Assembly (NCBI GenBank): GCA_001805965.1
Contig: MHHG01000027.1
Location: 477-64,476 of the forward strand
Direction: 5' to 3'
DNA: 64,000 nt
Source: Omnitrophica WOR_2 bacterium RIFOXYA2_FULL_38_17
GTDB taxonomy: Bacteria; Omnitrophota; Gorgyraeia; Zapsychrales; Zapsychraceae
A model generated the notes under the pieces. That model had not been told where the DNA came from. It was given only the letters and a program-made list of their open reading frames with translations, and made no database searches. Positions 1 through 64,000 of this stretch are shown here, one piece after another. Within the stretch, counting starts at the first letter, position 1. Every line of letters begins with the position of its first letter. The position numbers were made by a program, and so were the translations under genes.

Positions 1-648
1 ACCCCCGTTCTTTCCGGCTTGCACGCCAGAAACAGCATCTTCAAAAACAATTGCTTTTGATGGATCAGAGCCTACATTCTGTACTGCCTTAATAAAAATA
101 TCTCCTTGTGGCTTTCCCCTCAGGCCTAATTCAGCAGACACAACTCCATCCACTCTTGTCTCAAAAAGATCCTCTATACCTGCAGATTTTAGGACAAACT
201 GGCAATTCTTACTTGATGAAGCAACGCCGATCTTAACACCTTTGGCTTTTAATTCCTTGATAAGAGCAACGGCTGCTTTATAGCTGCTAACTCCCTCCTT
301 GCCAAGGACTTCTCTGAATTTTATATTTTTTTTGTTCCCTAAACCACAAACCGATTCTTCATCAACCGCAGCACCTTTGTCTCCAAAAGGTAAATTTATG
401 CCCCTGGATGCTAAGAAGCTTTTCACTCCTTGATATCGAGGTTTTCCATCAATGTAAGGCAAATAATCTCCCTTATAAGTAAACTCTTTGAACGGCTCTC
501 CATCTCTGTCTGCCCTAAGCTTTAGATATTCATTGAACATTTCTTTCCATGCTGCAGCATGCACCAGCGCAGTTTTGGTAACAACGCCATCCAAATCAAA
601 AATTGCAGCATCATAGCTAAGGCTTTTATGACCAGATTCCATTTGCAT
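1..648 (-). CDS. HAD-superfamily hydrolase, beta-phosphoglucomutase family (C-terminally partial at window edge)
   Basis: The minus-strand translation starts MQMESGHKSLSYDAAIFDLDGVVTKTA. It has HAD motif I (DxDGV) and motif II-like regions typical of beta-PGM/phosphatase. The frame is open to position 1. Confidence 0.6.
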   Translation of the reverse strand, partial: MQMESGHKSLSYDAAIFDLDGVVTKTALVHAAAWKEMFNEYLKLRADRDGEPFKEFTYKGDYLPYIDGKPRYQGVKSFLASRGINLPFGDKGAAVDEESVCGLGNKKNIKFREVLGKEGVSSYKAAVALIKELKAKGVKIGVASSSKNCQFVLKSAGIEDLFETRVDGVVSAELGLRGKPQGDIFIKAVQNVGSDPSKAIVFEDAVSGVQAGKNGG

Positions 649-849
649 CTGCTAGCTTTCCCTTGATTAAAACACCTAAAAATCCCTGAAGATCCTGCCA
701 TGTTTTTAACGCCAACAGGCTTAATTGATAAGGCGCTTATGGCTCTTCGCCAAAAACATTTAGAATATCGAATGAATAATGATAAAGTATTATATTCTCA
801 AGGCCTATACATTGCAAGGTTTTCCGACGAAACAACAGCCTTCTGTCGC

Positions 850-1395
850 TTAATCTTCAATTTCAACATACTCAGCTAATTTTGATATAGTTTTGTATCC
901 TATTTTTCCGTCTTGTTTTAAACCATGCATTTTTTGAAAATCAATTACCGCCTGCTTTGTTTTTCTTCCAAATGTGCCATCTATTTTTCCATCATACAGA
1001 TCAGCAACGCTTAAAATTTCTTGAATAAGAAGCATATTTAGCTTACCATCCTTAATTAAATTCTTGTCTTTAAACTCTACAAGCTTCGACCAAGTTTCAT
1101 TATCAACTTTTCTTGTTTCTTTAAGCCCAACATCCTTCTGAAATCTTTCTACGGCATCTCTTGTTCTGATCCCCCACTTTCCGTCAATTACTCCTGGATC
1201 ATAACCGTATATTTTCAATAGAACCTGAATGTCTTCGATGGTATGATTGGACTCATTGAGCTCAATCTCCCCGACCAGCTCTTTTTCATCTGCCCCCTCT
1301 TTGTCCAATGTTCGGTATAAAGCATCACAGCCACCAAGGGTAAGCAAGGAAAGCAATAAACTGTTAAATAAGAGCATCTTTGCGTTTTGATTCAT
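850..1395 (-). CDS. Putative peptidoglycan-binding lipoprotein (two PG_binding_1-like repeats)
   Basis: The N-terminus has a signal peptide with a lipobox (LGGC). There are two repeats, DGKWGIRTRDAVERFQ and DGTFGRKTKQAVIDFQ, typical of peptidoglycan-binding domains. Confidence 0.55.
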   Translation of the reverse strand: MNQNAKMLLFNSLLLSLLTLGGCDALYRTLDKEGADEKELVGEIELNESNHTIEDIQVLLKIYGYDPGVIDGKWGIRTRDAVERFQKDVGLKETRKVDNETWSKLVEFKDKNLIKDGKLNMLLIQEILSVADLYDGKIDGTFGRKTKQAVIDFQKMHGLKQDGKIGYKTISKLAEYVEIED

Positions 1396-1451
1396 AAAAA
1401 TTCCTTTGATGAATAAAAAACTATTTCTTTAATATTTTTTGTCCATATACT

Positions 1452-2084
1452 ATGATTATTAATATGTACCAGGAAATAACACATAGCTTTACAAGCAAAA
1501 AATCCTTACTGAGAACAATTCAAAACGACAATATTGTTTATTACTGGTTTTCTTTGCTGTTTTTAAATAAGAGCCTTAGGGCCACTCTTTCACAAAACAA
1601 AAACACAGCCCTTTCTTACAAAGAATTCATTGCATCTTTATATTTTCGTTTTATTCTGGTCTTTTTCTTAGCACTCTTTGCTTCAGCAATGTTGTTCCAC
1701 GTATTTTCAGACATCTATTGGGCCGTTCTCTTGCCTGTAATAGCGCTATACTTAAGCGCACAAAAAAAAGGCTTTAAAGCTTTCTGTAATATTTTTGAAG
1801 AATTTATCAATCAAAATTTTGATTCAGATTCTTTGCAAAAAAAAACCTTATATCAAATTGGCGAATTCTATGGCGACAGGTATGCGATCCATTCCCTCGT
1901 AGATACCTTACAGCGCAATATTAAAACTTATACTTATTTTTTTGGAATATCTTTTGTTTTTTTGGTTTTTATTTACCCGATCAATACCCTCGTCACTTGT
2001 CTTGGATTGCTCACAACAGTTCTCATAATAAGAATTTACTTCAACACCTTCTCTCTTCTAAGACATCTACAGAACAACAAATAA
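1452..2084 (+). CDS. Hypothetical membrane protein
   Basis: A 210-aa ORF with several hydrophobic segments and no recognisable motif. It overlaps the 3' end of the convergent rSAM gene by 18 nt. Confidence 0.3.
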   Translation: MIINMYQEITHSFTSKKSLLRTIQNDNIVYYWFSLLFLNKSLRATLSQNKNTALSYKEFIASLYFRFILVFFLALFASAMLFHVFSDIYWAVLLPVIALYLSAQKKGFKAFCNIFEEFINQNFDSDSLQKKTLYQIGEFYGDRYAIHSLVDTLQRNIKTYTYFFGISFVFLVFIYPINTLVTCLGLLTTVLIIRIYFNTFSLLRHLQNNK

Positions 2085-3959
2085 AGAAACCGCTATAGCG
2101 ACAAAACACTTGATACCAAAAGAAGACGTTGAAAAGAAATAAAACAGCGTGATCACATAAGCCATAAAAGAAGTGAGCTTTTCATTAAGATTCTTATGCT
2201 CAAAGACAATTTGGTCCAAAGAATAGCTGCTCCAGTTCAAATTAAGAAGCTTATCCTGCTCTAACATTCTTTGATAGAGCTTTGACCCTGGCAAAGGCGT
2301 TAGCAGCCCTACTGATGTGATCGTTGGCCTCAATTTAAAACAAAATTTCCACAAGTCCAACAAGCTTTTGTAATTGTCTTTCTCAAAACCAAAAATAAAT
2401 TGCGCATCTATTTGAATGCCTTTTTTCATGATCTTTTTACTCAGCTCCAAATATTGATCTGCCATAGAGAACTTGCCTTTTTTTTCTTTTTCTATCGAAA
2501 CAGCCGCGATCTCATATCCAATAAGCAGCTGAATACAGCCGCTTCTCTTGACTAGATCCAACACTTCATCATCTTTCGCAATATCTATGCTGGCTGAGCC
2601 GCTCCATGAAATGTTCATCTTTTCTAAGGCCTTGAACAATTCAATGGAATATTTTGGCTCAGCATAGATGTTATTGTCCAGAAAAAGAACCGTCGATTTG
2701 TTCATCTTAAAATTTTCTAAGATCTTAATAACATTCTCTATTGGCCTATGCCGTATCTTTTTAAAAGTCATGCTCGGAATTACACAAAAATCACAACTGA
2801 ATTTACATCCTCTTGTTGTCTCGATCTGTATGATCCTTTGCCTTTCTGCAACATCTATAATATATTCATCCACCTTTTCATAAAAATTATCCCTTGGCTC
2901 TCCATAATACTTTTGCTGCAAGCGATCATTTTCATAATCCTGTATAATTTTATCCCAAACACTTTCAGCCTCTCCAATCACAACACTATCACAAAAACAC
3001 AATGCCTCATCAGGTAAAAACCCTGCGTGGGCACCACCCATTATGACTTTAGATCCCCGTGCTCTAAACTTTTTTGCAATTGAATAAGCCTCGTACACAT
3101 TTGAGGAAAAGGATGTTATTGCTACTAGCTTTCCGGGCATATATTCTTCTGGCAGCAAATCAACATTAGAAAATGTTTTCACTGCATAATCTTTTGGAGT
3201 TAACGCTTTAAGAACAAAGAAAAGCCAAGGGTTTTTTGGATACAGAAAAGTATGAATGTAGCTTAAAAACCCTTTCGGTTTTGGATTTATCAAATAAAGC
3301 TCTTTAGCATTTGGATCTGCAATATATGTTTTTCTGTATGGATAAACTGCAAAGTATCCTAAATATAAAAATAAATATAGCTGGATATATTTCGAAAAAA
3401 GCAAAGTAACTCTAGCAATCTCGATCTCTTCAAGATCAATAAATTGTGGAATATAAAAAAGGCCTACGTCGATAAAATACAGGACGAGTATAAGCAGAAA
3501 CTCTTTTACTTCAATTGGTGGGCTCTTTGAACAACCTTCGTTGCCCTGCAGTTTTTTTGCTTTAACTATAAAAAACGCTATTAAAGGATACGTTAATATT
3601 TGAAAATGATTTTTAGCATATAGAAAATCCCAGCCATTAAAATAGTTCAAATTAAAGGAAAAGACCATATCGACAACAATGATTAATGCAAGATAAGCTA
3701 TATACGTCCAGAAGTATTTCTTGCAACTCAAAAGAAACCCTTTAATATCTAATTGATAGCGCTCATCTATAAGAAAATTAACACATGTTGCAAAGATTCC
3801 GCCATAAAAAAATGTTTTCGCAACTAGAAAGACAGGCGCAACATACAGACCAGCACCAAAAGCCACAAGCCTTGCAAATGCAACATCAAGCATATATGCA
3901 ATAAAGACAACAATAAAAGCTTTGTTGGCAAGACGCGATATTCTTTTATTTAAATTCAT
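2067..3959 (-). CDS. B12-binding radical SAM enzyme fused to an N-terminal polytopic membrane domain
   Basis: The first ~240 aa are very hydrophobic with multiple predicted TM helices. Then comes a Rossmann-like B12-binding region (KVIMGGAHAGF). The radical SAM core carries a CxxxCxxC motif (RGCKFSCDFCVIP). The C-terminus is hydrophobic. Confidence 0.75.
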   Translation of the reverse strand: MNLNKRISRLANKAFIVVFIAYMLDVAFARLVAFGAGLYVAPVFLVAKTFFYGGIFATCVNFLIDERYQLDIKGFLLSCKKYFWTYIAYLALIIVVDMVFSFNLNYFNGWDFLYAKNHFQILTYPLIAFFIVKAKKLQGNEGCSKSPPIEVKEFLLILVLYFIDVGLFYIPQFIDLEEIEIARVTLLFSKYIQLYLFLYLGYFAVYPYRKTYIADPNAKELYLINPKPKGFLSYIHTFLYPKNPWLFFVLKALTPKDYAVKTFSNVDLLPEEYMPGKLVAITSFSSNVYEAYSIAKKFRARGSKVIMGGAHAGFLPDEALCFCDSVVIGEAESVWDKIIQDYENDRLQQKYYGEPRDNFYEKVDEYIIDVAERQRIIQIETTRGCKFSCDFCVIPSMTFKKIRHRPIENVIKILENFKMNKSTVLFLDNNIYAEPKYSIELFKALEKMNISWSGSASIDIAKDDEVLDLVKRSGCIQLLIGYEIAAVSIEKEKKGKFSMADQYLELSKKIMKKGIQIDAQFIFGFEKDNYKSLLDLWKFCFKLRPTITSVGLLTPLPGSKLYQRMLEQDKLLNLNWSSYSLDQIVFEHKNLNEKLTSFMAYVITLFYFFSTSSFGIKCFVAIAVSLFVVL

Positions 3960-4095
3960 AATAAAAAATTATAAATATTAATACTAATCCTTCAGAACTA
4001 TAATACCAATAAAATCAATCTATGCAACATACATAAACGCCTTTTACTGACATCTTAATCAAGGAAAAAGTATTGCAAACGTATTGTCATAAATT

Positions 4096-4521
4096 TTGTT
4101 TTATGCTATCTTATCTGAAAGTAATGCTTTTAACAAAGGATATCAAATGAACAATAAAAACATCCTTATTGGCGCTTTTATAATAATTCTTCTGTTTATT
4201 AATTTTGTTTTTAGGCCTTTTCTTCACAAAAGAGAATCGTTTAGGATTGTTGACAAAGTCTTATCCCTTTGGGAAGAAGGTGATATTCCATCCTCATATT
4301 TCTATTGGGACAACCCAAAGAAAATGCCTCCGGTAACCAGACTTCTCTCTCATGAAATCATTAAGAAAGAATTCTACAAAAAAGACAGAAAAAACCGTTC
4401 AAAAGTAACCGTTATCGCGGATTTCGGAAAAAACGAAAATTTGCCCGCAGGCAAGTGGATATTTGAATTAAGCTATACCGATATTGGCTGGAAAATTGTA
4501 GAATTCTACACAGTCAGATAA
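4096..4521 (+). CDS. Hypothetical membrane-anchored protein
   Basis: An ORF with an N-terminal TM segment (ILIGAFIIILLFINFVF). The likely start is the internal Met at about 4147. No recognisable domain. Confidence 0.35.
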   Translation: MFYAILSESNAFNKGYQMNNKNILIGAFIIILLFINFVFRPFLHKRESFRIVDKVLSLWEEGDIPSSYFYWDNPKKMPPVTRLLSHEIIKKEFYKKDRKNRSKVTVIADFGKNENLPAGKWIFELSYTDIGWKIVEFYTVR

Positions 4522-4549
4522 AACTCATATTGTTTTGTCAATAAGGCTA

Positions 4550-6622
4550 TCAAACAATTATTCTTGCATCAACCGCAAAGCTTCCTTCATCATTTGAGAT
4601 CAATGGATTGATATCTATTTCCTTAACAAGCGGTGCTAATTTCTGCACCGAACATAAAGTTTGAATTATCGACTCTTTATGTGCTTTCATGCCTCTAAAA
4701 CCATTTAGCACTTTTTGGCCTTTAATTGACGCGATCAGTCGTTCTGCCTCGATCTTGCCAAATGGAACAACTCTAAACGAGACATCCTTCATTAGCTCAA
4801 CAAAGACCCCTCCCAAGCCGAACATAACCACCGGACCGAATTGGGGATCTATGCTCATGCCAATAATACATTCTATGCCCTTGGTCATCTGTATCATATT
4901 AACCCCCAGAAGCTGTGCATTCGGAGCTAACTTGGGAATATTTGTCATCATACTGTTAAATTTGACCCTGATCTCTTCCGCATCAGAAATATTTAATGCA
5001 ACGCCTCCGACATCCGTCTTGTGAATGATATCAGGTGACGCAATTTTCATTGCTAATGGATACATTCCTTCTGCCTTTTCGATTGCTTCTTCAACCGTTC
5101 TCGCAAATGCCCATTTGGGAGTAGGAACTCCGCATTTTTCCATAATCTCTCTTGCTTCATGCTCAAGAAGCAAAGACCTGCCTTCTTTTTTGATCTTATT
5201 GATCATGTCAACAACTTCTTGAGGAGCCTTTTCCTGCCCGGGAACATCTTTAGGCCTATTACAAATATCTTTCCAAGTATGCAGGATCTTTAAAGCAGAA
5301 ACTGCCTGATCCACTGAATCATAAGCCGGTATATTATTTTGACTTAAAAAATGAAGCGCACTTCTAGATCTTTCGCCTCCAACAAATGCTGCAACAATAG
5401 GCTTGTTTCTTTCAACCGTTCTATACTCTTCGGCAACTGCTTTAGCGATATCCAAAGGATCTGTTACTGCTGTTTCACAATACAGCACAATGACACAATG
5501 GATCTTATCTTCTTCAAGTGATATCCTTATTGCTTTTCTATAACCTTCAACGCCTGCCCCTCCTGTTATATCAATAGGATTTTTCGTGCTGCCAAAGTCA
5601 GGCATTGTTTTTCGAAACTTCTCTTCTGTCCAAGCTACGTCTTCCAGTAATTGAATACCTGCCTCTTCACACGCATCAGTTGTTGATACACCTATGCCTC
5701 CTCCATTTGTGATCACAATTGTTTCTTCTCCCTGAGGCAGAGGAAGCGCAAACGCCCTTGCCCAGCCAAAAGCATCCGTAAAAGAGCTCGCTCTTAATGC
5801 TCCCATTTGTTTAAATGCCGCATCAAAAATACCATCCGCGCCTGCCAAAGATCCTGTATGGGACGCTGCCGCTTTTGCGCCCCTTTGTGAACGTCCTACT
5901 TTTAAAACAATGACAGGCTTTTTAATTTCCGTGTTTAAAAATTTGCGCCCGTCTTTAAGGCCCTCCATGTAAATAAGAACAACGTCAATATTATCATCAT
6001 TGTTAAAATGCTCTATTAGGTCTTTTTCATCAACATCTGCTTTGTTTCCAAGGCTGACTAAAGAGCCTAAGCCAATGCTTTCCATAACTGTCCAGCCCAT
6101 CAAAGCAATGGCCAGTGCGCCGCTTTGGGAGACAAAAGCAATTTTTCCCGACAAAATATCCTGAGGGCCGAAACTTGCATTCAGCTTAAGGGGAGTATAT
6201 AGAAATCCTAAAATGTTAGGTCCTATAAAAGCCATCTTGTTTTCGTCGGCTATTTTTTTGATCTTTTCCTCGTCGGCATGATTTCCCACTTCAGCAAATC
6301 CTGATGTGATGATAGCAACATTTTTTACTTTCTTTTTGGCGCATTCTTCCATTGTTGCAACCACAAAAGGGGCTGGAATAGTAATAACCGCAAGGTCAAT
6401 ATCTCCTGGGACATCTGAAACGGACTTGTATGATTTTTTCCCCAAGATCTCATCATCTTTTGGATTAATAGGATATATCGCGCCTTCAAAACCACCGGCG
6501 ATAACATTGTTCAGTATCTGATATCCTATTTTTGAAGGATTTGCGGACGCGCCAATAACCGCGACGCTTTTAGTATTAAAAAACCCTTCTAGGTTCTTCG
6601 AGTAAACAGCTTGTTTTTTCAT
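4550..6622 (-). CDS. Acetate--CoA ligase (ADP-forming), fused alpha/beta subunits (ACD family)
   Basis: A 690-aa protein with a CoA-binding N-terminus, a succinyl-CoA-synthetase-like flavodoxin domain and a C-terminal ATP-grasp. This is the ADP-forming acyl-CoA synthetase architecture. Confidence 0.8.
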   Translation of the reverse strand: MKKQAVYSKNLEGFFNTKSVAVIGASANPSKIGYQILNNVIAGGFEGAIYPINPKDDEILGKKSYKSVSDVPGDIDLAVITIPAPFVVATMEECAKKKVKNVAIITSGFAEVGNHADEEKIKKIADENKMAFIGPNILGFLYTPLKLNASFGPQDILSGKIAFVSQSGALAIALMGWTVMESIGLGSLVSLGNKADVDEKDLIEHFNNDDNIDVVLIYMEGLKDGRKFLNTEIKKPVIVLKVGRSQRGAKAAASHTGSLAGADGIFDAAFKQMGALRASSFTDAFGWARAFALPLPQGEETIVITNGGGIGVSTTDACEEAGIQLLEDVAWTEEKFRKTMPDFGSTKNPIDITGGAGVEGYRKAIRISLEEDKIHCVIVLYCETAVTDPLDIAKAVAEEYRTVERNKPIVAAFVGGERSRSALHFLSQNNIPAYDSVDQAVSALKILHTWKDICNRPKDVPGQEKAPQEVVDMINKIKKEGRSLLLEHEAREIMEKCGVPTPKWAFARTVEEAIEKAEGMYPLAMKIASPDIIHKTDVGGVALNISDAEEIRVKFNSMMTNIPKLAPNAQLLGVNMIQMTKGIECIIGMSIDPQFGPVVMFGLGGVFVELMKDVSFRVVPFGKIEAERLIASIKGQKVLNGFRGMKAHKESIIQTLCSVQKLAPLVKEIDINPLISNDEGSFAVDARIIV

Positions 6623-6755
6623 TGTTTTTTCCTTTTGTAATGCTCTATTTATAATAATAAAAACTAGACTATTCTAACAAATAAGATTTTCATTGCCAAC
6701 AGTTAATAAAAAATAGTGTGCCTAAAACCCGCAATTTCTGTAAAAACAGGCTCTG

Positions 6756-7208
6756 TCATCCTTCTCTTACAGAATAACTGTTTTTTTTCAATATCTGGCT
6801 GCCTTCACCTGACAACAGAAACTTGAGAAATGCCCGGCCACCATCTTTTTTCTTTACGCTATAAACTAAAATAAACTTGCTAATAATTTGTTGAGAGTCT
6901 CTGTCAAAAAGCTCAAACTCTTTTTTCTCATACAATTCCCCTGCGCTAAGCTTGTCCGCATCCGGCAAACCTAACTGGTCCGCCAATATAACCCTATATT
7001 GTGGGTACATTTGTTCAAAAGAGCCCTTGATTGCTATAAAAGAGCTATCCATTCTTTTGTCAAACAGCACTGTAATTATATTCTGCTGTTGTTTTACGAT
7101 CTTGGACATCTTATAAACATCTCCCCGGGTATAAAGGCTAACAGATACTACTGCTACAACAAGTGAAGACGCAAACATTTTGAGTATTTGTAGTTTAGTT
7201 AACTTCAT
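6756..7208 (-). CDS. Short ModA-like (periplasmic-binding-protein-like) protein, last gene of the Moco cluster
   Basis: It has a signal/TM N-terminus. The C-terminal segment RAFLKFLLSGEGSQILKKNSY resembles the C-terminus of molybdate-binding ModA. At 150 aa it is too short for a full PBP. Confidence 0.4.
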   Translation of the reverse strand: MKLTKLQILKMFASSLVVAVVSVSLYTRGDVYKMSKIVKQQQNIITVLFDKRMDSSFIAIKGSFEQMYPQYRVILADQLGLPDADKLSAGELYEKKEFELFDRDSQQIISKFILVYSVKKKDGGRAFLKFLLSGEGSQILKKNSYSVREG

Positions 7209-7212
7209 TTTG

Positions 7213-7710
7213 CTAATGCCCCTCTCCTTTTATCATTGCGATTGCATGGGTAATGAGTCCAGAGATCGCACCAATGGATTCCTCTGCCCCTTTGAGGCTT
7301 CCAGGGAGATTAACAATAATTGTCTGACCCTTAATGCCCGCAACCCCTCTTGATAAATAAGCTGCCTTGGTTTTTTTGGCTCCTTCTGCTCTAATACATT
7401 CTGACAATCCCGGAATCACTCTTTCAACCACTTTTAACGTAGCCTCTGGCGTATTATCTCTGGGGCCAAAGCCTGTTCCTCCCACTGTTAAAATCAAATC
7501 TGTTTTTTTTTCTTTTAGTGCCGAGTTCAGCTTGTCAATAATTTGTGAAGATTCATCTGAGACAATTTCATAAAAAACAACTTCATACCCTTCATTTTTC
7601 AAAAATGCAGCAATACTTTTACCGCTAAAATCATTATCAAAAGTCCTTGAATCGCTGACTGTCAACACCCCGATTTTGATATCTTTGAAACTATCTAAAT
7701 CATGCCGCAT
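7213..7710 (-). CDS. moaB: Molybdenum cofactor biosynthesis protein MogA/MoaB
   Basis: The GGTGFGPRDNTPEA motif is present and the size fits the MogA/MoaB fold. The stop/start overlaps the upstream MOSC gene. Confidence 0.85.
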   Translation of the reverse strand: MRHDLDSFKDIKIGVLTVSDSRTFDNDFSGKSIAAFLKNEGYEVVFYEIVSDESSQIIDKLNSALKEKKTDLILTVGGTGFGPRDNTPEATLKVVERVIPGLSECIRAEGAKKTKAAYLSRGVAGIKGQTIIVNLPGSLKGAEESIGAISGLITHAIAMIKGEGH

Positions 7711-8290
7711 TCAACACCTTAAAGTCCTTTTCTGATTTATAGGATATGCCCTGACTTTGTCCAACACTTGCTCTTGTTATCTTGATAACTGAATTAGGAT
7801 AAACAGCCCCTCCTTTAAGAACCCTCGCAAAAAATCCTTCTCTAGGCATAATACAATCACCTGTTCGATAAAAAATACTGCAAGGAGCAGGACATTCTTT
7901 TCCTATGCGCGAAACCTGCAAAACCACGTCTTCCGCAATTTCGATTATATCATTGAGCATTAATTCCAAAGAATCTATCCCTTTTGTTGTAATATTTTCC
8001 GCGAAAGATCCTGGCATCAACACAATATCTTTTTGATGATCGCTCATCTTTTCTTTTAAAGCTCGCTTCTGTTTCTCGATGCTTTCTAATGCCAGGAAGC
8101 TGACCTGCCTCGTTTCATCATCAGGAGCAGAATGAGCATCGCTTTGTATTCCTATGCCCTTAATCAAAACTGCTTTCCTAACTGGGGTTTTGCCGATTCC
8201 CTTTTTTTCGCTTATATTAACAGTGCAAATCTCTCCAAATCCTACAACAATATTTTGATTTTCAACACGCTCACGCTCTCTTATAGGCAC
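7700..8290 (-). CDS. MOSC domain-containing protein
   Basis: The MOSC-like core is PGSFAENITTKGID...PAPCSIFYRTGD...RVLKGG. It sits inside the Moco operon and overlaps both neighbours. Confidence 0.65.
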   Translation of the reverse strand: MPIRERERVENQNIVVGFGEICTVNISEKKGIGKTPVRKAVLIKGIGIQSDAHSAPDDETRQVSFLALESIEKQKRALKEKMSDHQKDIVLMPGSFAENITTKGIDSLELMLNDIIEIAEDVVLQVSRIGKECPAPCSIFYRTGDCIMPREGFFARVLKGGAVYPNSVIKITRASVGQSQGISYKSEKDFKVLNAA

Positions 8291-8741
8291 CGTCTTTTCC
8301 CCCGCTTTTCTCTAGTAAGCATATTTCCTCAATACATATTTCCTTGTTAAACATTTTTAGCATATCATAAACGGTAAGCGCTGCTATAGCTACTGCTATC
8401 ATCGCTTCCATTTCGATGCCGGTCTTGGCTGTTGTCTTTGCTATAGATTCTATACGAATGCCGCCTTTTTCAAAACAAAAAGATAATCCTACTTTATCAA
8501 TTTCAATATTATGGCATAAGGGTATTAGTTCTTCAGTTTTTTTAGCAGCCATTATCCCTGCGATTCTAGCCGTTTCAATAATATTGCCTTTAGGGGCCTT
8601 GTTATTCTTGACCATCACAATAAGCTCATTATCCATTTTTACAAATGCCGTAGCTTTTGCGACCCTCAGCGTCTTATTTTTTTCACTTATATCGATCATC
8701 CCTAAAGATACTTCTTTTTTATCCATTTTATCCCCCGACAC
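8271..8741 (-). CDS. moaC: Cyclic pyranopterin monophosphate synthase MoaC
   Basis: Conserved MoaC sequence (MIDISEK...TLRVAKA...IAGIMAAKKT...LCH) and a length of about 156 aa. Confidence 0.85.
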   Translation of the reverse strand: MSGDKMDKKEVSLGMIDISEKNKTLRVAKATAFVKMDNELIVMVKNNKAPKGNIIETARIAGIMAAKKTEELIPLCHNIEIDKVGLSFCFEKGGIRIESIAKTTAKTGIEMEAMIAVAIAALTVYDMLKMFNKEICIEEICLLEKSGGKDGAYKRA

Positions 8742-9699
8742 TGCTCATTTCAACATGATGATCAATGACTGCGCTCTTTTTGTTATGTTTATGTTTGTCG
8801 GCAATAATATCTATTAACAGTTCTCTTATTGTTTCATCTGATGCGCCGTTTCTTACCAGTCCTTTAACATTATATAAATAGCCTGAGAACAGGCACGGGG
8901 CAATTCTTCCGGCACTGTCCATCCTCAAGCGGTTACATTCCCCGCAAAAGTGCTTGCTTAAATTACTAATAAATCCGACAGTGCCTTTTGCCTCTTTTAA
9001 CCTGAAATATTCAGCCGGACCATTACCGACGACATTCCCTTCAGGCAACAGCCCTCCATATTTACTAACGATCATTTCTTTTGCCTCTGAGCTGCTGAGC
9101 AATCCATTTTGCTGGACCTTTAAACGATTTGACGTCCTAAACAGTTCAATGAACCTGACATCTATTTTATGATTAATTGTTAATTTTGCAAAATCAAGTA
9201 TCTCATCCTCATTGATTCCTCTAAGTAAAATCATATTCAGCTTTAGTGGAAAAATGCCAACATCAATTGATTTTTCTATTCCTTGCCATACCTGCCCAAA
9301 GCAATCCCGGCCAGTGATCTGATAAAATCTTTCGCGCCTTAAAGTATCAAGGCTTATGTTGATCCTGTCCAAACCGCTTCTCTTGAGCTCTTCAACAATA
9401 TCATAAAGAAAAACACCGTTTGTAGTTAAAGAAACCTCCTCGATCCCGTCGATCTTTTTAAACAAGCTGACTGCCGTACAAATATCCTCTTTTATTAACG
9501 GCTCTCCTCCTGTGAGCCTTATCTTGCTTATACCAAGACCTGCTAAAATCCTGACAACCCTCACTATTTCTTCTAACCGTAAGATCTCACAACTATCAAG
9601 AAAATGTTTTTTTTCTAGAGGATTACAATAAAAGCAGTTCAAATTACAATTATCTGTCAGGGAAAGCCTTAAGTAATCTGTTTTGGTTTTTATTTCCAT
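8728..9699 (-). CDS. moaA: GTP 3',8-cyclase MoaA (radical SAM)
   Basis: The N-terminal CNLNCFYCNP radical SAM cluster motif is present. The C-terminal MoaA Fe-S cysteines (CGECNRLR) are present. Confidence 0.9.
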   Translation of the reverse strand: MEIKTKTDYLRLSLTDNCNLNCFYCNPLEKKHFLDSCEILRLEEIVRVVRILAGLGISKIRLTGGEPLIKEDICTAVSLFKKIDGIEEVSLTTNGVFLYDIVEELKRSGLDRINISLDTLRRERFYQITGRDCFGQVWQGIEKSIDVGIFPLKLNMILLRGINEDEILDFAKLTINHKIDVRFIELFRTSNRLKVQQNGLLSSSEAKEMIVSKYGGLLPEGNVVGNGPAEYFRLKEAKGTVGFISNLSKHFCGECNRLRMDSAGRIAPCLFSGYLYNVKGLVRNGASDETIRELLIDIIADKHKHNKKSAVIDHHVEMSSVGG

Positions 9700-10892
9700 G
9701 TAAAATATTTAACTCTCTGTCCTTCGACAATCCTTGCAACATTCTCTTCAACCTCCATAAAACCTTCAGAATCTGACAAAGTTTTTATATCAGCTGACTC
9801 ATAATTTGTTGAAGGACACAAAAGACAATCCGATCCGCTTTTTTCTATTGTTACAAGAACAAAATGCCTTCTTGATGAATCTTGTTGAACAAAAGTTTTT
9901 TGCAGAATTCCTTCTTTAAATGCCGGCAAATAATTTTTTATTCCAGACAATTTAAGCATAGCCGTTCTAACATAGATCATGTATGTTAAGAACACAGAAA
10001 TTGGATTTCCGGGTAACCCAAAGACAAGTGTCTTGTTCTTTTTGCCAAAATACAAAGGCCTGCCGGGCTTAATACTTACCCTATGAAATATTTCCTGTAC
10101 ACCAAGATTTTTTAACACTTCCGGAACCAGGTCAAACTCTCCTCTTGAAACACCCCCTGAGACCAATAGAACATCGCTATTTAGGCCAGAGCCAAAAGAG
10201 CTTTGCATTTCAGCCTCTATGTCTCGAACAACAGAATATGACTCAAGGTCAAAGCCATCCTCTTTAATCATCGCTTTTAACATGGGGCCATTAGTGTTAA
10301 ATATTTCGTTGGCACCTAAAGATCCCCCTATCTCAACGATCTCGCCGCCAGTGTTGACCAACGAGACCTTTGGCTTTTTGCACACAGAAACTCTTGCTTT
10401 TCCAACGGAGGCAATTGCAGCTATATTTGATATTGAGAGAACAGTCCCTTTTTTTACAACTAAATCCCCAGCTTTAATATCATGGGCCTTGTTACAAATA
10501 TTTTCACCTTGCTCTAGCCTTTTGAGCACTTCAACAAGCCCTGTCGCTTCCTCCTCTTTTGTATCCTCTACCATAATTACGCTATTAGCCCCTTTTGCCA
10601 AAGGCGCACCCGTCATAGTTTTAACACACTCTCCCTTTTGTATCGTCCCTAAAAATTCTTCACCGGCGGAAACAAACCCAATGTTCTTGATCTTATTCCC
10701 AATATTCTGAGTATCTTCTGCCAACAAAGCATATCCATCGCGAATAGATTTATCAAAGGGCGGCATATTGAGAAGAGAAACAACATCCTCCTGCAGCAAA
10801 AAACCAACAGCATCCTCAGTCCTTACCGAGCAACTATCTAAATTATTTGTGTTATGTAACAGCAATTCTATTGATTCTTTGAAACTTATCAT
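9690..10892 (-). CDS. moeA: Molybdopterin molybdenumtransferase MoeA
   Basis: MoeA N, MoCF-biosynthesis and C-terminal domains are present, including a GGVSxGxxD-like motif. It overlaps moaA by 10 nt. Confidence 0.85.
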   Translation of the reverse strand: MISFKESIELLLHNTNNLDSCSVRTEDAVGFLLQEDVVSLLNMPPFDKSIRDGYALLAEDTQNIGNKIKNIGFVSAGEEFLGTIQKGECVKTMTGAPLAKGANSVIMVEDTKEEEATGLVEVLKRLEQGENICNKAHDIKAGDLVVKKGTVLSISNIAAIASVGKARVSVCKKPKVSLVNTGGEIVEIGGSLGANEIFNTNGPMLKAMIKEDGFDLESYSVVRDIEAEMQSSFGSGLNSDVLLVSGGVSRGEFDLVPEVLKNLGVQEIFHRVSIKPGRPLYFGKKNKTLVFGLPGNPISVFLTYMIYVRTAMLKLSGIKNYLPAFKEGILQKTFVQQDSSRRHFVLVTIEKSGSDCLLCPSTNYESADIKTLSDSEGFMEVEENVARIVEGQRVKYFTWK

Positions 10893-11010
10893 ATTATATC
10901 TAACCCTACGCCTTTGATTTTATATATTACTTATACTATTCCTCTTTTTCTATTCTGCAATAAGAAATTACGCACATAAAATATCCGGTCAAAACCATAT
11001 AAACAAGCAA

Positions 11011-11032
11011 GGGACACAAATATATGTGTCCC
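11011..11032 (-). terminator. Putative intrinsic terminator downstream of glnS
   Basis: A perfect 7-bp stem (GGGACAC...GTGTCCC) with an 8-nt loop. On the minus strand it is followed by a U-rich tract (TTGCTTGTTTATATGGTTTT). It lies 57 nt after the glnS stop. Confidence 0.5.
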
Positions 11033-11088
11033 TAAAAATAATTCCAACTGATCTTTGCATCAGATAAATTTTTGTCCTTAGCCTTGCT

Positions 11089-12777
11089 CTATTTTTTTGC
11101 AATTTTTGCCCATGAATCCCGCAATGTAACCGTCCTGTTAAAAACAAGCTTCTCTTCATTGGATTTAGGATCAACACAAAAATAACCCAATCTTTCAAAT
11201 TGAAAATTACTGAACACTTTGGCTTCAGCTAAAAATGGTTCAACATAACAGTTATCCAAGACTTCCAATGATCCTGGATTTATGCTATCCAAAAGACTTA
11301 TGGTATCTTTAGCTTCTGCAGGATTCTCGTCAACAAAAAGCCTGTCATAAAGGTTGACCTGGGCCTTCTTTGCGTGTGCAACAGAAACCCAATGAATAGT
11401 TCCTTTGACTTTTCTTCCGTCAGGTGAATTCCCTCCTTTGGTTGCAGGGTCATAAGAACATCTTAATTCAACGATCTCGCCAGTATTCTCATCTTTTATG
11501 ACTTTTTCACACTTGATAAAATAAGCATATCTCAGCCTGACTTCTTTTCCAGGAGCCAGTCGGAAAAATTGTTTGTGTGGTTCTTCCTGAAAATCATCTC
11601 TCTCAATATAAAGTTCCCTTGAAAATACAACCTGCCTTGTCCCTGCCGCCATATCTTCCGGATTGTTTATTGCCTCCAGAGCCTCTGTGGATCCTTCAGG
11701 ATAATTCTCTATGACAACTTTAAGGGGCCTTAATACCCCCATGACTCTCAGCGCCCTCTTGTTTAAATCCTCTCTTAAACAATGCTCCAAAAGAGCAACG
11801 TCAACAGTGCCTTCAACTTTGGCAACACCTATTCGCTCACAAAAATCCCGTATAGATTCAGGAGTATACCCTCTTCTTCTTAGCCCTGTAATTGTCGGCA
11901 TACGAGGATCATCCCAGCCAGAAACTATTTTTTTCTCAACCATTTCAAGCAATTTTCTTTTGCTCATCACTGCGTAGCTCAGGTTCAATCTTGCAAACTC
12001 AATTTGCTGTGGATGGTAAACATTTAGTTGATCCAAAAACCAATCATAGAGCGGTCTGTGATTTTCAAACTCTAATGTACATATTGAATGAGTAATGCCC
12101 TCAATAGAATCCGACAAGCAGTGGGCAAAATCATACATAGGATAAATACACCATTCTGTACCTGTGCGATGATGCGGCTCCCTGAGGATACGATAAATAA
12201 CAGGATCTCTCATATTGATATTAGGCGAAGACATATCTATCTTTGCTCGCAGAACACATGATCCTTCTTCAAATTCTCCATTCTTCATCTTTTCAAAAAG
12301 CTCAAGGTTCTCTTGGGGCATGCGATTTCTGTAAGGGCTGTCTTTGCCTGGCGCCGTCAACGTCCCTCTATATTCTCTAATTTCATCCGCATTTAGGTGA
12401 TCAACATATGCCTTGTTTTTTTTGATTAGCTCAACAGCTGCTTCAAAAAGTTTTTGATAATAATCTGAAGCATAAAAAAGGTTTGCACCCCAATCAAAGC
12501 CCAGCCATCGCACATCTTCCTTGATCGATTCAACATATTCCTCTTCTTCTTTGGTAGGATTTGTGTCATCAAATCGCAAATGACAAACACCTTTAGGATG
12601 TTCAAGCGCAATGCCAAAATTAAGGCATATTGACTTGGCATGCCCAATATGAAGATACCCATTTGGCTCCGGAGGGAACCTCGTCACTATTCCATTTGTT
12701 ATTTTGCCTGCAACAATATCGTTAGATATTTTTTGCCTTATAAAATCAACCGATTGTTTTTTTTCTTGTTCTATCAT
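11089..12777 (-). CDS. glnS: Glutaminyl-tRNA synthetase
   Basis: Class I HIGH motif ([12 protein letters not shown]) and VMSKR (a KMSKS variant). The length and C-terminal beta-barrel region fit GlnRS rather than GluRS. Confidence 0.9.
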
Positions 12778-12800
12778 GCAATATTTTCATAGTTTATGGT

Positions 12801-12827
12801 CAGAAAGCCCTAAAAGGGCTTTCTGAC
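12801..12827. other. Perfect 11-bp hairpin (CAGAAAGCCC-TAAAA-GGGCTTTCTG) between tRNA-Gln and glnS, no U-tract
   Basis: An inverted repeat seen directly in the sequence. It lies immediately 3' of the tRNA-Gln gene on the minus strand. It is a possible processing or termination element. Confidence 0.4.
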
Positions 12828-12832
12828 AAGAT

Positions 12833-12903
12833 CTGCCCCGTCTGGACTCGAACCAGAATACCAAGATCCAGAGACTTGTGTCCTACCATTGGACGACAGG
12901 GCA
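12833..12903 (-). tRNA. tRNA-Gln (anticodon CUG)
   Basis: The reverse complement folds as a cloverleaf: acceptor TGCCCTG/CGGGGCA, D-arm GTCC..GGAC, anticodon loop CTCTGGA (CTG) and T-arm TCTGG-TTCGAGT-CCAGA. CCA is not encoded. Confidence 0.75.
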
Positions 12904-12976
12904 ATTTATAAAATTGCCCACACAAATTTAAGTGCGGGCAATGTGCACGTTCAAATAAGATCCTCAAAATGTATCG

Positions 12977-13147
12977 TTACCACAAATTTTCTTGAAGCCA
13001 TGCATCTGCTTTATAAAGCTCATTATCTTTTGACCTGAAACTTTCAATGTCTTTTTGCAGTCCATCCGTTGCGCCTCTAAAGGTTTCACATCCCTGCAGG
13101 GTTAACGTCATAATAAAAACAGAAAATATAATTAGTGGATATCTCAT
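12977..13147 (-). CDS. Small lipoprotein (56 aa), unknown function
   Basis: It starts MRYPLIIFSVFIMTLTLQGC, with a lipobox Cys, then a hydrophilic 35-aa tail. It was not in the supplied ORF track because it is under 60 aa. Confidence 0.4.
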   Translation of the reverse strand: MRYPLIIFSVFIMTLTLQGCETFRGATDGLQKDIESFRSKDNELYKADAWLQENLW

Positions 13148-13164
13148 AAACCCTCCTTGAATAT

Positions 13165-14496
13165 CTATTTAAAAGCCTCTTTTAGCCTTTTTACAGTCTT
13201 TGCTTTTCCTAAGACCACCATAGTTTCAAACAACCCCGGCCCAATATCGCTTCCTGTTAAGGCAACCCTAATTGGATGAACCAGATCGGCTGTATTTATT
13301 CCAAGATCCTCTGTAACAGCTCTAAAAACCTGTTCCGCATTATTAAGGTCAAAGACCTCGACAACACTAAGCCTTTCTGCCAGAAAACAAAACTCTTTTT
13401 TCCTGTCATCTGAAAAATACTTTTTATAAAGGCTTTCTTCTATCGTAATATCATCAACAAAAACAAAGCCTGCCCTATCAATAAAGTCCAGCAATGTGGG
13501 CAACCTTGCTTTGTATAATCTTACAACACTTTTTAGATTTTGACTATTGAAATCCCTATTAATAAAGTTCTTTTCTATCAAAAAAGGGACAAGCAGCTCA
13601 ACCAATTTTTCATCTTCCATCTGCTTAATATATTGTCCATTCAACCACCGAAGCTTATCCATTGAAAAAACAGCTGCAGCTTTATTGACTTTTTTTATAG
13701 AGAACGTCTTGATCGCATTTGAGATACTTATCTTTTCCTGATTATTGCCAGGAGACCATCCCAGCAGCAAAAGATAATTGACTAAGGCCTCTGCAATAAA
13801 TCCGTTTGCCTTATAGTCGCTAACCGCAACTGCCCCCGTTCTTTTCGAAAGCCGGCCCCCATCTTCGCCCATAATAAGCGGTAAATGCGCGAACTTAGGA
13901 GGAGTAAATCCCAAAGCCTCATACATAACTATCTGCTTTGGCGTATTCGAAATATGATCCTCCCCTCTGATCACATGTGATATTTCCATTAAAGCATCGT
14001 CAACAACACAACAAAAACTATATGAAGGTGACCCGTCTGCCTTTATCAACACTTCATCTTTTAAAACCGGATTTCCTTCTTCATCAAGTACTGTTAAGCC
14101 ATCCTCGCAGCGTACCATAAAATTCGCCGTATCAAAATTTATTTCTCCTCTGATCAAGTCATATATCTTGACCTCTTGCTTTGGCATTTTTAGGATTATG
14201 GCCCCTGAGCTATCATATGCCTTGCCTTCTTTCACTAGCTTTTGTGCGTATTCTTTATAAATTTCAAATCTTTCGCTTTGAAAGTAAAGCTCATCCCATT
14301 CTAAGCCAAGCCATTTCATGCTAGCTAGAATCTCGTCAACAAACTCCTTGGAAGACCTCTGGATATCTGTGTCCTCTATTCGTAAAACAAATTTGCCTTT
14401 TTGCGATTTAGCATACATCCAATTAAACAGTGCAGTGCGAGCACCGCCAATATGTAAATACCCTGTTGGGCTCGGGGCAAACCTCACTTTTATCAT
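13165..14496 (-). CDS. gltX: Glutamyl-tRNA synthetase
   Basis: HIGH motif (PSPTGYLHIGGARTA) and KLSKR. The size (443 aa) is compact for GluRS. Confidence 0.9.
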   Translation of the reverse strand: MIKVRFAPSPTGYLHIGGARTALFNWMYAKSQKGKFVLRIEDTDIQRSSKEFVDEILASMKWLGLEWDELYFQSERFEIYKEYAQKLVKEGKAYDSSGAIILKMPKQEVKIYDLIRGEINFDTANFMVRCEDGLTVLDEEGNPVLKDEVLIKADGSPSYSFCCVVDDALMEISHVIRGEDHISNTPKQIVMYEALGFTPPKFAHLPLIMGEDGGRLSKRTGAVAVSDYKANGFIAEALVNYLLLLGWSPGNNQEKISISNAIKTFSIKKVNKAAAVFSMDKLRWLNGQYIKQMEDEKLVELLVPFLIEKNFINRDFNSQNLKSVVRLYKARLPTLLDFIDRAGFVFVDDITIEESLYKKYFSDDRKKEFCFLAERLSVVEVFDLNNAEQVFRAVTEDLGINTADLVHPIRVALTGSDIGPGLFETMVVLGKAKTVKRLKEAFK

Positions 14497-14616
14497 TTTA
14501 CTTACCTTACACTTTTTATTGTATAAAAAAACACTACTGATAATTTAATCGACAAAACCTGACGACACTTTATATTTTTTTGATTAAATACGCAGACATT
14601 CTTTGGAAGAACTTAG

Positions 14617-15012
14617 TTAAAGAGGTGAGTTTTTCTCTTGATTTATTCTGACCAAACGCTCAACGATTTCTTCTAATCGCTTTTTTTCATCCTTATCAAT
14701 ATCTTCAAACTCTACTCCAATATCATAGAACAGAGGCTTTTTCTCTTCATCGCTTTTACGCTGCACATTCCAAACAATCTTACCTTTACACTTTATATGG
14801 TCTCCCAAATCCAACAAATCTAATTCAAGCTCTATTTCCGAAAACATCTTTATATCTTTTTTTAATATAAGACAAACACCGCCAACTCCCATGTTCTCAG
14901 TATGCGTCAAAAGAACATCTTCTGACTCTTCTGATCCCCTTATTACAACCAAACAAGGATAGTTAACACGAGGAAATTTACGCCTATTTAATCCATCCCA
15001 TCTTCCCATCAA
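14617..15012 (-). CDS. PilZ domain protein
   Basis: An RRKFPR motif is followed by a (D/N)xSxxG-like motif (TENMGVGGV) at PilZ spacing. The size is 131 aa. Confidence 0.55.
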   Translation of the reverse strand: MMGRWDGLNRRKFPRVNYPCLVVIRGSEESEDVLLTHTENMGVGGVCLILKKDIKMFSEIELELDLLDLGDHIKCKGKIVWNVQRKSDEEKKPLFYDIGVEFEDIDKDEKKRLEEIVERLVRINQEKNSPL

Positions 15013-15140
15013 ACAACTCCTTTAGTTATTAGCGCTGCTTTTTTAATTATTTTTACTATACCATAAAAAGCTTTTTAACATACAGGAAAATTTATAATTT
15101 AACAAGCATTGGCCTTTAACAAAAGATGTTCTCCTTTAAA

Positions 15141-15929
15141 CTACCCTACCAGCCTTCTTTGAATCCTAACAATATTCTTAGCTAAACCTGTTACCTCGTC
15201 AACTTCAATAACAACGCCACATAGCTTTACATCATTTTCTGCTACCTGAAACTTTATTGGCATGCATTTTATAAAGCGCTCAATAATTTTTTCTTTATCC
15301 TGTCCAATAACAGAATCATAAGGGCCAACCATGCCTAAATCTGTAATATATGCCGTCCCTTTTGAAAGAATTGTTTCGTCCGCTGTTTGTATATGCGTAT
15401 GTGTTCCTACAACAGCTGAAACATTACCGTTAACAAAATGACCCATAGCAACTTTTTCACTTGTTGCTTCTGCATGAAAATCCACAACAATAATATTTGT
15501 TTCTTTCTTTATCTCAGATAACAATGCTTCTACTGTACGAAAAGGACAATTCAAGCTGTATCTCATAAAAACCCTGCCAAGAACATTGACAATTCCAACC
15601 TTCTGGCCTGCAGCCGTCTTGACTATACACCACCCTTTACCCGGAACATCCTCGGGAAAATTAGCAGGACGGACAATATTATCAGAATCTTTTAAATATT
15701 CTTCTAATTCTTTTTGATCCCAAACATGATCGCCCAAAGATATAACATCACATCCCATCTTAAATAGCTGATTAGCTATCCTTGAAGTTAACCCTGATCC
15801 GCCTGCTGCATTTTCAGCATTAGCTATTACAAGATCTATGGAATATTCCTCTTTTAGAGAAGGCAATAATTCCTCAACTGCTTGCCTTCCTGGCTTACCA
15901 ACAATATCTCCAAGACATAATATCTTCAT
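15141..15929 (-). CDS. ymdB: YmdB-family metallophosphoesterase (2',3'-cNMP phosphodiesterase)
   Basis: It starts MKILCLGDIVGKPGR, which is the TIGR00282 signature. Metallophosphatase His/Asp motifs are present. It lies immediately downstream of rny, as in Firmicutes. Confidence 0.85.
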   Translation of the reverse strand: MKILCLGDIVGKPGRQAVEELLPSLKEEYSIDLVIANAENAAGGSGLTSRIANQLFKMGCDVISLGDHVWDQKELEEYLKDSDNIVRPANFPEDVPGKGWCIVKTAAGQKVGIVNVLGRVFMRYSLNCPFRTVEALLSEIKKETNIIVVDFHAEATSEKVAMGHFVNGNVSAVVGTHTHIQTADETILSKGTAYITDLGMVGPYDSVIGQDKEKIIERFIKCMPIKFQVAENDVKLCGVVIEVDEVTGLAKNIVRIQRRLVG

Positions 15930-15968
15930 AATATATTTTAATATTCTCTATAATATGACATTCACATA

Positions 15969-17546
15969 CTATTTAGCGTATTCTACGGCTCTTTTCTCCC
16001 GCAAAACAATAACTTTTATCTGTCCAGGATATTCCATTTCTTCTTCTATTTTTTTGCGTATGTCTCTGGCAAGAACCAAAGATTCATCATCATTGATCTT
16101 GTCCGGATCAACCATGATGCGAATCTCCCTTCCTGCCTGCAAAGCAAATGTTTTGCTGACTCCTTTAAAAGAGTTCGCAATCTTTTCCAGGTTCTCCAGC
16201 CTTTTAACGTATGTCTCAAGAGTCTCTGCTCTTGCTCCCGGGCGCGCAGCGCTGATAGCATCTGCAGCACAAACCAAAATTCCATAAACATTTTTAGTCT
16301 CAACTTCTTCGTGATGGGATTCAATTGCACTAGCCACATCTTCTTGCTCGCCAAACTTACGGGCTAAAGTTCCGCCAACTATAGCATGAGTTCCTTCCAT
16401 AACCTCTTGGTTTACAACTTTACCAATATCATGAAGCAAGCCGGCTCTTATTGCTATTTTTGTGTCTAACCCCATCTGAGACGCCATCGCTCCCATTAAG
16501 ATCGCGACTTCTCTTGTATGTTGCAATCCATTTTGTCCATAACTAGTTCTATATTTCAGCTTACCAACTAATTTTAACAATTCCGGGTGCATTCCATGTA
16601 CAGACAAATCGAAGGCTATCTTTTCACCCTCTTCCTTTACCGTACTATCCATTTCCTTTTTTGCCTTTTCTACAACTTCTTCAATTCTTCCCGGATGAAT
16701 CCTTCCATCTGTAATTAAACTTTCCAAAGCAATCCTGGCTATCTCTCTTCTATACATATCAAACCCTGAGATCGTTACAGCTTCAGGCGTATCATCAATA
16801 ATAACATCCACTCCAGCAGCTGCCTCTAAAGCCCTAATATTCCTTCCTTCGCGACCAATGATCCTGCCTTTCATTTCGTCGCTTGGCAACATAACAACTG
16901 TTACCGTAGATGCAGAAGTATGGTCTGAGGCGCATCTTTGTATCGCTGTTGAGACTATCTGTCTGGCTTTTTTATCACATGTCTCTTTTATCTCTTCCTC
17001 TGCTTTTCGTATCCTAGTTGCTTTTTCATGTACGATTTCTTCATCCAATCGCGATAAAAGTAACTTTTTAGCCTCTTCTTCAGACATTGAAGAAATTTTC
17101 TGCAATCTCTGTTTTTCTTCCTCTATCATCTTGCTAAGCTCTGTGTTCTTAGCCTGAACCTCTTTTTCATTCTTATGTAACTCTTCTACCCTCGCGGTAA
17201 TATCTTTTTCCTTCTTTTCAAGAAGATCCACCCTTTTGTCTAAATTTTCCTCTTTCTGAATAAGCCTTTTTTCTACAATTGCAATTTCTTCTCTTCTATC
17301 CTTTGTTTCCTTATCAAAATCTTGCCTTAGCTTGATAACCAAATCTTTGCTGTGCAGTTCAATTTCTTTTTTTTGGTTCTCAACTTCATTTTTTGCTGAT
17401 TCCAGCAATCTTCTTGCTTTTTCCTCAGTTTTTCTTTGCTTTTTACCTGCAAAGAACCATCTTAAGAAATATCCTGCCAAAAATAGGCCAACAGCAAAGA
17501 CAGAAAGAATTACTCCTTGCGGATATATATTTGTATCTCCTAACAT
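15969..17546 (-). CDS. rny: Ribonuclease Y
   Basis: It has an N-terminal TM helix, a long coiled-coil, a KH domain ([13 protein letters not shown]) and an HD domain (LLHDIGK). Confidence 0.9.
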
Positions 17547-17684
17547 TCTCTTTTCTCCTCTCTAAGAACTAAAACAATCATTGTTAATGATGTCTATGAC
17601 TCCATTACTGAACGCAACAGTGCGCATGGTTCTTTTGTTTTTAAATTTTAATAGAAGGATCGCTGCTAAAAAACGGTCTAGCTG

Positions 17685-18272
17685 TTAATTGGTTAGAACA
17701 TGACGAACCGGCACATCATGTTTATCTGTGGGTAAGTTATCAACTATTTGAAAATCAAAAGCAAGGCCAACCGTAGGAATGTTTGCAGGTATATCTTTCA
17801 AAAAACGGTCATAGTATCCCCCCCCTCTGCCCAGACGATTATTGTTTTTGTCAAAGGCAATCCCGGGAACTATGATCATATCTATATCCTTGAAAGATAG
17901 AACTTTAGATTCTTTTGTTTGTTTAATACCATAAGGACCATCTTCTAAATCTGCGTTTAAATCCTCTGCCAAAGTAGAATACATTATATTCTTTTCTTTG
18001 ATAATTTTTGGCAGACCAATTCTTTTTCCTAATTGTTGTGCTCTTTTAATCATTTCAATTGTTTCTACTTCCCCTAAAAATGCATAATAAAACAAAACCG
18101 TTACTGCATTTTGAAACTCTTGCATTTTTAAAAGCCTGTTAAGAATTACCAAGCTTTTAGCTGACCGCTTTTCCTCCTCCTGATTTCTTAAAAGCGTTAT
18201 TATCCTTTCCCTAATAATCTGTTTTTGTCTAAACACTGAACTTCTTTCAACCTCTAAAAACAACTTTAACAC
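17685..18272 (-). CDS. 5-formyltetrahydrofolate cyclo-ligase
   Basis: C-terminal motif NRLGRGGGYYDRFL and the length fit MTHFS. Confidence 0.8.
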   Translation of the reverse strand: MLKLFLEVERSSVFRQKQIIRERIITLLRNQEEEKRSAKSLVILNRLLKMQEFQNAVTVLFYYAFLGEVETIEMIKRAQQLGKRIGLPKIIKEKNIMYSTLAEDLNADLEDGPYGIKQTKESKVLSFKDIDMIIVPGIAFDKNNNRLGRGGGYYDRFLKDIPANIPTVGLAFDFQIVDNLPTDKHDVPVRHVLTN

Positions 18273-18440
18273 TATGAAATATTATATTTTACTTAAATTG
18301 TACTAATGTCCTCAAATACGACAAACCTTTACATTGTTTATTTGAGTTTTTATATTATCATCTTTTCATCAAAGATACAACCGCAATTTTAAAAGCTACT
18401 ACTACCTTATAAATCATTTATTTTCACTATCTTACGTTCC

Positions 18441-19823
18441 TTAAGAGTCTTTCAGCTTTTCCATTCTTTCTTTAATTTTTCTCTCATAACCAAGCTCTCC
18501 AGGATTATAATATTTTGCATTTAAAGGCATGTATTCTTGCTTAATATAATGATCTTTATAATCATGTGCATATTTATAATCTTTTTGACGCCCAAGACTT
18601 TTAGCTCCTGCATACGAGGCATCTTTCAAGTGAACGGGAACTTCCTGGATTTTTTTATTCTTTACATCCTCCAAAGCATTATTAATAGCCATATATGCGG
18701 CATTTGATTTTGGTGAACAAGCCACATAAATAGCCGCCTGAGCCAGAGGGATCCTAGCCTCCGGCATGCCAATGAATTCTGATACCTGCAATGCGGCATT
18801 GGCCAAAACCAATGCCTGCGGGTCCGCATTTCCAACATCCTCAGCCGCGCAAATACATATCCTTCTGGCAATAAATCTTGGATCTTCACCGGCATATATC
18901 ATTTTTGCCATCCAATAAATTGCGGCATCAGGATCAGACCCTCTCATTGATTTAATAAACGCAGATGCTGTGTCATAATGGGAATCTCCATCTTTATCAT
19001 AAACGACTTGCTTCCTTTGAATTGATTCTTGTGCAATATTTAAGTCAAAATGTATCTTGCCATCTTTAGATTTTGGTGTAGTTGAGCACCCTATCTCCAA
19101 AGCATTGAGGGCTCTTCTCGCATCTCCATCACAAACCTCCGCAAGAAAATCAAGCGCTGCCGGCTTTACTTTTATGGGCAGCTTTCCAAGCCCTCTTTCT
19201 TTATCCTTTAAGGCCCTTTTTAAAATTTGCAGAAGCTCTTCTTTTGACAAAGAATTAAGCTCAAAAACCATAGATCTTGATAACAGTGGACTTGTTAACG
19301 AAAAGAAGGGATTTAAAACTGTTGCTCCGATTAAGATTAAACAGCCGGTTTCAACATCCGGCATTAAAACATCTTGCTGGGCTTTATTAAATCTATGGAT
19401 CTCATCAATAAAAAGAATTGTTTTTTGCCCCGATGTATTTATCCTGTTCAGGCTTCCTTTGATTATTTTCCTAAGGTCTTCAACGTTGGAAGAAACAGCA
19501 TTGATCCTTTCAAAACATGCTTTTGTCTTATTGCTGATACACTGGGCTAATGTTGTTTTACCTGTTCCGGGAGGCCCGTATAATATAAGAGAATTTATTT
19601 TATCTGCTTCAATCGCTCGCAACAGCAGCTTACCTTCTCCAAGGATATGCTTTTGTCCGACATATTCATCCAAGGAACGCGGGCGCATTCGCACACTCAA
19701 AGGCGAATTCGCAAATACCCTTTCTATTGTTGGCCCATCAAAAAGCCCTATTGAATTATTATCTTCACTGTTCATTGGAAAAATACATTCGCATAAAAAA
19801 ATCCCCACCATGCCGTCGGACAA
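18441..19823 (-). CDS. rarA: Replication-associated recombination protein A (AAA+ ATPase RarA/MgsA)
   Basis: Walker A GPPGTGKTT, a Walker B / sensor region and the MgsA C-terminal domain are present. The true start is possibly the internal MNSED Met. Confidence 0.85.
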   Translation of the reverse strand: MSDGMVGIFLCECIFPMNSEDNNSIGLFDGPTIERVFANSPLSVRMRPRSLDEYVGQKHILGEGKLLLRAIEADKINSLILYGPPGTGKTTLAQCISNKTKACFERINAVSSNVEDLRKIIKGSLNRINTSGQKTILFIDEIHRFNKAQQDVLMPDVETGCLILIGATVLNPFFSLTSPLLSRSMVFELNSLSKEELLQILKRALKDKERGLGKLPIKVKPAALDFLAEVCDGDARRALNALEIGCSTTPKSKDGKIHFDLNIAQESIQRKQVVYDKDGDSHYDTASAFIKSMRGSDPDAAIYWMAKMIYAGEDPRFIARRICICAAEDVGNADPQALVLANAALQVSEFIGMPEARIPLAQAAIYVACSPKSNAAYMAINNALEDVKNKKIQEVPVHLKDASYAGAKSLGRQKDYKYAHDYKDHYIKQEYMPLNAKYYNPGELGYERKIKERMEKLKDS

Positions 19824-20007
19824 GAGAATAGGTGAACCTTTTCACCAAGTGGGAACCTCTCCGAAATGTCCTCAAACATACCGGAAGTTTAGCGTCCCTT
19901 TATAGAGTGTTGGTTCTCTATAAACGTCCTAACGTACACAGCAGGGATTTATGATTTATGATAACACCGTATCAAGAAACATTCTATCTTTAAAATGTTA
20001 CTGGCTT

Positions 20008-22044
20008 TTATCTTCGAATTGCACCTATTTTATCTATCAAAGACTGGCAGATCCTTTCATGCACTTTTGTCACTTCTTCTTCTTTAAGCGTTCCGGTCTT
20101 TGATTGGTATTTACAAGAGCAAACTAATCCCTTATATTCTTTGCCCGGAAGATTTTCGCCCAAATATTCTTCTATTAAATTAAAGTTGTGCATAATATCA
20201 TTGTTATCGTTAAAAACAATGTTCCTTATTTCATCAAAAAGTATATCTTTTTTAATCGCCAAGCTTATGTCCCTAGTCACGATCGGATACTCAATAACAG
20301 GAAAGTATTTCTTTTTGCTAAAAGAACCTGAATAAAAGCTTTCAAGATCAACTTCTGCAAAAACAACACTTGCCCCTTTAATATCCCAGGCATCAAGAAC
20401 CTCCTGGCATATTCGTCCGACAGCCCCGATCTTTTTTCCTCTCAAAAATATTTGAGCATTTTCTCCTGCAAAAAACGGCAACTCGCTTATCTTATAAGAA
20501 ACAGCGCTGTCTTGTATGCCTGTCCCGCTAAAAACTTTTCCGACTATGCCTTTTATATCAATAAAGTCTACATTGTTCTGTTTTAGCTTACGCCAATCTC
20601 TTAAAGCAACCCCTGTCATAATGACCGCTAGCGTCTCTTTCTCTCCTTTATTCGTATATATTTTGCCTGCCTCGAACAAGCTGATATCTTTCTGTCCCCT
20701 GTTTAAGTTAAACTGCACCCTAGATAACATGCTCGGCAGCAAAGAAGGTCTCATCATTTCTTGATCTTGTGACAACGGATTTACTATATTTAATTTTTCT
20801 ATATCGGATAGCTTTGAATCATTTAAATTTTTCTGGCTTATCATGGTATATGTAACTGTTTCACTGCAGCCTTGAGCCATCAGGATTTGTTTAATTTTCT
20901 TTCTTAACTGGATCTCTTTGCTTTCAGAAATGTTTGAAACCTTTATGCTCGGCATAGACAGAGGGAGATTATCATAGCCAATTATCCTTGCAACTTCTTC
21001 AATAATATCAACCTCTTGAACAATATCTCCTCTAAAAGATGGTGGCACAATAGTAAAGACCTTCTGTTTGTCGACTTTGACATCAAAGCCGAGCTTATCA
21101 AAAATATTCTTACATTGTGTAACAGACGTATCTGTTCCTAAGAAGCTGTCGATCTTTTCTTTTTCAATAACAATTTCTTTTGCTGCTTTATTCCTGCCCG
21201 TAACTTTAATATCCGAGCTTTTTACAATTTTTCCGCCGGCTTCTTTAAGAATCAAAGACAAGGCCCTGTTCGAGCAGTTCTCCACTGTAGGATAGTCGAC
21301 CCCTCTTTCAAAACGATAAGAAGAATCACTTGAAAGCCCTAATTTTCTTGAGGCTTTTCTAACAATAATCGGGTCGAAATATGCGCTTTCCAGAAGAATG
21401 TTCCTTGTTGAAGCCGTTACTTCTGTTTCCTTGCCCCCCATGATACCTGCAATAGCAACTGGCTTTTCTGCATCTGCTATAACAAGGATTGACGGGTCTA
21501 GGGCCCTTTCGATATCATCAATAGTAACTATCTTCTCGCCATCTTTAGCCCTTCGGACAATTATCCGTCCTCCGGCAAGCTTATCATAATCAAAAGCATG
21601 TAACGGCTGTCCTGTTTCTAGCAAACAAAAATTAGTTATATCAACAATATTGTTGATCGCTCTTAAGCCTAATGAATTTATTCTTTTTAATAATTCTTTT
21701 GGTGCTTGCTGTATTGAAATGTTTTCAACCACTGTACCAATATAACGAAGGCAGCCTTTTTTGTCTTCTATCTTAATGTCGCAAATGGCATCAGCCTTTG
21801 ATAGTTTTCCTGTTCTCGGCAGGGCCAGCTCTTTATTTAAAACTGCCGATATCTCTCTGGCTATGCCTATCATGTTTAAACAATCTGGCCTGTTAGGAGT
21901 AACCTCCACTTCAAATATAGTGTCGCCTCTGACTAAAGAAACATTTTCCACCTCCAGCCCTGCCATGGTTAATTTGTCAGCCAAGCTTCCCGGAGGGATT
22001 TTAACCTCCACATAATCTTTAATCCAGTTTAAGCTTATTTTCAT
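20008..22044 (-). CDS. pheT: Phenylalanyl-tRNA synthetase beta subunit
   Basis: B3/B4, B5 and FDX-ACB-like regions of PheT are present. It lies immediately downstream of pheS. At 678 aa it is shorter than the typical bacterial PheT. Confidence 0.85.
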   Translation of the reverse strand: MKISLNWIKDYVEVKIPPGSLADKLTMAGLEVENVSLVRGDTIFEVEVTPNRPDCLNMIGIAREISAVLNKELALPRTGKLSKADAICDIKIEDKKGCLRYIGTVVENISIQQAPKELLKRINSLGLRAINNIVDITNFCLLETGQPLHAFDYDKLAGGRIIVRRAKDGEKIVTIDDIERALDPSILVIADAEKPVAIAGIMGGKETEVTASTRNILLESAYFDPIIVRKASRKLGLSSDSSYRFERGVDYPTVENCSNRALSLILKEAGGKIVKSSDIKVTGRNKAAKEIVIEKEKIDSFLGTDTSVTQCKNIFDKLGFDVKVDKQKVFTIVPPSFRGDIVQEVDIIEEVARIIGYDNLPLSMPSIKVSNISESKEIQLRKKIKQILMAQGCSETVTYTMISQKNLNDSKLSDIEKLNIVNPLSQDQEMMRPSLLPSMLSRVQFNLNRGQKDISLFEAGKIYTNKGEKETLAVIMTGVALRDWRKLKQNNVDFIDIKGIVGKVFSGTGIQDSAVSYKISELPFFAGENAQIFLRGKKIGAVGRICQEVLDAWDIKGASVVFAEVDLESFYSGSFSKKKYFPVIEYPIVTRDISLAIKKDILFDEIRNIVFNDNNDIMHNFNLIEEYLGENLPGKEYKGLVCSCKYQSKTGTLKEEEVTKVHERICQSLIDKIGAIRR

Positions 22045-22046
22045 AA

Positions 22047-23072
22047 TTAGAACTGCTCCAAAAATCTTTTATCGTTTTCATAAAAAAGACGAATATCTCT
22101 GATTCCGTATCTTAGCATTGCAATTCGTTCGACGCCCAAGCCAAACGCCAAGCCCGTATACTTGCCTTTGGGGTATCCCACTGCTTTAAAAACCTGTGGG
22201 TGAACCATGCCACAACCCATTATCTCAAGCCAATCCTTCTTGCCCTTTTCCCAGGAAATATCGATTTCTGCTGACGGCTCAGTAAAAGGAAAAAAATGCG
22301 GACGAAAGCGCATTTTTATATTGTCGCCAAAGAACCTATTGCAAAAAGTTGTGAGCAATCCTTTTAAATGTGAGAATTTTATGTCTTGATCGACAAGCAG
22401 TCCCTCTATCTGGTGGAACATAAAAGAATGGCTGGCATCAACAGCATCTGGACGATACACCTTGCCAGGAACTACAACCGCCAAAGGCGGCTTGTTTGCT
22501 TTCATAACGCGGATCTGCACCGGAGATGTTTGGCTTCTAAGAAGAAGCTTTTTATCTTTATCGCCCGGATCAACCTGGTCGACATAAAATGTGTCAAAAC
22601 CATCTCTTGATGGATGATTGCTCGGTATATTTAGGGCATCAAAGTTATTGAACTCTGTTTCTATTTCAGGGCCTTCCTGTACAATAAAGCCAAGCTTTTC
22701 AAACAGACCACAGATCTCATCCATTGTCTGCGTCAGCAAATGGGAATGCCCCAAATCATTAGCAACCCCTGGAAGAGTAACATCAATATTGCTCTTCGAT
22801 GACTGATTTATGGTATCCTTCACGCTTAGCTTTTTTTCTTCAATAAGGCCTGAGATAAAATTCTTTAATTCGTTGGCATTCTTCCCTAAAAGAGGCTTGT
22901 CTTCTTTGGAAGCTGTTGACAAAGAAGCATAGACCTGGGGGATAAGTCCTTTTTTGCCTAAATATTTTATCCGGAAAGATTCTAAGGAAGTATTGTCGCA
23001 GATAGAATCTGCTTCCTTTTGTGCTTGATTTCTAATTGTTTGAAAGTCCCATGCCATGTATATTTTCACCAA
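22047..23072 (-). CDS. pheS: Phenylalanyl-tRNA synthetase alpha subunit
   Basis: Class II aaRS motifs are present (FRPHFFPFTEPSAEID, GLGVERIAMLRYGI). Confidence 0.9.
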   Translation of the reverse strand: MVKIYMAWDFQTIRNQAQKEADSICDNTSLESFRIKYLGKKGLIPQVYASLSTASKEDKPLLGKNANELKNFISGLIEEKKLSVKDTINQSSKSNIDVTLPGVANDLGHSHLLTQTMDEICGLFEKLGFIVQEGPEIETEFNNFDALNIPSNHPSRDGFDTFYVDQVDPGDKDKKLLLRSQTSPVQIRVMKANKPPLAVVVPGKVYRPDAVDASHSFMFHQIEGLLVDQDIKFSHLKGLLTTFCNRFFGDNIKMRFRPHFFPFTEPSAEIDISWEKGKKDWLEIMGCGMVHPQVFKAVGYPKGKYTGLAFGLGVERIAMLRYGIRDIRLFYENDKRFLEQF

Positions 23073-23167
23073 GATTGTTATTTACTGTTTTTTTCTAAAA
23101 ACGAGAGCTATTATAACATTGTTTATTGTTTTTGAAACCGATATTTTTTCTGAACGTTCAAACATTT

Positions 23168-24622
23168 TTACTTGTGCCATGTTGAAGGAATAAATAATAC
23201 TAAAATAGAATACAGCTCAAGCCTTCCTGCCAACATCAAAAAAGACAAAAACCACTTACCCGGGTTAGAAATCCACGCATAATTCCCAACAGCTCCCACT
23301 TTCCCTAGCCCCGGACCAATATTGCTAAGACATGCTATCGACGCTGAAAAAGCTGTCACCAGATCACATCTTTCTGTTATGGTCATGACAATTGTCCCTA
23401 AGAAAAACAATGCTATATAAATTACAAAAAACGATAAAACAGATGAAACGATCCTATCTGCCTGTGGGGCCTTGTTGAACCTGACAGGCAAAACCGCATT
23501 GGGGAACAATGCCTGCATAATAGATCTTAAGGCAATTTTCAAAGATAAGAAAAACCTTATTACCTTCATACCTCCGCCGGTAGACCCGCCGCAGCCACCT
23601 ATAAACATTAAAACAATCAAAATAAACCTTAATGCCTGAGGCCAAATATCAAAATCTGCCGTAACATATCCTGTCGTAGTCATAACCGAAAAGGTTTGAA
23701 ATGCTGCCGTGCGTAAAGGGCTACTGACAATGGAATTTAAATGCAGCACTACTGTAAAGATAAAAATACTAACAACAGCCAGGAACAAGTACCATTTAAA
23801 TTCTTCATTTCTAAAATATTGCCCTATCTTTCCTCTAAGTGCCTGATAATGTAGCATAAAATTAACGCCGGCTAAAAACATGAAGAATGTAATCACCCAC
23901 TGAATATATGGCCCATATGCGCCTATACTTGCGTTCTTTGTTGAAAATCCACCTGTTGCCATTGTTCCAAAAGTATGGCAAAGAGCATCAAAGAAAGGCA
24001 TCTTCCCGAGCATTAGCAAAATCGTCTCGACAACCGAAAGAAGAACATAAACAGTCCAAAGCATCTTTGCCGTTTCCTTTATCCTTGGCTCTACTCTTTC
24101 AACCGTTATACCAGGAGATTCCGCTTTAAAAAGCTGAAAATCATTTTTAGACACCACCGGCAGAAGCGTTAAATACAGCACAATAATTCCCATTCCGCCA
24201 AGCCAGTGAGTAAGGCTTCTCCAAAATAAAATCCCTCTTGGCAGGGCTTCAACATCGATAAAAATCGTAGCTCCAGTTGTCGTAAAGCCGCTAACTATTT
24301 CAAAAAAGGCATCCGTATAATTACTCACAACATGACTTAAATAAAGAGGAAGGGCTCCAAACGCCGACAAGCAAACCCACGACAGCCCGACTATAGCTAA
24401 ACCATCTTTTGCGTTTAACCTTTCGTAGTCCTCTGTGTCCATCCTGACATTCCAGAACACTATGCATGAAACAAAAAGCCCCAGCAATATAGTCACAATA
24501 AAAGATATTGTCTCCTTGCTATGAGGATCATCCGCAATTGCCCACAAAAGAGGAATCGTCATGATCATACATACAATCATTTGTACTCTGGAAACAATAT
24601 TCAGAACAAATTTCTTGTGCAT
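23168..24622 (-). CDS. trkH: Trk/Ktr-type potassium uptake membrane subunit
   Basis: Polytopic with repeated selectivity-filter-like motifs (TTTGATI, TMATGGF, TTTGYVT, GCGGSTGGG). Confidence 0.85.
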   Translation of the reverse strand: MHKKFVLNIVSRVQMIVCMIMTIPLLWAIADDPHSKETISFIVTILLGLFVSCIVFWNVRMDTEDYERLNAKDGLAIVGLSWVCLSAFGALPLYLSHVVSNYTDAFFEIVSGFTTTGATIFIDVEALPRGILFWRSLTHWLGGMGIIVLYLTLLPVVSKNDFQLFKAESPGITVERVEPRIKETAKMLWTVYVLLSVVETILLMLGKMPFFDALCHTFGTMATGGFSTKNASIGAYGPYIQWVITFFMFLAGVNFMLHYQALRGKIGQYFRNEEFKWYLFLAVVSIFIFTVVLHLNSIVSSPLRTAAFQTFSVMTTTGYVTADFDIWPQALRFILIVLMFIGGCGGSTGGGMKVIRFFLSLKIALRSIMQALFPNAVLPVRFNKAPQADRIVSSVLSFFVIYIALFFLGTIVMTITERCDLVTAFSASIACLSNIGPGLGKVGAVGNYAWISNPGKWFLSFLMLAGRLELYSILVLFIPSTWHK

Positions 24623-24631
24623 TAAAAACCT

Positions 24632-25990
24632 TTAGAAACTTTTTTTTTGAATAAAAAACGATTGGACTTTCTTAACTTCTGTTTCTTTACAAAAGACAAC
24701 GACCTTATCCCCTTCTTTGATCTGTGTGTCTCCTTTTGCAAGAAACGCTTTTGAATCCCTGAAGACAGCTCCAATAATAGAGTTCTTGGGAAAGGACGCA
24801 TCTTTGACAGGGACTTTTGTTATTGGGGAATTTTTCTCGACAATAAATTCCAGGGCTTCCGCTTTACAATCAAGCAATTTAGTAATTGAGCTAATCGTTT
24901 TCCCTCTGACATAACTTAAAATGTGCTCAACAGCTAAAAGATGCGGGTTAACAATAACATCAATATCTAGCGCATCGACGATTGACATGTAGTCAGGGTG
25001 CTGGGTCATAATAACCGTGGCTTTTGCCCCTCTTTTTTTCGCTAAAACCGCGCTAATCAAGTTTGAATTATCATTATCGGTAGCACCGACAAAAACATCT
25101 GTTGCTTCAATTCCACATTCTGTCAAAATATCTTTATCCGATGCTGAGCCATTAATAACTTTTGTAAGTTCCAGTTTCTCAGCAACGTTCTCTGCAATCT
25201 TAGTGTCTTCTTCCAAAAGAATTACGTCTCTTATTGTTTTTGATAGTTCTTGCGCAACATGCACACCAGTAACAGTTGCACCATATATAATAACTTTTTG
25301 AGGTTTTTTAGCTTTTGGGTCAACAAAAGATAAAAACTCCCCAAGAGATTCTTTCGGCAGTAGAACATATATTCTATCATTTGAATGGAGCACAGTTTCA
25401 CCAGTGGGAATAAAAGCTTCTTTTTCTCTGTTAATAGCTACAACAAGAAAAGGCCATGGAAAATCGTCATCGTTAAAGTCGCTTATTTTTGATCCTGCAA
25501 GAGGGGACTTTTCAGGAAGGTCAAAACCGCGAAGAAGTATGCTTCCTTCTGCAAAATCACCAACTTCTCTTGTTCCAGGAGAGCATATTGCTTTTACAAT
25601 AGCGTGTGCCGCAACCTCTTCAGGGTTTATAATTTCATCAATATTAAAATGCTCAAAGCCTGACGCCCCCAGCTCTCGACTTAACGCTGTATTCCTTACT
25701 CTTGCAACTTGCCTTTTGGCTCCAAAGAAATCAGCCAAAGAACACACTATCATGTTCGTTTCATCCGAATGAGTAACCGCAATAACTAGATCAGCGCTTT
25801 CAACTTGAACTTTTCTAAGCGTATCTGGATCTGCTCCGCTTCCAAACACCACTTTTGCATCAAGCTTTTCATCAACTTTTCTTGCTATTTCCTCACAAGC
25901 TTCTATGACATAGACTTCATGTTTCTCTTTAACAAGAGATTTTGCCAGGTTTAAACCAATCCTGCCTGCACCAATAATTATTATTCTCAT
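24632..25990 (-). CDS. trkA: Trk system NAD-binding regulatory subunit
   Basis: Two RCK_N Rossmann repeats are present (IIIGAGRIGLNLA and IIYGATVTGVHVA), each followed by RCK_C. Confidence 0.9.
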   Translation of the reverse strand: MRIIIIGAGRIGLNLAKSLVKEKHEVYVIEACEEIARKVDEKLDAKVVFGSGADPDTLRKVQVESADLVIAVTHSDETNMIVCSLADFFGAKRQVARVRNTALSRELGASGFEHFNIDEIINPEEVAAHAIVKAICSPGTREVGDFAEGSILLRGFDLPEKSPLAGSKISDFNDDDFPWPFLVVAINREKEAFIPTGETVLHSNDRIYVLLPKESLGEFLSFVDPKAKKPQKVIIYGATVTGVHVAQELSKTIRDVILLEEDTKIAENVAEKLELTKVINGSASDKDILTECGIEATDVFVGATDNDNSNLISAVLAKKRGAKATVIMTQHPDYMSIVDALDIDVIVNPHLLAVEHILSYVRGKTISSITKLLDCKAEALEFIVEKNSPITKVPVKDASFPKNSIIGAVFRDSKAFLAKGDTQIKEGDKVVVFCKETEVKKVQSFFIQKKSF

Positions 25991-26015
25991 AACACTTTGG
26001 ACCTTTTAAAATTTA

Positions 26016-26034
26016 GGCCCTGCTAATCAGGGCC
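26016..26034 (-). terminator. Intrinsic terminator after rplT
   Basis: GGCCCTG-ctaat-CAGGGCC hairpin, flanked by A/T runs on both sides. It lies between the rplT stop and the trkA start. Confidence 0.55.
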
Positions 26035-26070
26035 TAAAAATTTATTAATCGTTCAATAGCTTGTTATAGT

Positions 26071-26418
26071 TTAGCATTGTGCTAGATTGACAAGTTTTTT
26101 GAATGCTCCTGGAGAACTAACTGCTAATTCTGCCAATATTTTACGATTAATCTCGATATGTGCTTTTTTCAATCCATTCATAAAACGGCTATATGTCGTA
26201 TCGGCTTCCTTACAAGCAGCATTAATACGAATAATCCAAAGACTTTTAAAATCTCTTTGTCTTACTTTGCGGTCCCTGTATTCATACACCATTCCTTTAA
26301 TAACAGATCTTTTTGCTTGTTTGAACCTTTTGCTCCTGTGCCCAAACTGACCCTTGGCCTGTTTTAGAACTTTCTTTTTTCTCTTTTGTGCCGCAACGAC
26401 ACCTCTCACTCTAACCAT
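26071..26418 (-). CDS. rplT: 50S ribosomal protein L20
   Basis: [23 protein letters not shown]...[14 protein letters not shown] matches the L20 consensus. Confidence 0.95.
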
Positions 26419-26608
26419 ATGGCAACAACCTCCTTATTTTTTTTACATCTGCATCAGAGACATAGCTGCTTTTACGTAAATTACGTTTTCTTTTTCTGGA
26501 CATTTTGCCTAGAATATGACCTCTATTTGCACTACGCTTTTTTAACTTTCCAGATTTTGTAATCTTAAACCGTTTAGCAGCTGACCGGTTGGTTTTCAAC
26601 TTTGGCAT
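26411..26608 (-). CDS. rpmI: 50S ribosomal protein L35
   Basis: [25 protein letters not shown] is the L35 consensus. It overlaps the rplT start by 8 nt. Confidence 0.9.
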
Positions 26609-26702
26609 TTCTTTTCCTTTCTCAACTTCTCATTTATTCAAAAATAACAAGAACGCTCTGATCTTGTAATGGAATTTTTAGAACAACATTGCTTCAAATG
26701 AA

Positions 26703-27221
26703 CTATTTATCAGCATTCGGATTCAAAACAACATACATCGTTTTTCCTTCCATAGAAGGGGCTGATTCAGGAGTTCCATGCTCTTTCATGTCAACTACCA
26801 TTCTCTCAACAATATCTTTTCCTAAATCCCTGTGCATTAATTCTCGTCCACGAAACATCATGTTTATCTTTACCTTGTCCTTCTTTCCTAAGAACCCAAT
26901 CGCCTGCTTTAATTTTATCTGATAATCGCTTTCGCCTATATGCGGTTTTAATCTGATCTGTTTTAAATGCGTAACGTGCTGGTTCTTTTTGACCTTTCTT
27001 TCCTTTTTCTCCTGGTCATATTTGTACTTGCTATAATCCATTATTCTGCACACTGGAGGTTTTGCTGTTGGAGCAATTTCAACTAAATCCAATTCATGCT
27101 CTTTTGCTAGGTCTATAGCTCTTTTTATTACTACCACTCCCAACTGCTCTCCATCAGGGCCGATAACTCTAACTTCTGATGCCCTGATTCGTTCATTGAT
27201 TCGTATAAATTTTTGAATAAT
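26703..27221 (-). CDS. infC: Translation initiation factor IF-3 (non-canonical AUU start)
   Basis: The track ORF begins inside the IF3 N-domain. The same frame extends upstream to ATT ATT. These codons are the reverse complement of plus 27216-27221 and lie 4-7 nt after GGAGGTG. The deduced N-terminus is IQKFIRINERIRASEVRVIGPDGEQLGVV, matching the IF3 N-terminal consensus. Confidence 0.85.
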   Translation of the reverse strand: MIQKFIRINERIRASEVRVIGPDGEQLGVVVIKRAIDLAKEHELDLVEIAPTAKPPVCRIMDYSKYKYDQEKKERKVKKNQHVTHLKQIRLKPHIGESDYQIKLKQAIGFLGKKDKVKINMMFRGRELMHRDLGKDIVERMVVDMKEHGTPESAPSMEGKTMYVVLNPNADK

Positions 27222-27234
27222 TACACCTCCTATA

Positions 27235-28968
27235 TTAATTTTTTTCCTTAACCCTATATAATACCTGTTTAAGAAATTCTTCTTGTTTTACTGTTCCTGT
27301 TTCTCCTTGTCCATATTGCCTTACAGACAATGTGTTTTCAGCTACTTCCTTGTCTCCGACTATAAGCAAATAAGGAATCTTTTTTACAGTTCCTTCCCTT
27401 ATTTTCTTATTCAAACTCTCATTTCTTTCATCAATTATAACTCGCAAACCCGCATTCTGTAAGTATTCTTTTACTTTTATAGCAAAAGATTTGTGCTCTT
27501 CACTGATCGGAATAATAACAATTTGCTTTGGTGAAAGCCAAACAGGAAAGGCCCCCCCATAATGCTCTATCAGTGTACCAAAAAACCTCTCAACGCTGCC
27601 GAAAACGGCACGATGCAGCATAATAGGCCGTAGATACTGTCCTTCAGGGCTCATATAAGTCAGGTCAAACCTCTCGGGCAAAGAAAAATCACATTGTATC
27701 GTCGCACATTGCCATGAGCGCCCAATAGCATCCTTTAGCTTAATATCTATCTTTGGCCCGTAAAACGCTCCGTCACCCTCGTTAATTTGATAATCAATCC
27801 CTTTTTCCTTTAAAGACATTTCAAGTGCTTGCGTTGCATTATTCCAGTCTTCATCCTTGCCAATGTGTTTTTCCGGCTTTGTGCTGACCTCTATTGTCCA
27901 CGCAGAAAAACCAAAATCTTTCATTGTCTCAAAAACAAAATCAATCACTCCCTTTATCTCTTCTTTTAATTGGCCTGGCGTACAAAAGATGTGTGCGTCA
28001 TCTTGTGTAAATCCTCTGACACGTAAAAGGCCGTGCAAAACTCCCGCTTTTTCTTGACGATATACTGTGCCAAGCTCAAAATATCTAATTGGCAGCTCTC
28101 TGTAAGAACGAATCTTGGATTTATAAATCAACATATGTCCCGGACAATTCATCGGCTTAACAGCATATTCTTCTTCATCAACCTGAAAATAATACATGTT
28201 CTCTCTATAAAAAGCTGAATGGCCGCTTAAGTCCCAAAGTTTTCCTTTTAGGATATTTGGCGTTGTTATCAGCTCGTATCCACTTCTTAAATGCTTATCT
28301 TTAGAATAGTCTTCAATGATCTTTTTAAGCATCGCTCCATCAGGATGATAAAAAACTAACCCCGCACCTGCCTCATCATGATAAATATGGAAAAGATCAA
28401 GCTGTGTGCCTAATTTTCTATGGTCTCTTTTGTCTGCTTCTTCCAACATATGAACATGATCGTTTAATTCTTCGTCAGTAAAAAAACATGTTCCATAAAT
28501 ACGTTGAAGCATGGGACGAGATTCGTCTCCCCTCCAATACGCGCCAGCAATAGAAAGAAGCTTAAAAGAATGTATATCAGAAGTGTTGTCGACATGAGGC
28601 CCCTTACAAAGATCAACAAATTCCTCGCCTGTTTTATAAAGAGAAATCTCCTCCTCTTTAGAAAGGTCTCTTATGAGCTCTGCCTTATAAGTCTCATTTT
28701 GTTTTTCAAAGAGCGCTATCGCATCCTGCCTAGAAACTATCGATTTGACAAATGCTTGTTTTTTATTGGCTATCTTTCGCATTTGTTTTTCAATACTTTT
28801 GAGGTCCTTATTCGTGAACGGTTCAGGTTTATCAAAATCATAATAAAAACCGTTTTCAATCGGAGGACCAATAGCAACTTTTGTTTCAGGCCAAAGATCT
28901 TTTACAGCTTGAGCCATAACATGAGCACAGCTGTGCCTTAATTTGTCTAAATCTGTGTATTCTTTCAT
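27235..28968 (-). CDS. thrS: Threonyl-tRNA synthetase (lacks N-terminal TGS domain)
   Basis: An editing-domain HxxxH..C motif is near the N-terminus (HSCAHV). Class II catalytic motifs and an anticodon-binding domain are present. At 577 aa it is shorter than the ~640 aa typical for ThrRS, consistent with a missing TGS domain. Confidence 0.9.
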   Translation of the reverse strand: MKEYTDLDKLRHSCAHVMAQAVKDLWPETKVAIGPPIENGFYYDFDKPEPFTNKDLKSIEKQMRKIANKKQAFVKSIVSRQDAIALFEKQNETYKAELIRDLSKEEEISLYKTGEEFVDLCKGPHVDNTSDIHSFKLLSIAGAYWRGDESRPMLQRIYGTCFFTDEELNDHVHMLEEADKRDHRKLGTQLDLFHIYHDEAGAGLVFYHPDGAMLKKIIEDYSKDKHLRSGYELITTPNILKGKLWDLSGHSAFYRENMYYFQVDEEEYAVKPMNCPGHMLIYKSKIRSYRELPIRYFELGTVYRQEKAGVLHGLLRVRGFTQDDAHIFCTPGQLKEEIKGVIDFVFETMKDFGFSAWTIEVSTKPEKHIGKDEDWNNATQALEMSLKEKGIDYQINEGDGAFYGPKIDIKLKDAIGRSWQCATIQCDFSLPERFDLTYMSPEGQYLRPIMLHRAVFGSVERFFGTLIEHYGGAFPVWLSPKQIVIIPISEEHKSFAIKVKEYLQNAGLRVIIDERNESLNKKIREGTVKKIPYLLIVGDKEVAENTLSVRQYGQGETGTVKQEEFLKQVLYRVKEKN

Positions 28969-29014
28969 TTTATTCTACAATCTTTATCCAAAAAATAAAC
29001 GCCCATTGTTGATC

Positions 29015-29091
29015 TGGTGGGCCCAAGAGGGTTCGAACCCCTGACCTCTTCCACGTCAAGGAAGCGCTCTAACCAACTGAGCTATGGGCCC
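29015..29091 (-). tRNA. tRNA-Val (anticodon GAC), CCA encoded
   Basis: The reverse complement GGGCCCATAGCTCAGTTGGTTAGAGCGCTTCCTTGACGTGGAAG...TTCGAACC...GGGCCCACCA forms a canonical cloverleaf with anticodon loop TTGACGT. Confidence 0.85.
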
Positions 29092-29114
29092 AAAGCATTC
29101 CTTGCTAACATATA

Positions 29115-29197
29115 TGGGCAAGGTGGGAGTCGAACCCACACGACCTTGCGATCAAAGGATTTTAAGTCCTTCGTGTATGCCATTCCACCACTTGCCC
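29115..29197 (-). tRNA. tRNA-Leu (anticodon UAA), long variable arm
   Basis: In the reverse complement GGGCAAGTGGTGGAATGGCATACAC...AAGGACTTAAAATCCTT...GGGTTCGACTCCCACCTTGCCCA, the anticodon loop is CTTAAAA and there is a 16-nt variable arm. Confidence 0.85.
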
Positions 29198-29217
29198 TAA
29201 AATAATAATCACAAAAA

Positions 29218-29288
29218 AGGCGCGGACCGGATTTGAACCGGTGTACGTGGTTTTGCAGACCACTGCCTAACCCCTCGGCCACCACGCC
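29218..29288 (-). tRNA. tRNA-Cys (anticodon GCA)
   Basis: In the reverse complement GGCGTGGTGGCCGAGGGGTTAGGCAGTGGTCTGCAAAACCAC...CCGGTTCAAATCCGGTCCGCGCC+T, the anticodon loop is CTGCAAA and the discriminator is U. Confidence 0.85.
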
Positions 29289-29293
29289 AAAAA

Positions 29294-29839
29294 TTATTTA
29301 ACTATCTGAGCCACTTTCTTCACAATATCCTCAACATTCGCTAAATGTCCTTTGCCAATATCCCCACAAGCTAATTTTCCTGTTCCCGGCTCAAGAAAAG
29401 TTATCCCGTAATTCTTTAATTTTGTACAATTGTCCTGCAATATCTTGTTCTCATACATTTGAGTGTTCATTGCAGGTGCAATTAATATTGGCGCCTTTGT
29501 TGCCATTGAAACCGCCGTCAACAAATCGTCTGCTATGCCGTTTGCGATCTTACCGATTATATTGGCTGTTGCCGGAGCAATCAGCAGAATATCAGCTTGC
29601 TTTGCTAAATCAAGATGCTCTATCTCCCAGGAATCAACTCTTCCTGAGAACATATCGCTGTAAACTTTTTCTTCAGAGAGGCTTGATAGTGTTAAAGGAG
29701 TAATAAACTGCAGAGCTCCCTTTGTCATTACGGGAATTACTCTAAAGCCTTGATCCTTTAATCTTCTAATAATATCGCCAGCTTTATATGCCGCAATGCT
29801 TCCGGTAACGCCTAAAATTACAATCTTTTTGTTAGACAC
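29294..29839 (-). CDS. coaC: Phosphopantothenoylcysteine decarboxylase (flavoprotein, CoaC domain only)
   Basis: IVILGVTGSIAAYKAGDIIRRL...PAMNTQMYEN matches the PPCDC half of Dfp/CoaBC. No CoaB domain is attached (181 aa). Confidence 0.8.
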   Translation of the reverse strand: MSNKKIVILGVTGSIAAYKAGDIIRRLKDQGFRVIPVMTKGALQFITPLTLSSLSEEKVYSDMFSGRVDSWEIEHLDLAKQADILLIAPATANIIGKIANGIADDLLTAVSMATKAPILIAPAMNTQMYENKILQDNCTKLKNYGITFLEPGTGKLACGDIGKGHLANVEDIVKKVAQIVK

Positions 29840-30084
29840 TATTCTTCAGTTTCTTCTTTCGCTTCCACTATTCCTGCAGGAGCGTTTCCAACAGCTTCTT
29901 TTAATTCAATCTTGCCTTCAGCTATTTCCTGCAAAGCAATGGAAGTAAGTTTATCCGTCGTTAAATCGACTAATTTTCTTTTGCCATCTGCAAGTTCAAG
30001 CGCGCGCGTAGCCGCCATTCTTGAGAGCTTATAAATACTCCAATTGGACCTTGGTAATAATTTCTCAACTGTTGATCTTAGCAT
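29839..30084 (-). CDS. rpoZ: DNA-directed RNA polymerase subunit omega (probable)
   Basis: An 81-aa protein. The segment YKLSRMAATRALELADG resembles the RpoZ core. It sits in the conserved gmk-rpoZ-coaBC position. Confidence 0.6.
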   Translation of the reverse strand: MLRSTVEKLLPRSNWSIYKLSRMAATRALELADGKRKLVDLTTDKLTSIALQEIAEGKIELKEAVGNAPAGIVEAKEETEE

Positions 30085-30308
30085 ATTAAACTTCCACCTC
30101 TCTGTTTATAGTTCAAAAAATCTTTCTTTATATAAAATTCAACAAAAAAAACCCTTATTATTATATTAATACAGGGCTATTTATATATCATATGTTGCGA
30201 AATATGTCAAAAAAAACTTTTCTACCAATTTTTTCTTGTGATTAATAAAATTTTCTTTTAACTCAATTATTTTCTATAACTTACAATCCTTCTAATCATT
30301 AGTGGTAT

Positions 30309-30881
30309 TTAAACTATTATTTCATCAAGCATTATTTCTTCTAATTCTTTAATAGCTTTACTCAAGTTATCATTAATCACAATATATTTATATTTTTTTT
30401 CTTCTTTCATCTCGCTTTTTGCAGTTTTAAGCCTCAAATCCGTTGTTTTTTTGTTTTCAGAGCCCCTTCCTGCCAATCTGTTTTTCAAATCTGCAAAAGA
30501 AGGTGTTCTAACAAAGATAGTTATGGCTGCAGGGAAAATTTTTACGACATCTTTAGCCCCTTTTACATCAATACATAACAGGACATCCTTGCCTCTACTA
30601 AGCGTTTCTTTAACCACTCTCTTTGGCGTCCCATAATAATTATCAAAAACTTTTTTTGACTCTAAAAAATGTCCTCTTCTTTTTTTATATAAAAACATTT
30701 TTTTACTAACAAAGAAATAATCACGACCTAGCTTCTCGCCTGCTCTTTTTTGTCTTGTTGTTACAGAAACCATCTTGATAATTCTTTTCTTTATATTCGT
30801 TTCTTGTAAAACTTTTTCACATAGCGTAGTTTTTCCAGAGCCAGAAGGTCCAGAAATAATAAATATTTTTCCAGATTTCAT
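30309..30881 (-). CDS. gmk: Guanylate kinase
   Basis: P-loop IISGPSGSGKTTL and GMP-binding residues (RxxxR, Y..Y) are present. Confidence 0.9.
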   Translation of the reverse strand: MKSGKIFIISGPSGSGKTTLCEKVLQETNIKKRIIKMVSVTTRQKRAGEKLGRDYFFVSKKMFLYKKRRGHFLESKKVFDNYYGTPKRVVKETLSRGKDVLLCIDVKGAKDVVKIFPAAITIFVRTPSFADLKNRLAGRGSENKKTTDLRLKTAKSEMKEEKKYKYIVINDNLSKAIKELEEIMLDEIIV

Positions 30882-30888
30882 TCTTTGA

Positions 30889-31710
30889 TTACTCTATATT
30901 TTGAGATTGTTCTCTGATTTTTTCAATTTTGCTTTTCAGGGCAATAACAGCGTTTGACACTGCTGAATCCTGCAGCTTTGACCCAATAGTATTTGTTTCT
31001 CTTTGCATTTCTTGAGCAATAAAATCCATTTTTTTCCCGACCGGAACAGTTTTTGTGAGAAGGCTTTTCACTTCCTCGATATAATGTGTAAGCCTTGTCA
31101 TCTCTTCTTCAATGTCAATATTCTTTTGATAGGACTTGAATTCCTCAGGTGTTAAAGTTTTCTTTTTCTGCTTTAATATTGCCTCGGTTCTAGTCCTAAT
31201 TTTCTTAACCTGCACAAGCATTTTCTTTGCCTTATCCCCAACATCTGCCTCTAAACTTTTTCCTTCTTTTTTTCTCATAACCATCAAATTATTTAAGGCA
31301 ACCTCTATCCCTTTTTCCATTTCTGGCCAAATAGACTCTGCCTTAACAAGAACTTCATTGTTCTCTAAAACTCCAGGCATATTAATAAGATCTGAAAGCT
31401 TTAGATCATTTTCGAGCTTAAAAGTCTTTTGCAAGATTTGAGCAGCATTTAAATAATTTTTTGCAACTGCTTTGTTTAAAGTTATCACCGAATCCGGCTT
31501 TTTTGTAATTCTCACAGAAAGAGTTATTCGTCCACGCTTAATGCTTTTTTGCAATAACTGGTATATCTTGTTCTCTAAAGAAGCAAATCCAGTCGGCAAA
31601 TAATAGCTAGCATCAAAGTATCTGTGGTTAACACTTTTAATTTCAACTGTTGCCCTGTTTTTTCCCTTTACTAACTGCGCTGATCCAAAACCAGTCATTC
31701 CCTTTATCAT
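30889..31710 (-). CDS. yicC: YicC-family stress-induced protein
   Basis: It starts MIKGMTGFGSA (the TIGR00255 signature). It lies in the conserved yicC-gmk-rpoZ arrangement. Confidence 0.8.
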   Translation of the reverse strand: MIKGMTGFGSAQLVKGKNRATVEIKSVNHRYFDASYYLPTGFASLENKIYQLLQKSIKRGRITLSVRITKKPDSVITLNKAVAKNYLNAAQILQKTFKLENDLKLSDLINMPGVLENNEVLVKAESIWPEMEKGIEVALNNLMVMRKKEGKSLEADVGDKAKKMLVQVKKIRTRTEAILKQKKKTLTPEEFKSYQKNIDIEEEMTRLTHYIEEVKSLLTKTVPVGKKMDFIAQEMQRETNTIGSKLQDSAVSNAVIALKSKIEKIREQSQNIE

Positions 31711-31718
31711 CTTTTCTC

Positions 31719-32573
31719 CTATTGCTTTAAAACGTTTATCAGTCTATCAAGATCGTCTAGAGAGTAATATTCTATGATGATTTTTCCGCGTTTTTTTTGT
31801 GCCATAACCCGCACTTTTGTACCCAAGGCTCTCTGAAGCTCCTCTTCCAAAGAAACGATTTCATGGTTCCTTTCTGTTGGCCTCTTATCTCTATGGGACG
31901 CTTCTTTATTTCCTTTTTTGATCAAGTTCTCTAGCTCTCTGACGGATAATCCTTTTGCCAAAACCAAATCAAACAATCTTTTTCTTTCCGTTTCTGAGAT
32001 CTCCCCAAGTAGAGTTCTTGCATGTCCGGCGGATAAATCACCATTGAAAACACTTTTTTGCATTTCTTGAGGTAACCTTAACAATCGTAATATGTTACCT
32101 ACCGTAGAACGGTCTTTGCCAACTGCTCTCGCAACAGCATCTTGAGTAAAATTAAATTGCTCTATCATTTTCTGATAAGCAAGAGCCTCTTCTATTGGGT
32201 TCAGCTCTTCTCTTTGAATGTTCTCGACGAGGGCTATTATAAAAGCTTCCTTGTCGTCAACATTTTTTATTAGAACAGGAACTTCTTGAAGGTTTAAAGC
32301 TCTTGCCGCCTTAAGGCGCCTCTCTCCTGCAACCACCTCATACCTAGCATCCTTTTTTCTAACAAGGATTGGCTGTAGAACGCCGTTCTCTTCTATCGAG
32401 GCCTTTAGCTCATCTAGCTCTTCTTTTCCATAATTTTTTCTTGGCTGTTGGGTGCTGTTAATTATTAAATCTGTTTTTATATATGCAACCGACGAGGAAT
32501 CTGACGTATTCTCAGATTCAGCTTTACCAGGAATTAAAGCAGACAATCCTTTTCCTAATGCCCTATTTTGCAT
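31719..32573 (-). CDS. parB: Chromosome partitioning protein ParB
   Basis: ParB box GERRLKAARAL and a C-terminal HTH and dimerisation region are present. Confidence 0.9.
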   Translation of the reverse strand: MQNRALGKGLSALIPGKAESENTSDSSSVAYIKTDLIINSTQQPRKNYGKEELDELKASIEENGVLQPILVRKKDARYEVVAGERRLKAARALNLQEVPVLIKNVDDKEAFIIALVENIQREELNPIEEALAYQKMIEQFNFTQDAVARAVGKDRSTVGNILRLLRLPQEMQKSVFNGDLSAGHARTLLGEISETERKRLFDLVLAKGLSVRELENLIKKGNKEASHRDKRPTERNHEIVSLEEELQRALGTKVRVMAQKKRGKIIIEYYSLDDLDRLINVLKQ

Positions 32574-32618
32574 TTCTTCTCCTTATATCGTTCATTATTA
32601 AAACAGTCCCAAACTCTA

Positions 32619-33455
32619 TTATTGCCCTTCTTCCATTGTCCCAACAGAAGCATCTCTTTTTCTTAAGTCGTTTATTTCCAATAGTTTAGACCCATATTCT
32701 TCCGGCAACAACTCCTTAGCCAAGTCCATATACTTTATAGCCCCGACAGACGTCTTCTCATAATAATTGATTGGTTTACCATGACTAGGCGCCTCGCTCA
32801 ATCTGATATTTCTAGGGATGACTGTCTTGTAAACCTTCTCTTTAAAATATTCTTTAATTTCACCAATAACTTCTGCTGTAAGATTTGTCCTATAATCAGC
32901 CATTGTCAGGAGAACGCCTTCAACCATTAGCCTAGGATTTAAACTTTCCTTAATGAGCCTTATAGTTTTTACAAGCTGCGAAACCCCTTCAAGCGCATAA
33001 AACTCACATTGAATAGGAATCATTATAGAATCACTTGCAACCAACGAATTGAGTGTTAGCAATCCCAATGATGGAGGCGAGTCAATAAAAACAAAATCAT
33101 ACTCATCTTTAATCTCATCTAGAGCCCTCTTTAATCGTGTCTCCCTTGAAAAAGCGCCAACAAGCTCTATTTCTGCTCCAGTTAAATTAATGTTGCAGGG
33201 AATAATGTCCAAATTGGGAAAAACTGTATGAATTATAACATCTTTAGTAGTAACTTTACTTAACAAAAGATCGTAAACAGATATTTCTAGCTCATTTTTA
33301 TTAATACCTACCCCGCTAGTTGCATTACCTTGTGGATCGGAATCAACAATCAGTATTTTCTTTCCAAGCTCTGCTAATGACGAGGACAGGTTTACCGTTG
33401 TTGTTGTCTTGCCTGTCCCACCTTTTTGATTACAAATTGAAATGATTTTTGACAT
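32619..33455 (-). CDS. parA: Chromosome partitioning ATPase ParA/Soj
   Basis: Deviant Walker A KGGTGKTTT. The ParA fold is present with a ~25 aa C-terminal extension. Confidence 0.9.
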   Translation of the reverse strand: MSKIISICNQKGGTGKTTTTVNLSSSLAELGKKILIVDSDPQGNATSGVGINKNELEISVYDLLLSKVTTKDVIIHTVFPNLDIIPCNINLTGAEIELVGAFSRETRLKRALDEIKDEYDFVFIDSPPSLGLLTLNSLVASDSIMIPIQCEFYALEGVSQLVKTIRLIKESLNPRLMVEGVLLTMADYRTNLTAEVIGEIKEYFKEKVYKTVIPRNIRLSEAPSHGKPINYYEKTSVGAIKYMDLAKELLPEEYGSKLLEINDLRKRDASVGTMEEGQ

Positions 33456-33499
33456 TGGATTTTATGATATGAGCTTAATTTAGTGCTTGCCCTATGAAA

Positions 33500-33515
33500 T
33501 GTTTCACGTGGAACA
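33500..33515. promoter_or_regulatory. parS-like site (TGTTTCACGTGGAACA, 1 mismatch to consensus)
   Basis: 15/16 match to the canonical parS palindrome TGTTTCACGTGAAACA, 45 nt upstream of the parA start. Confidence 0.75.
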
Positions 33516-33535
33516 CTAAAAAAACATTTTAATAC

Positions 33536-33551
33536 TGTTTCACGTGAAACA
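33536..33551. promoter_or_regulatory. Perfect parS site (TGTTTCACGTGAAACA)
   Basis: Exact 16-bp palindromic parS consensus, seen directly. Confidence 0.85.
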
Positions 33552-33641
33552 ATATTTCTTTTTACGGAAAGAACTCTTTATAGTTTGGCAAGCATTGCTA
33601 GTTATACGACTATTCTTATTTTCTAATAAAAAATAAAAATT

Positions 33642-33848
33642 TCAAGTATTTTTATCTTTTTCTTTGATAGACACTATTATCTTTGCGGGTTTCTCTCCCT
33701 CCATGCCAAACAAACCCTTCTTCTCTTCACAAACAATTTTAATCAAAACCTCGTCTCTGGTTGCCTTAAGAAGCTTTAGTGCCTTGTTTATAGCATCTTC
33801 TACCGTGCTTCCCTCTATTTCAATACTCTTTGGTAAGTTTTCATCCAT
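33642..33848 (-). CDS. Jag/KhpB N-terminal domain protein (Jag_N only, no KH/R3H)
   Basis: A 68-aa protein (EIEGSTVEDAINKALKLLKATRDEVLIKIVCEEKKGLFG) matching the Jag_N domain. It sits in the jag position immediately after yidC. Confidence 0.55.
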   Translation of the reverse strand: MDENLPKSIEIEGSTVEDAINKALKLLKATRDEVLIKIVCEEKKGLFGMEGEKPAKIIVSIKEKDKNT

Positions 33849-35504
33849 TTACACCACCTTTGGCTCTTTGGACATTTTCCACTGAGTAAACGTTGAAAAA
33901 AGATAAAACATTGTAAAATACAAAGTCAGTCCGCTTGCAAATTTATAAAAGATAAAGCCTAAAAACAAAGGAAAAATCCTGCTCATCATTTTTTGCTGAG
34001 CAAGTTGAGCAGGATCGGCAGCTGTCATATTTTGTGTTGATAATTTTTGTTGAAAATACATAACTATCATCATGATTAGAGGCAAAATATTGATTTCATT
34101 ACCAATAATAGGAATGTTTTGTGGCCATGTGGGAGGAAAAACAAACAATCTATCTGGCGCAGATAAATCCTTTATCCATAAAAATCCTGCCCCTTTTAAA
34201 GAAACAGAGCGCCATAAAACTTGATATAGCCCAATAAAAACCGGCATTTGCAGTAGCATCGGCAAGCATCCGCCCAATGGATTAATCTTGTTTTCTTTAT
34301 ATATTTTCATCATTTCCTCATTCATTTTCTGAGGATTGTTTTTATATTTTTCCTTTAAAGCGTTGACCATTGGTTGCATAGATTGCATTCTCTTCATTGA
34401 CACCATTGACCTTTTTGTTAAAGGATACATCGAAAAATAAATCACAACGCTTATTAAAAGAATACATACTCCCCAGTTTGGAACAATATTATACATTAAA
34501 TCCATAATTGAATGTATAAACTTTGCAATTGTGTCAAATAGGCCAAAACGATAATATTTCCTAATTTTTTCAAAAGAATAATCAAACTTTTTCAATATAC
34601 TTAACTTTTCAGGCCCAAAATAGCAAATAAACGATAGAGATTCTTCCTGATCCTTACTTCCATTTACAAACAGTGGCTCTATTTCTACCTTAAGCCTTTC
34701 CTTATCAATAGGATTCAGAGAAAAACCTTTTGTTTCAAATAAAGGCTTAAATATGGCGCAGTAATATCTGTTCCTAAAACCAACCCAATTAATGCTATCC
34801 TGCTTTACCATCCTATCTTTAGGTGAAAACTTAAAAGCATTGTTTTTTCTAATCATTTCTTTTGTAGAAAAAACAACATATTCATTTAACGATTTATCTG
34901 TTGATCTAGAAGAATCTCCTCCATGCTTACTCACACCATTGTCCAGACTGGACATATCAGCTGTGTATATTCCAATTGCCAGTTCTGACAGATTGGACAT
35001 TTTAGTCTTTCCTACAATCGAAATATCTACCTGAACGGAATAATCCTCTTTTCCCAAAACAAAGTTTTTAGTAACCAAATAATTTTCATCTTCATATGTA
35101 TAAGAAACTGATCTGTCAGTTTTTTCAGTAAGAACAAATTCTACATTTTCAAGACCAAAAACACTACCTATTTTATTCAAAGGTAGCATCTCTTCATATT
35201 TTTTAATAAAAACACTATCTAGAGTTCCTCCAATATTTGAAGTTCCTAAATCAAGCGTGTCTCCCTCAATCAATGATATTTTTTTGTTTTTAAAATCCAC
35301 CTGCAGAGGAAGAGAATCCGATTCATTGTCCATGGATGTCTCTTGTTCGTCAGAAGGGAGGGGCTTTAATATATCCTGTTGCCCTGAAATAGTTTGCGTT
35401 TTCTCAATATTGGAAGTATTCTTAACTGGTTTTGGCGTGACAGCTTGCCATAGATATAATGTTAAAAATGACAAAATCACAGCTAATAAAAATCTTTTTT
35501 CCAT
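33849..35504 (-). CDS. yidC: Membrane protein insertase YidC
   Basis: It has an N-terminal TM helix, a large periplasmic domain and a C-terminal 5-TM 60-kDa_inner_membrane core (PLGGCLPMLLQMPVFIGLY). Confidence 0.9.
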   Translation of the reverse strand: MEKRFLLAVILSFLTLYLWQAVTPKPVKNTSNIEKTQTISGQQDILKPLPSDEQETSMDNESDSLPLQVDFKNKKISLIEGDTLDLGTSNIGGTLDSVFIKKYEEMLPLNKIGSVFGLENVEFVLTEKTDRSVSYTYEDENYLVTKNFVLGKEDYSVQVDISIVGKTKMSNLSELAIGIYTADMSSLDNGVSKHGGDSSRSTDKSLNEYVVFSTKEMIRKNNAFKFSPKDRMVKQDSINWVGFRNRYYCAIFKPLFETKGFSLNPIDKERLKVEIEPLFVNGSKDQEESLSFICYFGPEKLSILKKFDYSFEKIRKYYRFGLFDTIAKFIHSIMDLMYNIVPNWGVCILLISVVIYFSMYPLTKRSMVSMKRMQSMQPMVNALKEKYKNNPQKMNEEMMKIYKENKINPLGGCLPMLLQMPVFIGLYQVLWRSVSLKGAGFLWIKDLSAPDRLFVFPPTWPQNIPIIGNEINILPLIMMIVMYFQQKLSTQNMTAADPAQLAQQKMMSRIFPLFLGFIFYKFASGLTLYFTMFYLFSTFTQWKMSKEPKVV

Positions 35505-35698
35505 AATGTATTATAATCCTTGCTTGGGTCTAACAGTGTTTAGACAGAACGAGTCGTATTACCTGTTTTCCAAAAATTGTATTTGATAATCAGGGGATCT
35601 GTTTGAATTTGTATGTTTAAATTGGCAAATAATGCTTTTTAACATAATCTCGGTCTACACAGTGCTTTTCAAAAACAGATTTATTGGCCTGTTTGGAA

Positions 35699-35836
35699 TT
35701 ATTTGGTTAACTGTTTTCGACCTTTAGCGCGGCGCCGATTAAGAACTTCTTGACCATCGCTAGTTTGCATTCTTTTTCGAAAGCCGTGCGCTCTTTTGCC
35801 TTTTATATTTGTAGGTGTCTTTAAATGCTTTTTCAT
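35699..35836 (-). CDS. rpmH: 50S ribosomal protein L34
   Basis: The minus-strand 45-aa [48 protein letters not shown] matches L34. It is under 60 aa, so absent from the ORF track. Confidence 0.85.
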
Positions 35837-36434
35837 AATTTGTAGATTATATCACACGACTTTTTATAGTCAAGCGATTTCAATATGCTTTAAAAACAAA
35901 ACTTGTTAAATTACAATATCTAGCGAAAAATCAATATTAACTTTTTTATCGACGATAATAATTCGAACTATAATCAATTTTACCCTGCTCAAACAATTAA
36001 AACATAAAAATACTTCTTGTTTCTATTGTTAAACGGTTCATAAGCCTAATATTTGCTAGTGTTTTAGTGTCAGCAAAATATTTAATTTGAAATAAAAATT
36101 TTCTCTGTTATAATATGGCACTTTAGTTATATTTTATTGCGCTTCCAATAAGTCTGTTGTTACCATGACTTTTTTGTTGCAATTTAGCATTAACTCTTGT
36201 AATCTTTGGTACAAGGGGCCGAAATATAACACAATCGGTTTTATTCTTTAACAAGTCGCTTTGCCAATACTTGCCGTAAAGTAATCCATTATATCGGGGC
36301 TAAAGAATCCACACCTGTGGAAAACTTGTTAATACTGTTATTGTTTCTGTAATTCATTTATTTTCAACATATTACGTCTTTGCAAATTAATCTTTTAAAC
36401 TTTAACTCCTCGTAAGAATCAGGAACTTGCTTAA
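35837..36434. other. Candidate chromosomal replication origin (oriC) in the rpmH/dnaA intergenic region
   Basis: A ~600-bp AT-rich non-coding region between divergent rpmH and dnaA. Gene strand bias switches exactly here. Two facing DnaA-box-like 9-mers are present: GAATCCACA at 36305-36313 and TGTGGAAAA at 36316-36324. Confidence 0.55.
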
Positions 36435-37769
36435 ATGTCTCTAAAAGCTGTTTGGGAAAATTCACAAAAAACTATAAAAGAAAAAATCGGTACAGCTTCT
36501 TATGATACCTGGTTTACTTCAATACAAATCAAAGAAACTTCTCCTCAAACGCTTTCTTTGGAAGCTCCTGATGATTTTTTTAAAAACTGGATAGTCGAAC
36601 ATTATAAAGTGCTGCTCGAGGAAATCCTTTCATCAGCAGCTTCTTTTGCTGTAAATCTGGAGTTTAAAGTAAATCCTGCTGTTTTAGAGGAGGCTCCCCG
36701 AGAGCAAGCTTCCATCTTTCAAAAAGAGTACAACAGTTTCACTAATGACACAACCAATCTAAATTCAAGGTTTACTTTTGATAATTTTGTCATCGGGCCA
36801 TCAAATCGATTTGCTTGTGCCGCTAGTCTGGCCGTCGCTGAATCTCCGGCTAAAGCATATAATCCGCTATTCATTTATGGCCAGGTCGGCTTGGGAAAAA
36901 CTCATTTGATACAAGCTATCTCTCAAAAAATATTGGAACTGAATTCAAACTTAAAAATCTGCTACAAGTCTTCCGAACAATTTACAAACGAATTGATAGA
37001 CGCTATACGACATAGATCAACGCCGGAGTTTAGAAAAAAATACCGCGAAATTGATGTTTTGCTTATTGATGATATACAATTTATCGCCGGCAAGGACTCT
37101 ACGCAAGAAGAGTTTTTCCATACATTTAATAATTTACATAACAATAGAAAACAGCTAATCATTACTTCTGACAGGCCTCCAAAGGAAATAGCAAAACTTG
37201 AAGAGCGCCTAAGTTCCAGATTTGCCTGGGGATTAATTGCAGATATTCAGCCTCCGGACTATGAAACAAGAGTGGCGATCTTAAAGAAAAAAATAGAACA
37301 TGAACCCCTTGCTGTGCCAGATGAAGTGATTCATTACATCGCGGATAAAATTAAAACCAATATAAGGGAACTTGAAGGAGCATTAATAAGAGTAACCGCT
37401 TATTCATTGTTGGAAGAAAAACCATTAACGTTTGAAATGGCAAGAAGTATCTTAAAAGATATGATAAAGGAAACAGCGAAAATTATTAGCATTGAGATGG
37501 TACAAAAAATGGTAGCTGAACGCTTTAATGTCACTTTGAATGAACTGAAATCAAATAAAAGAAACAAAAATATAGTTATGCCTAGACAAATTGCCATGTA
37601 TTTAGCCAGACAATTAACTCAGCTATCTTTGCCGGAAATAGGGGGGGCTTTTGGAGGTAAAGACCATACAACAGTTTTACACTCTTGTAAAAAGATTGTA
37701 AAAGATTTAGAATTAAACGCTGAACTAAAAAATTCTATCAACGGGTTATTGTTTGATTTAAAGCAATGA
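36435..37769 (+). CDS. dnaA: Chromosomal replication initiator protein DnaA
   Basis: AAA+ Walker A GQVGLGKTHL. The C-terminal DnaA signature (IAMYLARQLT...GGKDHTTVLHSCKKI) is present. Confidence 0.95.
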   Translation: MSLKAVWENSQKTIKEKIGTASYDTWFTSIQIKETSPQTLSLEAPDDFFKNWIVEHYKVLLEEILSSAASFAVNLEFKVNPAVLEEAPREQASIFQKEYNSFTNDTTNLNSRFTFDNFVIGPSNRFACAASLAVAESPAKAYNPLFIYGQVGLGKTHLIQAISQKILELNSNLKICYKSSEQFTNELIDAIRHRSTPEFRKKYREIDVLLIDDIQFIAGKDSTQEEFFHTFNNLHNNRKQLIITSDRPPKEIAKLEERLSSRFAWGLIADIQPPDYETRVAILKKKIEHEPLAVPDEVIHYIADKIKTNIRELEGALIRVTAYSLLEEKPLTFEMARSILKDMIKETAKIISIEMVQKMVAERFNVTLNELKSNKRNKNIVMPRQIAMYLARQLTQLSLPEIGGAFGGKDHTTVLHSCKKIVKDLELNAELKNSINGLLFDLKQ

Positions 37770-37911
37770 TTAAGTGTTTGTATGCAAGATTTTAACAGCC
37801 AAATTGTTCTTAAATAATTGAAATATAATCACTTTACACCTTGTTCGAATTATTAACAGGTACTACGTATACGATTACTATTTAGATCTTTAACTTAGTT
37901 ATAGGAAGGAA

Positions 37912-39009
37912 ATGAATAAGATGAAACTAAAAATGAAAAGAGATGATCTCCTAATAGGTATTCAAACTGTACAGAATGTTGTATCGAGTAAAGCAACACT
38001 ACCTATTCTATCTAATGTATTATTAGAGATTAGCAATAATATTCTGAAATTAAATGCAACAGATTTGGATATTGGGATTTCCTGTGCAATACCTGTGGAA
38101 TCTATTGAAGAAGGAGCAATAACTATTCCTGCAAAAAGATTTAGCGATATAATTAAAGAATTGCCTGTTGGGGATGTCAATATTTATGCAAAGAAAAACA
38201 ATCAAATTGATATTGAAGGAAAAAATTGTAGATTTAAGTTGAATGGTCTTCCAAAAGAGGAATTTCCAAAATTTCCAGAATTTAAAGACAATGAGATGAT
38301 CAGAATTCAACAGGCAGATCTAAAAGAAATGTTTAAATTAACCTCTTTTGCCGCGTCTCATGAGGAATCAAGGTATGTTTTAAATGGAGTTTTAATTGAA
38401 TTATCAGATGACCTTATAAGAATAGTTGCAACTGATGGTAGAAGATTGGCGAAAATTGAAAAAAAATTAAATTCTTCTATTAAAAAAGAGGTTAGTGTTA
38501 TTATTCCAATAAAAGCAGTGCAGGAAATCAACAGAAATCTCAAGGAAGAAGGGGAAGTCTCCTTTATTATAGGTACAAATCAAATTTTGTTCGATATTGA
38601 TGGAGTTTTGATTGCAACCAGGGTAATTGAGGGGGAATTTCCTAATTATAACCAAGTTATTCCAAAACCAATCAAAACAAAGGTCAATGTTAACACAAAA
38701 GATTTTCTTTATACTATTAAAAGGGCAAATTTATTAGCAACACCTGATTTTCAAGCGGTTAAATTCGAGATTTTTAATGATAAAATGGTTGTTTCTAAAC
38801 ATACTCCTGATGTTGGAGAATCGAGAGAAGAAATTCCTATTGAATATACTGGTCCGGAATTTATAGTTGGTTTTAATCCTGTTTTTCTAATTGATTTTTT
38901 AAAAAATATTAATAAAGAAACAATTGGTATTGAATTTTTAGGTCCTGATAAACCCGCAGTTATAAGGATAGATGATTATTTGTATTTAGCCTTACCAATG
39001 AGAATATAG
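37912..39009 (+). CDS. dnaN: DNA polymerase III beta sliding clamp
   Basis: 365 aa with a three-domain beta-clamp pattern. It lies immediately downstream of dnaA. Confidence 0.9.
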   Translation: MNKMKLKMKRDDLLIGIQTVQNVVSSKATLPILSNVLLEISNNILKLNATDLDIGISCAIPVESIEEGAITIPAKRFSDIIKELPVGDVNIYAKKNNQIDIEGKNCRFKLNGLPKEEFPKFPEFKDNEMIRIQQADLKEMFKLTSFAASHEESRYVLNGVLIELSDDLIRIVATDGRRLAKIEKKLNSSIKKEVSVIIPIKAVQEINRNLKEEGEVSFIIGTNQILFDIDGVLIATRVIEGEFPNYNQVIPKPIKTKVNVNTKDFLYTIKRANLLATPDFQAVKFEIFNDKMVVSKHTPDVGESREEIPIEYTGPEFIVGFNPVFLIDFLKNINKETIGIEFLGPDKPAVIRIDDYLYLALPMRI

Positions 39010-39096
39010 TGATTTTTAGCATAATTTGTGCATAAACAACAGGGTAGCCTAGGTGTCAATAGGATTGCAAAATAAAAAAAATAATAAATTGATAGA

Positions 39097-41897
<2,801 letters not shown>

Positions 41898-41944
41898 AAA
41901 AGAGAGTTAAAGATTCAAGAATATAGAGAGAAAGGTGTTTTTTA

Positions 41945-44398
41945 ATGAGAGACTTATCAAATAGAGAAAAGATAGTGCCCGTTTATATAGAAGAAGAGAT
42001 GAAGCAATCATATCTTGCTTATTCTATGAGCGTTATTGTTGGGCGCGCGCTTCCGGATGTGCGGGATGGGTTAAAGCCGGTCCATAGACGAGTTTTATAT
42101 GCAATGAAAGAGCTTAGCCTTGAACACAGCAAGCCGTATAAGAAATGTGCGCGTATTGTCGGTGAGGTATTAGGTAAGTATCATCCTCATGGAGATACTG
42201 CGGTTTATGATACCCTGGTTAGAATGGTGCAGGATTTTTCTTTAAGATATCCTCTTATAGATGGCCAAGGCAACTTTGGATCTATAGACGGAGATTCTGC
42301 TGCTGCTATGCGCTATACGGAGGCCAGGATGGCTTCTATTTCAGGCGAAATGCTGAAAGACATTGATAAAGAAACGGTCAGTTATGCTCCTAACTTTGAT
42401 GCTACATTACAAGAGCCGGTTGTTTTACCGGCAACTTTGCCAAATCTTTTGATAAATGGATCAAGTGGTATAGCTGTAGGAATGGCAACAAATATGCCTC
42501 CACACAACATCTCGGAAGCAGTTGACGCTGCTATTTTTCTTATTGATAACCCTGATGCACTTGTAAAACAATTAAACAAGATAGTTACCGGTCCTGATTT
42601 TCCGACGGGCGGTATTATTTGTGGGCGCCAGGGCATAGTAGATGCTTATAATACAGGCCGCGGCAAAATAATAGTTCGCGCAAAAGCGAACATTGAAAGA
42701 CAAAAAGGCAATAAAGACAGGATCATTATTTCGGAGATACCTTATCAGGTTAACAAGGCAAGATTGATAGAGTCGATCGCAGAGCTAGTGTCAACCAAAA
42801 AAATAGATGGCATTACCGATCTAAGAGATGAGTCCGACAAAGAAGGCATTCGTATAGTTATAGAGTTGCGCAGGGATGTAGAACCGCAAATAATTTTGAA
42901 CTATTTGTTTAAACATACGCAAATGGAAACAACTTTTGGCATTATCAACCTTGCATTGGTTAACAATAGCCCAAAGGTTTTGAATTTAAAACAGATTTTA
43001 GTCCATTTTTTGAACCACAGAAGGATAGTTGTTAGAAAGAGAACAGAGTTTGACCTTGATAAGGCCTTGCGCAGGGCTCATGTTTTGGAAGGATTAAAGA
43101 TAGCACTAGACAATATTAACCAGGTCATTAAAACCATCAGGGAATCGAAAAGTACGCCTCTTGCAAAAGTTGCCTTGATGAAAGGCTTTGGGCTTTCAGA
43201 GATCCAGTCCCAGGCAATCTTAGAAATGCAGTTGCAAAGGTTGACCGCGCTTGAAAGAAACAAGATAGACGAAGAATACAAAGCGCTGCTTAAAGACATA
43301 GAGAATTACCGGGCTATTTTAGAATCTGAAAAAATGATAGATGATATTATTAAAGGAGAGCTTGTTGATATAAAGAAAAAATATGGCGATGAGAGAAGAA
43401 CAGAAATTGCCGGCAAGGCTGAAGAGATTGAAATAGAAGACCTTATCGCCGAGGAAGAAATGGCGATAACCATAAGCAATACCGGCTATATTAAAAGATT
43501 AGCAGTGTCTTCATATCGTAACCAGAAAAGAGGCGGCAAAGGGGTATCTGCAATGACAACAAGAGAAGAGGACTTTGTTAAACATCTATTTATTGCCTCT
43601 TCTAAAGATTATCTTTTGATATTTTCTAATAAAGGGATTGTAAGATGGCTCAAGGTTTATGAAATCCCTGTAGCCTCGCGAAATGCAAAAGGCAAGAATA
43701 TTATCAACCTGTTGTCTCTTGAACAAGATGAAGAAATAAGTTCGATTGTTGCTGTTAAAGAATTTTTTGATGACCAGTTCTTGGTTATGTCGACAGCAAA
43801 GGGTAATATAAAAAAGACAAAATTATCAGCTTTCAGCAATCCTAGAAAAAGCGGAATAGTTGCGATCAGCCTAGATAAAGGGGATCGGCTGATAGGCATT
43901 TCTTTAAGTAATGGAAGGCATGAAATTTTGTTGGCTACAAGAGAAGGAAAGGCGTTGCGGTTTAATGAAAAGCACATTCGCGATATGGGCCGTGCTGCAA
44001 GAGGAGTAAAGGGAATTAATCTGGCTAAGGATGATGAGGTCGTAAGCCTTCAGGTTTTTTCATCAGATATTGGTAAAACTGGAAGCACTTTGTTAACAGT
44101 TTCATCAGGAGGCTTTGCGAAGAGGTCAGATTTTAATGATTATCGGGTACAGGCTAGAGGAGGCAAAGGTATTATTAACTTGAAGGTAACTCCCAAGAAT
44201 GGGAATGTTGTTGGTGTTCTGGCTGTAATGACTGAAGATGAAATCATGACAGTTACAAAGACTGGGATGATAGTTCGCTGCTCTACAAAGGATATTCGTA
44301 AATCAGGCAGAAGCACGCAGGGGGTTAAGCTTATTGTGTTGAAAAGCGGAGATAGGGTCAGCTCTGTTGCGAATGTTGTGGCAAAAGAAGCTGAATAA
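41945..44398 (+). CDS. gyrA: DNA gyrase subunit A
   Basis: The active-site region [10 protein letters not shown] with its catalytic Tyr is present. There is a GyrA-box-containing C-terminal beta-pinwheel. Confidence 0.95.
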
Positions 44399-44565
44399 GC
44401 AAGAAGCGTTAAAGCCTACAAAATTGTGCTGTGCGCGATTTTTTGTTGAATGCAACAATATAGATGTTTTTATTCTTCAGTTAAAAGCTGCGCCGCGAAG
44501 CGAGTTTTTTTGCTTGACGTATTAAGGTTTTTGAATATAATTAATGGCCTGACAGAGAATACTAA

Positions 44566-44639
44566 GACCCCATCGTCCAGCCTGGTCAGGACACAAGCTT
44601 TTCAAGCTTGCGACGCGGGTTCAAATCCCGCTGGGGTCG
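44566..44639 (+). tRNA. tRNA-Glu (anticodon UUC)
   Basis: In GACCCCATCGTCCAGCCTGGTCAGGACACAAGCTTTTCAAGCTTG...GCGGGTTCAAATCCCGCTGGGGTCG, the anticodon loop is TTTTCAA. Confidence 0.8.
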
Positions 44640-44648
44640 TTAAATAAA

Positions 44649-44684
44649 AAAAGCCTGCTCTAAAGAGCAGGCTTTTTTATTTTA
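44649..44684 (+). terminator. Intrinsic terminator after tRNA-Glu / gyrA
   Basis: AAGCCTGCTC-taaa-GAGCAGGCTT followed by TTTTTTATTTT. Confidence 0.8.
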
Positions 44685-44843
44685 TAACGCACCCTACTAT
44701 AGGCCCAAGGCAATAAATATTAGTATTTAACAGGAGACAAAGGTATCTTTTTGAAAAAAGTATTTGCCAAAAAACAACATATGTTTTAAAAATAAAAAAG
44801 CAGGATAGAACAAGCCAAGAGTTGTGTTCGGAGAAAACAATCA

Positions 44844-46034
44844 ATGGCTGGAATTAAAAAAAAGAATAAGTTTGGATTTGCCGCTTTCTTAATTGGAGTG
44901 ATTGTTTTAGAAATCTTCTCGTTTGGAGGGCTTTGTTTTGTTAAGTATTTCAAGAGAATGGAATATATAACAAAAAATTTCAAACTCTCGAGGCGACAAG
45001 AACAGTATATTAAAGATATGCTTTTAGATAAAATAAAATATTTAAATTATGATAAAGATTTAGGCTGGAATTTGAAGGCGCACGGAAAAAGCGGTAAATT
45101 CAAAGCAAATGGACAGAGCATAAGGGCTTATAAAGAATACAGCCAACTGCCGAAAGAAGGCATTTTAAGGATTGCTGCCTTTGGGGATTCTTTTGCTCAT
45201 TGTGACGAGGTTGCTAATAATGAGACCTGGCAGCATTTTATGGAGAAGAAATCTCCGGATATGGAAGTGCTGAATTTTGGAGTAAGCGGCTATGGCCTTG
45301 ATCAGGCTTATTTGAGATATTTAAAAGAAGGGCGCAAATTTCATCCGCATATTGTTTTTATATGTTTTATGCAAAATGATTATTTCCGGCATGTAAATGT
45401 CTTTAGGCCCTTTTATAACAACAATACAGGCGTTCCCTTGACGAAGCCACGTTTTACAATTGTTAATAAAAAACTCATTTTGATCAAAAATCCAATAGGG
45501 ACAAAAGAAGGCTTAGCAAGAATTATATCTCGAGAAAAACAATATTTTGCTTTGTTGGGGCAATATGATTATTATTGGCAGGTATTGCCTGAAAAATCAT
45601 TATTCGATATTTTTGCTTCAGTTAGGCTAGTTAAGATATTAATGAAAATGTATTTAGCAAATGAAAATTTTCTTTATCAAGACAATATTTATAATCCTGA
45701 TTCAGAGGCTTTTAAATTGACCGAGAAAATAGTTGATGATTTTTATGCAGAGGTTGAGCGTAATGGGTCTATCCCGGTCATAGTTGTTTTTCCTGATAAA
45801 GTTGCATTAAAGCTTTATGGCCTATTGCATAAAAGACTTTATGACCGCCTTGTAGAGAAATGGAAAGATAATGGATATAATTATATAGACCTAATGGGCA
45901 ATTTTTTGCTGGAAACAGCGCCAGATAACATTAACAGCCTTTTTGCTACAAAAGGGCATTATAATAGACAAGGGAACAGCTATGTTGCAGGGCAACTCAT
46001 CAACTATCTGCAGAGAAAAAAGCTTCTTGAGTAA
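44844..46034 (+). CDS. Membrane-anchored SGNH/GDSL-family hydrolase
   Basis: An N-terminal TM helix is present. There is a GDS block (IAAFGDSFAHCD) and a C-terminal DxxH-like region. Function unknown. Confidence 0.5.
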   Translation: MAGIKKKNKFGFAAFLIGVIVLEIFSFGGLCFVKYFKRMEYITKNFKLSRRQEQYIKDMLLDKIKYLNYDKDLGWNLKAHGKSGKFKANGQSIRAYKEYSQLPKEGILRIAAFGDSFAHCDEVANNETWQHFMEKKSPDMEVLNFGVSGYGLDQAYLRYLKEGRKFHPHIVFICFMQNDYFRHVNVFRPFYNNNTGVPLTKPRFTIVNKKLILIKNPIGTKEGLARIISREKQYFALLGQYDYYWQVLPEKSLFDIFASVRLVKILMKMYLANENFLYQDNIYNPDSEAFKLTEKIVDDFYAEVERNGSIPVIVVFPDKVALKLYGLLHKRLYDRLVEKWKDNGYNYIDLMGNFLLETAPDNINSLFATKGHYNRQGNSYVAGQLINYLQRKKLLE

Positions 46035-46145
46035 ACTAGGGAGATTTTGATCGCCATCGTTTTTTTAACTATTTAATTACAAAAATCAAGATATTGTTGT
46101 AAAGTATTAATAAGATTCTTCATATTAAATATTCCTTATTAAAAA

Positions 46146-47771
46146 ATGTATAAGACCATTATTTGTCATATCCTGGGATGGCTTCTATTATCGACCTCAA
46201 TGGCTTTTGCCAATAATATTGAAATAGAGAATGTTTCTTTAGCTGATAAGGATGCCGTAGGTAACACCTATGATATCGAATTCGACATCAGCTGGGATAA
46301 TTCCTGGTATTATGGTTCATCCTCCCCTGACAATTATGACGCTGCCTGGGTTTTCGCCAAGTTCTCAAAGTATTCCGGAGGGGCCTGGTCAGAATGGGCA
46401 CACTGTACTCTTAGCTCAAACGATACGGATCATGTTGCTCCGGCAGGATCGACAATTGATGTTGGTTTAACAACTACAGGAAAAGGTGTTTTTATTCATC
46501 GTGATTCCCCGGGCAACGGTTCAAACAATTGGGACAATGCACAGATACGATGGGCATATGGCGCTGATGGTGTTGGTGATTTTGAAAACGTAAGAATAAA
46601 AGTCTTTGGCATTGAAATGGTTTATGTCCCACAAGGGCCTTTTTATATTGGCGATACGGATAATGATCAGAACGGCAATTTTTTTACAGCAGATGGTTCT
46701 TTTGTCGAAGATGAGGTAGGCTTGCCCCAGTATACAATCACTTCGGAGGGAGCAATTACTGTAGGAACGACAGCGGGCAATTTATATTATGATGCGGAGA
46801 CCGGCAATACAGGCGATCAAGCAGGGCCCATTCCTGCTCTTTTTCCTAAGGGATATAATGATTTTTATATAATGAAATATGAGCTGACCCAAGGGCAGTA
46901 TGTGGATTTTTTAAATACTTTAAACGGAACACAGCAGGCTAACCGTATTTCAGCAGTAACTGCAGGGACCTTTATGGACGATGTTGCGCCTGGCGCAGGA
47001 GCACCTCAGGACCGCAATGGCGTTGTATGTAAGGTTGCGCCGGTTAGCGCAAAGCCAGGAGTTTATGCTAACGACCTTGATAATGATGGTGTTTACAATG
47101 AATCAACTGATGGAAAATGGATCGCAGCGAATTATCTTTCTTGGATGGATGGGGCGGCTTATGCGGATTGGGCGGCTTTACGTCCATTTACAGAGTTGGA
47201 ATTTGAAAAGGCGGCAAGAGGCCCACAGTTGATGGTTGATGATGAATATGCTTGGGGGTCAACGGAGATAACACAGGCAGAAGGAAATCCGCCTACAAAT
47301 TTTGGAGAGGCCTCAGAAGTGCCAACAACAACGGGTAATGGGCTTTGTAATTATGATGGTGCGGGAACAGACACAATAGGGCCACTACGCGTAGGATTTG
47401 CGGCTACAGGTGCAACAAATAGGATACAATCCGGTGGCGGATATTATGGGGCAATGGAGCTTTCGGGGAACGTATGGGAACAGCCCGTTACTGTGGGCAA
47501 TGACACACTAGGGCCTCAGGTCGGTGGCAGGGCCTTTGATGGCGCTCAGGGAAATGGAGCGTTGTCAGCAGGCGGATTTGCGGATGTGGAAACTTGGCCG
47601 GGATATAATACAGGCACGACAATAGTCGATGGGGCGCGTGGTAGTGGTCTTCGTGGCGGTGGATGGGCGAATTCAACCTATAATCTCGTTTCAGATCGAC
47701 AATTCTCGGCGCTCGGGTCTTCGGACAGGCAACTCCATATTGGATTCCGGTGTGCAAGGACAGCGCCATAA
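46146..47771 (+). CDS. Secreted protein with C-terminal FGE-sulfatase (SUMF1-like) domain
   Basis: It has a signal peptide and a ~160-aa N-terminal region of unknown type. The FGE hallmark segments are FYIMKYELTQGQYVDFLNTL and the C-terminal RGGGWANS...HIGFRCARTAP. Confidence 0.65.
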   Translation: MYKTIICHILGWLLLSTSMAFANNIEIENVSLADKDAVGNTYDIEFDISWDNSWYYGSSSPDNYDAAWVFAKFSKYSGGAWSEWAHCTLSSNDTDHVAPAGSTIDVGLTTTGKGVFIHRDSPGNGSNNWDNAQIRWAYGADGVGDFENVRIKVFGIEMVYVPQGPFYIGDTDNDQNGNFFTADGSFVEDEVGLPQYTITSEGAITVGTTAGNLYYDAETGNTGDQAGPIPALFPKGYNDFYIMKYELTQGQYVDFLNTLNGTQQANRISAVTAGTFMDDVAPGAGAPQDRNGVVCKVAPVSAKPGVYANDLDNDGVYNESTDGKWIAANYLSWMDGAAYADWAALRPFTELEFEKAARGPQLMVDDEYAWGSTEITQAEGNPPTNFGEASEVPTTTGNGLCNYDGAGTDTIGPLRVGFAATGATNRIQSGGGYYGAMELSGNVWEQPVTVGNDTLGPQVGGRAFDGAQGNGALSAGGFADVETWPGYNTGTTIVDGARGSGLRGGGWANSTYNLVSDRQFSALGSSDRQLHIGFRCARTAP

Positions 47772-47785
47772 AAGGTTATTAAAAT

Positions 47786-48736
47786 ATGTTAGATCTGTAT
47801 TTTTATGAGGCTTTTAGAGAAGAGGAAGCGGCAATAAAAAGATATTTGCCCAACGGGATCAGTGCAGGATTTACATGGAAAACTATTCAGGAGAACGGAG
47901 ACAGGGAGCTGCCCTCAAAGCTAATAAGTATTAGAACACAGTCTAGAATACCTCTGGAATGGGCAAAAGATCTTGACGGCATTTTAACTAGAAGCCAGGG
48001 GTACGATCATTTATTGCAATATGTGAAGGATTCAGGTGTAGATGTAAATTTTAAATATCTCGAGGGATATTGTTCCAGGGCAGTTGCAGAGCATGCGGTT
48101 TTTGTAATGATGTGTCTTTTTAGGAAGCTAAAGGCGCAGATAAAGAACTTTGATGTATTTCATCGTGAAGGATTAACTGGTATGGAGTGCAAGGGACATA
48201 AGGCCCTGGTTGTAGGTGTTGGAAGAATAGGAAGAGAGATAGTAGACTGTTTGTTGGGGCTTAAAATGGAGGTAAAAGGCGTAGATATTGACCCAAAGGA
48301 CCACAGGGTGGAGTATGTTTCTCTGGAAGAAGGCGTGGTTGAGGCAGATGTGGTCTTTTGCGCTTTGCCGCTGACCAAAGAGACTGATAAATTGTTTAAT
48401 GTTGCCGCCTTTGAAAAAGCCAAAAAAGGAATTGTTTTAGTCAACGTTTCGAGGGGAGAGATTTCGCCAATTGGAGATATCAAAATAATGCTCGAAAATG
48501 GGGTTCTTGGAGGAGCAGGTTTGGATGTTTATTGCTGTGAAAAAGGGTTGGCAGATTATCTTCGTGGTCATAGTGATACGGCTTCGGATGAGGTGAAGCT
48601 AGTGTGTGAATTAAAAAACAGGGAAAATGTTGTTTTTACGCCGCATAACGCCTTTAACACCTTTGAGGCTGTCGAAGAAAAAGCAAGACAAAGCGTAGAG
48701 GCTGTTGTTCATTTTATCAGGAAAGGGAAATGGTAA
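47786..48736 (+). CDS. D-isomer-specific 2-hydroxyacid dehydrogenase family protein
   Basis: NAD-binding GVGRIGREIV is present, along with a catalytic R/E/H region typical of D-LDH/PGDH-like enzymes. Confidence 0.8.
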   Translation: MLDLYFYEAFREEEAAIKRYLPNGISAGFTWKTIQENGDRELPSKLISIRTQSRIPLEWAKDLDGILTRSQGYDHLLQYVKDSGVDVNFKYLEGYCSRAVAEHAVFVMMCLFRKLKAQIKNFDVFHREGLTGMECKGHKALVVGVGRIGREIVDCLLGLKMEVKGVDIDPKDHRVEYVSLEEGVVEADVVFCALPLTKETDKLFNVAAFEKAKKGIVLVNVSRGEISPIGDIKIMLENGVLGGAGLDVYCCEKGLADYLRGHSDTASDEVKLVCELKNRENVVFTPHNAFNTFEAVEEKARQSVEAVVHFIRKGKW

Positions 48737-48740
48737 TAAA

Positions 48741-49394
48741 ATGTTAAAGATATATGGGGCAGACCTCTCGTCGCCAAGCAATAAAGTTAGAATGGCTGCT
48801 AATAAATTAGGGCTAAAATATGAATACATTTTAGTTGAGCTTCGTAATAAGCAACATAAAGAACAGTGGTTTTTGGATATTAATCCGGTAGGGAAAATAC
48901 CTGTTATTGATGATAATGGTTTTATTCTTTTTGAAAGTGATGCGATCATTAAATATCTTGCAAAAAAACAGAATTCGGAGATTTATCCTTCTGATCTGCG
49001 GCAGCAGGCATTAATAGACCAATGGATGGATTTTACTGCTATTCATATAGGCGGCGCTATGAGCAGGGTATTGTTTAACAGGGTTTTTGCTAAATTTGCC
49101 AAAGAAGAGGTTGATGAAATGTCCCTTAAGGCTGGTTTGAACTTTTTGCACAGGTTTTTACCAGTTGTGGATAAACAGCTTAAAGATAACCCCTATATAG
49201 CGGGAGAACTCTTTTCTTTGGCGGATATAGCCCTTCTAGCGACTCTTGATCCTGCAGAGGTAGGTGGTGTCAGCATTGAAAAGCATGAAAATATTGTAAA
49301 ATGGAGACAAGTTTTAAAAAAGCAGGCTTTTTATTTGCAATGCCATAAGGATTATGGGGAAAAAATGAAAGAAATTTTTAAGGGCAAGATATAG
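48741..49394 (+). CDS. Glutathione S-transferase family protein
   Basis: A GST N-terminal thioredoxin-like region (KIYGADLSSPSNKVRMAA...INPVGKIPVID...ESDAIIKYL) and a helical C-terminal domain are present. The start is taken at ATG 48741 rather than the longer track ORF. Confidence 0.7.
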   Translation: MLKIYGADLSSPSNKVRMAANKLGLKYEYILVELRNKQHKEQWFLDINPVGKIPVIDDNGFILFESDAIIKYLAKKQNSEIYPSDLRQQALIDQWMDFTAIHIGGAMSRVLFNRVFAKFAKEEVDEMSLKAGLNFLHRFLPVVDKQLKDNPYIAGELFSLADIALLATLDPAEVGGVSIEKHENIVKWRQVLKKQAFYLQCHKDYGEKMKEIFKGKI

Positions 49395-49426
49395 TTAACA
49401 GCACGACGCATCTAACTGAGGATAAA

Positions 49427-50218
49427 ATGAAAATAGCGGTAATTCAATTCAATGCAGGAGCAAATAAAGAAAACAATATTGAAAGAGCTTGTTTTTTTGT
49501 GGAAAAAGCCATTTCAAAACAAGCTAAATTCATTTTGCTTCCCGAAGTTTTTGTTTTTAGGGGGAACTTAGCCGCAAAGAGAGTTTTGTCTAAAGTTGCT
49601 GAAAGCATCGAGGGTAACACGATCAAAAAACTTTCTTTAATTGCAAAGAAAAACAAGGTTGCAGTTTTGGCAGGCTCGATATATGAAAAAATTTACAGAT
49701 CGAAAAAGGTTTATAATTTATCCGTTCTTATCGGGCCAGACGGCAAGATTGCTGCAAAATATAGAAAAATAAATCTTTTTGATGCAAATGTTGACGGGCA
49801 AAGAATAAGAGAGGCAAATATTTTTAAGCCAGGAGACAACAAGGCGATCGCAAAAGTTGGAGGAATGAAAGCAGGATTATCCATTTGCTTTGACCTAAGG
49901 TATCCTGAGCTGTACAGATATTATTGTTTAAAAGGCGCAGAAATTTTATGCGTTCCGTCGGCATTTACACACACAACAGGAAAAGATCATTGGGAAACGC
50001 TGTTAAGGGCCAGGGCAATAGAAAACAAATGTTTTGTTTTGGCGCCAAACCAAATTGGCAAGAACGGACAAGGCGTTTTGTGTTACGGCAACAGTATGAT
50101 AGTTGACCCTTGGGGAAAGATTTTAGCAAGGGCATCTAATAATAAGGAAGAAATTATTTATGCGGATATAAACAAAGAAGCAATAATCAAAGTAAGGACA
50201 GTCTTAGGAAGGAAGTAG
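49427..50218 (+). CDS. Carbon-nitrogen hydrolase (nitrilase superfamily)
   Basis: The catalytic triad pattern is E (LPEVF), K (YRKINLF) and C ([12 protein letters not shown]). Confidence 0.85.
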
Positions 50219-50220
50219 TT

Positions 50221-51204
50221 ATGGTAAAACAAAGGGTTAATGTTGCGGTTACTGGTGCTGCCGGGGCAATAGGATATGCATTGTTGTTTCGCATCGCCTC
50301 CGGGGAGATGTTTGGAAAAAGTGCGGAGATAAATTTAAGAATGTTAGAGGTCGAAGCGGCGATAGACAGGTTAGAGGGTGTTAAAATGGAAATACAGGAT
50401 TGCGCGTTTCCTCTTTTAAAATCTTTAGTTGCATCAAGCGATCCGGATGTTGTTTTTAAAGATGCTGATTGGGCTTTGCTAATTGGAAGCATGCCAAGAA
50501 AGGCCGGCATGGAAAGAAGCGAATTGTTAAAGATCAACGGATCAATTTTTACAGCGCAGGGAAAGAGCTTGTCTGAAAACGCAAAAGCAAGCTGTAAGGT
50601 TCTGGTTGTCGGAAATCCGTGTAATACAAATGCGTATATTGCAAAAGCTGCTGCAGCGAACCTTGATGGGAAAAATTTCTTTGCAATGACAATGCTAGAT
50701 CAGAACAGGGCTGCCGCGCAGCTTGCCTTGAAAGCGGGGGTTGATGTTTGTGCTGTAAAAAATATTGCTATCTGGGGGAATCATTCTTCTACACAGTATC
50801 CTGATTTTTTTAATGCCAAGATAGGGGATAAAAAAGTTGAGGAAGTTATTAAAGATGAAAATTGGCTAAAAGGAGAATTTATTGAAAAAGTGCAAACAAG
50901 AGGGGCGGCTATAATTAAAGCGAGAGGATTGTCGTCGGCGGCTTCTGCGGCAAACGCAGTAATAGATACTGTCAAACAACTAACAATCCCAACCAAAAAA
51001 GGCGAGTTTTTTTCAACAGCTGTTTGTTCAGACGGGAGCTATGGCATAGATAAGAATATAATGTTCAGCTATCCCATCAGATCTGATGGAACAGATTGGA
51101 AAATAGTTCAGGGGCTAGATATTACAGCATTTGCAGAAGAAAAAATTGAGATTACAAGAAAAGAGCTTCTGTCTGAGATACAATTGTGTAAAGAGCTGCT
51201 CTAG
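50221..51204 (+). CDS. mdh: Malate dehydrogenase (NAD-dependent)
   Basis: N-terminal [25 protein letters not shown] is present. The LDH/MDH fold has the substrate Arg and catalytic His region. Confidence 0.85.
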
Positions 51205-51327
51205 ATGTAATGCATTTTCCATTTAAAGGAATTAGTTATATTTTGCTGTTAAATTTTGGGAAATTGCCTTGAGTTTTGTTTTTAGGAAATGTATACTGTT
51301 AAATATATTATTAAAAATGTTCTATAA

Positions 51328-52287
51328 TTGTTTAAAGGGAGGAATTATAACGTGGAAAAAATACGTAAAAGATTTAATTTACTTGCTATATGTCTTGTCT
51401 GTGTCTTTTTCTTTGTAGGGTGTGAACAAATTGCAGCAATTAAAGCATATTTTACCGGCGAAGATGAAGCTGTTGACAAGGCACCGGTTGTAGAGCCTGT
51501 AAAAACTACGGTCGAACAGCCGGCAATGACGCCTGACACGATTGCAAGAGTCGGCAATTGGACAATTACAAGAGATGAATTTAAAGAAAGAGTAAAAGCC
51601 TTAAAGGAAGTTGTTCCTGACTTTGATGTGGATAGCGCAGAAGCAAGAAAGATGGTAATTGATGAGTTAGTTCGTCAGCAGCTTTTAGTTATTGATGCTG
51701 AAAAGACGGGGATAGCAAACAGTAAGGACATCAAAGATGCTGTTGCTGAATTTAGAAGAACTCTTATAGTTAGGGAAGCAGCACAAAAATTGGTAGAAGG
51801 CATTACGGTCACTGACGAAGAGGCTCAAGCTTTTTATGATGAGAATAAAGAGCAGTTGATTCAGCCGCCACAGTTTCATGTAAAAGAGATAGTTGTTCAA
51901 GACAGCACTTTGGCGGAAAAGATAGTCGCTGATTTAGCAAGTGGCGCAGATTTTTCAGAAAAGGCAAAAGAGCATTCAATTAGCACAACAGCAAAAGCCG
52001 GGGGGGATGTTGGCTTTATAGATTCTGTTCCTTTTGAAGCCATGGCTCCGATACTTATGGCTATGACAAAAGGTGAAGTAAGTAAAGTGGTTGCGGCGCC
52101 TACAGGTGAATTGTATATTGTTAAGCTTGAGGATAAGACAGAAGGAAGGCAATTAGAGTTTGCAGAAATAAAGGCCGATATTATTCAGAATCAAACTCTA
52201 TTAAAGCAGCAGCAAAAGTTATTAGAAAAACTTGAAACCTTGCAGAAAGAGATCAAGGTTGAAGTAAATTACGATCTTTTAAAATAA
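51328..52287 (+). CDS. PpiC-type peptidyl-prolyl cis-trans isomerase (parvulin) lipoprotein
   Basis: A lipoprotein signal (LVCVFFFVGC) is present. The C-terminal parvulin domain is FHVKEIVV...GGDVGFI. The start is possibly the GTG at about 51352. Confidence 0.7.
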   Translation: MFKGRNYNVEKIRKRFNLLAICLVCVFFFVGCEQIAAIKAYFTGEDEAVDKAPVVEPVKTTVEQPAMTPDTIARVGNWTITRDEFKERVKALKEVVPDFDVDSAEARKMVIDELVRQQLLVIDAEKTGIANSKDIKDAVAEFRRTLIVREAAQKLVEGITVTDEEAQAFYDENKEQLIQPPQFHVKEIVVQDSTLAEKIVADLASGADFSEKAKEHSISTTAKAGGDVGFIDSVPFEAMAPILMAMTKGEVSKVVAAPTGELYIVKLEDKTEGRQLEFAEIKADIIQNQTLLKQQQKLLEKLETLQKEIKVEVNYDLLK

Positions 52288-52340
52288 ATTTTTTGACCAA
52301 TTGATAATAGGTTTCTGTTTTTTTCCAAAAATAAGCTTTC

Positions 52341-53249
52341 TTGATGTTTAAGAATGCAGGTTTTTTTACACTGTTTTTGGATGGCAGAACGGAGGACACA
52401 ATGAATCTTGAAAACAAAAAACAGTTTGTTGTTATTCTTATAGCCATTGGGCTTGGTTTAGTTGCTGCGTTTTTAACTAGCCAATATGTCCAAAACAATA
52501 TTAAGGCTCAGACAAAGGCCTTGGCGCGAGATTATGGCAAACAAAATGCTGGTTTTGCAAAAGAGATTGAGACCTTAAGAAGCGAGGTCAAAAGACAGCG
52601 TGATGAGATCAAGCAGCTCGAAACAAAGCAAAGCCAATATAAACCAGGAGTTGCAGCGCAGGCTACAACTGAAAAGGTTCAGCCAGTTGTTCAGATGGAT
52701 TCTTTTTCAGTGAGAACGCCTCCTGGAAAACGAGCAGTTACTATTTTAGTTGATTCTCTATCGGCTGTTGGAGGGCTTATTAATCCAGGAGACTTCGTTG
52801 ATATTATCGGTGAGATAAAGATACCGGAAGAATCCGGTGATGCTAAGTCTGTAAAGGACGTGACCACTGTTTTATTCCAGAATATTCAAGTGCTGGCAGT
52901 TGGAACTAATTTTAAGCCTCTTGGAAGCGCTCCTGCTTATGAAGCACAGCAAAAGGCCAGATCCCTTAACATAACAGTTGCGATAAGTCCAGAAGAGTCA
53001 GGATTGATTGCCTTTGCTCAGGCAAATGGAAAATTACAGCTGACTTTAAGGCCGCCAACGGATGGTGGTTTGCAGCTGCTTCAGGTTGCCTCTTGGGATA
53101 CTTTAGCTGAATATGTTATGGACCACCAGGGAACAGAACTCATGGTTCCTCAAAAGCAAGCAAATATTTTTGAAGCAGATGACCAAGAAAAAGATGAAGT
53201 TCGTCCTTATATCCAGATTTTTAAATCAGGAGCAGAGTCTAATTTTTAG
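52341..53249 (+). CDS. cpaB: Flp pilus assembly protein CpaB/RcpC
   Basis: An N-terminal TM anchor, a SAF-like domain and an RcpC C-terminal domain are present. The probable start is the Met at about 52401 (MNLENKK). Confidence 0.75.
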   Translation: MMFKNAGFFTLFLDGRTEDTMNLENKKQFVVILIAIGLGLVAAFLTSQYVQNNIKAQTKALARDYGKQNAGFAKEIETLRSEVKRQRDEIKQLETKQSQYKPGVAAQATTEKVQPVVQMDSFSVRTPPGKRAVTILVDSLSAVGGLINPGDFVDIIGEIKIPEESGDAKSVKDVTTVLFQNIQVLAVGTNFKPLGSAPAYEAQQKARSLNITVAISPEESGLIAFAQANGKLQLTLRPPTDGGLQLLQVASWDTLAEYVMDHQGTELMVPQKQANIFEADDQEKDEVRPYIQIFKSGAESNF

Positions 53250-53598
53250 AAGGTTTGTGCCTGTATCGTAGAATTGCGTTTTGTTTGATTGTTTCGTGCA
53301 TTGTGGCGCTTATTAATTTATGCAGACAACCTCACTCGGTCATCCTAGGCAAATTAAGCAATTTCCACCGGGAAGCAGTGAGGCGCTGAGAGCGTATAGC
53401 CAGGAAATCTTCTAAAAAAATACAGCCCTTGAGAATATGAACACTTTTTTAAAGGGGATTTTTTTCAATTATAACTTGAGATTTGCGTATAAGTTGTGTT
53501 GTGTTTTATGCGACCGCTTAGAGCCAAGGGGATGATTTTTAATTACAAATCAATCCAAACAAGAAAACTTGTTTTAAAGAAAGTAAGAGATCTAAATT

Positions 53599-55251
53599 AT
53601 GGATATTAAAAGTATTTTTGAAAAAATAAAGTTTGTCGCGCTAGGGGTCGTTTGTGTATCCGTAGCAATTATTTTTGCCTCATCGTTGGCGCAGGCCAAT
53701 GCCCTGGATGATATTTATAAAAATCTTGATACAACGAATGATAATGAGATTTTTATGGTTGTGGGAGAGTTGACGATAGCTAAGGTTACAAATATGACAA
53801 GGCTTTCAATTACAAATCCAGATATTGCTGATATTGTTGAAGCTGACGATAAAGAGATTCTTCTTATAGCAAAACAGCCTGGGCAAACAATACTTTTTGT
53901 CTGGGATGATGCGGGAAAAAGAATGGTTTTTGTTAATGTTCAAGCCGCAGATATGGGAATGCTTGATATGGCCATCCAAAGAATAGATACTCTTTTAAAA
54001 AAGGGAAGAATTGAAGGGATAAAGTTAGAGCCTAATAAAAGAGAAGGCAAGATATTTGTGACAGGTGATCTTGCAGAAGAAAATGAAGAGATGCTTGATA
54101 AGATCTTGGATGGATATGCGGATATTATTGTGAATCTTATAAGGAAAGAAGAGATTCAAGACCTTATTCAAGTAGACATGCAAATGACAGAATTAAACAC
54201 CACTCTTACAAAGAGCTTGGGCATAGATTGGTCTGCTGGAACGAGTGGCGTATCCTTGACATATCCTGAAGAGTTGCCGGAAATGGATGGTACGATAGGT
54301 GACTTTTTTAAGATTGGAGATTTTAGCAGAACATCAATGTTAACAGCAACAGTTAAAGCTTTGTTAGAAAAAGGAGAAGCCAGGGTTCTTTCTCGACCAA
54401 AAGTAGTAGTTATAAGCGGGGAAGAGGCAAGTTTCTTGGTTGGGGGGGAAATCCCTATTAAGACAACAACTTCTTCTGCTGAAGGGACCCAAGAAAATGT
54501 TTCCTTTAAAGAATATGGTATTGGATTAACGATAACGCCGACAATAAAAAAAGAAAAAATAGATATTCAGCTAAATGTTGAGATCAGTGATGTTGCTTCT
54601 GGAACAGGAAACGAAACGTCTTTTTTTACAGAGACAACAACAACGCGAGTTCTTTTAAACAATAAACAAACGATGGTTCTTGCTGGTCTAATCAAAGAGA
54701 ACAGAGGTTCTAGCGTGCGAATGGTTCCTTTTTTTGGGCAAATACCCGTAGTTGGGATGCTTTTTAGGTCTAAAGGAACTAATCCATCAGAGACTGATAA
54801 AGAGCTGGTTATTTCAATGACTCCTACTATTTTAGAGAGAAATCGCAACAATATAGAAGAGGTAAAAGAGGAAAAGGTTGAAGAATATAGAACGACGGCC
54901 ATATATAAACAAAAAGTTTCTTCATCCTCTTCAGTTCCCTACTATTTGGGAATACCAAAAAACATGACTGAGTATGTAAGAAATGTTCAGAAGCAAATTT
55001 CAAAAGCGATTCTTTATCCTCCCGAGGCAAAAAGATATGGGTGGGAAGGAACAGTTAGGATGAATTTGCTGATACTAAAAGATGGAACTCTTGCATATGC
55101 TTTAATTCAAGAATCATCAGGGCATGAGATTATGGATGAAAGTGCTCTAAGGGCGGCAAAAAGACTTGCGCCGTACTCAGGGTTTCCTTCAGATGTAGAC
55201 CTGCAGGAATTGAATATTACTGTTCCAATTGTTTACAGCTTTAAGAAATAA
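53599..55251 (+). CDS. cpaC: Tad/Flp secretin CpaC/RcpA fused to a C-terminal TonB_C domain
   Basis: A signal peptide, BON/N-domain-like region and secretin core (VLSRPKVVVISGEEASFLVGGEIPI...) are present. The last ~100 aa match TonB_C (YPPEAKRYGWEGTVRMNLLILKDGTL...ESSGHEIMDESALRAAKRLAPYSGFP). Confidence 0.8.
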   Translation: MDIKSIFEKIKFVALGVVCVSVAIIFASSLAQANALDDIYKNLDTTNDNEIFMVVGELTIAKVTNMTRLSITNPDIADIVEADDKEILLIAKQPGQTILFVWDDAGKRMVFVNVQAADMGMLDMAIQRIDTLLKKGRIEGIKLEPNKREGKIFVTGDLAEENEEMLDKILDGYADIIVNLIRKEEIQDLIQVDMQMTELNTTLTKSLGIDWSAGTSGVSLTYPEELPEMDGTIGDFFKIGDFSRTSMLTATVKALLEKGEARVLSRPKVVVISGEEASFLVGGEIPIKTTTSSAEGTQENVSFKEYGIGLTITPTIKKEKIDIQLNVEISDVASGTGNETSFFTETTTTRVLLNNKQTMVLAGLIKENRGSSVRMVPFFGQIPVVGMLFRSKGTNPSETDKELVISMTPTILERNRNNIEEVKEEKVEEYRTTAIYKQKVSSSSSVPYYLGIPKNMTEYVRNVQKQISKAILYPPEAKRYGWEGTVRMNLLILKDGTLAYALIQESSGHEIMDESALRAAKRLAPYSGFPSDVDLQELNITVPIVYSFKK

Positions 55252-55307
55252 ATGACACGCCTGTTTAATGTTTGTAACAAAAGAAAAATTGTTGCAGCGG
55301 AGTAATA

Positions 55308-57632
55308 ATGAGTGCAAAAATAATAACTATTTTTAGTAACAAAGGTGGCGTTGGCAAAACGTTTGTTTCTGTTAATATGGCTACGGCCTTGGCCCTTGCA
55401 AAGTATAAAGTTCTTTTGATCGATATGGATTTTCAGGCTGGTCAGGATATGGCAAGAACCATGAACCTGTCTCCAAAGAACTCGATTGTTGATGTTCTGC
55501 AGCAAATAGAAGCAGTTACAGACCATGTCGTTATTAGAAGGTTTTCTGCGCGACATACTTGTGGATTGGACTTTATGGCGGCAGTTAAGAATACCCGTCA
55601 AATAAGTTTAATTACGCCAGACAATATAAAACCATATCTTAGAAAAATCTCAGAAGTATATGACTTTATTCTTATCGACGCAGGAAAAGCTTTCCATGAA
55701 CCACTTATTACAGTGTTCGATTATTCCAACCTTATTTTATTAGTGGCAACTCCGGATATTTTGGCTGTTTATCAAATAAAGTGGTGCCTTGATGTTCTTC
55801 AGAGCCTGCAGTTTCCAATGAAAATGATCAAGCTGCTTTTGAACAGGTCTGAGAGCCGTGGAAGCGTTGCCTGGCAGGAAGTTAAATCTGCACTTACTTG
55901 TGAGATTTTTGGACATGTGCCTTCCGATGGCAAGGCAGTGGGCATTGCTCTTAACAGGGGAATCCCCTGTGTTATAGATAATCCAAAGAGTCATGTTGGA
56001 GAAGCTTTTATCAAGCTAGTTGATGCTTTCCGAAAGGAAAGCAATTTTGTTCCTGCAATGGATGTTGAAAAGATAAGGAGCAAAGAAGAGCTGCCTAAGC
56101 CAGGAGAATTTTGGGCTAAATATGGCATTGCTCAGCAAATGGGTACGGCGCCTTCAGGAAAAGCTTACGCTTCGCAGGAAGATGAAATAAGTATTTTAAA
56201 AAGAAAAATTCATCTAAAGTTGGTTGACAGGCTTAACAAAGAAGGCATTTCTCTAGAGGCTTTAAGCGATCCTGAATCTATACATAAGGTTAAAAAAATG
56301 GCTGAAGGAGTAGTTGGTACTTTGCTTACAGAAGAAGCTGGTGGCAAGATATCTTCACATGAAGAGAGGGTCCGTTTAGTCAGAGATATTGTCAACGAAG
56401 CTTTAGGCTTAGGACCATTAGAAGATCTTTTAGCTGATCCGGATATAACGGATATTATGGTCAATTGTAGAGACGAGATTTATGTTGAAAAGAGCGGAAA
56501 ACTTGTTCTTACTGATTATAGTTTTGTTTCGGAGGACAAGATGAGGGCTATTATTGACAGGATTATTGCTCCTTTAGGTAGAAGAATAGATGAATCCACG
56601 CCGATGGTTGATGCGCGTTTGCCTGATGGCTCAAGAATTAATGCTATCATTCCGCCGCTTTCTCTGCGTGGGCCAATGATAACTATCAGAAAGTTTGGGG
56701 CTGAAAGACTTAATACTTTTGATTTGCTAAATAAATATCATAGCGTGACCAAAGAGATGGTTTTGTTTTTGAATTGTGCTGTTATTGGCCGCAAAAATAT
56801 TATTGTTTCAGGGGGAACAGGTGCGGGTAAAACAACATTGTTAAACGTTGTCTCTGAGTTTATTCCTGATAATGAAAGAATTATAACTATTGAGGACGCG
56901 GCTGAGTTGCGATTAAAAAAAAGCCATTGCGGAAGACTGGAGTCTAGGCCCAGAAACATTGAAGGTAAGGGCGAGGTTACCATTAGAGATTTATTTATTA
57001 ATTGCCTGAGAATGAGGCCTGACCGTATAGTTATCGGTGAGTGCCGTGGCCCTGAAGTTTTAGACATGTTGCAGGCTATGAACACGGGCCATGATGGATC
57101 TTTGACCACATTGCACGCAAATACAACTAGAGACGTTGTTACTCGTATGCACTCAATGATCCTTTTAAGCGGCATTGAATTGCCTGTCAGGGCTATTAAT
57201 GAAATGATCGCTTCAGCTATCGATATTATTGTTCAGATCAATCGTTTTTCAGATGGAACTCGAAAGGTCACACAAATTTCTGAAACTTGTGGCATGGACG
57301 AAGATCACCAGCTGATATTGAAAGATGTTTTTATTTATAATCAAAAAGGGATTGATTTGGATGGGCGTGTCGTTGGAGACTATGAAGCAACAGGCTATGT
57401 TCCGGAAAGCTTCAATGACTTTGTAACGCGAGGGCTGAAAATTGAAAAGAGCCTTTTTGATAAACGTACTATTTATGTTAATACTGATGAAAAAATAGAG
57501 GTTCCTGAAGTCGAGATATTAGCCCCTGAGGAAGTAAAAAAACTAGTTGTTGGACAATCTAAAACAGTGCAACCTAATGCTCAGCCTAAACAGGCTCAGC
57601 CGCCTACTCTGCCGCCAAAGCCGGCGGAGTAG
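55308..57632 (+). CDS. Fused Tad ATPases: CpaE/TadZ-like ParA-family ATPase + CpaF/TadA secretion ATPase
   Basis: The N-terminus starts with a deviant Walker A (FSNKGGVGKTFVS, ParA/MinD type). The middle region carries the CpaF N-domain (GLGPLEDLLADPDITDIMVNCRDEIYVE). The C-terminal half is a VirB11/TadA-type ATPase with Walker A GGTGAGKTTLLN, Asp/His boxes, and a Pro/Gln-rich tail. Confidence 0.85.
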   Translation: MSAKIITIFSNKGGVGKTFVSVNMATALALAKYKVLLIDMDFQAGQDMARTMNLSPKNSIVDVLQQIEAVTDHVVIRRFSARHTCGLDFMAAVKNTRQISLITPDNIKPYLRKISEVYDFILIDAGKAFHEPLITVFDYSNLILLVATPDILAVYQIKWCLDVLQSLQFPMKMIKLLLNRSESRGSVAWQEVKSALTCEIFGHVPSDGKAVGIALNRGIPCVIDNPKSHVGEAFIKLVDAFRKESNFVPAMDVEKIRSKEELPKPGEFWAKYGIAQQMGTAPSGKAYASQEDEISILKRKIHLKLVDRLNKEGISLEALSDPESIHKVKKMAEGVVGTLLTEEAGGKISSHEERVRLVRDIVNEALGLGPLEDLLADPDITDIMVNCRDEIYVEKSGKLVLTDYSFVSEDKMRAIIDRIIAPLGRRIDESTPMVDARLPDGSRINAIIPPLSLRGPMITIRKFGAERLNTFDLLNKYHSVTKEMVLFLNCAVIGRKNIIVSGGTGAGKTTLLNVVSEFIPDNERIITIEDAAELRLKKSHCGRLESRPRNIEGKGEVTIRDLFINCLRMRPDRIVIGECRGPEVLDMLQAMNTGHDGSLTTLHANTTRDVVTRMHSMILLSGIELPVRAINEMIASAIDIIVQINRFSDGTRKVTQISETCGMDEDHQLILKDVFIYNQKGIDLDGRVVGDYEATGYVPESFNDFVTRGLKIEKSLFDKRTIYVNTDEKIEVPEVEILAPEEVKKLVVGQSKTVQPNAQPKQAQPPTLPPKPAE

Positions 57633-57650
57633 CTATAATCCTTTCAAGTA

Positions 57651-57995
57651 TTGAGAATACTCAATAAAACAAAACAGAACACAATAGCAGATAAGGCCCT
57701 TCTTGCAGATAATTTTTTAACTAGAATGGTTGGGCTCCTTGATCGAAAGTCTTTGAAAGAAGGAGAAGCTCTGGTTATTACCAGGTGTAATTCTATTCAT
57801 ATGTTTTTTATGAAATTTGCCATTGATGCTGTTTTTGTTAGCAAAGAGAACATAGTTGTTGGTCTAGTTCAAGATATCAAGCCATTTCAGCTCAGCCGCA
57901 TTTATTTTAAGTCTAGCTATGTTGTAGAGCTGCCATCCAGCACAATATTTAGATTAGGAATTGCTATTGGCGATCAATTAGCAATCTTAAGCTAA
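57651..57995 (+). CDS. DUF192-family protein
   Basis: 114 aa. The DUF192/COG1430 pattern matches ...RMVGLLDRKSL.EGEALVI..CNSIHMFFMKFAIDAVFV...VVELPSSTIFRLGIAIGD. Confidence 0.55.
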   Translation: MRILNKTKQNTIADKALLADNFLTRMVGLLDRKSLKEGEALVITRCNSIHMFFMKFAIDAVFVSKENIVVGLVQDIKPFQLSRIYFKSSYVVELPSSTIFRLGIAIGDQLAILS

Positions 57996-58025
57996 TCAAT
58001 GTCCAAAAAAAACACAATCTTTTAA

Positions 58026-58051
58026 CTAAAGCTTTTTTATTGTGATATACT
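58026..58051 (+). promoter_or_regulatory. Promoter element of the 674-aa gene, shared with the flp array (CTAAAGCTT...TATTGTGATATACT, extended -10 TGnTATACT)
   Basis: Near-identical to 60295-60318 upstream of the flp array. Both end in TGATATACT, an extended -10. Confidence 0.5.
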
Positions 58052-58143
58052 GAAAATGCATTAATGTCCAATGTGCGTAAAACAATAGATTTCTATTAGA
58101 TTGGACATTGTTGAGTTGTTTAACTATTGCAAAGGGATAAAGT

Positions 58144-60168
58144 ATGGGAGTAGTCCACAAATTGAGAAAGGAAGTTTTTGACTTTATTATCAACCAGAAG
58201 AAGGAAGATCCCTCTCTTAGTTGTCGACAAATATCAGATCTTATAAGCAGTAAGTTTGAAATTAAAGTATCAAAGTCTTCAGTTAACTCTGTTTTAAAAA
58301 GCACTCAGTTAAGCAGTTCAGTGGGAAGACGGGTCCTAAAAAAAGCGATGTCTAAAAAATTCCAAATTCCTCAACAAAAGAAACAACAATTACTAGAGAG
58401 CATTTCAACCCTTGGTTTTACCTTTGACCATAAGGCTACGGCTGAAGAGGATCCGCTGGGAGCGATCAAGGACAATGTCTTTGCAGAAAAGCAGCAGGAA
58501 GAAGGCTTTTCTCTAGAAAAACTTTCTCTGGAGCTTCAGGAGCATGATAGAAAAAAACGCAAGAGCAGGATTTTTTATGATGCAACAAACCAAGAAGTTG
58601 AAGATATAGCAGCGGCTCAAATGACACAAGGAGTACAGGGAGAAAATAAAGAAGCAAGCGCCAATAAAGAGAAGAAGGCATATATTGTTCCCGCTGGTCC
58701 GATATTCTTTGATGAGGAACAATTCCTTTATGATTTAAAAATTGCCAGAGAAGATAAAGAAAAAGAAAAAAATAATAGGCATTTGTATGATAATGCGGGA
58801 GTGGTTTTTTTAAAAGCTGCGCAGATTGATACAGATGGAGAAAATCTTTTGGGAGATCTGTTTAGAAAAAATTCAAAAGGTGTTGTTGTCGATAATTTTA
58901 ATAATATTTGTTCGGGCTTGCTGTTTCTTAAAGCATTTAATATTCAATCTGTAGAGAATATTGAAAAATCAAAGAATGATGCTTTATGGAGATTAAATGG
59001 CTTTAGAAAAGGGTATCCAGGAAGAGAAAATCTTTTTGGGTGGACGCAGAAGATTGATTTTTCAAATCAATTACAATTGGAATATCTTAATGAAAAAGAG
59101 CAGTCTTTAAGCAGTATAAAGGCTTTCAGGATCATCTTTGAGGATGCCACAAGCATTATCCTTGATGCCCAAATGAGGTCTATTTGGAGAGAGCCAGTAC
59201 AGCAAGATTTGTTTTCTTCTTTAAGTAGTGCAATGACGCTTCTTTCCAAAAAACTTATAAGCAATAATGAGTGTTTGGTGATGGATGTTTTAAGAGAAAA
59301 AGGCATCAATAGAACGGATTTTGCAAGAATTCTTGCTTCTTTTTTTGATATTATTGGCAGAAAAATGCGCAAAATTGAAGTATTAAGCGAAAAACAAGAA
59401 ATACTTGCTGAATTTACTCTTATTCCTTCAATTAAGCGCTTTTTTATTGTGGGATTTAGGCCTTATCAGGAGATTTTTAAAGAATATATTTGTAGTATTA
59501 CAGATACTGTTGAATTTCCCTATTATGACAGGCCAAGAGACAGAGTCTTATACTATTCGGAAGTAAATGTTCCATTGGTGGCTTTATTGAAGGATTTTGT
59601 AAGTATTCCTCAAATTCTTCAAGAAGAAAGGCCTTTAAAATGGGTGCTTTTAGGACAACAAAAGAAAAAAGCATCTCAAATAGCTCTTTTGACAAACATG
59701 ACTACAGAGAAAGCAGAAAGTATTATTTCAAAATACTTAACCCGTTGGCCAAGTGCATTTAATAAACAATATATAGAGGAAGGAGACAGAACAGACATTA
59801 ATAGAGAAGAGCTTAATAAAAATCAGAAAGAATATCAATGTTACGCTGGTGACTTTGTTGAAAAGGTGTTTGACAATTTTGGAGATATTTTTAACGATTA
59901 CATTTTAACCCTGCATAAGTATTGTTTAGATAAATATTTTCCAAAACAAAAAAGTGAAATTGACATAAAAACTATGGTGTCAATATTTTATGGATTGCAG
60001 GGTTTTGTAAGGGAAAGTTATGATCAATTAATTGTTACAATTTTGATACCTCAAGGGTACAATTTCCTTGATATCTTGGAATTTGCCATTAGTAGAGTAA
60101 ATGACAGACACTTAGTAACAAAGGATGGCAGAGGTATTTATGTAAGTGCTGAAAAAGTAAAAGCTTAG
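58144..60168 (+). CDS. Hypothetical 674-aa cytoplasmic protein (possible N-terminal HTH), embedded in the Tad locus
   Basis: A long ORF with a good SD (AAAGGGATAAAGTATG) and no TM or signal peptide. The first ~60 aa look HTH-like (SLSCRQISDLISSKFEIKVSKSSVNSVLKS). No recognisable catalytic motif. Confidence 0.6.
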   Translation: MGVVHKLRKEVFDFIINQKKEDPSLSCRQISDLISSKFEIKVSKSSVNSVLKSTQLSSSVGRRVLKKAMSKKFQIPQQKKQQLLESISTLGFTFDHKATAEEDPLGAIKDNVFAEKQQEEGFSLEKLSLELQEHDRKKRKSRIFYDATNQEVEDIAAAQMTQGVQGENKEASANKEKKAYIVPAGPIFFDEEQFLYDLKIAREDKEKEKNNRHLYDNAGVVFLKAAQIDTDGENLLGDLFRKNSKGVVVDNFNNICSGLLFLKAFNIQSVENIEKSKNDALWRLNGFRKGYPGRENLFGWTQKIDFSNQLQLEYLNEKEQSLSSIKAFRIIFEDATSIILDAQMRSIWREPVQQDLFSSLSSAMTLLSKKLISNNECLVMDVLREKGINRTDFARILASFFDIIGRKMRKIEVLSEKQEILAEFTLIPSIKRFFIVGFRPYQEIFKEYICSITDTVEFPYYDRPRDRVLYYSEVNVPLVALLKDFVSIPQILQEERPLKWVLLGQQKKKASQIALLTNMTTEKAESIISKYLTRWPSAFNKQYIEEGDRTDINREELNKNQKEYQCYAGDFVEKVFDNFGDIFNDYILTLHKYCLDKYFPKQKSEIDIKTMVSIFYGLQGFVRESYDQLIVTILIPQGYNFLDILEFAISRVNDRHLVTKDGRGIYVSAEKVKA

Positions 60169-60288
60169 GTTGTTTGACGGGAAAATAATAAAAAAGCTGT
60201 TGTCACTAGCTGTTTTTCGGTTTATATTTATTGTTAGTGAATTGGTTTTTTTACATTTATTAGTGTCTAAAAAAATAAACAGGTTCTA

Positions 60289-60318
60289 TTGACACTAAAG
60301 CTTGTATTATGATATACT
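60289..60318 (+). promoter_or_regulatory. Predicted sigma70-type promoter of the flp pilin array (TTGACA-n18-TGaTATACT)
   Basis: A -35 TTGACA at 60289-60294 and an extended -10 TG-a-TATACT at 60310-60318. It is followed by a ~270-nt leader before the first pilin ATG. Confidence 0.55.
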
Positions 60319-60590
60319 TTTGTTACATATTGGATAAACAGAATATTGTTTTGTAGTCTGTTCAATATTGATATAACGCTTTTTGACAGAATAGTTTCGA
60401 GTTAATACACCGTTTAGGTGTTTTATTCTTCTGCTTTTGGGATAGACCGGAGACACGGTGGTCAAAAGTAGAGGAGCCGAAAAGTTCGGCAATAGAGTCC
60501 CGGGAATTCGATTCAGTGTTTAGCAAGAATGGGGCAAAGTTTATCTGTTGCACATGTTAGGTAGTTGCGGTATGGCGAGGAACAAAAAAA

Positions 60591-60746
60591 ATGAAAAAAT
60601 GGAATCATAAAGGTCAAAATCTAATTGAATATGCCATGGTCGCAGCTTTAATTTCCGTAGCAGTTGTTGCTATGAGTACCTACGTGTATAGGTCAGTTCA
60701 GGCCACCCAGCAGGTAATACAAGAAGAATTCAAAGCATCACAATAA
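60591..60746 (+). CDS. flp: Flp-family type IVb prepilin (short, canonical; likely major pilin)
   Basis: 51 aa: MKKWNHKG|QNLIEYAMVAALISVAVVAMSTYVYRSVQ... It has the Flp G/XXXXEY processing motif and a single hydrophobic helix. It is under 60 aa, so not in the ORF track. Confidence 0.75.
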   Translation: MKKWNHKGQNLIEYAMVAALISVAVVAMSTYVYRSVQATQQVIQEEFKASQ

Positions 60747-60889
60747 TATTTACGCGAGAAAAGACGAACAGATAATAATTTCTGTGTCATTGCTTGCGTA
60801 AGGCTTAAAAATTAGTGTATTTTTAGGCTTAATTAAGCAAAAACCCTTGTTTAGTAACAGGGATTGTTATTATCGAAGGAGGATAAATA

Positions 60890-61120
60890 ATGCTTAAAAG
60901 GATGATTCATAAAACATCTGGCAAAATGAAAAGAGGCCAGAGCACAGTAGAGTACATTATTTTGATAGCTGCTGTTTTAGCCGCTCTCATTATTTTCTTA
61001 GGACCAGGAGGGCCATTCCAGACTGCATTTAACACAACAATCAACTCTGGTACAGATGGTATGGAAGACATGGCAGACAGATTAGCTGGTTCAAGACCTG
61101 CTGCTAACAGTACCCCTTAA
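60890..61120 (+). CDS. Flp-family prepilin paralog 2 (76 aa)
   Basis: MLKRMIHKTSGKMKRG|QSTVEYIILIAAVLAALIIF. A strong SD GAAGGAGG precedes it. Confidence 0.75.
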   Translation: MLKRMIHKTSGKMKRGQSTVEYIILIAAVLAALIIFLGPGGPFQTAFNTTINSGTDGMEDMADRLAGSRPAANSTP

Positions 61121-61179
61121 TCAGGAGAATAAGAAGGAATCCAGTTATTTGGAGAAGTTAAAATTAGGAGGTAAAATCA

Positions 61180-61542
61180 ATGCTTAGAAAATTGATTAAA
61201 AATAAAAAAGCGCAAAACACAGCCGAGTATGCAATTTTGATATCTCTGGTTGTTGCTGGTATTATTGCCATGCAGACTTATGCTCAAAGAGCATTGCAGG
61301 CAAGAGTTCGTGATGCCGCACAGCATCTTGCTACACAAACCAATGGTTTAGGCAACACAGTACAATATGAACCTTATTATTTATCAACTGATTATAACAT
61401 TATTCGGGATGAAACTATGACCGAAAGTTATGACTCAGATGCTATTTTGAAAGGTGAAAATTCTACTAGAACAAGGCAAGAGGGTGGTCGTCAGACAACT
61501 TCTTACGATACATCAGTTGCTGGTATTCAAAACGGTCTCTAA
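61180..61542 (+). CDS. Flp-like prepilin paralog 3 with extended C-terminal tail (120 aa)
   Basis: ...KKA|QNTAEYAILISLVVAGIIAMQTYAQRALQARVRDAAQ, with Ala at -1. The Ser/Thr/Tyr/Asp-rich tail contains YEPYY. SD is AGGAGG. Confidence 0.7.
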   Translation: MLRKLIKNKKAQNTAEYAILISLVVAGIIAMQTYAQRALQARVRDAAQHLATQTNGLGNTVQYEPYYLSTDYNIIRDETMTESYDSDAILKGENSTRTRQEGGRQTTSYDTSVAGIQNGL

Positions 61543-61612
61543 TAGTAGACCTGATTGGTTAGTAACATAAGAAGTGCTCTTTAGAAGAGGTAAAATTAAG
61601 GAGGCTAAAACA

Positions 61613-61942
61613 ATGTTTGAATATTTAAATAAAAGAAGAAAGAAAGGCCAGAGCACGCTAGAATATGCAATTTTGATTATCATTATCATAGGCGCTCTAG
61701 TCTCAATTCAGGTCTACATAAAGAGAGGTATTCAAGGTCGCTTAAAAGGTGCGGCTGATGATATCGGAGAACAATTTTCCCCTGGAAACACAAATGTGCA
61801 AAAAACAGTAAGAACTATAAGTTATACATCAGATACCAATATTGGTGGTGTTGTAACTTCAGCGTTACTTAACGACGAAGAAACAGTTACCCAAGGAACT
61901 TCAAGAATTGCTAATGTTGAGCAAGAATATTGGGGAAGTTAA
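61613..61942 (+). CDS. Flp-like prepilin paralog 4 with extended C-terminal tail (109 aa)
   Basis: The start is taken at ATG 61613 after SD AAGGAGG. MFEYLNKRRKKG|QSTLEYAILIIIIIGALVSIQVYIKRGIQGRLKGAADDIGEQF. Confidence 0.7.
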   Translation: MFEYLNKRRKKGQSTLEYAILIIIIIGALVSIQVYIKRGIQGRLKGAADDIGEQFSPGNTNVQKTVRTISYTSDTNIGGVVTSALLNDEETVTQGTSRIANVEQEYWGS

Positions 61943-61988
61943 TAAAAGCTGTTTTGTAAAACGTAAGTTCTTAGTGTGACAATCAGAT

Positions 61989-62031
61989 CCGGTTTGCCGA
62001 GAAATATTTTTTCGGCAAACCGGTTTTTTTT
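61989..62031 (+). terminator. Strong intrinsic terminator after pilin paralog 4
   Basis: CCGGTTTGCCGA-gaaatatttttt-TCGGCAAACCGG followed by TTTTTTTT. Confidence 0.85.
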
Positions 62032-62237
62032 GCACAAAGAAAAGATTTATCGATGTTTGTTTGTGATTAAATTTTTTGGTAAAATAACGCAAAAAAGACA
62101 AAAAGGGTTTCCGTAAGTTTATGGTAGTGTTAGTTTTGTACGTTTGAAAAATCAATCCCAGCTCTATTCATTTACATAAAAATAATGTATACTTATTGTA
62201 TGAGTCTTAAAATTATTTAAAAAGGGGCGAGTTTGTT

Positions 62238-62621
62238 ATGCTAAGGATTGTTAAGAATAATAGAGCTCAGGCGGTAGTCGGCGAATATGTTATAGTGTTT
62301 TTTATTGCCATCGGAGTTATTACAGCAATGAGCACTTATTTTCAAAGAGTTGTTCAGGGCAGAATTTATGATGCCAGAGATGCAATGGTCAGTCTTACAA
62401 GAAATCAATCAGCAGGATATTTTAACGGCAACATTTTTTTTCATTATGAGCCCTATTATCAAAATACTGATTCAGAAACCTATCGCAGTCTTATTTCGAG
62501 AACTAGTCTTGTCGAGGGGGGGACCAGTGGCATTTACAGGGTCGAATATGATGATCTTTCAAGGATAACTAGCACAAGTGTGACTAAGCCGCCAAGGGAT
62601 GCAGATAAGGAATATGAATAG
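62238..62621 (+). CDS. Flp-like prepilin paralog 5 with extended C-terminal tail (127 aa)
   Basis: MLRIVKNNRA|QAVVGEYVIVFFIAIGVITAMSTYFQRVVQGRIYDARD. The tail contains HYEPYY and resembles paralog 3. Confidence 0.7.
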   Translation: MLRIVKNNRAQAVVGEYVIVFFIAIGVITAMSTYFQRVVQGRIYDARDAMVSLTRNQSAGYFNGNIFFHYEPYYQNTDSETYRSLISRTSLVEGGTSGIYRVEYDDLSRITSTSVTKPPRDADKEYE

Positions 62622-62642
62622 CAAATTAGTCTAGAGGGAAGA

Positions 62643-62996
62643 ATGTTTAAAGGGAATTTACAATTTTGGAAAAATAATAAAGCTCAAAGCATTCTAGAGT
62701 ATTCATTGATCATAGGAATAGTGACGGTGATTTTTTTTAATATGGGGACATTTCTTAAAAGAGGCACGCAGGGGATGATTAAGACGATTGCTGATCAAAT
62801 CGGAGATCAAAGGAATGGTGACCAGATTTTTGATGTTGAAGAAGGCTTTATGGTAAATGCTTTTATTGACACTGATGCCACGACAGAAAAAACAAGAGGG
62901 GAAGATGCCGGTGTCGTAACGCATTATTATAATGATAGGATGCACTCTGAGTCAACGACTGAAACACTCTTAGGCTTTCAGGAAGAAGAAGATTAA
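62643..62996 (+). CDS. Flp-like prepilin paralog 6 with extended C-terminal tail (117 aa)
   Basis: MFKGNLQFWKNNKA|QSILEYSLIIGIVTVIFFNMGTFLKRGTQGMIKTIADQIGDQ. It ends with an acidic C-terminus. Confidence 0.7.
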   Translation: MFKGNLQFWKNNKAQSILEYSLIIGIVTVIFFNMGTFLKRGTQGMIKTIADQIGDQRNGDQIFDVEEGFMVNAFIDTDATTEKTRGEDAGVVTHYYNDRMHSESTTETLLGFQEEED

Positions 62997-63030
62997 AAAA
63001 ATAAAGTTGTTATTGAAACAGGAGAGATTT

Positions 63031-63345
63031 ATGTTTAAAAGAATAAGAAAAGGTCAAACATCAATGGAGTTCCTGATCTTGATGACAGTTATTCTTGCGG
63101 CTTTTTTATCGATAGGGAATTATTTCAAAAGAGGAGTACAGGGAAGATGGAAAACCGCTGTTGATGAATTAGGAGAACAATATGATCCTAGGACGGGAAA
63201 CACTATGCTGGTACATAGGATAATCTCAAATACGGATACGCAGATCATTTCTTTAAACACCACAGGAGGCTGGTGGACGTCGAGAAGAGATATGACGAAT
63301 GTCGTTGAAACTAAATCCGGACATGTTTCCGCTGGGTCATATTAA
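63031..63345 (+). CDS. Flp-like prepilin paralog 7 with extended C-terminal tail (104 aa)
   Basis: The start is taken at ATG 63031 after SD AGGAGAG. MFKRIRKG|QTSMEFLILMTVILAAFLSIGNYFKRGVQGRWKTAVDELGEQYD. Confidence 0.7.
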   Translation: MFKRIRKGQTSMEFLILMTVILAAFLSIGNYFKRGVQGRWKTAVDELGEQYDPRTGNTMLVHRIISNTDTQIISLNTTGGWWTSRRDMTNVVETKSGHVSAGSY

Positions 63346-63388
63346 GTTTATTCTTAATTGTTAAGAATCTGGTGGTTTGAGGGGCGAT

Positions 63389-64000
63389 ATGAAAAAAATT
63401 CATAATAAAGACGATGTTAAAATAAACAAAGAATCTGGCCAGACTGCAATGGAATTGGCGGTTTTTGGTTCAATATTTATTTTTACAATGGGTCTTATTG
63501 TAAGAACTGCTCTTGGTTATGGGTATCAGCAGGGCCAGACTTTGAAGGCGATGAGAATGGCGATGAGAATGTCCTATATGTATTCATCGGGACAGATGGG
63601 CAGCCATGGGGATAACAATGCATCAAGAAATTCAGCAACTGTTGTTTTGATAGAGGACAGGCTGACTTCTTCAAGCGCGAAATATGGTACGGTTGACAGG
63701 GTTCCTTACATGTTGTCGGGGGCAGCCACTCACAGCAGAAATCTTTTTCTTAATATTGATTCCAATGAGGATTTCAGTTTATCAGTTGTTGATTATTGGA
63801 TAAACGGTCAGCGTTTTCCTTTCTCAAATGCGAGGTTTATAAATGTCCCGTTAAACAATGGCAATCCTAACTGGGATCCCATGTGTGCAAGGACAGCTGC
63901 CGGTGCGATCATTGGATGTGTTGCTGTTTACGAAAAAATCCCAAATCACGACGGCATTGATGATTGGGATGCTGGCTGTGACGTATGTTTTGATCTTAAC
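63389..64000 (+). CDS. TadE/TadG-like pseudopilin (N-terminal part; continues beyond window)
   Basis: MKKIHNKDDVKINKESG|QTAMELAVFGSIFIFTMGLIV is a TadE-like N-terminal domain with a Flp-type cleavage motif. The frame is open to the window end (204 codons). Confidence 0.7.
   Translation, partial: MKKIHNKDDVKINKESGQTAMELAVFGSIFIFTMGLIVRTALGYGYQQGQTLKAMRMAMRMSYMYSSGQMGSHGDNNASRNSATVVLIEDRLTSSSAKYGTVDRVPYMLSGAATHSRNLFLNIDSNEDFSLSVVDYWINGQRFPFSNARFINVPLNNGNPNWDPMCARTAAGAIIGCVAVYEKIPNHDGIDDWDAGCDVCFDLN

Follow-up and report, generated by a model that had tools for sequence, protein, structure and literature searches.

Among the systems described so far, the closest parallels to the locus considered here are regulatory leaders of two kinds. 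The c-di-GMP-II riboswitch precedes the pilA1 gene of Clostridioides difficile, with c-di-GMP-I being represented by the GEMM leaders, and the ribosomal-protein leaders function as autoregulatory translational operators in mRNA leaders. The leader of flp1, the first gene of the pilin array in this locus, resembles the riboswitch-pilin systems in being a structured, conserved 5' leader situated directly ahead of the major pilin gene, with several helices, invariant junction nucleotides and a 3' end that reaches the ribosome-binding site. It differs from them in its architecture of three consecutive hairpins followed by a P4/P5 domain, in its confinement to a single gene context, and in the lack of an Rfam match to c-di-GMP-I or c-di-GMP-II even at E ≤ 10. 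With the ribosomal-protein leaders it shares an association with one operon, a structure that embraces the Shine-Dalgarno sequence and the start codon, and lineage-wide conservation; the flp1 locus departs from these in that the pilin is a membrane prepilin, the neighbouring gene encodes a protein with a DNA-type helix-turn-helix (HTH), and there is no candidate RNA-binding protein.

The Omnitrophota are uncultured and for the most part ultra-small bacteria, throughout which Tad complexes have been reported, and the Tad pilus is the chief genomic hint of their attachment to hosts or prey (Seymour et al. 2023, PMC10066038). Both the HTH protein and the leader RNA are absent from that study, as are the words riboswitch, transposase and hypothetical, and its annotation of RNA relied on Rfam alone. 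We analysed a window of 64,000 nucleotides from Omnitrophica WOR_2 bacterium RIFOXYA2_FULL_38_17, the whole stretch of DNA to which all positions below refer. It shares components with the described Tad/Flp loci (tadZ/cpaE, tadA/cpaF, rcpA, rcpC, flp; PMC10066038), with Pfam identifying RcpC, a secretin, a TadZ-TadA fusion and Flp-type pilins. The 674-aa protein encoded among these matching neighbours shows no Pfam or NCBIfam domain of TadZ, TadA, TadB, TadC, RcpA, RcpC, TadE, TadF or TadG. Our preferred reading, to which we assign a probability of roughly 0.7, is that the region comprises three separate things: 1) two sigma-70-type promoters; 2) a conserved HTH protein with its own boxes; and 3) a conserved leader RNA of flp1.

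The leader RNA of flp1

The sequence-only reading of this DNA had proposed a long, structured flp leader with small hairpins, two of which it named, ACACCGTTTAGGTGT (60407-60421) and CCGAAAAGTTCGG (60477-60489). If transcription begins, as presumed, just past the -10 element (60313-60318), the leader would extend for ~265 nt up to the ATG at 60591. Both hairpins are present, and the proposed structure proved to be understated: each is a helix of a conserved, covarying RNA motif, which strongly supports a structured leader, with the post-transcriptional control that this would imply. The parts of the leader are as follows.

60327..60368, + strand: H0, an inverted repeat (ATATTGGA...TTCAATAT) just past the presumed start; arms kept despite changes in L001 and L002
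60407..60421, + strand: H1, hairpin ACACC-GTTTA-GGTGT followed by UUUUAUUC; all 5 pairs with compensatory changes
60427..60475, + strand: H2, long hairpin (UCUUCUGCUUUUG / CAAAAGUAGAGGA) enclosing a second one; from the minimum-energy fold, all 5 modelled pairs covarying
60476..60490, + strand: H3, hairpin GCCGAA-AAG-TTCGGC; all 5 pairs covarying, 97.7% of cells paired
60491..60579, + strand: leader motif core; model R1, 61.4 bits, E 1e-13, over 60488-60579
60491-60496, + strand: junction AAUAGA, part of the motif core
60497-60501 with 60531-60535, + strand: helix P4, part of the motif core
60511-60514 with 60527-60530, + strand: helix P5, part of the motif core
60543-60548 with 60552-60554 and 60560-60562, + strand: candidate helix P6, pairing with the ancestral Shine-Dalgarno; weakly supported
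60567-60576, + strand: conserved tail GCG..GGC, part of the motif core
60572..60610, + strand: predicted twelve-codon upstream ORF beside the ancestral start-codon position of the motif, overlapping the flp ATG out of frame; from sequence and lineage comparison
60591..60746, + strand: flp1, opening the pilin array and encoding a Flp-type prepilin of 51 aa (Pfam Flp_Fap, E 6.5e-7); its core is the anchor pattern

Judged from sequence comparison, the flp1 leader is a folded RNA of ~170 nt, with the order H1-H2-H3-P4/P5-P6, conserved via compensating changes in about 70 relatives. The leaders were gathered via a pilin-gene pattern, independent of the RNA itself; DNA patterns derived from the RNA recovered at most 12 known copies, and the metagenome scan therefore reused the pilin pattern. 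Model R1 gave a single match per locus, 87 in total, each 27-52 nt ahead of the pilin anchor, and with filters off it matched the window just once, the runner-up reaching 10.6 bits. For model R2, counted on 70 distinct sequences, 94.2% of the pair counts were paired, against 76.0% in shuffles and 34-51% with partners slid, figures to be read with the R1 and R2 seeds having been length-normalised by hand and covariance-model alignments leaning to the model structure. Changes on both sides were seen in 26 of the 30 pairs of R2, and these values together give the leader the covariation expected of a conserved, structured riboswitch aptamer. In the five helices H1, H2, H3, P4 and P5 all 23 base pairs carry compensatory changes, those of H2 being visible between the window, L001 and L002, and the helix score of H3 was 16.8, compared with 10.6 in shuffles. 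The minimum-energy fold of the window copy shows the helices as well (z = -2.4). An equivalent of H1, consisting of a hairpin and U-run, mostly with GNRA loops, is found in 66/72 leaders; H0 is limited to the sub-lineage of the window and lies outside the phylum-wide motif.

P6 is of a different kind, being nearly invariant: four of its six pairs vary on one side only, and the pairing of AUC with the GGU of the Shine-Dalgarno is compatible in 87-100% of cells with hardly any covariation. Since the variation is mostly one-sided, these data are compatible with P6 pairing and do not prove it. The AUG of the motif is the in-frame flp start in 55/76 sequences, and the flanking GCG..GGC is retained in the 21/76 with a moved start, which indicates that the constraint acts on the RNA. 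Unpaired invariant nucleotides (AUA, A13, U129, UGU, CG and GGC) occupy the junctions and surround the start codon throughout the phylum; the stems vary freely and the junctions do not.

No relevant match was found in Rfam 15 at E ≤ 5 over 57500-64000, nor at E ≤ 10 over 60290-60600, and no Rfam gathering score was reached by the leader of the window or by those of nine further loci. From the raw leaders, aligned by MAFFT with many gaps, RNAalifold predicted no structure; MAFFT had failed to align P5, and the length-normalised seeds were built for this reason. A mutual-information scan of all column pairs recovered P4 alone among the canonical pairs. Pairing of the P4-P5 linker (GGAAUUC) with the segment past P4 (AAGGAUU) to give a pseudoknot was rejected, with a duplex score of 7.9 within and 8.15 between sequences, and CAAGGAU was dropped as a CsrA site because its GGA is not conserved in the lineage of the window. 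H1 was flagged as terminator-like in a terminator scan (5 pairs, 3 of them G-C, with the tail TTTATTCTTC); its stem is short and its U-rich tail enters the 5' strand of H2.

According to the mechanism that we propose, the flp1 transcript would begin with this ~170-nt RNA, the 3' end of which holds the Shine-Dalgarno and, in most lineages, the start codon. Pairing of AUC(U) with (A)GGU would then gate translation of flp1, and the gating would be controlled by a ligand or protein acting at the conserved junctions. Control of flp1 translation is the most likely role of the leader. Confinement to a single gene context, as seen for this motif, would be uncommon among metabolite riboswitches.

The alternative that survives best, although we consider it unlikely, is that the leader is a passive 5' UTR, which keeps a very abundant pilin mRNA stable or serves in its processing, and in which structure matters without any switching. 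The single gene context would fit such a role, as would the promoter, which is strong and of a constitutive type by sequence, and the unusual nucleotide-level conservation of the pilin genes, as expected at very high expression. Further, neither duplex scoring nor the mutual-information scan found an alternative 'ON' structure or helix; a pairing of AGCC with GGCU is compatible in 87-92% of sequences, with nil covariation. Against it, stability hairpins would not need invariant unpaired nucleotides at the junctions and start codon across the phylum, and variation is free in the stems and lacking in the junctions.

Boxes and promoters at the two genes

Upstream of the 674-aa gene, and likewise upstream of flp1, lie the elements listed below.

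57998..58006, + strand: AATGTCCAA box 1, preceding the promoter of the 674-aa gene; exact copy
58022..58051, + strand: promoter-like site of the 674-aa gene (TTAACT, 18 nt, TATACT; TG 58043-58044), enclosing block 1 (58026-58051); consensus scan 9/12 plus TG
58063..58071, + strand: AATGTCCAA box 2, within the 5' UTR of this gene; distant lineages keep it as AATGTCCAA(T)(C)(T)G
58101..58109, - strand: AATGTCCAA box 3, inverted, with the + strand reading TTGGACATT; from sequence comparison
60289..60318, + strand: flp promoter (TTGACA, 18 nt, TATACT; TG 60310-60311), enclosing block 2 (60295-60318); consensus scan 11/12 plus TG

In the 200 nt that precede the family genes, exact AATGTCCAA boxes have a density of 4.75 per kb, compared with 0.026 per kb in the rest of the loci, a difference of ~180x. 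Allowing one mismatch, at least one site is present in 50 of 61 distinct upstream regions (mean 1.36 per 200 nt, compared with a background of 0.086), the other 11 being boxless. In the common layout a proximal site at -21 to -36 is accompanied by a second site 56-65 bp upstream, in direct or inverted orientation. The flp promoter of the window has no AATGTCCAA box, and three other exact copies in the window (33204, 33868, 34993) were not taken as sites, being inside coding sequences. We interpret the boxes as what looks like a putative autoregulatory operator: given their co-occurrence with the family, the 674-aa protein most likely binds the boxes that bracket its own promoter, and such binding would repress or tune its own transcription.

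The boxes might instead work in RNA, by folding the 5' UTR of the 674-aa gene into a hairpin; a transcribed inverted repeat with a variable loop is indeed made by boxes 2 and 3 of the window and of L001, L002 and L042. Most other lineages, however, have the partner box 56-65 bp upstream, past the -10 and probably untranscribed, and it is often direct and not inverted. The occurrence of an inverted copy upstream of the promoter in other lineages favours a DNA site over an RNA hairpin, and makes the RNA-level alternative improbable.

The promoters themselves bear on a further proposal, that a shared element co-regulates the two genes. The two blocks on which it was based are indeed found where they had been placed, CTAAAGCTTTTTTATTGTGATATACT at 58026-58051 and CTAAAGCTTGTATTATGATATACT at 60295-60318. 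For the composite pattern CTAAAGCTT-N(4-12)-TGATATACT the window gave exactly two matches and 100 dinucleotide-preserving shuffles gave none, and the exact 9-mer TGATATACT is confined in the window to the two blocks. The two halves fared differently in comparison: the orthologous promoters of L001, L002 and L042 keep the extended -10 (TGnTATACT), whereas the CTAAAGCTT half is replaced there, being not conserved in L001 and L002 and only partly kept in L042. At the promoter of the 674-aa gene TGTGATATACT is unchanged in L001 and L002 and the spacer is changed; at the flp promoter the -35 and -10 are both unchanged in these loci.

Both predicted promoters conform to the sigma-70 extended -10 pattern (TTGACA, 16-18 nt, TATAAT, TG one base upstream), and that of flp is the top promoter-like match of the consensus scan within 57600-62300. 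We therefore regard it as hardly probable that CTAAAGCTT..TGATATACT is the site of a dedicated sigma factor or activator co-regulating the 674-aa gene and the pilin array, notwithstanding the two composite occurrences, the restriction of TGATATACT to these promoters and the presence of TATACT-type -10 boxes at both promoters in other lineages too. Beyond its lack of conservation, the CTAAAGCTT half falls within the -35/-10 spacer; the flp promoter matches the sigma-70 consensus almost perfectly; and TGnTATA(A/C)T is also seen at unrelated intergenic sites, TGnTATA(A/C/T)T being enriched in intergenic DNA, with 6 of its 12 sites in the window lying within the non-coding 14%. The shared 'promoter element' thus appears from these comparisons to be mostly an ordinary -10 box, with no evidence for a dedicated co-regulatory element. 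Under the preferred reading the two sigma-70-type promoters would share only the generic extended -10, TGaTATACT, and the additional CTAAAGCTT identity would be lineage-specific rather than a conserved regulatory element. A 10-nt identity between both spacers, ACTAAAGCTT, is unlikely by chance and is left unexplained by this reading.

The 674-aa protein family

58144..60168, + strand: gene of the 674-aa protein; residues 1-65 HTH, ~60-185 a low-confidence linker, ~190-674 an alpha/beta domain (ORF, Pfam, AlphaFold2 model)

The protein had been taken for an orphan, a label that no longer applies: a profile search retrieved 914 clusters at E ≤ 1e-3, of which 660 pass E ≤ 1e-30, and the matches are full-length. 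Its gene immediately precedes flp1, in the same orientation, in 41/49 Omnitrophota Tad loci, and sits between a DUF192 gene and flp in 9/10 loci fetched by protein look-up (the contig of the tenth stops after the homologue, and L009 has other genes next). This position is the same although the proteins share just 22-30% identity.

The possible N-terminal HTH suggested earlier was borne out by weak Pfam matches to HTH_Tnp_Tc3_2, HTH_32 and HTH_33, and by Foldseek, in which residues 1-65 superpose on the paired domains of Pax-6 and Pax-5 with a probability of 1.0 and an rmsd of 1.3-2.9 A, at E-values of only 0.14-0.3 (0.14 for the Pax paired domain match). Pfam searches of 72 family members returned only HTH_32 (40), HTH_Tnp_Tc3_2 (34) and HTH_33 (20), weakly but consistently, with a best E of 6e-6. 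The AlphaFold2 model has a pLDDT of 82.8, rising above 90 across most of the C-terminal domain. No relative was found for the C-terminal domain: its ~480 residues matched nothing in Pfam, NCBIfam, PHROGs, PADLOC or the PDB, the last by sequence and by Foldseek. The idea of a locus-specific cytoplasmic factor bearing an HTH gains indirect support from the conserved synteny, the real HTH and the operator-like boxes at its own promoter. As one element of the three-part reading, the protein is probably a conserved cytoplasmic component of Omnitrophota Tad loci, with a transposase/paired-type HTH joined to a large C-terminal domain that has no known relative.

The HTH is the point of likeness to the IS630/Tc1-mariner transposases and the Pax paired domain, and with it comes the question of whether the pilus locus has received a mobile element, with this gene as its transposase and the AATGTCCAA boxes as its terminal repeats. 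The IS630/Tc1 type of the HTH, the existence of inverted boxes and a Y..RWP..E stretch, which on our reading of the protein alignment is loosely like DDE transposase motifs, point in this direction. The protein differs from such transposases in lacking DDE_3 or any other catalytic domain (Pfam finds a transposase catalytic domain in 0/72 members), in having no terminal repeats round its gene, and in its fixed position in 41/49 loci. Moreover, the boxes flank the promoter rather than the gene; with a cut-off of 100 bits, the NCBIfam IS630 model reaches only 16, and this over the HTH alone; the C-terminal domain has no invariant acidic residue, only D341 being nearly invariant; Foldseek gives no RNase H-like or transposase match; and each family cluster is found on one or two contigs. 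A mobile transposase is accordingly very improbable. It is possible that the 674-aa protein is an anciently domesticated one.

Conservation of the locus and its meaning

The leader and pilin genes form a block of ~1 kb with 90-98% identity among the three closest genomes. That the leader is conserved on account of a hidden small ORF, or of horizontal exchange in recent times, and not of RNA structure is barely credible: this block and minus-strand ORFs of 61 and 63 codons across the leader speak for it, and against it stand the compensatory double changes (26/30 pairs, 70 distinct sequences), segment length differences that are not multiples of three, with a P5 loop of 3 to 53 nt, and the ordinary divergence of the intergenic stretch 60750-60800 within the block among these same genomes.

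A more ambitious version of the preferred reading, which we hold to be doubtful, is that the leader would represent a new, Omnitrophota-specific riboswitch class sensing a signal or metabolite, and switching on the Tad pilus for attachment by these ultra-small and probably host-dependent bacteria, with the neighbouring protein being a domesticated transposase of unseen fold turned locus regulator.

The 674-aa protein and the AATGTCCAA boxes offer a second testable regulatory layer at this locus, and the C-terminal domain of the protein appears, from its model, to be a confidently predicted fold to which no search that we ran found a relative. The leader itself is a well-supported addition to the catalogue of structured RNAs, one without an Rfam counterpart. 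A phylum-wide, covarying RNA around the start site of the major pilin gene provides a testable handle on the timing of pilus production, and one that is open to synthesis, probing and ligand screening without culturing the organism.

A conserved HTH protein of the Tad locus

The 674-aa protein is encoded, as the sequence-only reading had it, by an ORF at 58144-60168 (plus strand), and had been labelled an orphan there. A word-indexed search returned just 26 relatives; a full profile search returned full-length matches in 914 clusters at E<=1e-3, 660 of which also pass E<=1e-30. Ten loci were fetched via relatives, some of them only 24-30% identical. In nine, the gene is flanked on one side by the genes for the TadZ-TadA ATPase and DUF192 and on the other by the flp array; the remaining contig stops after the gene, and in locus L009 other genes come next. 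In 41 of the 49 distinct loci with enough sequence upstream of flp1, the first pilin gene (60591-60746, plus strand), the family gene is directly upstream on the same strand. The orphan label is thus withdrawn, and judged by these comparisons the protein is a conserved component of the Tad locus. The same constancy of position led us to reject a mobile-element gene.

In 72 diverse members, Pfam matched only transposase-type HTH families, always N-terminally. The AlphaFold2 model built from the family alignment has a pLDDT of 82.8, exceeding 90 across most of residues 190-674. For the HTH, Foldseek against PDB and BFVD found the Pax paired domain at a probability of 1.0, though with an E-value of 0.14; it gave no match in either database for the parts outside the HTH. 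In the C-terminal part G219 and N518 are the sole invariant residues, with D341, W535 and P536 nearly so. The HTH is the only feature shared with IS630/Tc1 transposases, whose remaining defining features are absent.

Upstream, a TadZ/CpaE-like ParA domain is fused to the TadA/CpaF ATPase in one 774-aa ORF (55308-57632), and the secretin (53599-55251) carries a C-terminal TonB_C domain; both arrangements recur in related loci. Downstream, flp1-flp3 (60591-61400) retain 90-98% nucleotide identity, synonymous sites included, among the window, L001 and L002; genes on either side reach 55-75%, and the spacer at 60750-60800, although inside the block, shows ordinary divergence. The pattern points to gene conversion or to strong selection acting on the mRNA or codons. 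A hairpin divides the array past the fourth pilin gene, with more pilin-like genes from 62238. Further features of the window are:

61989-62023: this hairpin, strong and terminator-like, 16 pairs followed by T8
19798-19950, minus strand: 6S RNA, 55 bits
29015-29288, minus strand: tRNA cluster Val-Leu-Cys
12832 and 44566: tRNA-Gln and tRNA-Glu, respectively

Promoters and operator-like boxes

The two similar blocks ahead of the 674-aa gene (58026-58051) and flp1 (60295-60318) were found again on re-reading, and the window has two instances of their composite pattern, against none in 100 shuffles. A consensus scan placed them within two promoter-like sites:

58022-58051: 674-aa gene, TTAACT-18-TATACT with TG, 9/12
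60289-60318: flp, TTGACA-18-TATACT with TG upstream, 11/12, top-ranked of 57600-62300

The non-coding comparison set comprised three syntenic loci, L001 and L002 (76-79% nucleotide identity) and L042 (JAHJCZ01), the species representative nearest to the window's Omnitrophota genome (83% identity over 6.7 kb). Across these, TGTGATATACT and TTGACA..TGATATACT are unchanged, and CTAAAGCTT varies, becoming TTCTTGCTT or CGTTTGTGT at the promoter of the 674-aa gene and CAAAAGTAA or CCCAAGTCA at that of flp; L042 retains only its AGCT. TGnTATAMT occurs 10 times (5.7 expected), and 6 of 12 TGnTATAHT sites fall in non-coding DNA (14% of the window), ahead of unrelated genes. Since CTAAAGCTT is not kept and such -10 sites precede unrelated genes, the element earlier proposed to link the two promoters reduces to a generic extended -10; the blocks themselves stand, and their additional 10-nt identity is, on this comparison, a property of the window's lineage.

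A different element emerged upstream of the 674-aa gene, where three copies show up in the alignment, two of them as AATGTCCAAT...ATTGGACATT. In distant lineages, too, a box AATGTCCAA(T)(C)(T)G precedes the family gene: allowing one mismatch, 50 of 61 distinct upstream regions have at least one, averaging 1.36 per 200 nt (background 0.086). Exact boxes number 4.75 per kb upstream, 0.32 within the gene and 0.026 elsewhere. Commonly, the site closest to the gene is at -21 to -36 and is accompanied by a second 56-65 bp farther upstream, inverted or direct. As the partner often lies beyond the -10 and can be direct, the boxes are more likely DNA sites than an RNA hairpin. We infer that the HTH protein would regulate its own gene through these putative operators; the flp promoter of the window has no box.

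Exact AATGTCCAA copies are also 12-fold enriched within the family gene (e.g. L004 8898; L008 3799 and 3895; L014 7029-7510), mostly sense, in frame 0 (N-V-Q) and 720-1090 nt past the start; the window's own gene has none. These may be internal operators or merely conserved codons. Additionally, an inverted repeat (H0), ATATTGGA..TCCAATAT, opens the flp leader of the window's sub-lineage (60327-60368); its CCAAT/ATTGG core resembles AATGTCCAAT..ATTGGACATT after the other promoter, with the arm order reversed.

A covarying RNA in the flp leader

Across three genomes, 60400-60590, in the presumed leader 5' of flp1, is 88-95% identical, against 55-75% for adjoining genes, and has no Rfam match. 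We gathered loci by a degenerate pilin-core pattern, making selection independent of the RNA itself, from 52 GTDB species (named Omnitrophota or placeholder 'Planctomycetales') and 113 metagenome stretches. Most share one plan: a hairpin H1, usually ACACC-GNRA-GGUGU; UUUAUYC; helices H2 and H3; AAUAGA; P4 (GCCCU/AGGGC) around a GGAAUUC-like linker and P5; and then, in order, AAGGnUyAUCUGU, ACAC, AGGUG and GCGAUGnGGC.

A covariance model of the core only (R1) gave 87 hits, exactly one per locus, all 27-52 nt upstream of the pilin anchor; in the window the single hit (60488-60579) scores 61.4 bits and the runner-up 10.6 with filters off. A model spanning H1 to the start codon (R2) gave 78 hits (70 distinct sequences). 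With seeds length-normalised by hand and model-made alignments biased toward the modelled structure, 94.2% of its cells are paired, versus 76.0% when shuffled and 34-51% with slid partners; both-sided changes affect 26 of 30 pairs, including every pair of H1, H2, H3, P4 and P5. Minimum-energy folding of the window copy recovers the helices (-53.9 kcal/mol, z = -2.4). Two hairpins already named in the sequence-only reading prove to be H1 (60407-60421) and H3 (60477-60489), the former assigned manually from the fully aligned close relatives L001, L002 and L042. The R2 alignment of the window copy begins at 60443 (60443-60579), with the hairpin nested inside the long H2 read as H1.

Six loci (L027, L047, L048, L051, L056, L059) have a variant leader upstream of flp1, undetected by R1, with the same 5' half (AUAGA, GGCCC, AAGAAUUCC, hairpin, GGGCC) and a different 3' half (CGCCUUUACG..AGGAGCA). 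In several lineages (L010, L025, L043) CUUUGAC occurs 20-25 nt 5' of H1; the window's copy (60381-60387) duplicates the H2 5' strand and could alternatively pair with GUCAAAAG (60461-60468), a candidate alternative structure.

Predicted control of flp1 translation

Compensatory changes, and length variation not in multiples of three, dismiss a coding function or recent gene transfer as the source of the leader's conservation. Of 76 sequences, 55 use the motif's AUG as the in-frame start of flp1; the remaining 21, including the window, start farther downstream and yet retain the flanking GCG..GGC, which places the constraint on the RNA rather than on the protein. Within 60567-60610, the window's lineage has lost the motif's ancestral start (GCG-GUA-UGGC). 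The ATG at 60572 begins a 12-codon upstream ORF that overlaps the flp ATG (60591). The two frames differ in the window and L001 and agree in L002 and L042, depending on how long the A-run at 60583-60590 is; this may reflect an assembly error in the homopolymer or a genuine difference in frame.

The junctions contain invariant unpaired nucleotides. In the 3' part of the motif a candidate helix, P6, would pair AUC with the Shine-Dalgarno GGU, and UGU with ACA (87-100% compatible); its variation is almost entirely one-sided, so this helix is plausible. A purely stabilising leader is a serious alternative.

Tad loci in Omnitrophota have been described (PMC10066038), with neither the HTH protein nor the leader RNA mentioned; a 2026 Omnitrophota preprint lacks the terms riboswitch, Rfam and helix-turn-helix, and the further literature searched contained nothing on the protein or the RNA. 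Judged by the Rfam search, the leader RNA is outside every known family, and its predicted mode of action is like that of a riboswitch or translational operator. Post-transcriptional control, as first suggested from small hairpins, gains from the conserved covarying structure, while the control itself stays a prediction. With a near-consensus flp promoter, expression of flp1 would be set after transcription, the leader gating its translation in response to a ligand or protein.

Follow-up and report, generated by a model that had tools for sequence, protein, structure and literature searches.

The seven small genes at positions 60591-63345 of the window (the whole stretch of DNA that was analysed, 64,000 nucleotides in length) are, on sequence evidence, real pilin genes of a Tad-type pilus machine, and the array they form is probably the pilin complement of an Omnitrophota Tad-type (type IVc) machine, with a high-expression fibre module, P1-P4, and minor or tip pilins from P5 onward. 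Comparison across about 80 species indicates that this pilin set is ancient, fixed and kept in the same order, and not a variable or antigenic repertoire. The Omnitrophota are widespread, ultra-small and probably predatory or host-dependent bacteria, none of which has been isolated in pure culture, and, besides their Tad locus, they have few conserved candidates for an organelle of prey or host contact.

The array consists of seven consecutive plus-strand ORFs over 2755 nt, each encoding a basic leader (8-16 aa) and one hydrophobic helix, as the first-pass annotation had described. P1 (60591..60746) encodes a 51-aa Flp-like prepilin with the leader MKKWNHKG and a cleavage site at G↓QNLIEY (the arrow marks the predicted cut), its mature form of ~43 aa being all helix. 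P2 (60890..61120; 76 aa, G↓QSTVEY), the opening gene of the P2-P3-P4 module, has a GPGGP helix break and a short tail. The remaining ORFs bear out the annotated lengths of 104-127 aa: P3 (61180..61542; 120 aa, A↓QNTAEY), P4 (61613..61942; 109 aa from its ATG, G↓QSTLEY), P5 (62238..62621; 127 aa, A↓QAVVGEY), which opens a tightly packed downstream block, P6 (62643..62996; 117 aa, A↓QSILEY), whose tail is acidic, and P7 (63031..63345; 104 aa from its ATG, G↓QTSMEF). Ala at -1 was correctly noted in three paralogs (P3, P5 and P6), as was a YEPYY motif common to P3 and P5, which is invariant in 41 P3 orthologs, and the tails are indeed rich in Ser, Thr, Tyr, Asp and Glu (39-48% of tail residues vs 28% in other window proteins). 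The motif (G/A)↓Q-x3-E-(Y/F), ascribed to all seven, holds in six; in P5 an extra residue puts the Glu at +6, where it also lies in 48/70 P5 orthologs. That the motif is not a chance pattern is supported by its retention in 45-104 orthologs per paralog and by purifying selection on the ORFs. The block Y-x-(K/Q)-R-G-x-Q-G-R...A-x-D-x-x-G-x-Q, described as present in all but the first paralog, is complete or nearly so in P4 (YIKRGIQGR...AADDIGEQ), P7 (YFKRGVQGR...AVDELGEQ) and P6 (with F for Y and M for R), but is partial in P3 and P5 and absent from P2, and P1 also carries a partial copy. Similarly, of the strong GGAGG-type ribosome-binding sites credited to every gene, those of P2, P3 and P4 are perfect, but P1 has GAGGA, P5 a weak GGGG, P6 GAGGG and P7 GGAG.

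Prepilin (class III signal) identity of the Tad type is supported by profile tests and by the machine genes that flank the array. Judged by the Pfam gathering cut-offs (32.2 bits for Flp_Fap, PF04964; 23.7 for Class_IIIsignal, PF04021; 22.9 for TadE, PF07811), P2 (31.4 bits) and P7 (24.3 bits) pass for PF04021, with P4 (15.7) and P6 (13.2) below the cut-off and no match in P1, P3 or P5; matches to this family at E up to 0.01 were found in 5/60 P4 orthologs. P1, called a canonical Flp, has the appropriate size but falls just short of the Flp_Fap cut-off (29.5 bits, E 6.5e-7), and a PF04964 match is precomputed for a gene identical to it in related loci L003 and L005. A Flp_Fap profile search at E up to 10 returned no match for P2-P7, the TadE profile had none among P1-P8, P3 and P5 matched no Pfam family, and an NCBIfam search gave no usable family. 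Flps are short (~50-80 aa, up to 97 in KilP) and fully helical; P1 and P2 fit by length, P3-P7 are too long, and P3 and P4 have four predicted beta strands after the helix. A G↓xxxxEY motif followed by a hydrophobic stretch, as in Flps, is found in 7/7 (with the -1 Ala and P5 spacing already described), and the Tad machinery (TadA, TadB/C, TadZ, RcpA, RcpC) lies alongside. A short basic leader followed by +1 Gln and +5 Glu, the EppA-type signal, is likewise present, with +1 Gln in 7/7 and in most orthologs, and +5 Glu in 6/7. Profile comparison showed all of the paralogs to be mutually homologous (95-99.9% probability), the P5 profile matching the P3 group (E 5e-30 over 86 columns) and the P7 profile the P4 group (E 8e-37). 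A sequence search of the PDB with the seven-paralog profile reached only E 0.27, for Geobacter PilA-N. The family is large, with 5065 clusters matched at E up to 1e-3 in a representative library, the best matches mostly of 100-165 aa; of ten clusters looked up for taxonomy, the one assigned was from Omnitrophota.

The machine genes upstream of the array, all on the plus strand, encode RcpC/CpaB (52341..53249; PF16976, E 6e-24), a secretin of the RcpA/CpaC type with a C-terminal TonB_C domain (53599..55251; PF00263, E 1e-37, PF13629, and PF03544, E 3e-15), a 774-aa TadZ(CpaE)-TadA(CpaF) fusion ATPase (55308..57632; AAA_31/ParA at residues 4-240, T2SSE at 366-646 with E 5e-58), a 114-aa DUF192 protein (57651..57995; PF02643 on the orthologous gene) and, between the ATPase and the pilin array, a conserved 674-aa protein without a Pfam family (X674; 58144..60168), which is found at the same position in related loci at 20-67% identity. 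More pilin-like genes follow P7, so the array goes beyond the seven annotated. P8 (63389..64000, plus strand; G↓QTAMEL) runs off the window and encodes a pilin-like protein of 445 aa that matches no Pfam family, the first 204 aa lying inside the window; it is visible at full length in related loci L001-L006, and its position is conserved in other species. Past the window end, the related loci encode P9 (a 79-aa TadE-like protein with a weak TadE match of 17.3 bits, below the cut-off of 22.9), a 1598-aa TadG-like protein with a (K/R)GQ-x-A-x-x-LIL N-terminus and no Glu at +5 in 60 orthologs, P10 (a long paralog of 121 aa), TadB and TadC. The 1598-aa gene was considered for the 'giant gene' position of West-Roberts et al., but this was not adopted, as the pertinent passages of that text say only that the secretion locus precedes the giants. 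No prepilin peptidase was found among the multi-TM ORFs of the window, nor in any related locus up to 10 kb from the array, and N-terminal processing of the array proteins is therefore assumed.

Several features divide the genes between P4 and P5. In four independent species pairs, pooled pS was 0.07-0.22 for P1-P4 vs 0.39-0.64 for P5-P7 (Fisher p 9e-7 to 2e-22), i.e., synonymous divergence was 2-6 times lower in P1-P4, with P1 the lowest of the locus, a signal that could reflect recombination or RNA-level constraint instead of expression. An upstream GGAGG is present in 69% of species for P2, 85% for P3 and 98% for P4, compared with 8% for P1 and 2-9% for P5-P10, some of the weak calls for P5-P10 potentially being start errors, since the start codons of these orthologs were chosen heuristically. 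Median spacer length is 161-169 nt between P4 and P5 vs 15-58 nt elsewhere in the array. In addition, joint duplication of P2-P3-P4 has occurred in several lineages, namely L021, L033, L039 and L075, and L035 and L042 hold partial second copies; the copies are mostly 54-100% identical, with P2 down to 35% in L075.

The P1-P4 module is closed by a long hairpin at 61980..62032 (plus strand) that resembles an intrinsic terminator, its stem of 16 pairs being followed by TTTTTTTT, with a T8 tract. The motif occurs once per locus, directly after P4; a hairpin of at least 10 pairs is present at 62/82 equivalent P4 junctions, and compensatory changes were seen in 16/19 hairpin pairs across 43 species. 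Rfam held no family for it, nor for the long spacer upstream of P1. With its covariation and invariant core, the hairpin is a candidate regulatory RNA element that may set the ratio of major to minor pilins.

That the tails have little similarity to each other is true of their sequences, but profile comparison links them, and AlphaFold2 models of P3 (helix 2-55, strands 68-107, pLDDT 73) and P4 (helix 15-54, strands 60-99, pLDDT 72) have the same layout of a long helix plus a four-stranded sheet, predicted with moderate confidence (pLDDT 72-73, pTM 0.30-0.32). Fold searches produced no significant match to any solved pilin. By the predictions, the tails would form a compact beta-sheet head and not hang loose.

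From these observations we infer that the abundant subunits of the fibre are P2-P4 and perhaps P1, and that minor or tip pilins are encoded by P5-P7 and the genes that follow. The minor-pilin role first proposed for the paralogs is plausible for P5-P7. All seven proteins would be made as prepilins whose single hydrophobic helix inserts in the inner membrane, and would be cleaved between the Gly or Ala and the following Gln by a prepilin peptidase with its gene elsewhere. The P1-P4 module, i.e., the helix-only Flp P1, the short P2, and P3 and P4 with their predicted beta-sheet heads, would be expressed at a high level up to its conserved hairpin terminator and most likely supply the bulk fibre subunits, with P2, P3 and P4 acting jointly, possibly in a mixed polymer. 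P5-P7, which run gaplessly into P8, P9, the gene for the 1598-aa TadG-like protein and P10, would contribute, at a putatively lower stoichiometry, minor pilins that prime assembly, sit at the tip and present the large protein to a target cell, an arrangement that would parallel the adapter and TadE/F/G tip complexes of the Myxococcus Kil pilus and might link the locus to predation.

A tentative extension of this reading is that the Tad fibre is a heteropolymer, in which P2, P3 and P4, perhaps with P1, are co-produced at a high level and form a repeating multi-subunit unit, two of them bearing beta-sheet heads on the shaft. Known Tad fibres are homopolymers of helix-only Flp, by which P1 would be a likelier bulk subunit than P2-P4. 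If a heteropolymer were nevertheless formed, it would be a filament of the Tad/Flp lineage that differs from the Flp pili solved so far, which are homopolymeric and helix-only, and it would be intermediate in form between archaeal Epd pili and bacterial Tad pili, and duplication of the module would give some species alternative shafts.

It is unlikely that the locus builds no extended surface pilus but a short periplasmic pseudopilus, like that of a T2SS, which pushes the large neighbour or other effectors through the secretin. The number and sizes of the pilin-like proteins and the predicted helix plus sheet do resemble the GspG-K set, the 1598-aa protein is embedded in the array, and the pertinent passages of a preprint describe the Omnitrophota locus as T2SS-like and adjoining giant surface proteins (bioRxiv 10.1101/2023.11.21.568195). 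The machine, however, is of the Tad type, with its TadZ-TadA fusion, RcpC, two single-domain T2SSF platform genes and a secretin with a T2SS-T3SS_pil_N domain; P1 is Flp-like, and characterised Tad systems produce surface pili (PMC12075869), although a pseudopilus and a pilus are not separable from sequence alone.

Improbable, too, is that all seven genes encode minor or adapter pilins. In Myxococcus the gene for the major pilin, KilP, is unlinked to the kil clusters, where the locus-encoded short Flps are adapters (PMC12075869), and the true major pilin here could by that precedent lie elsewhere; moreover, no known Tad fibre is built from beta-sheet-headed pilins. The conserved perfect GGAGG of P2-P4, the strong synonymous constraint in P1-P4 and the dedicated terminator after P4 are marks of high expression that are atypical of minor pilins and so disfavour this; transcription of the Kil adapters is reported to be very low (PMC12075869).

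About 80 species-level Omnitrophota loci preserve the order RcpC-secretin-TadZA-X674-P1...P10-TadB-TadC, and in these each paralog has 1:1 full-length orthologs in fixed order. Each of the best 120 matches was best matched by one particular paralog, nearly all at full length, with P4 accounting for 68 of them, most at 63-100% identity over the full length. Orthologs of P4 were present in 177 species genomes and those of P1 in 76 loci (median identity 65%); P3 had at least 40 full-length orthologs of 58-99% identity among the matches listed, and a protein identical to P6 is encoded on at least 24 contigs, one of them from Omnitrophica WOR_2 bacterium GWF2_38_59. The tails are under purifying selection (dN/dS 0.04-0.25; 0.09 for P6 and 0.07 for P7), the array has 2-4 differences in six further assemblies of this species, and the gene gain seen elsewhere is of the whole P2-P3-P4 unit, not tail shuffling. 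No silent cassettes, long repeats or repeats of invertible segments were found within the array, its sole DNA repeat being a diverged signal-peptide segment (66-76% identity). Antigenic or phase-variable pilin repertoires, e.g., Neisseria pilE/pilS, are marked by strain variability, silent cassettes or recombination repeats, and diversifying selection, and the array departs from them in its tail dN/dS, its repeats and its near-identity among same-species assemblies. The original suggestion of alternative or antigenically variable pilins, with tails diversifying to evade recognition or to change adhesion specificity, is thus largely refuted and scarcely credible, despite the strong differences between the tails within a genome, their composition and the extra module copies in some species.

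This conserved locus is the same as the Omnitrophota secretion locus described as adjoining giant genes in passages of West-Roberts et al. (bioRxiv 10.1101/2023.11.21.568195) and Seymour et al. (PMC10066038). Omnitrophota Tad loci containing small genes of class III signal homology were already noted there, the relevant part of the 2023 preprint (bioRxiv 10.1101/2023.11.21.568195) mentioning the small genes in general terms only; the orthologous paralog groups, predicted fold, two-module layout, module duplication and hairpin do not feature in the passages concerned of either paper. The small genes can now be viewed as encoding about eleven pilin-like proteins, a fixed set that is clearly divided internally, which provides a parts list with testable roles for structural or proteomic studies. 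They also appear to extend the Flp lineage, usually short and helix-only, to mid-size pilins with predicted folded heads and Epd-like +1 Gln signals.

Among known systems, the minor pilin and tip sets of T4aP and T2SS (FimU-PilVWXE with PilY1; GspH-K) are similar in having several low-expression pilin paralogs co-transcribed with a large protein not of pilin size, and in one member being without Glu at +5, the counterpart of which here is the 1598-aa protein. Unlike those sets, the array proteins have an N-terminal motif of the Flp/Epd type, not N-methyl-Phe, and there is no sequence or significant fold match between them. Tad/Flp pili, including the Myxococcus xanthus Kil system, share with the locus TadZ and the TadA ATPase, two single-domain platform proteins, RcpC and a secretin (PMC12075869; PMC6668835), as well as the G↓xxxxE(Y/F) motif, a short helix-only Flp with larger, locus-encoded TadE/F/G-like pilin-like proteins, and an association with predatory or host-dependent bacteria; the Kil pilus combines a major Flp with adapter Flps and has TadE/F/G-like trimers at its tip (PMC12075869). 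Known Flps, however, are fully helical proteins of 50-97 aa, one to three per locus, whereas eight Flp-derived paralogs are fixed here, six of them of 104-127 aa, and the two modelled, P3 and P4, have a predicted beta-sheet head. Further differences from known Tad systems are the Gln at +1 throughout, the fusion of TadZ to TadA, the TonB_C domain on the secretin and a locus without tadV. The Epd pili of Methanococcus maripaludis likewise have leaders (5-16 aa) ending in Gly, followed by +1 Gln and +5 Glu (PMC3875500), and pair a short pilin (51-76 aa) with several about twice as long (130-156 aa in Epd, 104-127 aa here), and the family whose cut-off P2 and P7 pass, PF04021, is the Epd-type or DUF361 family. 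The host here differs in being a diderm bacterium with a secretin, and its pilins have the +6 Tyr/Phe of Flp that Epd pilins lack, often have Ala at -1, and come from genes grouped as a single array within the locus of the machine. An Epd-like archaeal system has been proposed as the ancestor of Tad systems (PMC6668835), and the extended Flp lineage of the Omnitrophota bears on that origin of bacterial Tad pili from archaeal pili.

The seven small genes, P1 to P7, and their downstream neighbours are best read as encoding the pilins of a Tad-type pilus in Omnitrophota. The seven open reading frames proposed in the first-pass annotation were confirmed, all on the + strand: P1 (60591-60746, 51 aa), P2 (60890-61120, 76 aa), P3 (61180-61542, 120 aa), P4 (61613-61942, 109 aa counted from ATG), P5 (62238-62621, 127 aa), P6 (62643-62996, 117 aa) and P7 (63031-63345, 104 aa counted from ATG). 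At the N-terminus of each product is a basic leader of 8-16 residues, the last of which is Gly in P1, P2, P4 and P7 and Ala in P3, P5 and P6; next come Gln, a Glu at +5, Tyr or Phe, and ~20 hydrophobic residues. In P5, one additional residue after the cleavage site shifts this Glu to +6, a position retained in 48 of 70 P5 orthologs. Some other features had been described too generously. The block YxKRGxQGR...AxDxxGxQ, assigned to all but the first gene product, is complete or nearly so in P4, P6 and P7, partial in P3 and P5 (and also in P1), and absent from P2, while P1, called a canonical Flp, scores 29.5 bits against Flp_Fap, just under the Pfam cut-off of 32.2. The PF04021 (Class_IIIsignal) cut-off was passed by P2 and P7, with weak matches for P4 and P6, and P3 and P5 matched no family in Pfam or NCBIfam.

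Upstream of the array, and on the same strand, are genes for a Rotamase_2 PPIase, RcpC/CpaB, a secretin with a C-terminal TonB_C domain (53599-55251), a TadZ (CpaE)-TadA (CpaF) fusion ATPase of 774 aa (55308-57632), a DUF192 protein and X674, a 674-aa protein without known family (58144-60168). X674 holds its position in all related loci, yet its identity among them is just 20-67%, and a Pfam search returned no family for it. Its first ~60 residues resemble a helix-turn-helix, and it may regulate the downstream pilin module. The spacer between X674 and P1 (60169-60590, 420 nt) had no match in Rfam. Starting ~270 nt before the P1 start codon would imply a long 5' leader, and a strong sigma-70-like site lies there (60289-60318, TG present, 11 of 12 positions matching). 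Farther upstream, the window includes a chromosomal origin region (~36000-44400), with dnaA (36435-37769), dnaN, gyrB and gyrA at 36.4-44.4 kb, and yidC, parA and parB on the other side; at ~36 kb both the sign of GC skew and the gene orientation switch. No prepilin peptidase gene was found in the window, nor at up to 10 kb from the array in any related locus.

The genes past the window end were read from longer contigs of the same species, located via an exact-sequence look-up of P6. Beyond P7 are P8 (445 aa, G|QTAMEL), P9 (79 aa, G|QVLIEF, with a weak TadE match), a protein of 1598 aa just past the window end (12493-17289 of the same-species contig L003), P10 (121 aa, A|QAVFEY, with a Cys-rich tail), which is an eighth long paralog, and then TadB and TadC. 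By sequence, therefore, the locus encodes about eleven proteins with pilin-type N-termini rather than seven. The 1598-aa protein has a pilin-like N-terminus (KGQVAIILII...) without Glu at +5, and its orthologs conserve (K/R)GQ-x-A-x-x-LIL...ALIFYA, likewise with that Glu missing. Its C-terminal part is Cys-rich, a Pfam search found no domain in it, and its orthologs with full-length calls are mostly about 900-1724 aa long (median 1154 over 60 calls, of which the shorter are truncated or split ORFs). It is likely a TadG/KilN-like tip protein. A possible alternative is that the locus builds a T2SS-like pseudopilus that exports this large protein; the preprint that first noted the locus labels it T2SS-like (bioRxiv 10.1101/2023.11.21.568195).

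Within the pilin set, P1-P4 are set apart from P5-P7 by five independent observations. Pooled synonymous divergence across four independent pairs of close species was 0.07-0.22 for P1-P4 versus 0.39-0.64 for P5-P7 and 0.26-0.56 for the machine genes, and the contrast between the two parts was significant in all four pairs (Fisher p 9e-7 to 2e-22). The strong GGAGG-type Shine-Dalgarno sequence that had been attributed to all seven genes is perfect only before P2, P3 and P4; in ~80 species GGAGG precedes P2 in 69%, P3 in 85% and P4 in 98%, and its frequency is 8% for P1, 2-9% for P5-P10 and 0-29% for machine genes. Spacers within each part have medians of 15-58 nt, and those between X674 and P1 and between P4 and P5 measure ~350 nt and ~165 nt, respectively. 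In four equivalent loci (L021, L033, L039 and L075, at about 8-12 kb in each), P2-P3-P4 has undergone tandem duplication as one unit, and two more (L035 and L042, also at about 8-12 kb) have an incomplete second copy; identity between copies is mostly 54-100%, falling to 35% for P2 in L075, and the duplications apparently arose independently in several lineages. One separate clade (e.g., L029, L043, L052 and L071) has an additional P2-like gene between P4 and P5.

P4 is followed by a long hairpin (61980-62032) flanked by an A-run on its 5' side and a T-run on its 3' side. Hairpins of at least 10 pairs, commonly 19-28, occur at 62 of 82 equivalent junctions, and the motif is found once per 20-kb locus, directly past the P1-P4 module. 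In an alignment of 43 species, compensatory changes are seen at 16 of the 19 stem pairs, and the core GGCTTAC/GTAAGCC is nearly invariant; because a plain terminator would not need such a core, the hairpin may bind a protein or serve as a processing site. An Rfam search assigned it to no family.

The preferred reading is that P1-P4 would be a strongly expressed structural module ended by a terminator, in which P2, P3 and P4 would work together. P5-P7 would head a compact run of genes for minor pilins with weak translation, which would continue via P8, P9, the TadG-like 1598-aa protein and P10 to TadB and TadC. We infer the processing, fibre incorporation, stoichiometry and tip placement of these pilins. 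By analogy with KilP, it is also possible that all seven are minor pilins, with the major pilin encoded elsewhere, but that is a poor match for the strong and conserved ribosome-binding sites, for the constraint on synonymous sites in P1-P4 and for the terminator past P4.

AlphaFold2 models built from ortholog alignments gave P4 a helix at 15-54 and four strands within 60-99 (mean pLDDT 72), and P3 a helix at 2-55 and strands within 68-107 (mean pLDDT 73). At this moderate confidence the tails probably fold, and the order of elements is that of a type IV pilin; searches of solved structures with the predicted folds gave no significant match. Profile-profile comparison showed that all paralog groups are homologous, in two sub-lineages, P4 with P7 and P10 (P6 nearby) and P3 with P5, with P9 only weakly related; several of the alignments extend well into the tails.

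A search with a P3-P7 profile yielded 2609 proteins (E up to 1e-3). Each of the 120 matches listed, nearly all full-length, best fits one particular paralog; among them, P3 orthologs are 58-99% identical and P4 orthologs mostly 63-100%. In metagenomes the family comprises 5065 clusters (50% identity, E up to 1e-3), with best matches mostly of 100-165 aa, and it lies outside Pfam coverage, since PF04021 reaches just 5 of 60 P4 orthologs. Scanning a single genome for each species placed P4 orthologs in 177 genomes, titled Omnitrophota for the most part. A substantial minority, most of them co-assembled (binchicken-type) MAGs, bear Planctomycetales/Planctomycetia titles, and isolated ones are titled Saccharibacteria or Phycisphaerae. 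Array-bearing contigs under Saccharibacteria, Micrarchaeota or Planctomycetales names include L020 (3.4 kb), P0020 (2.6 kb) and many MAG contigs titled 'uncultured Planctomycetales'; on contigs with an Omnitrophota-type array, these three names are probably binning or labelling errors.

Tail columns have conservation of 0.63-0.93, with motifs such as YEPYY invariant, and tail dN/dS against the closest other species is 0.04-0.25, much like the values for RcpC and the secretin. In the 80 loci examined, the genes keep the order RcpC-secretin-TadZA-X674-P1-P2-P3-P4-P5-P6-P7-P8-P9-large protein-P10-TadB-TadC. An antigenically variable or cassette-type repertoire is essentially refuted, because the tails are conserved under that low dN/dS, paralog orthology and order are fixed, six other same-species assemblies each differ from the window at only 2-4 positions of the 2755-nt array, and the sole DNA repeat inside it is the diverged signal-peptide segment (66-76% identity).

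Tad loci in Omnitrophota were already known (PMC10066038). In the portions of the literature consulted, we found no earlier description of fixed paralog groups among the small genes of these loci, of helix-plus-sheet pilins predicted within the Flp lineage or, for this locus, of the two-module layout, the P2-P3-P4 duplication or the conserved hairpin past P4. The array proteins resemble archaeal Epd pilins (PMC3875500) in their +1 Gln, +5 Glu and the presence of short pilins beside ones about twice as long, and are Flp-like in the Tyr or Phe at +6; Tad systems are thought to have descended from an Epd-like system (PMC6668835). The proposed division into P1-P4 and P5-P10 would match the usual distinction of major from minor pilins. 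The Kil pilus of Myxococcus combines a major Flp, adapter Flps and TadE/F/G-like trimers as exchangeable tips (PMC12075869), and the proposed structural module and minor-pilin block would follow the same logic.
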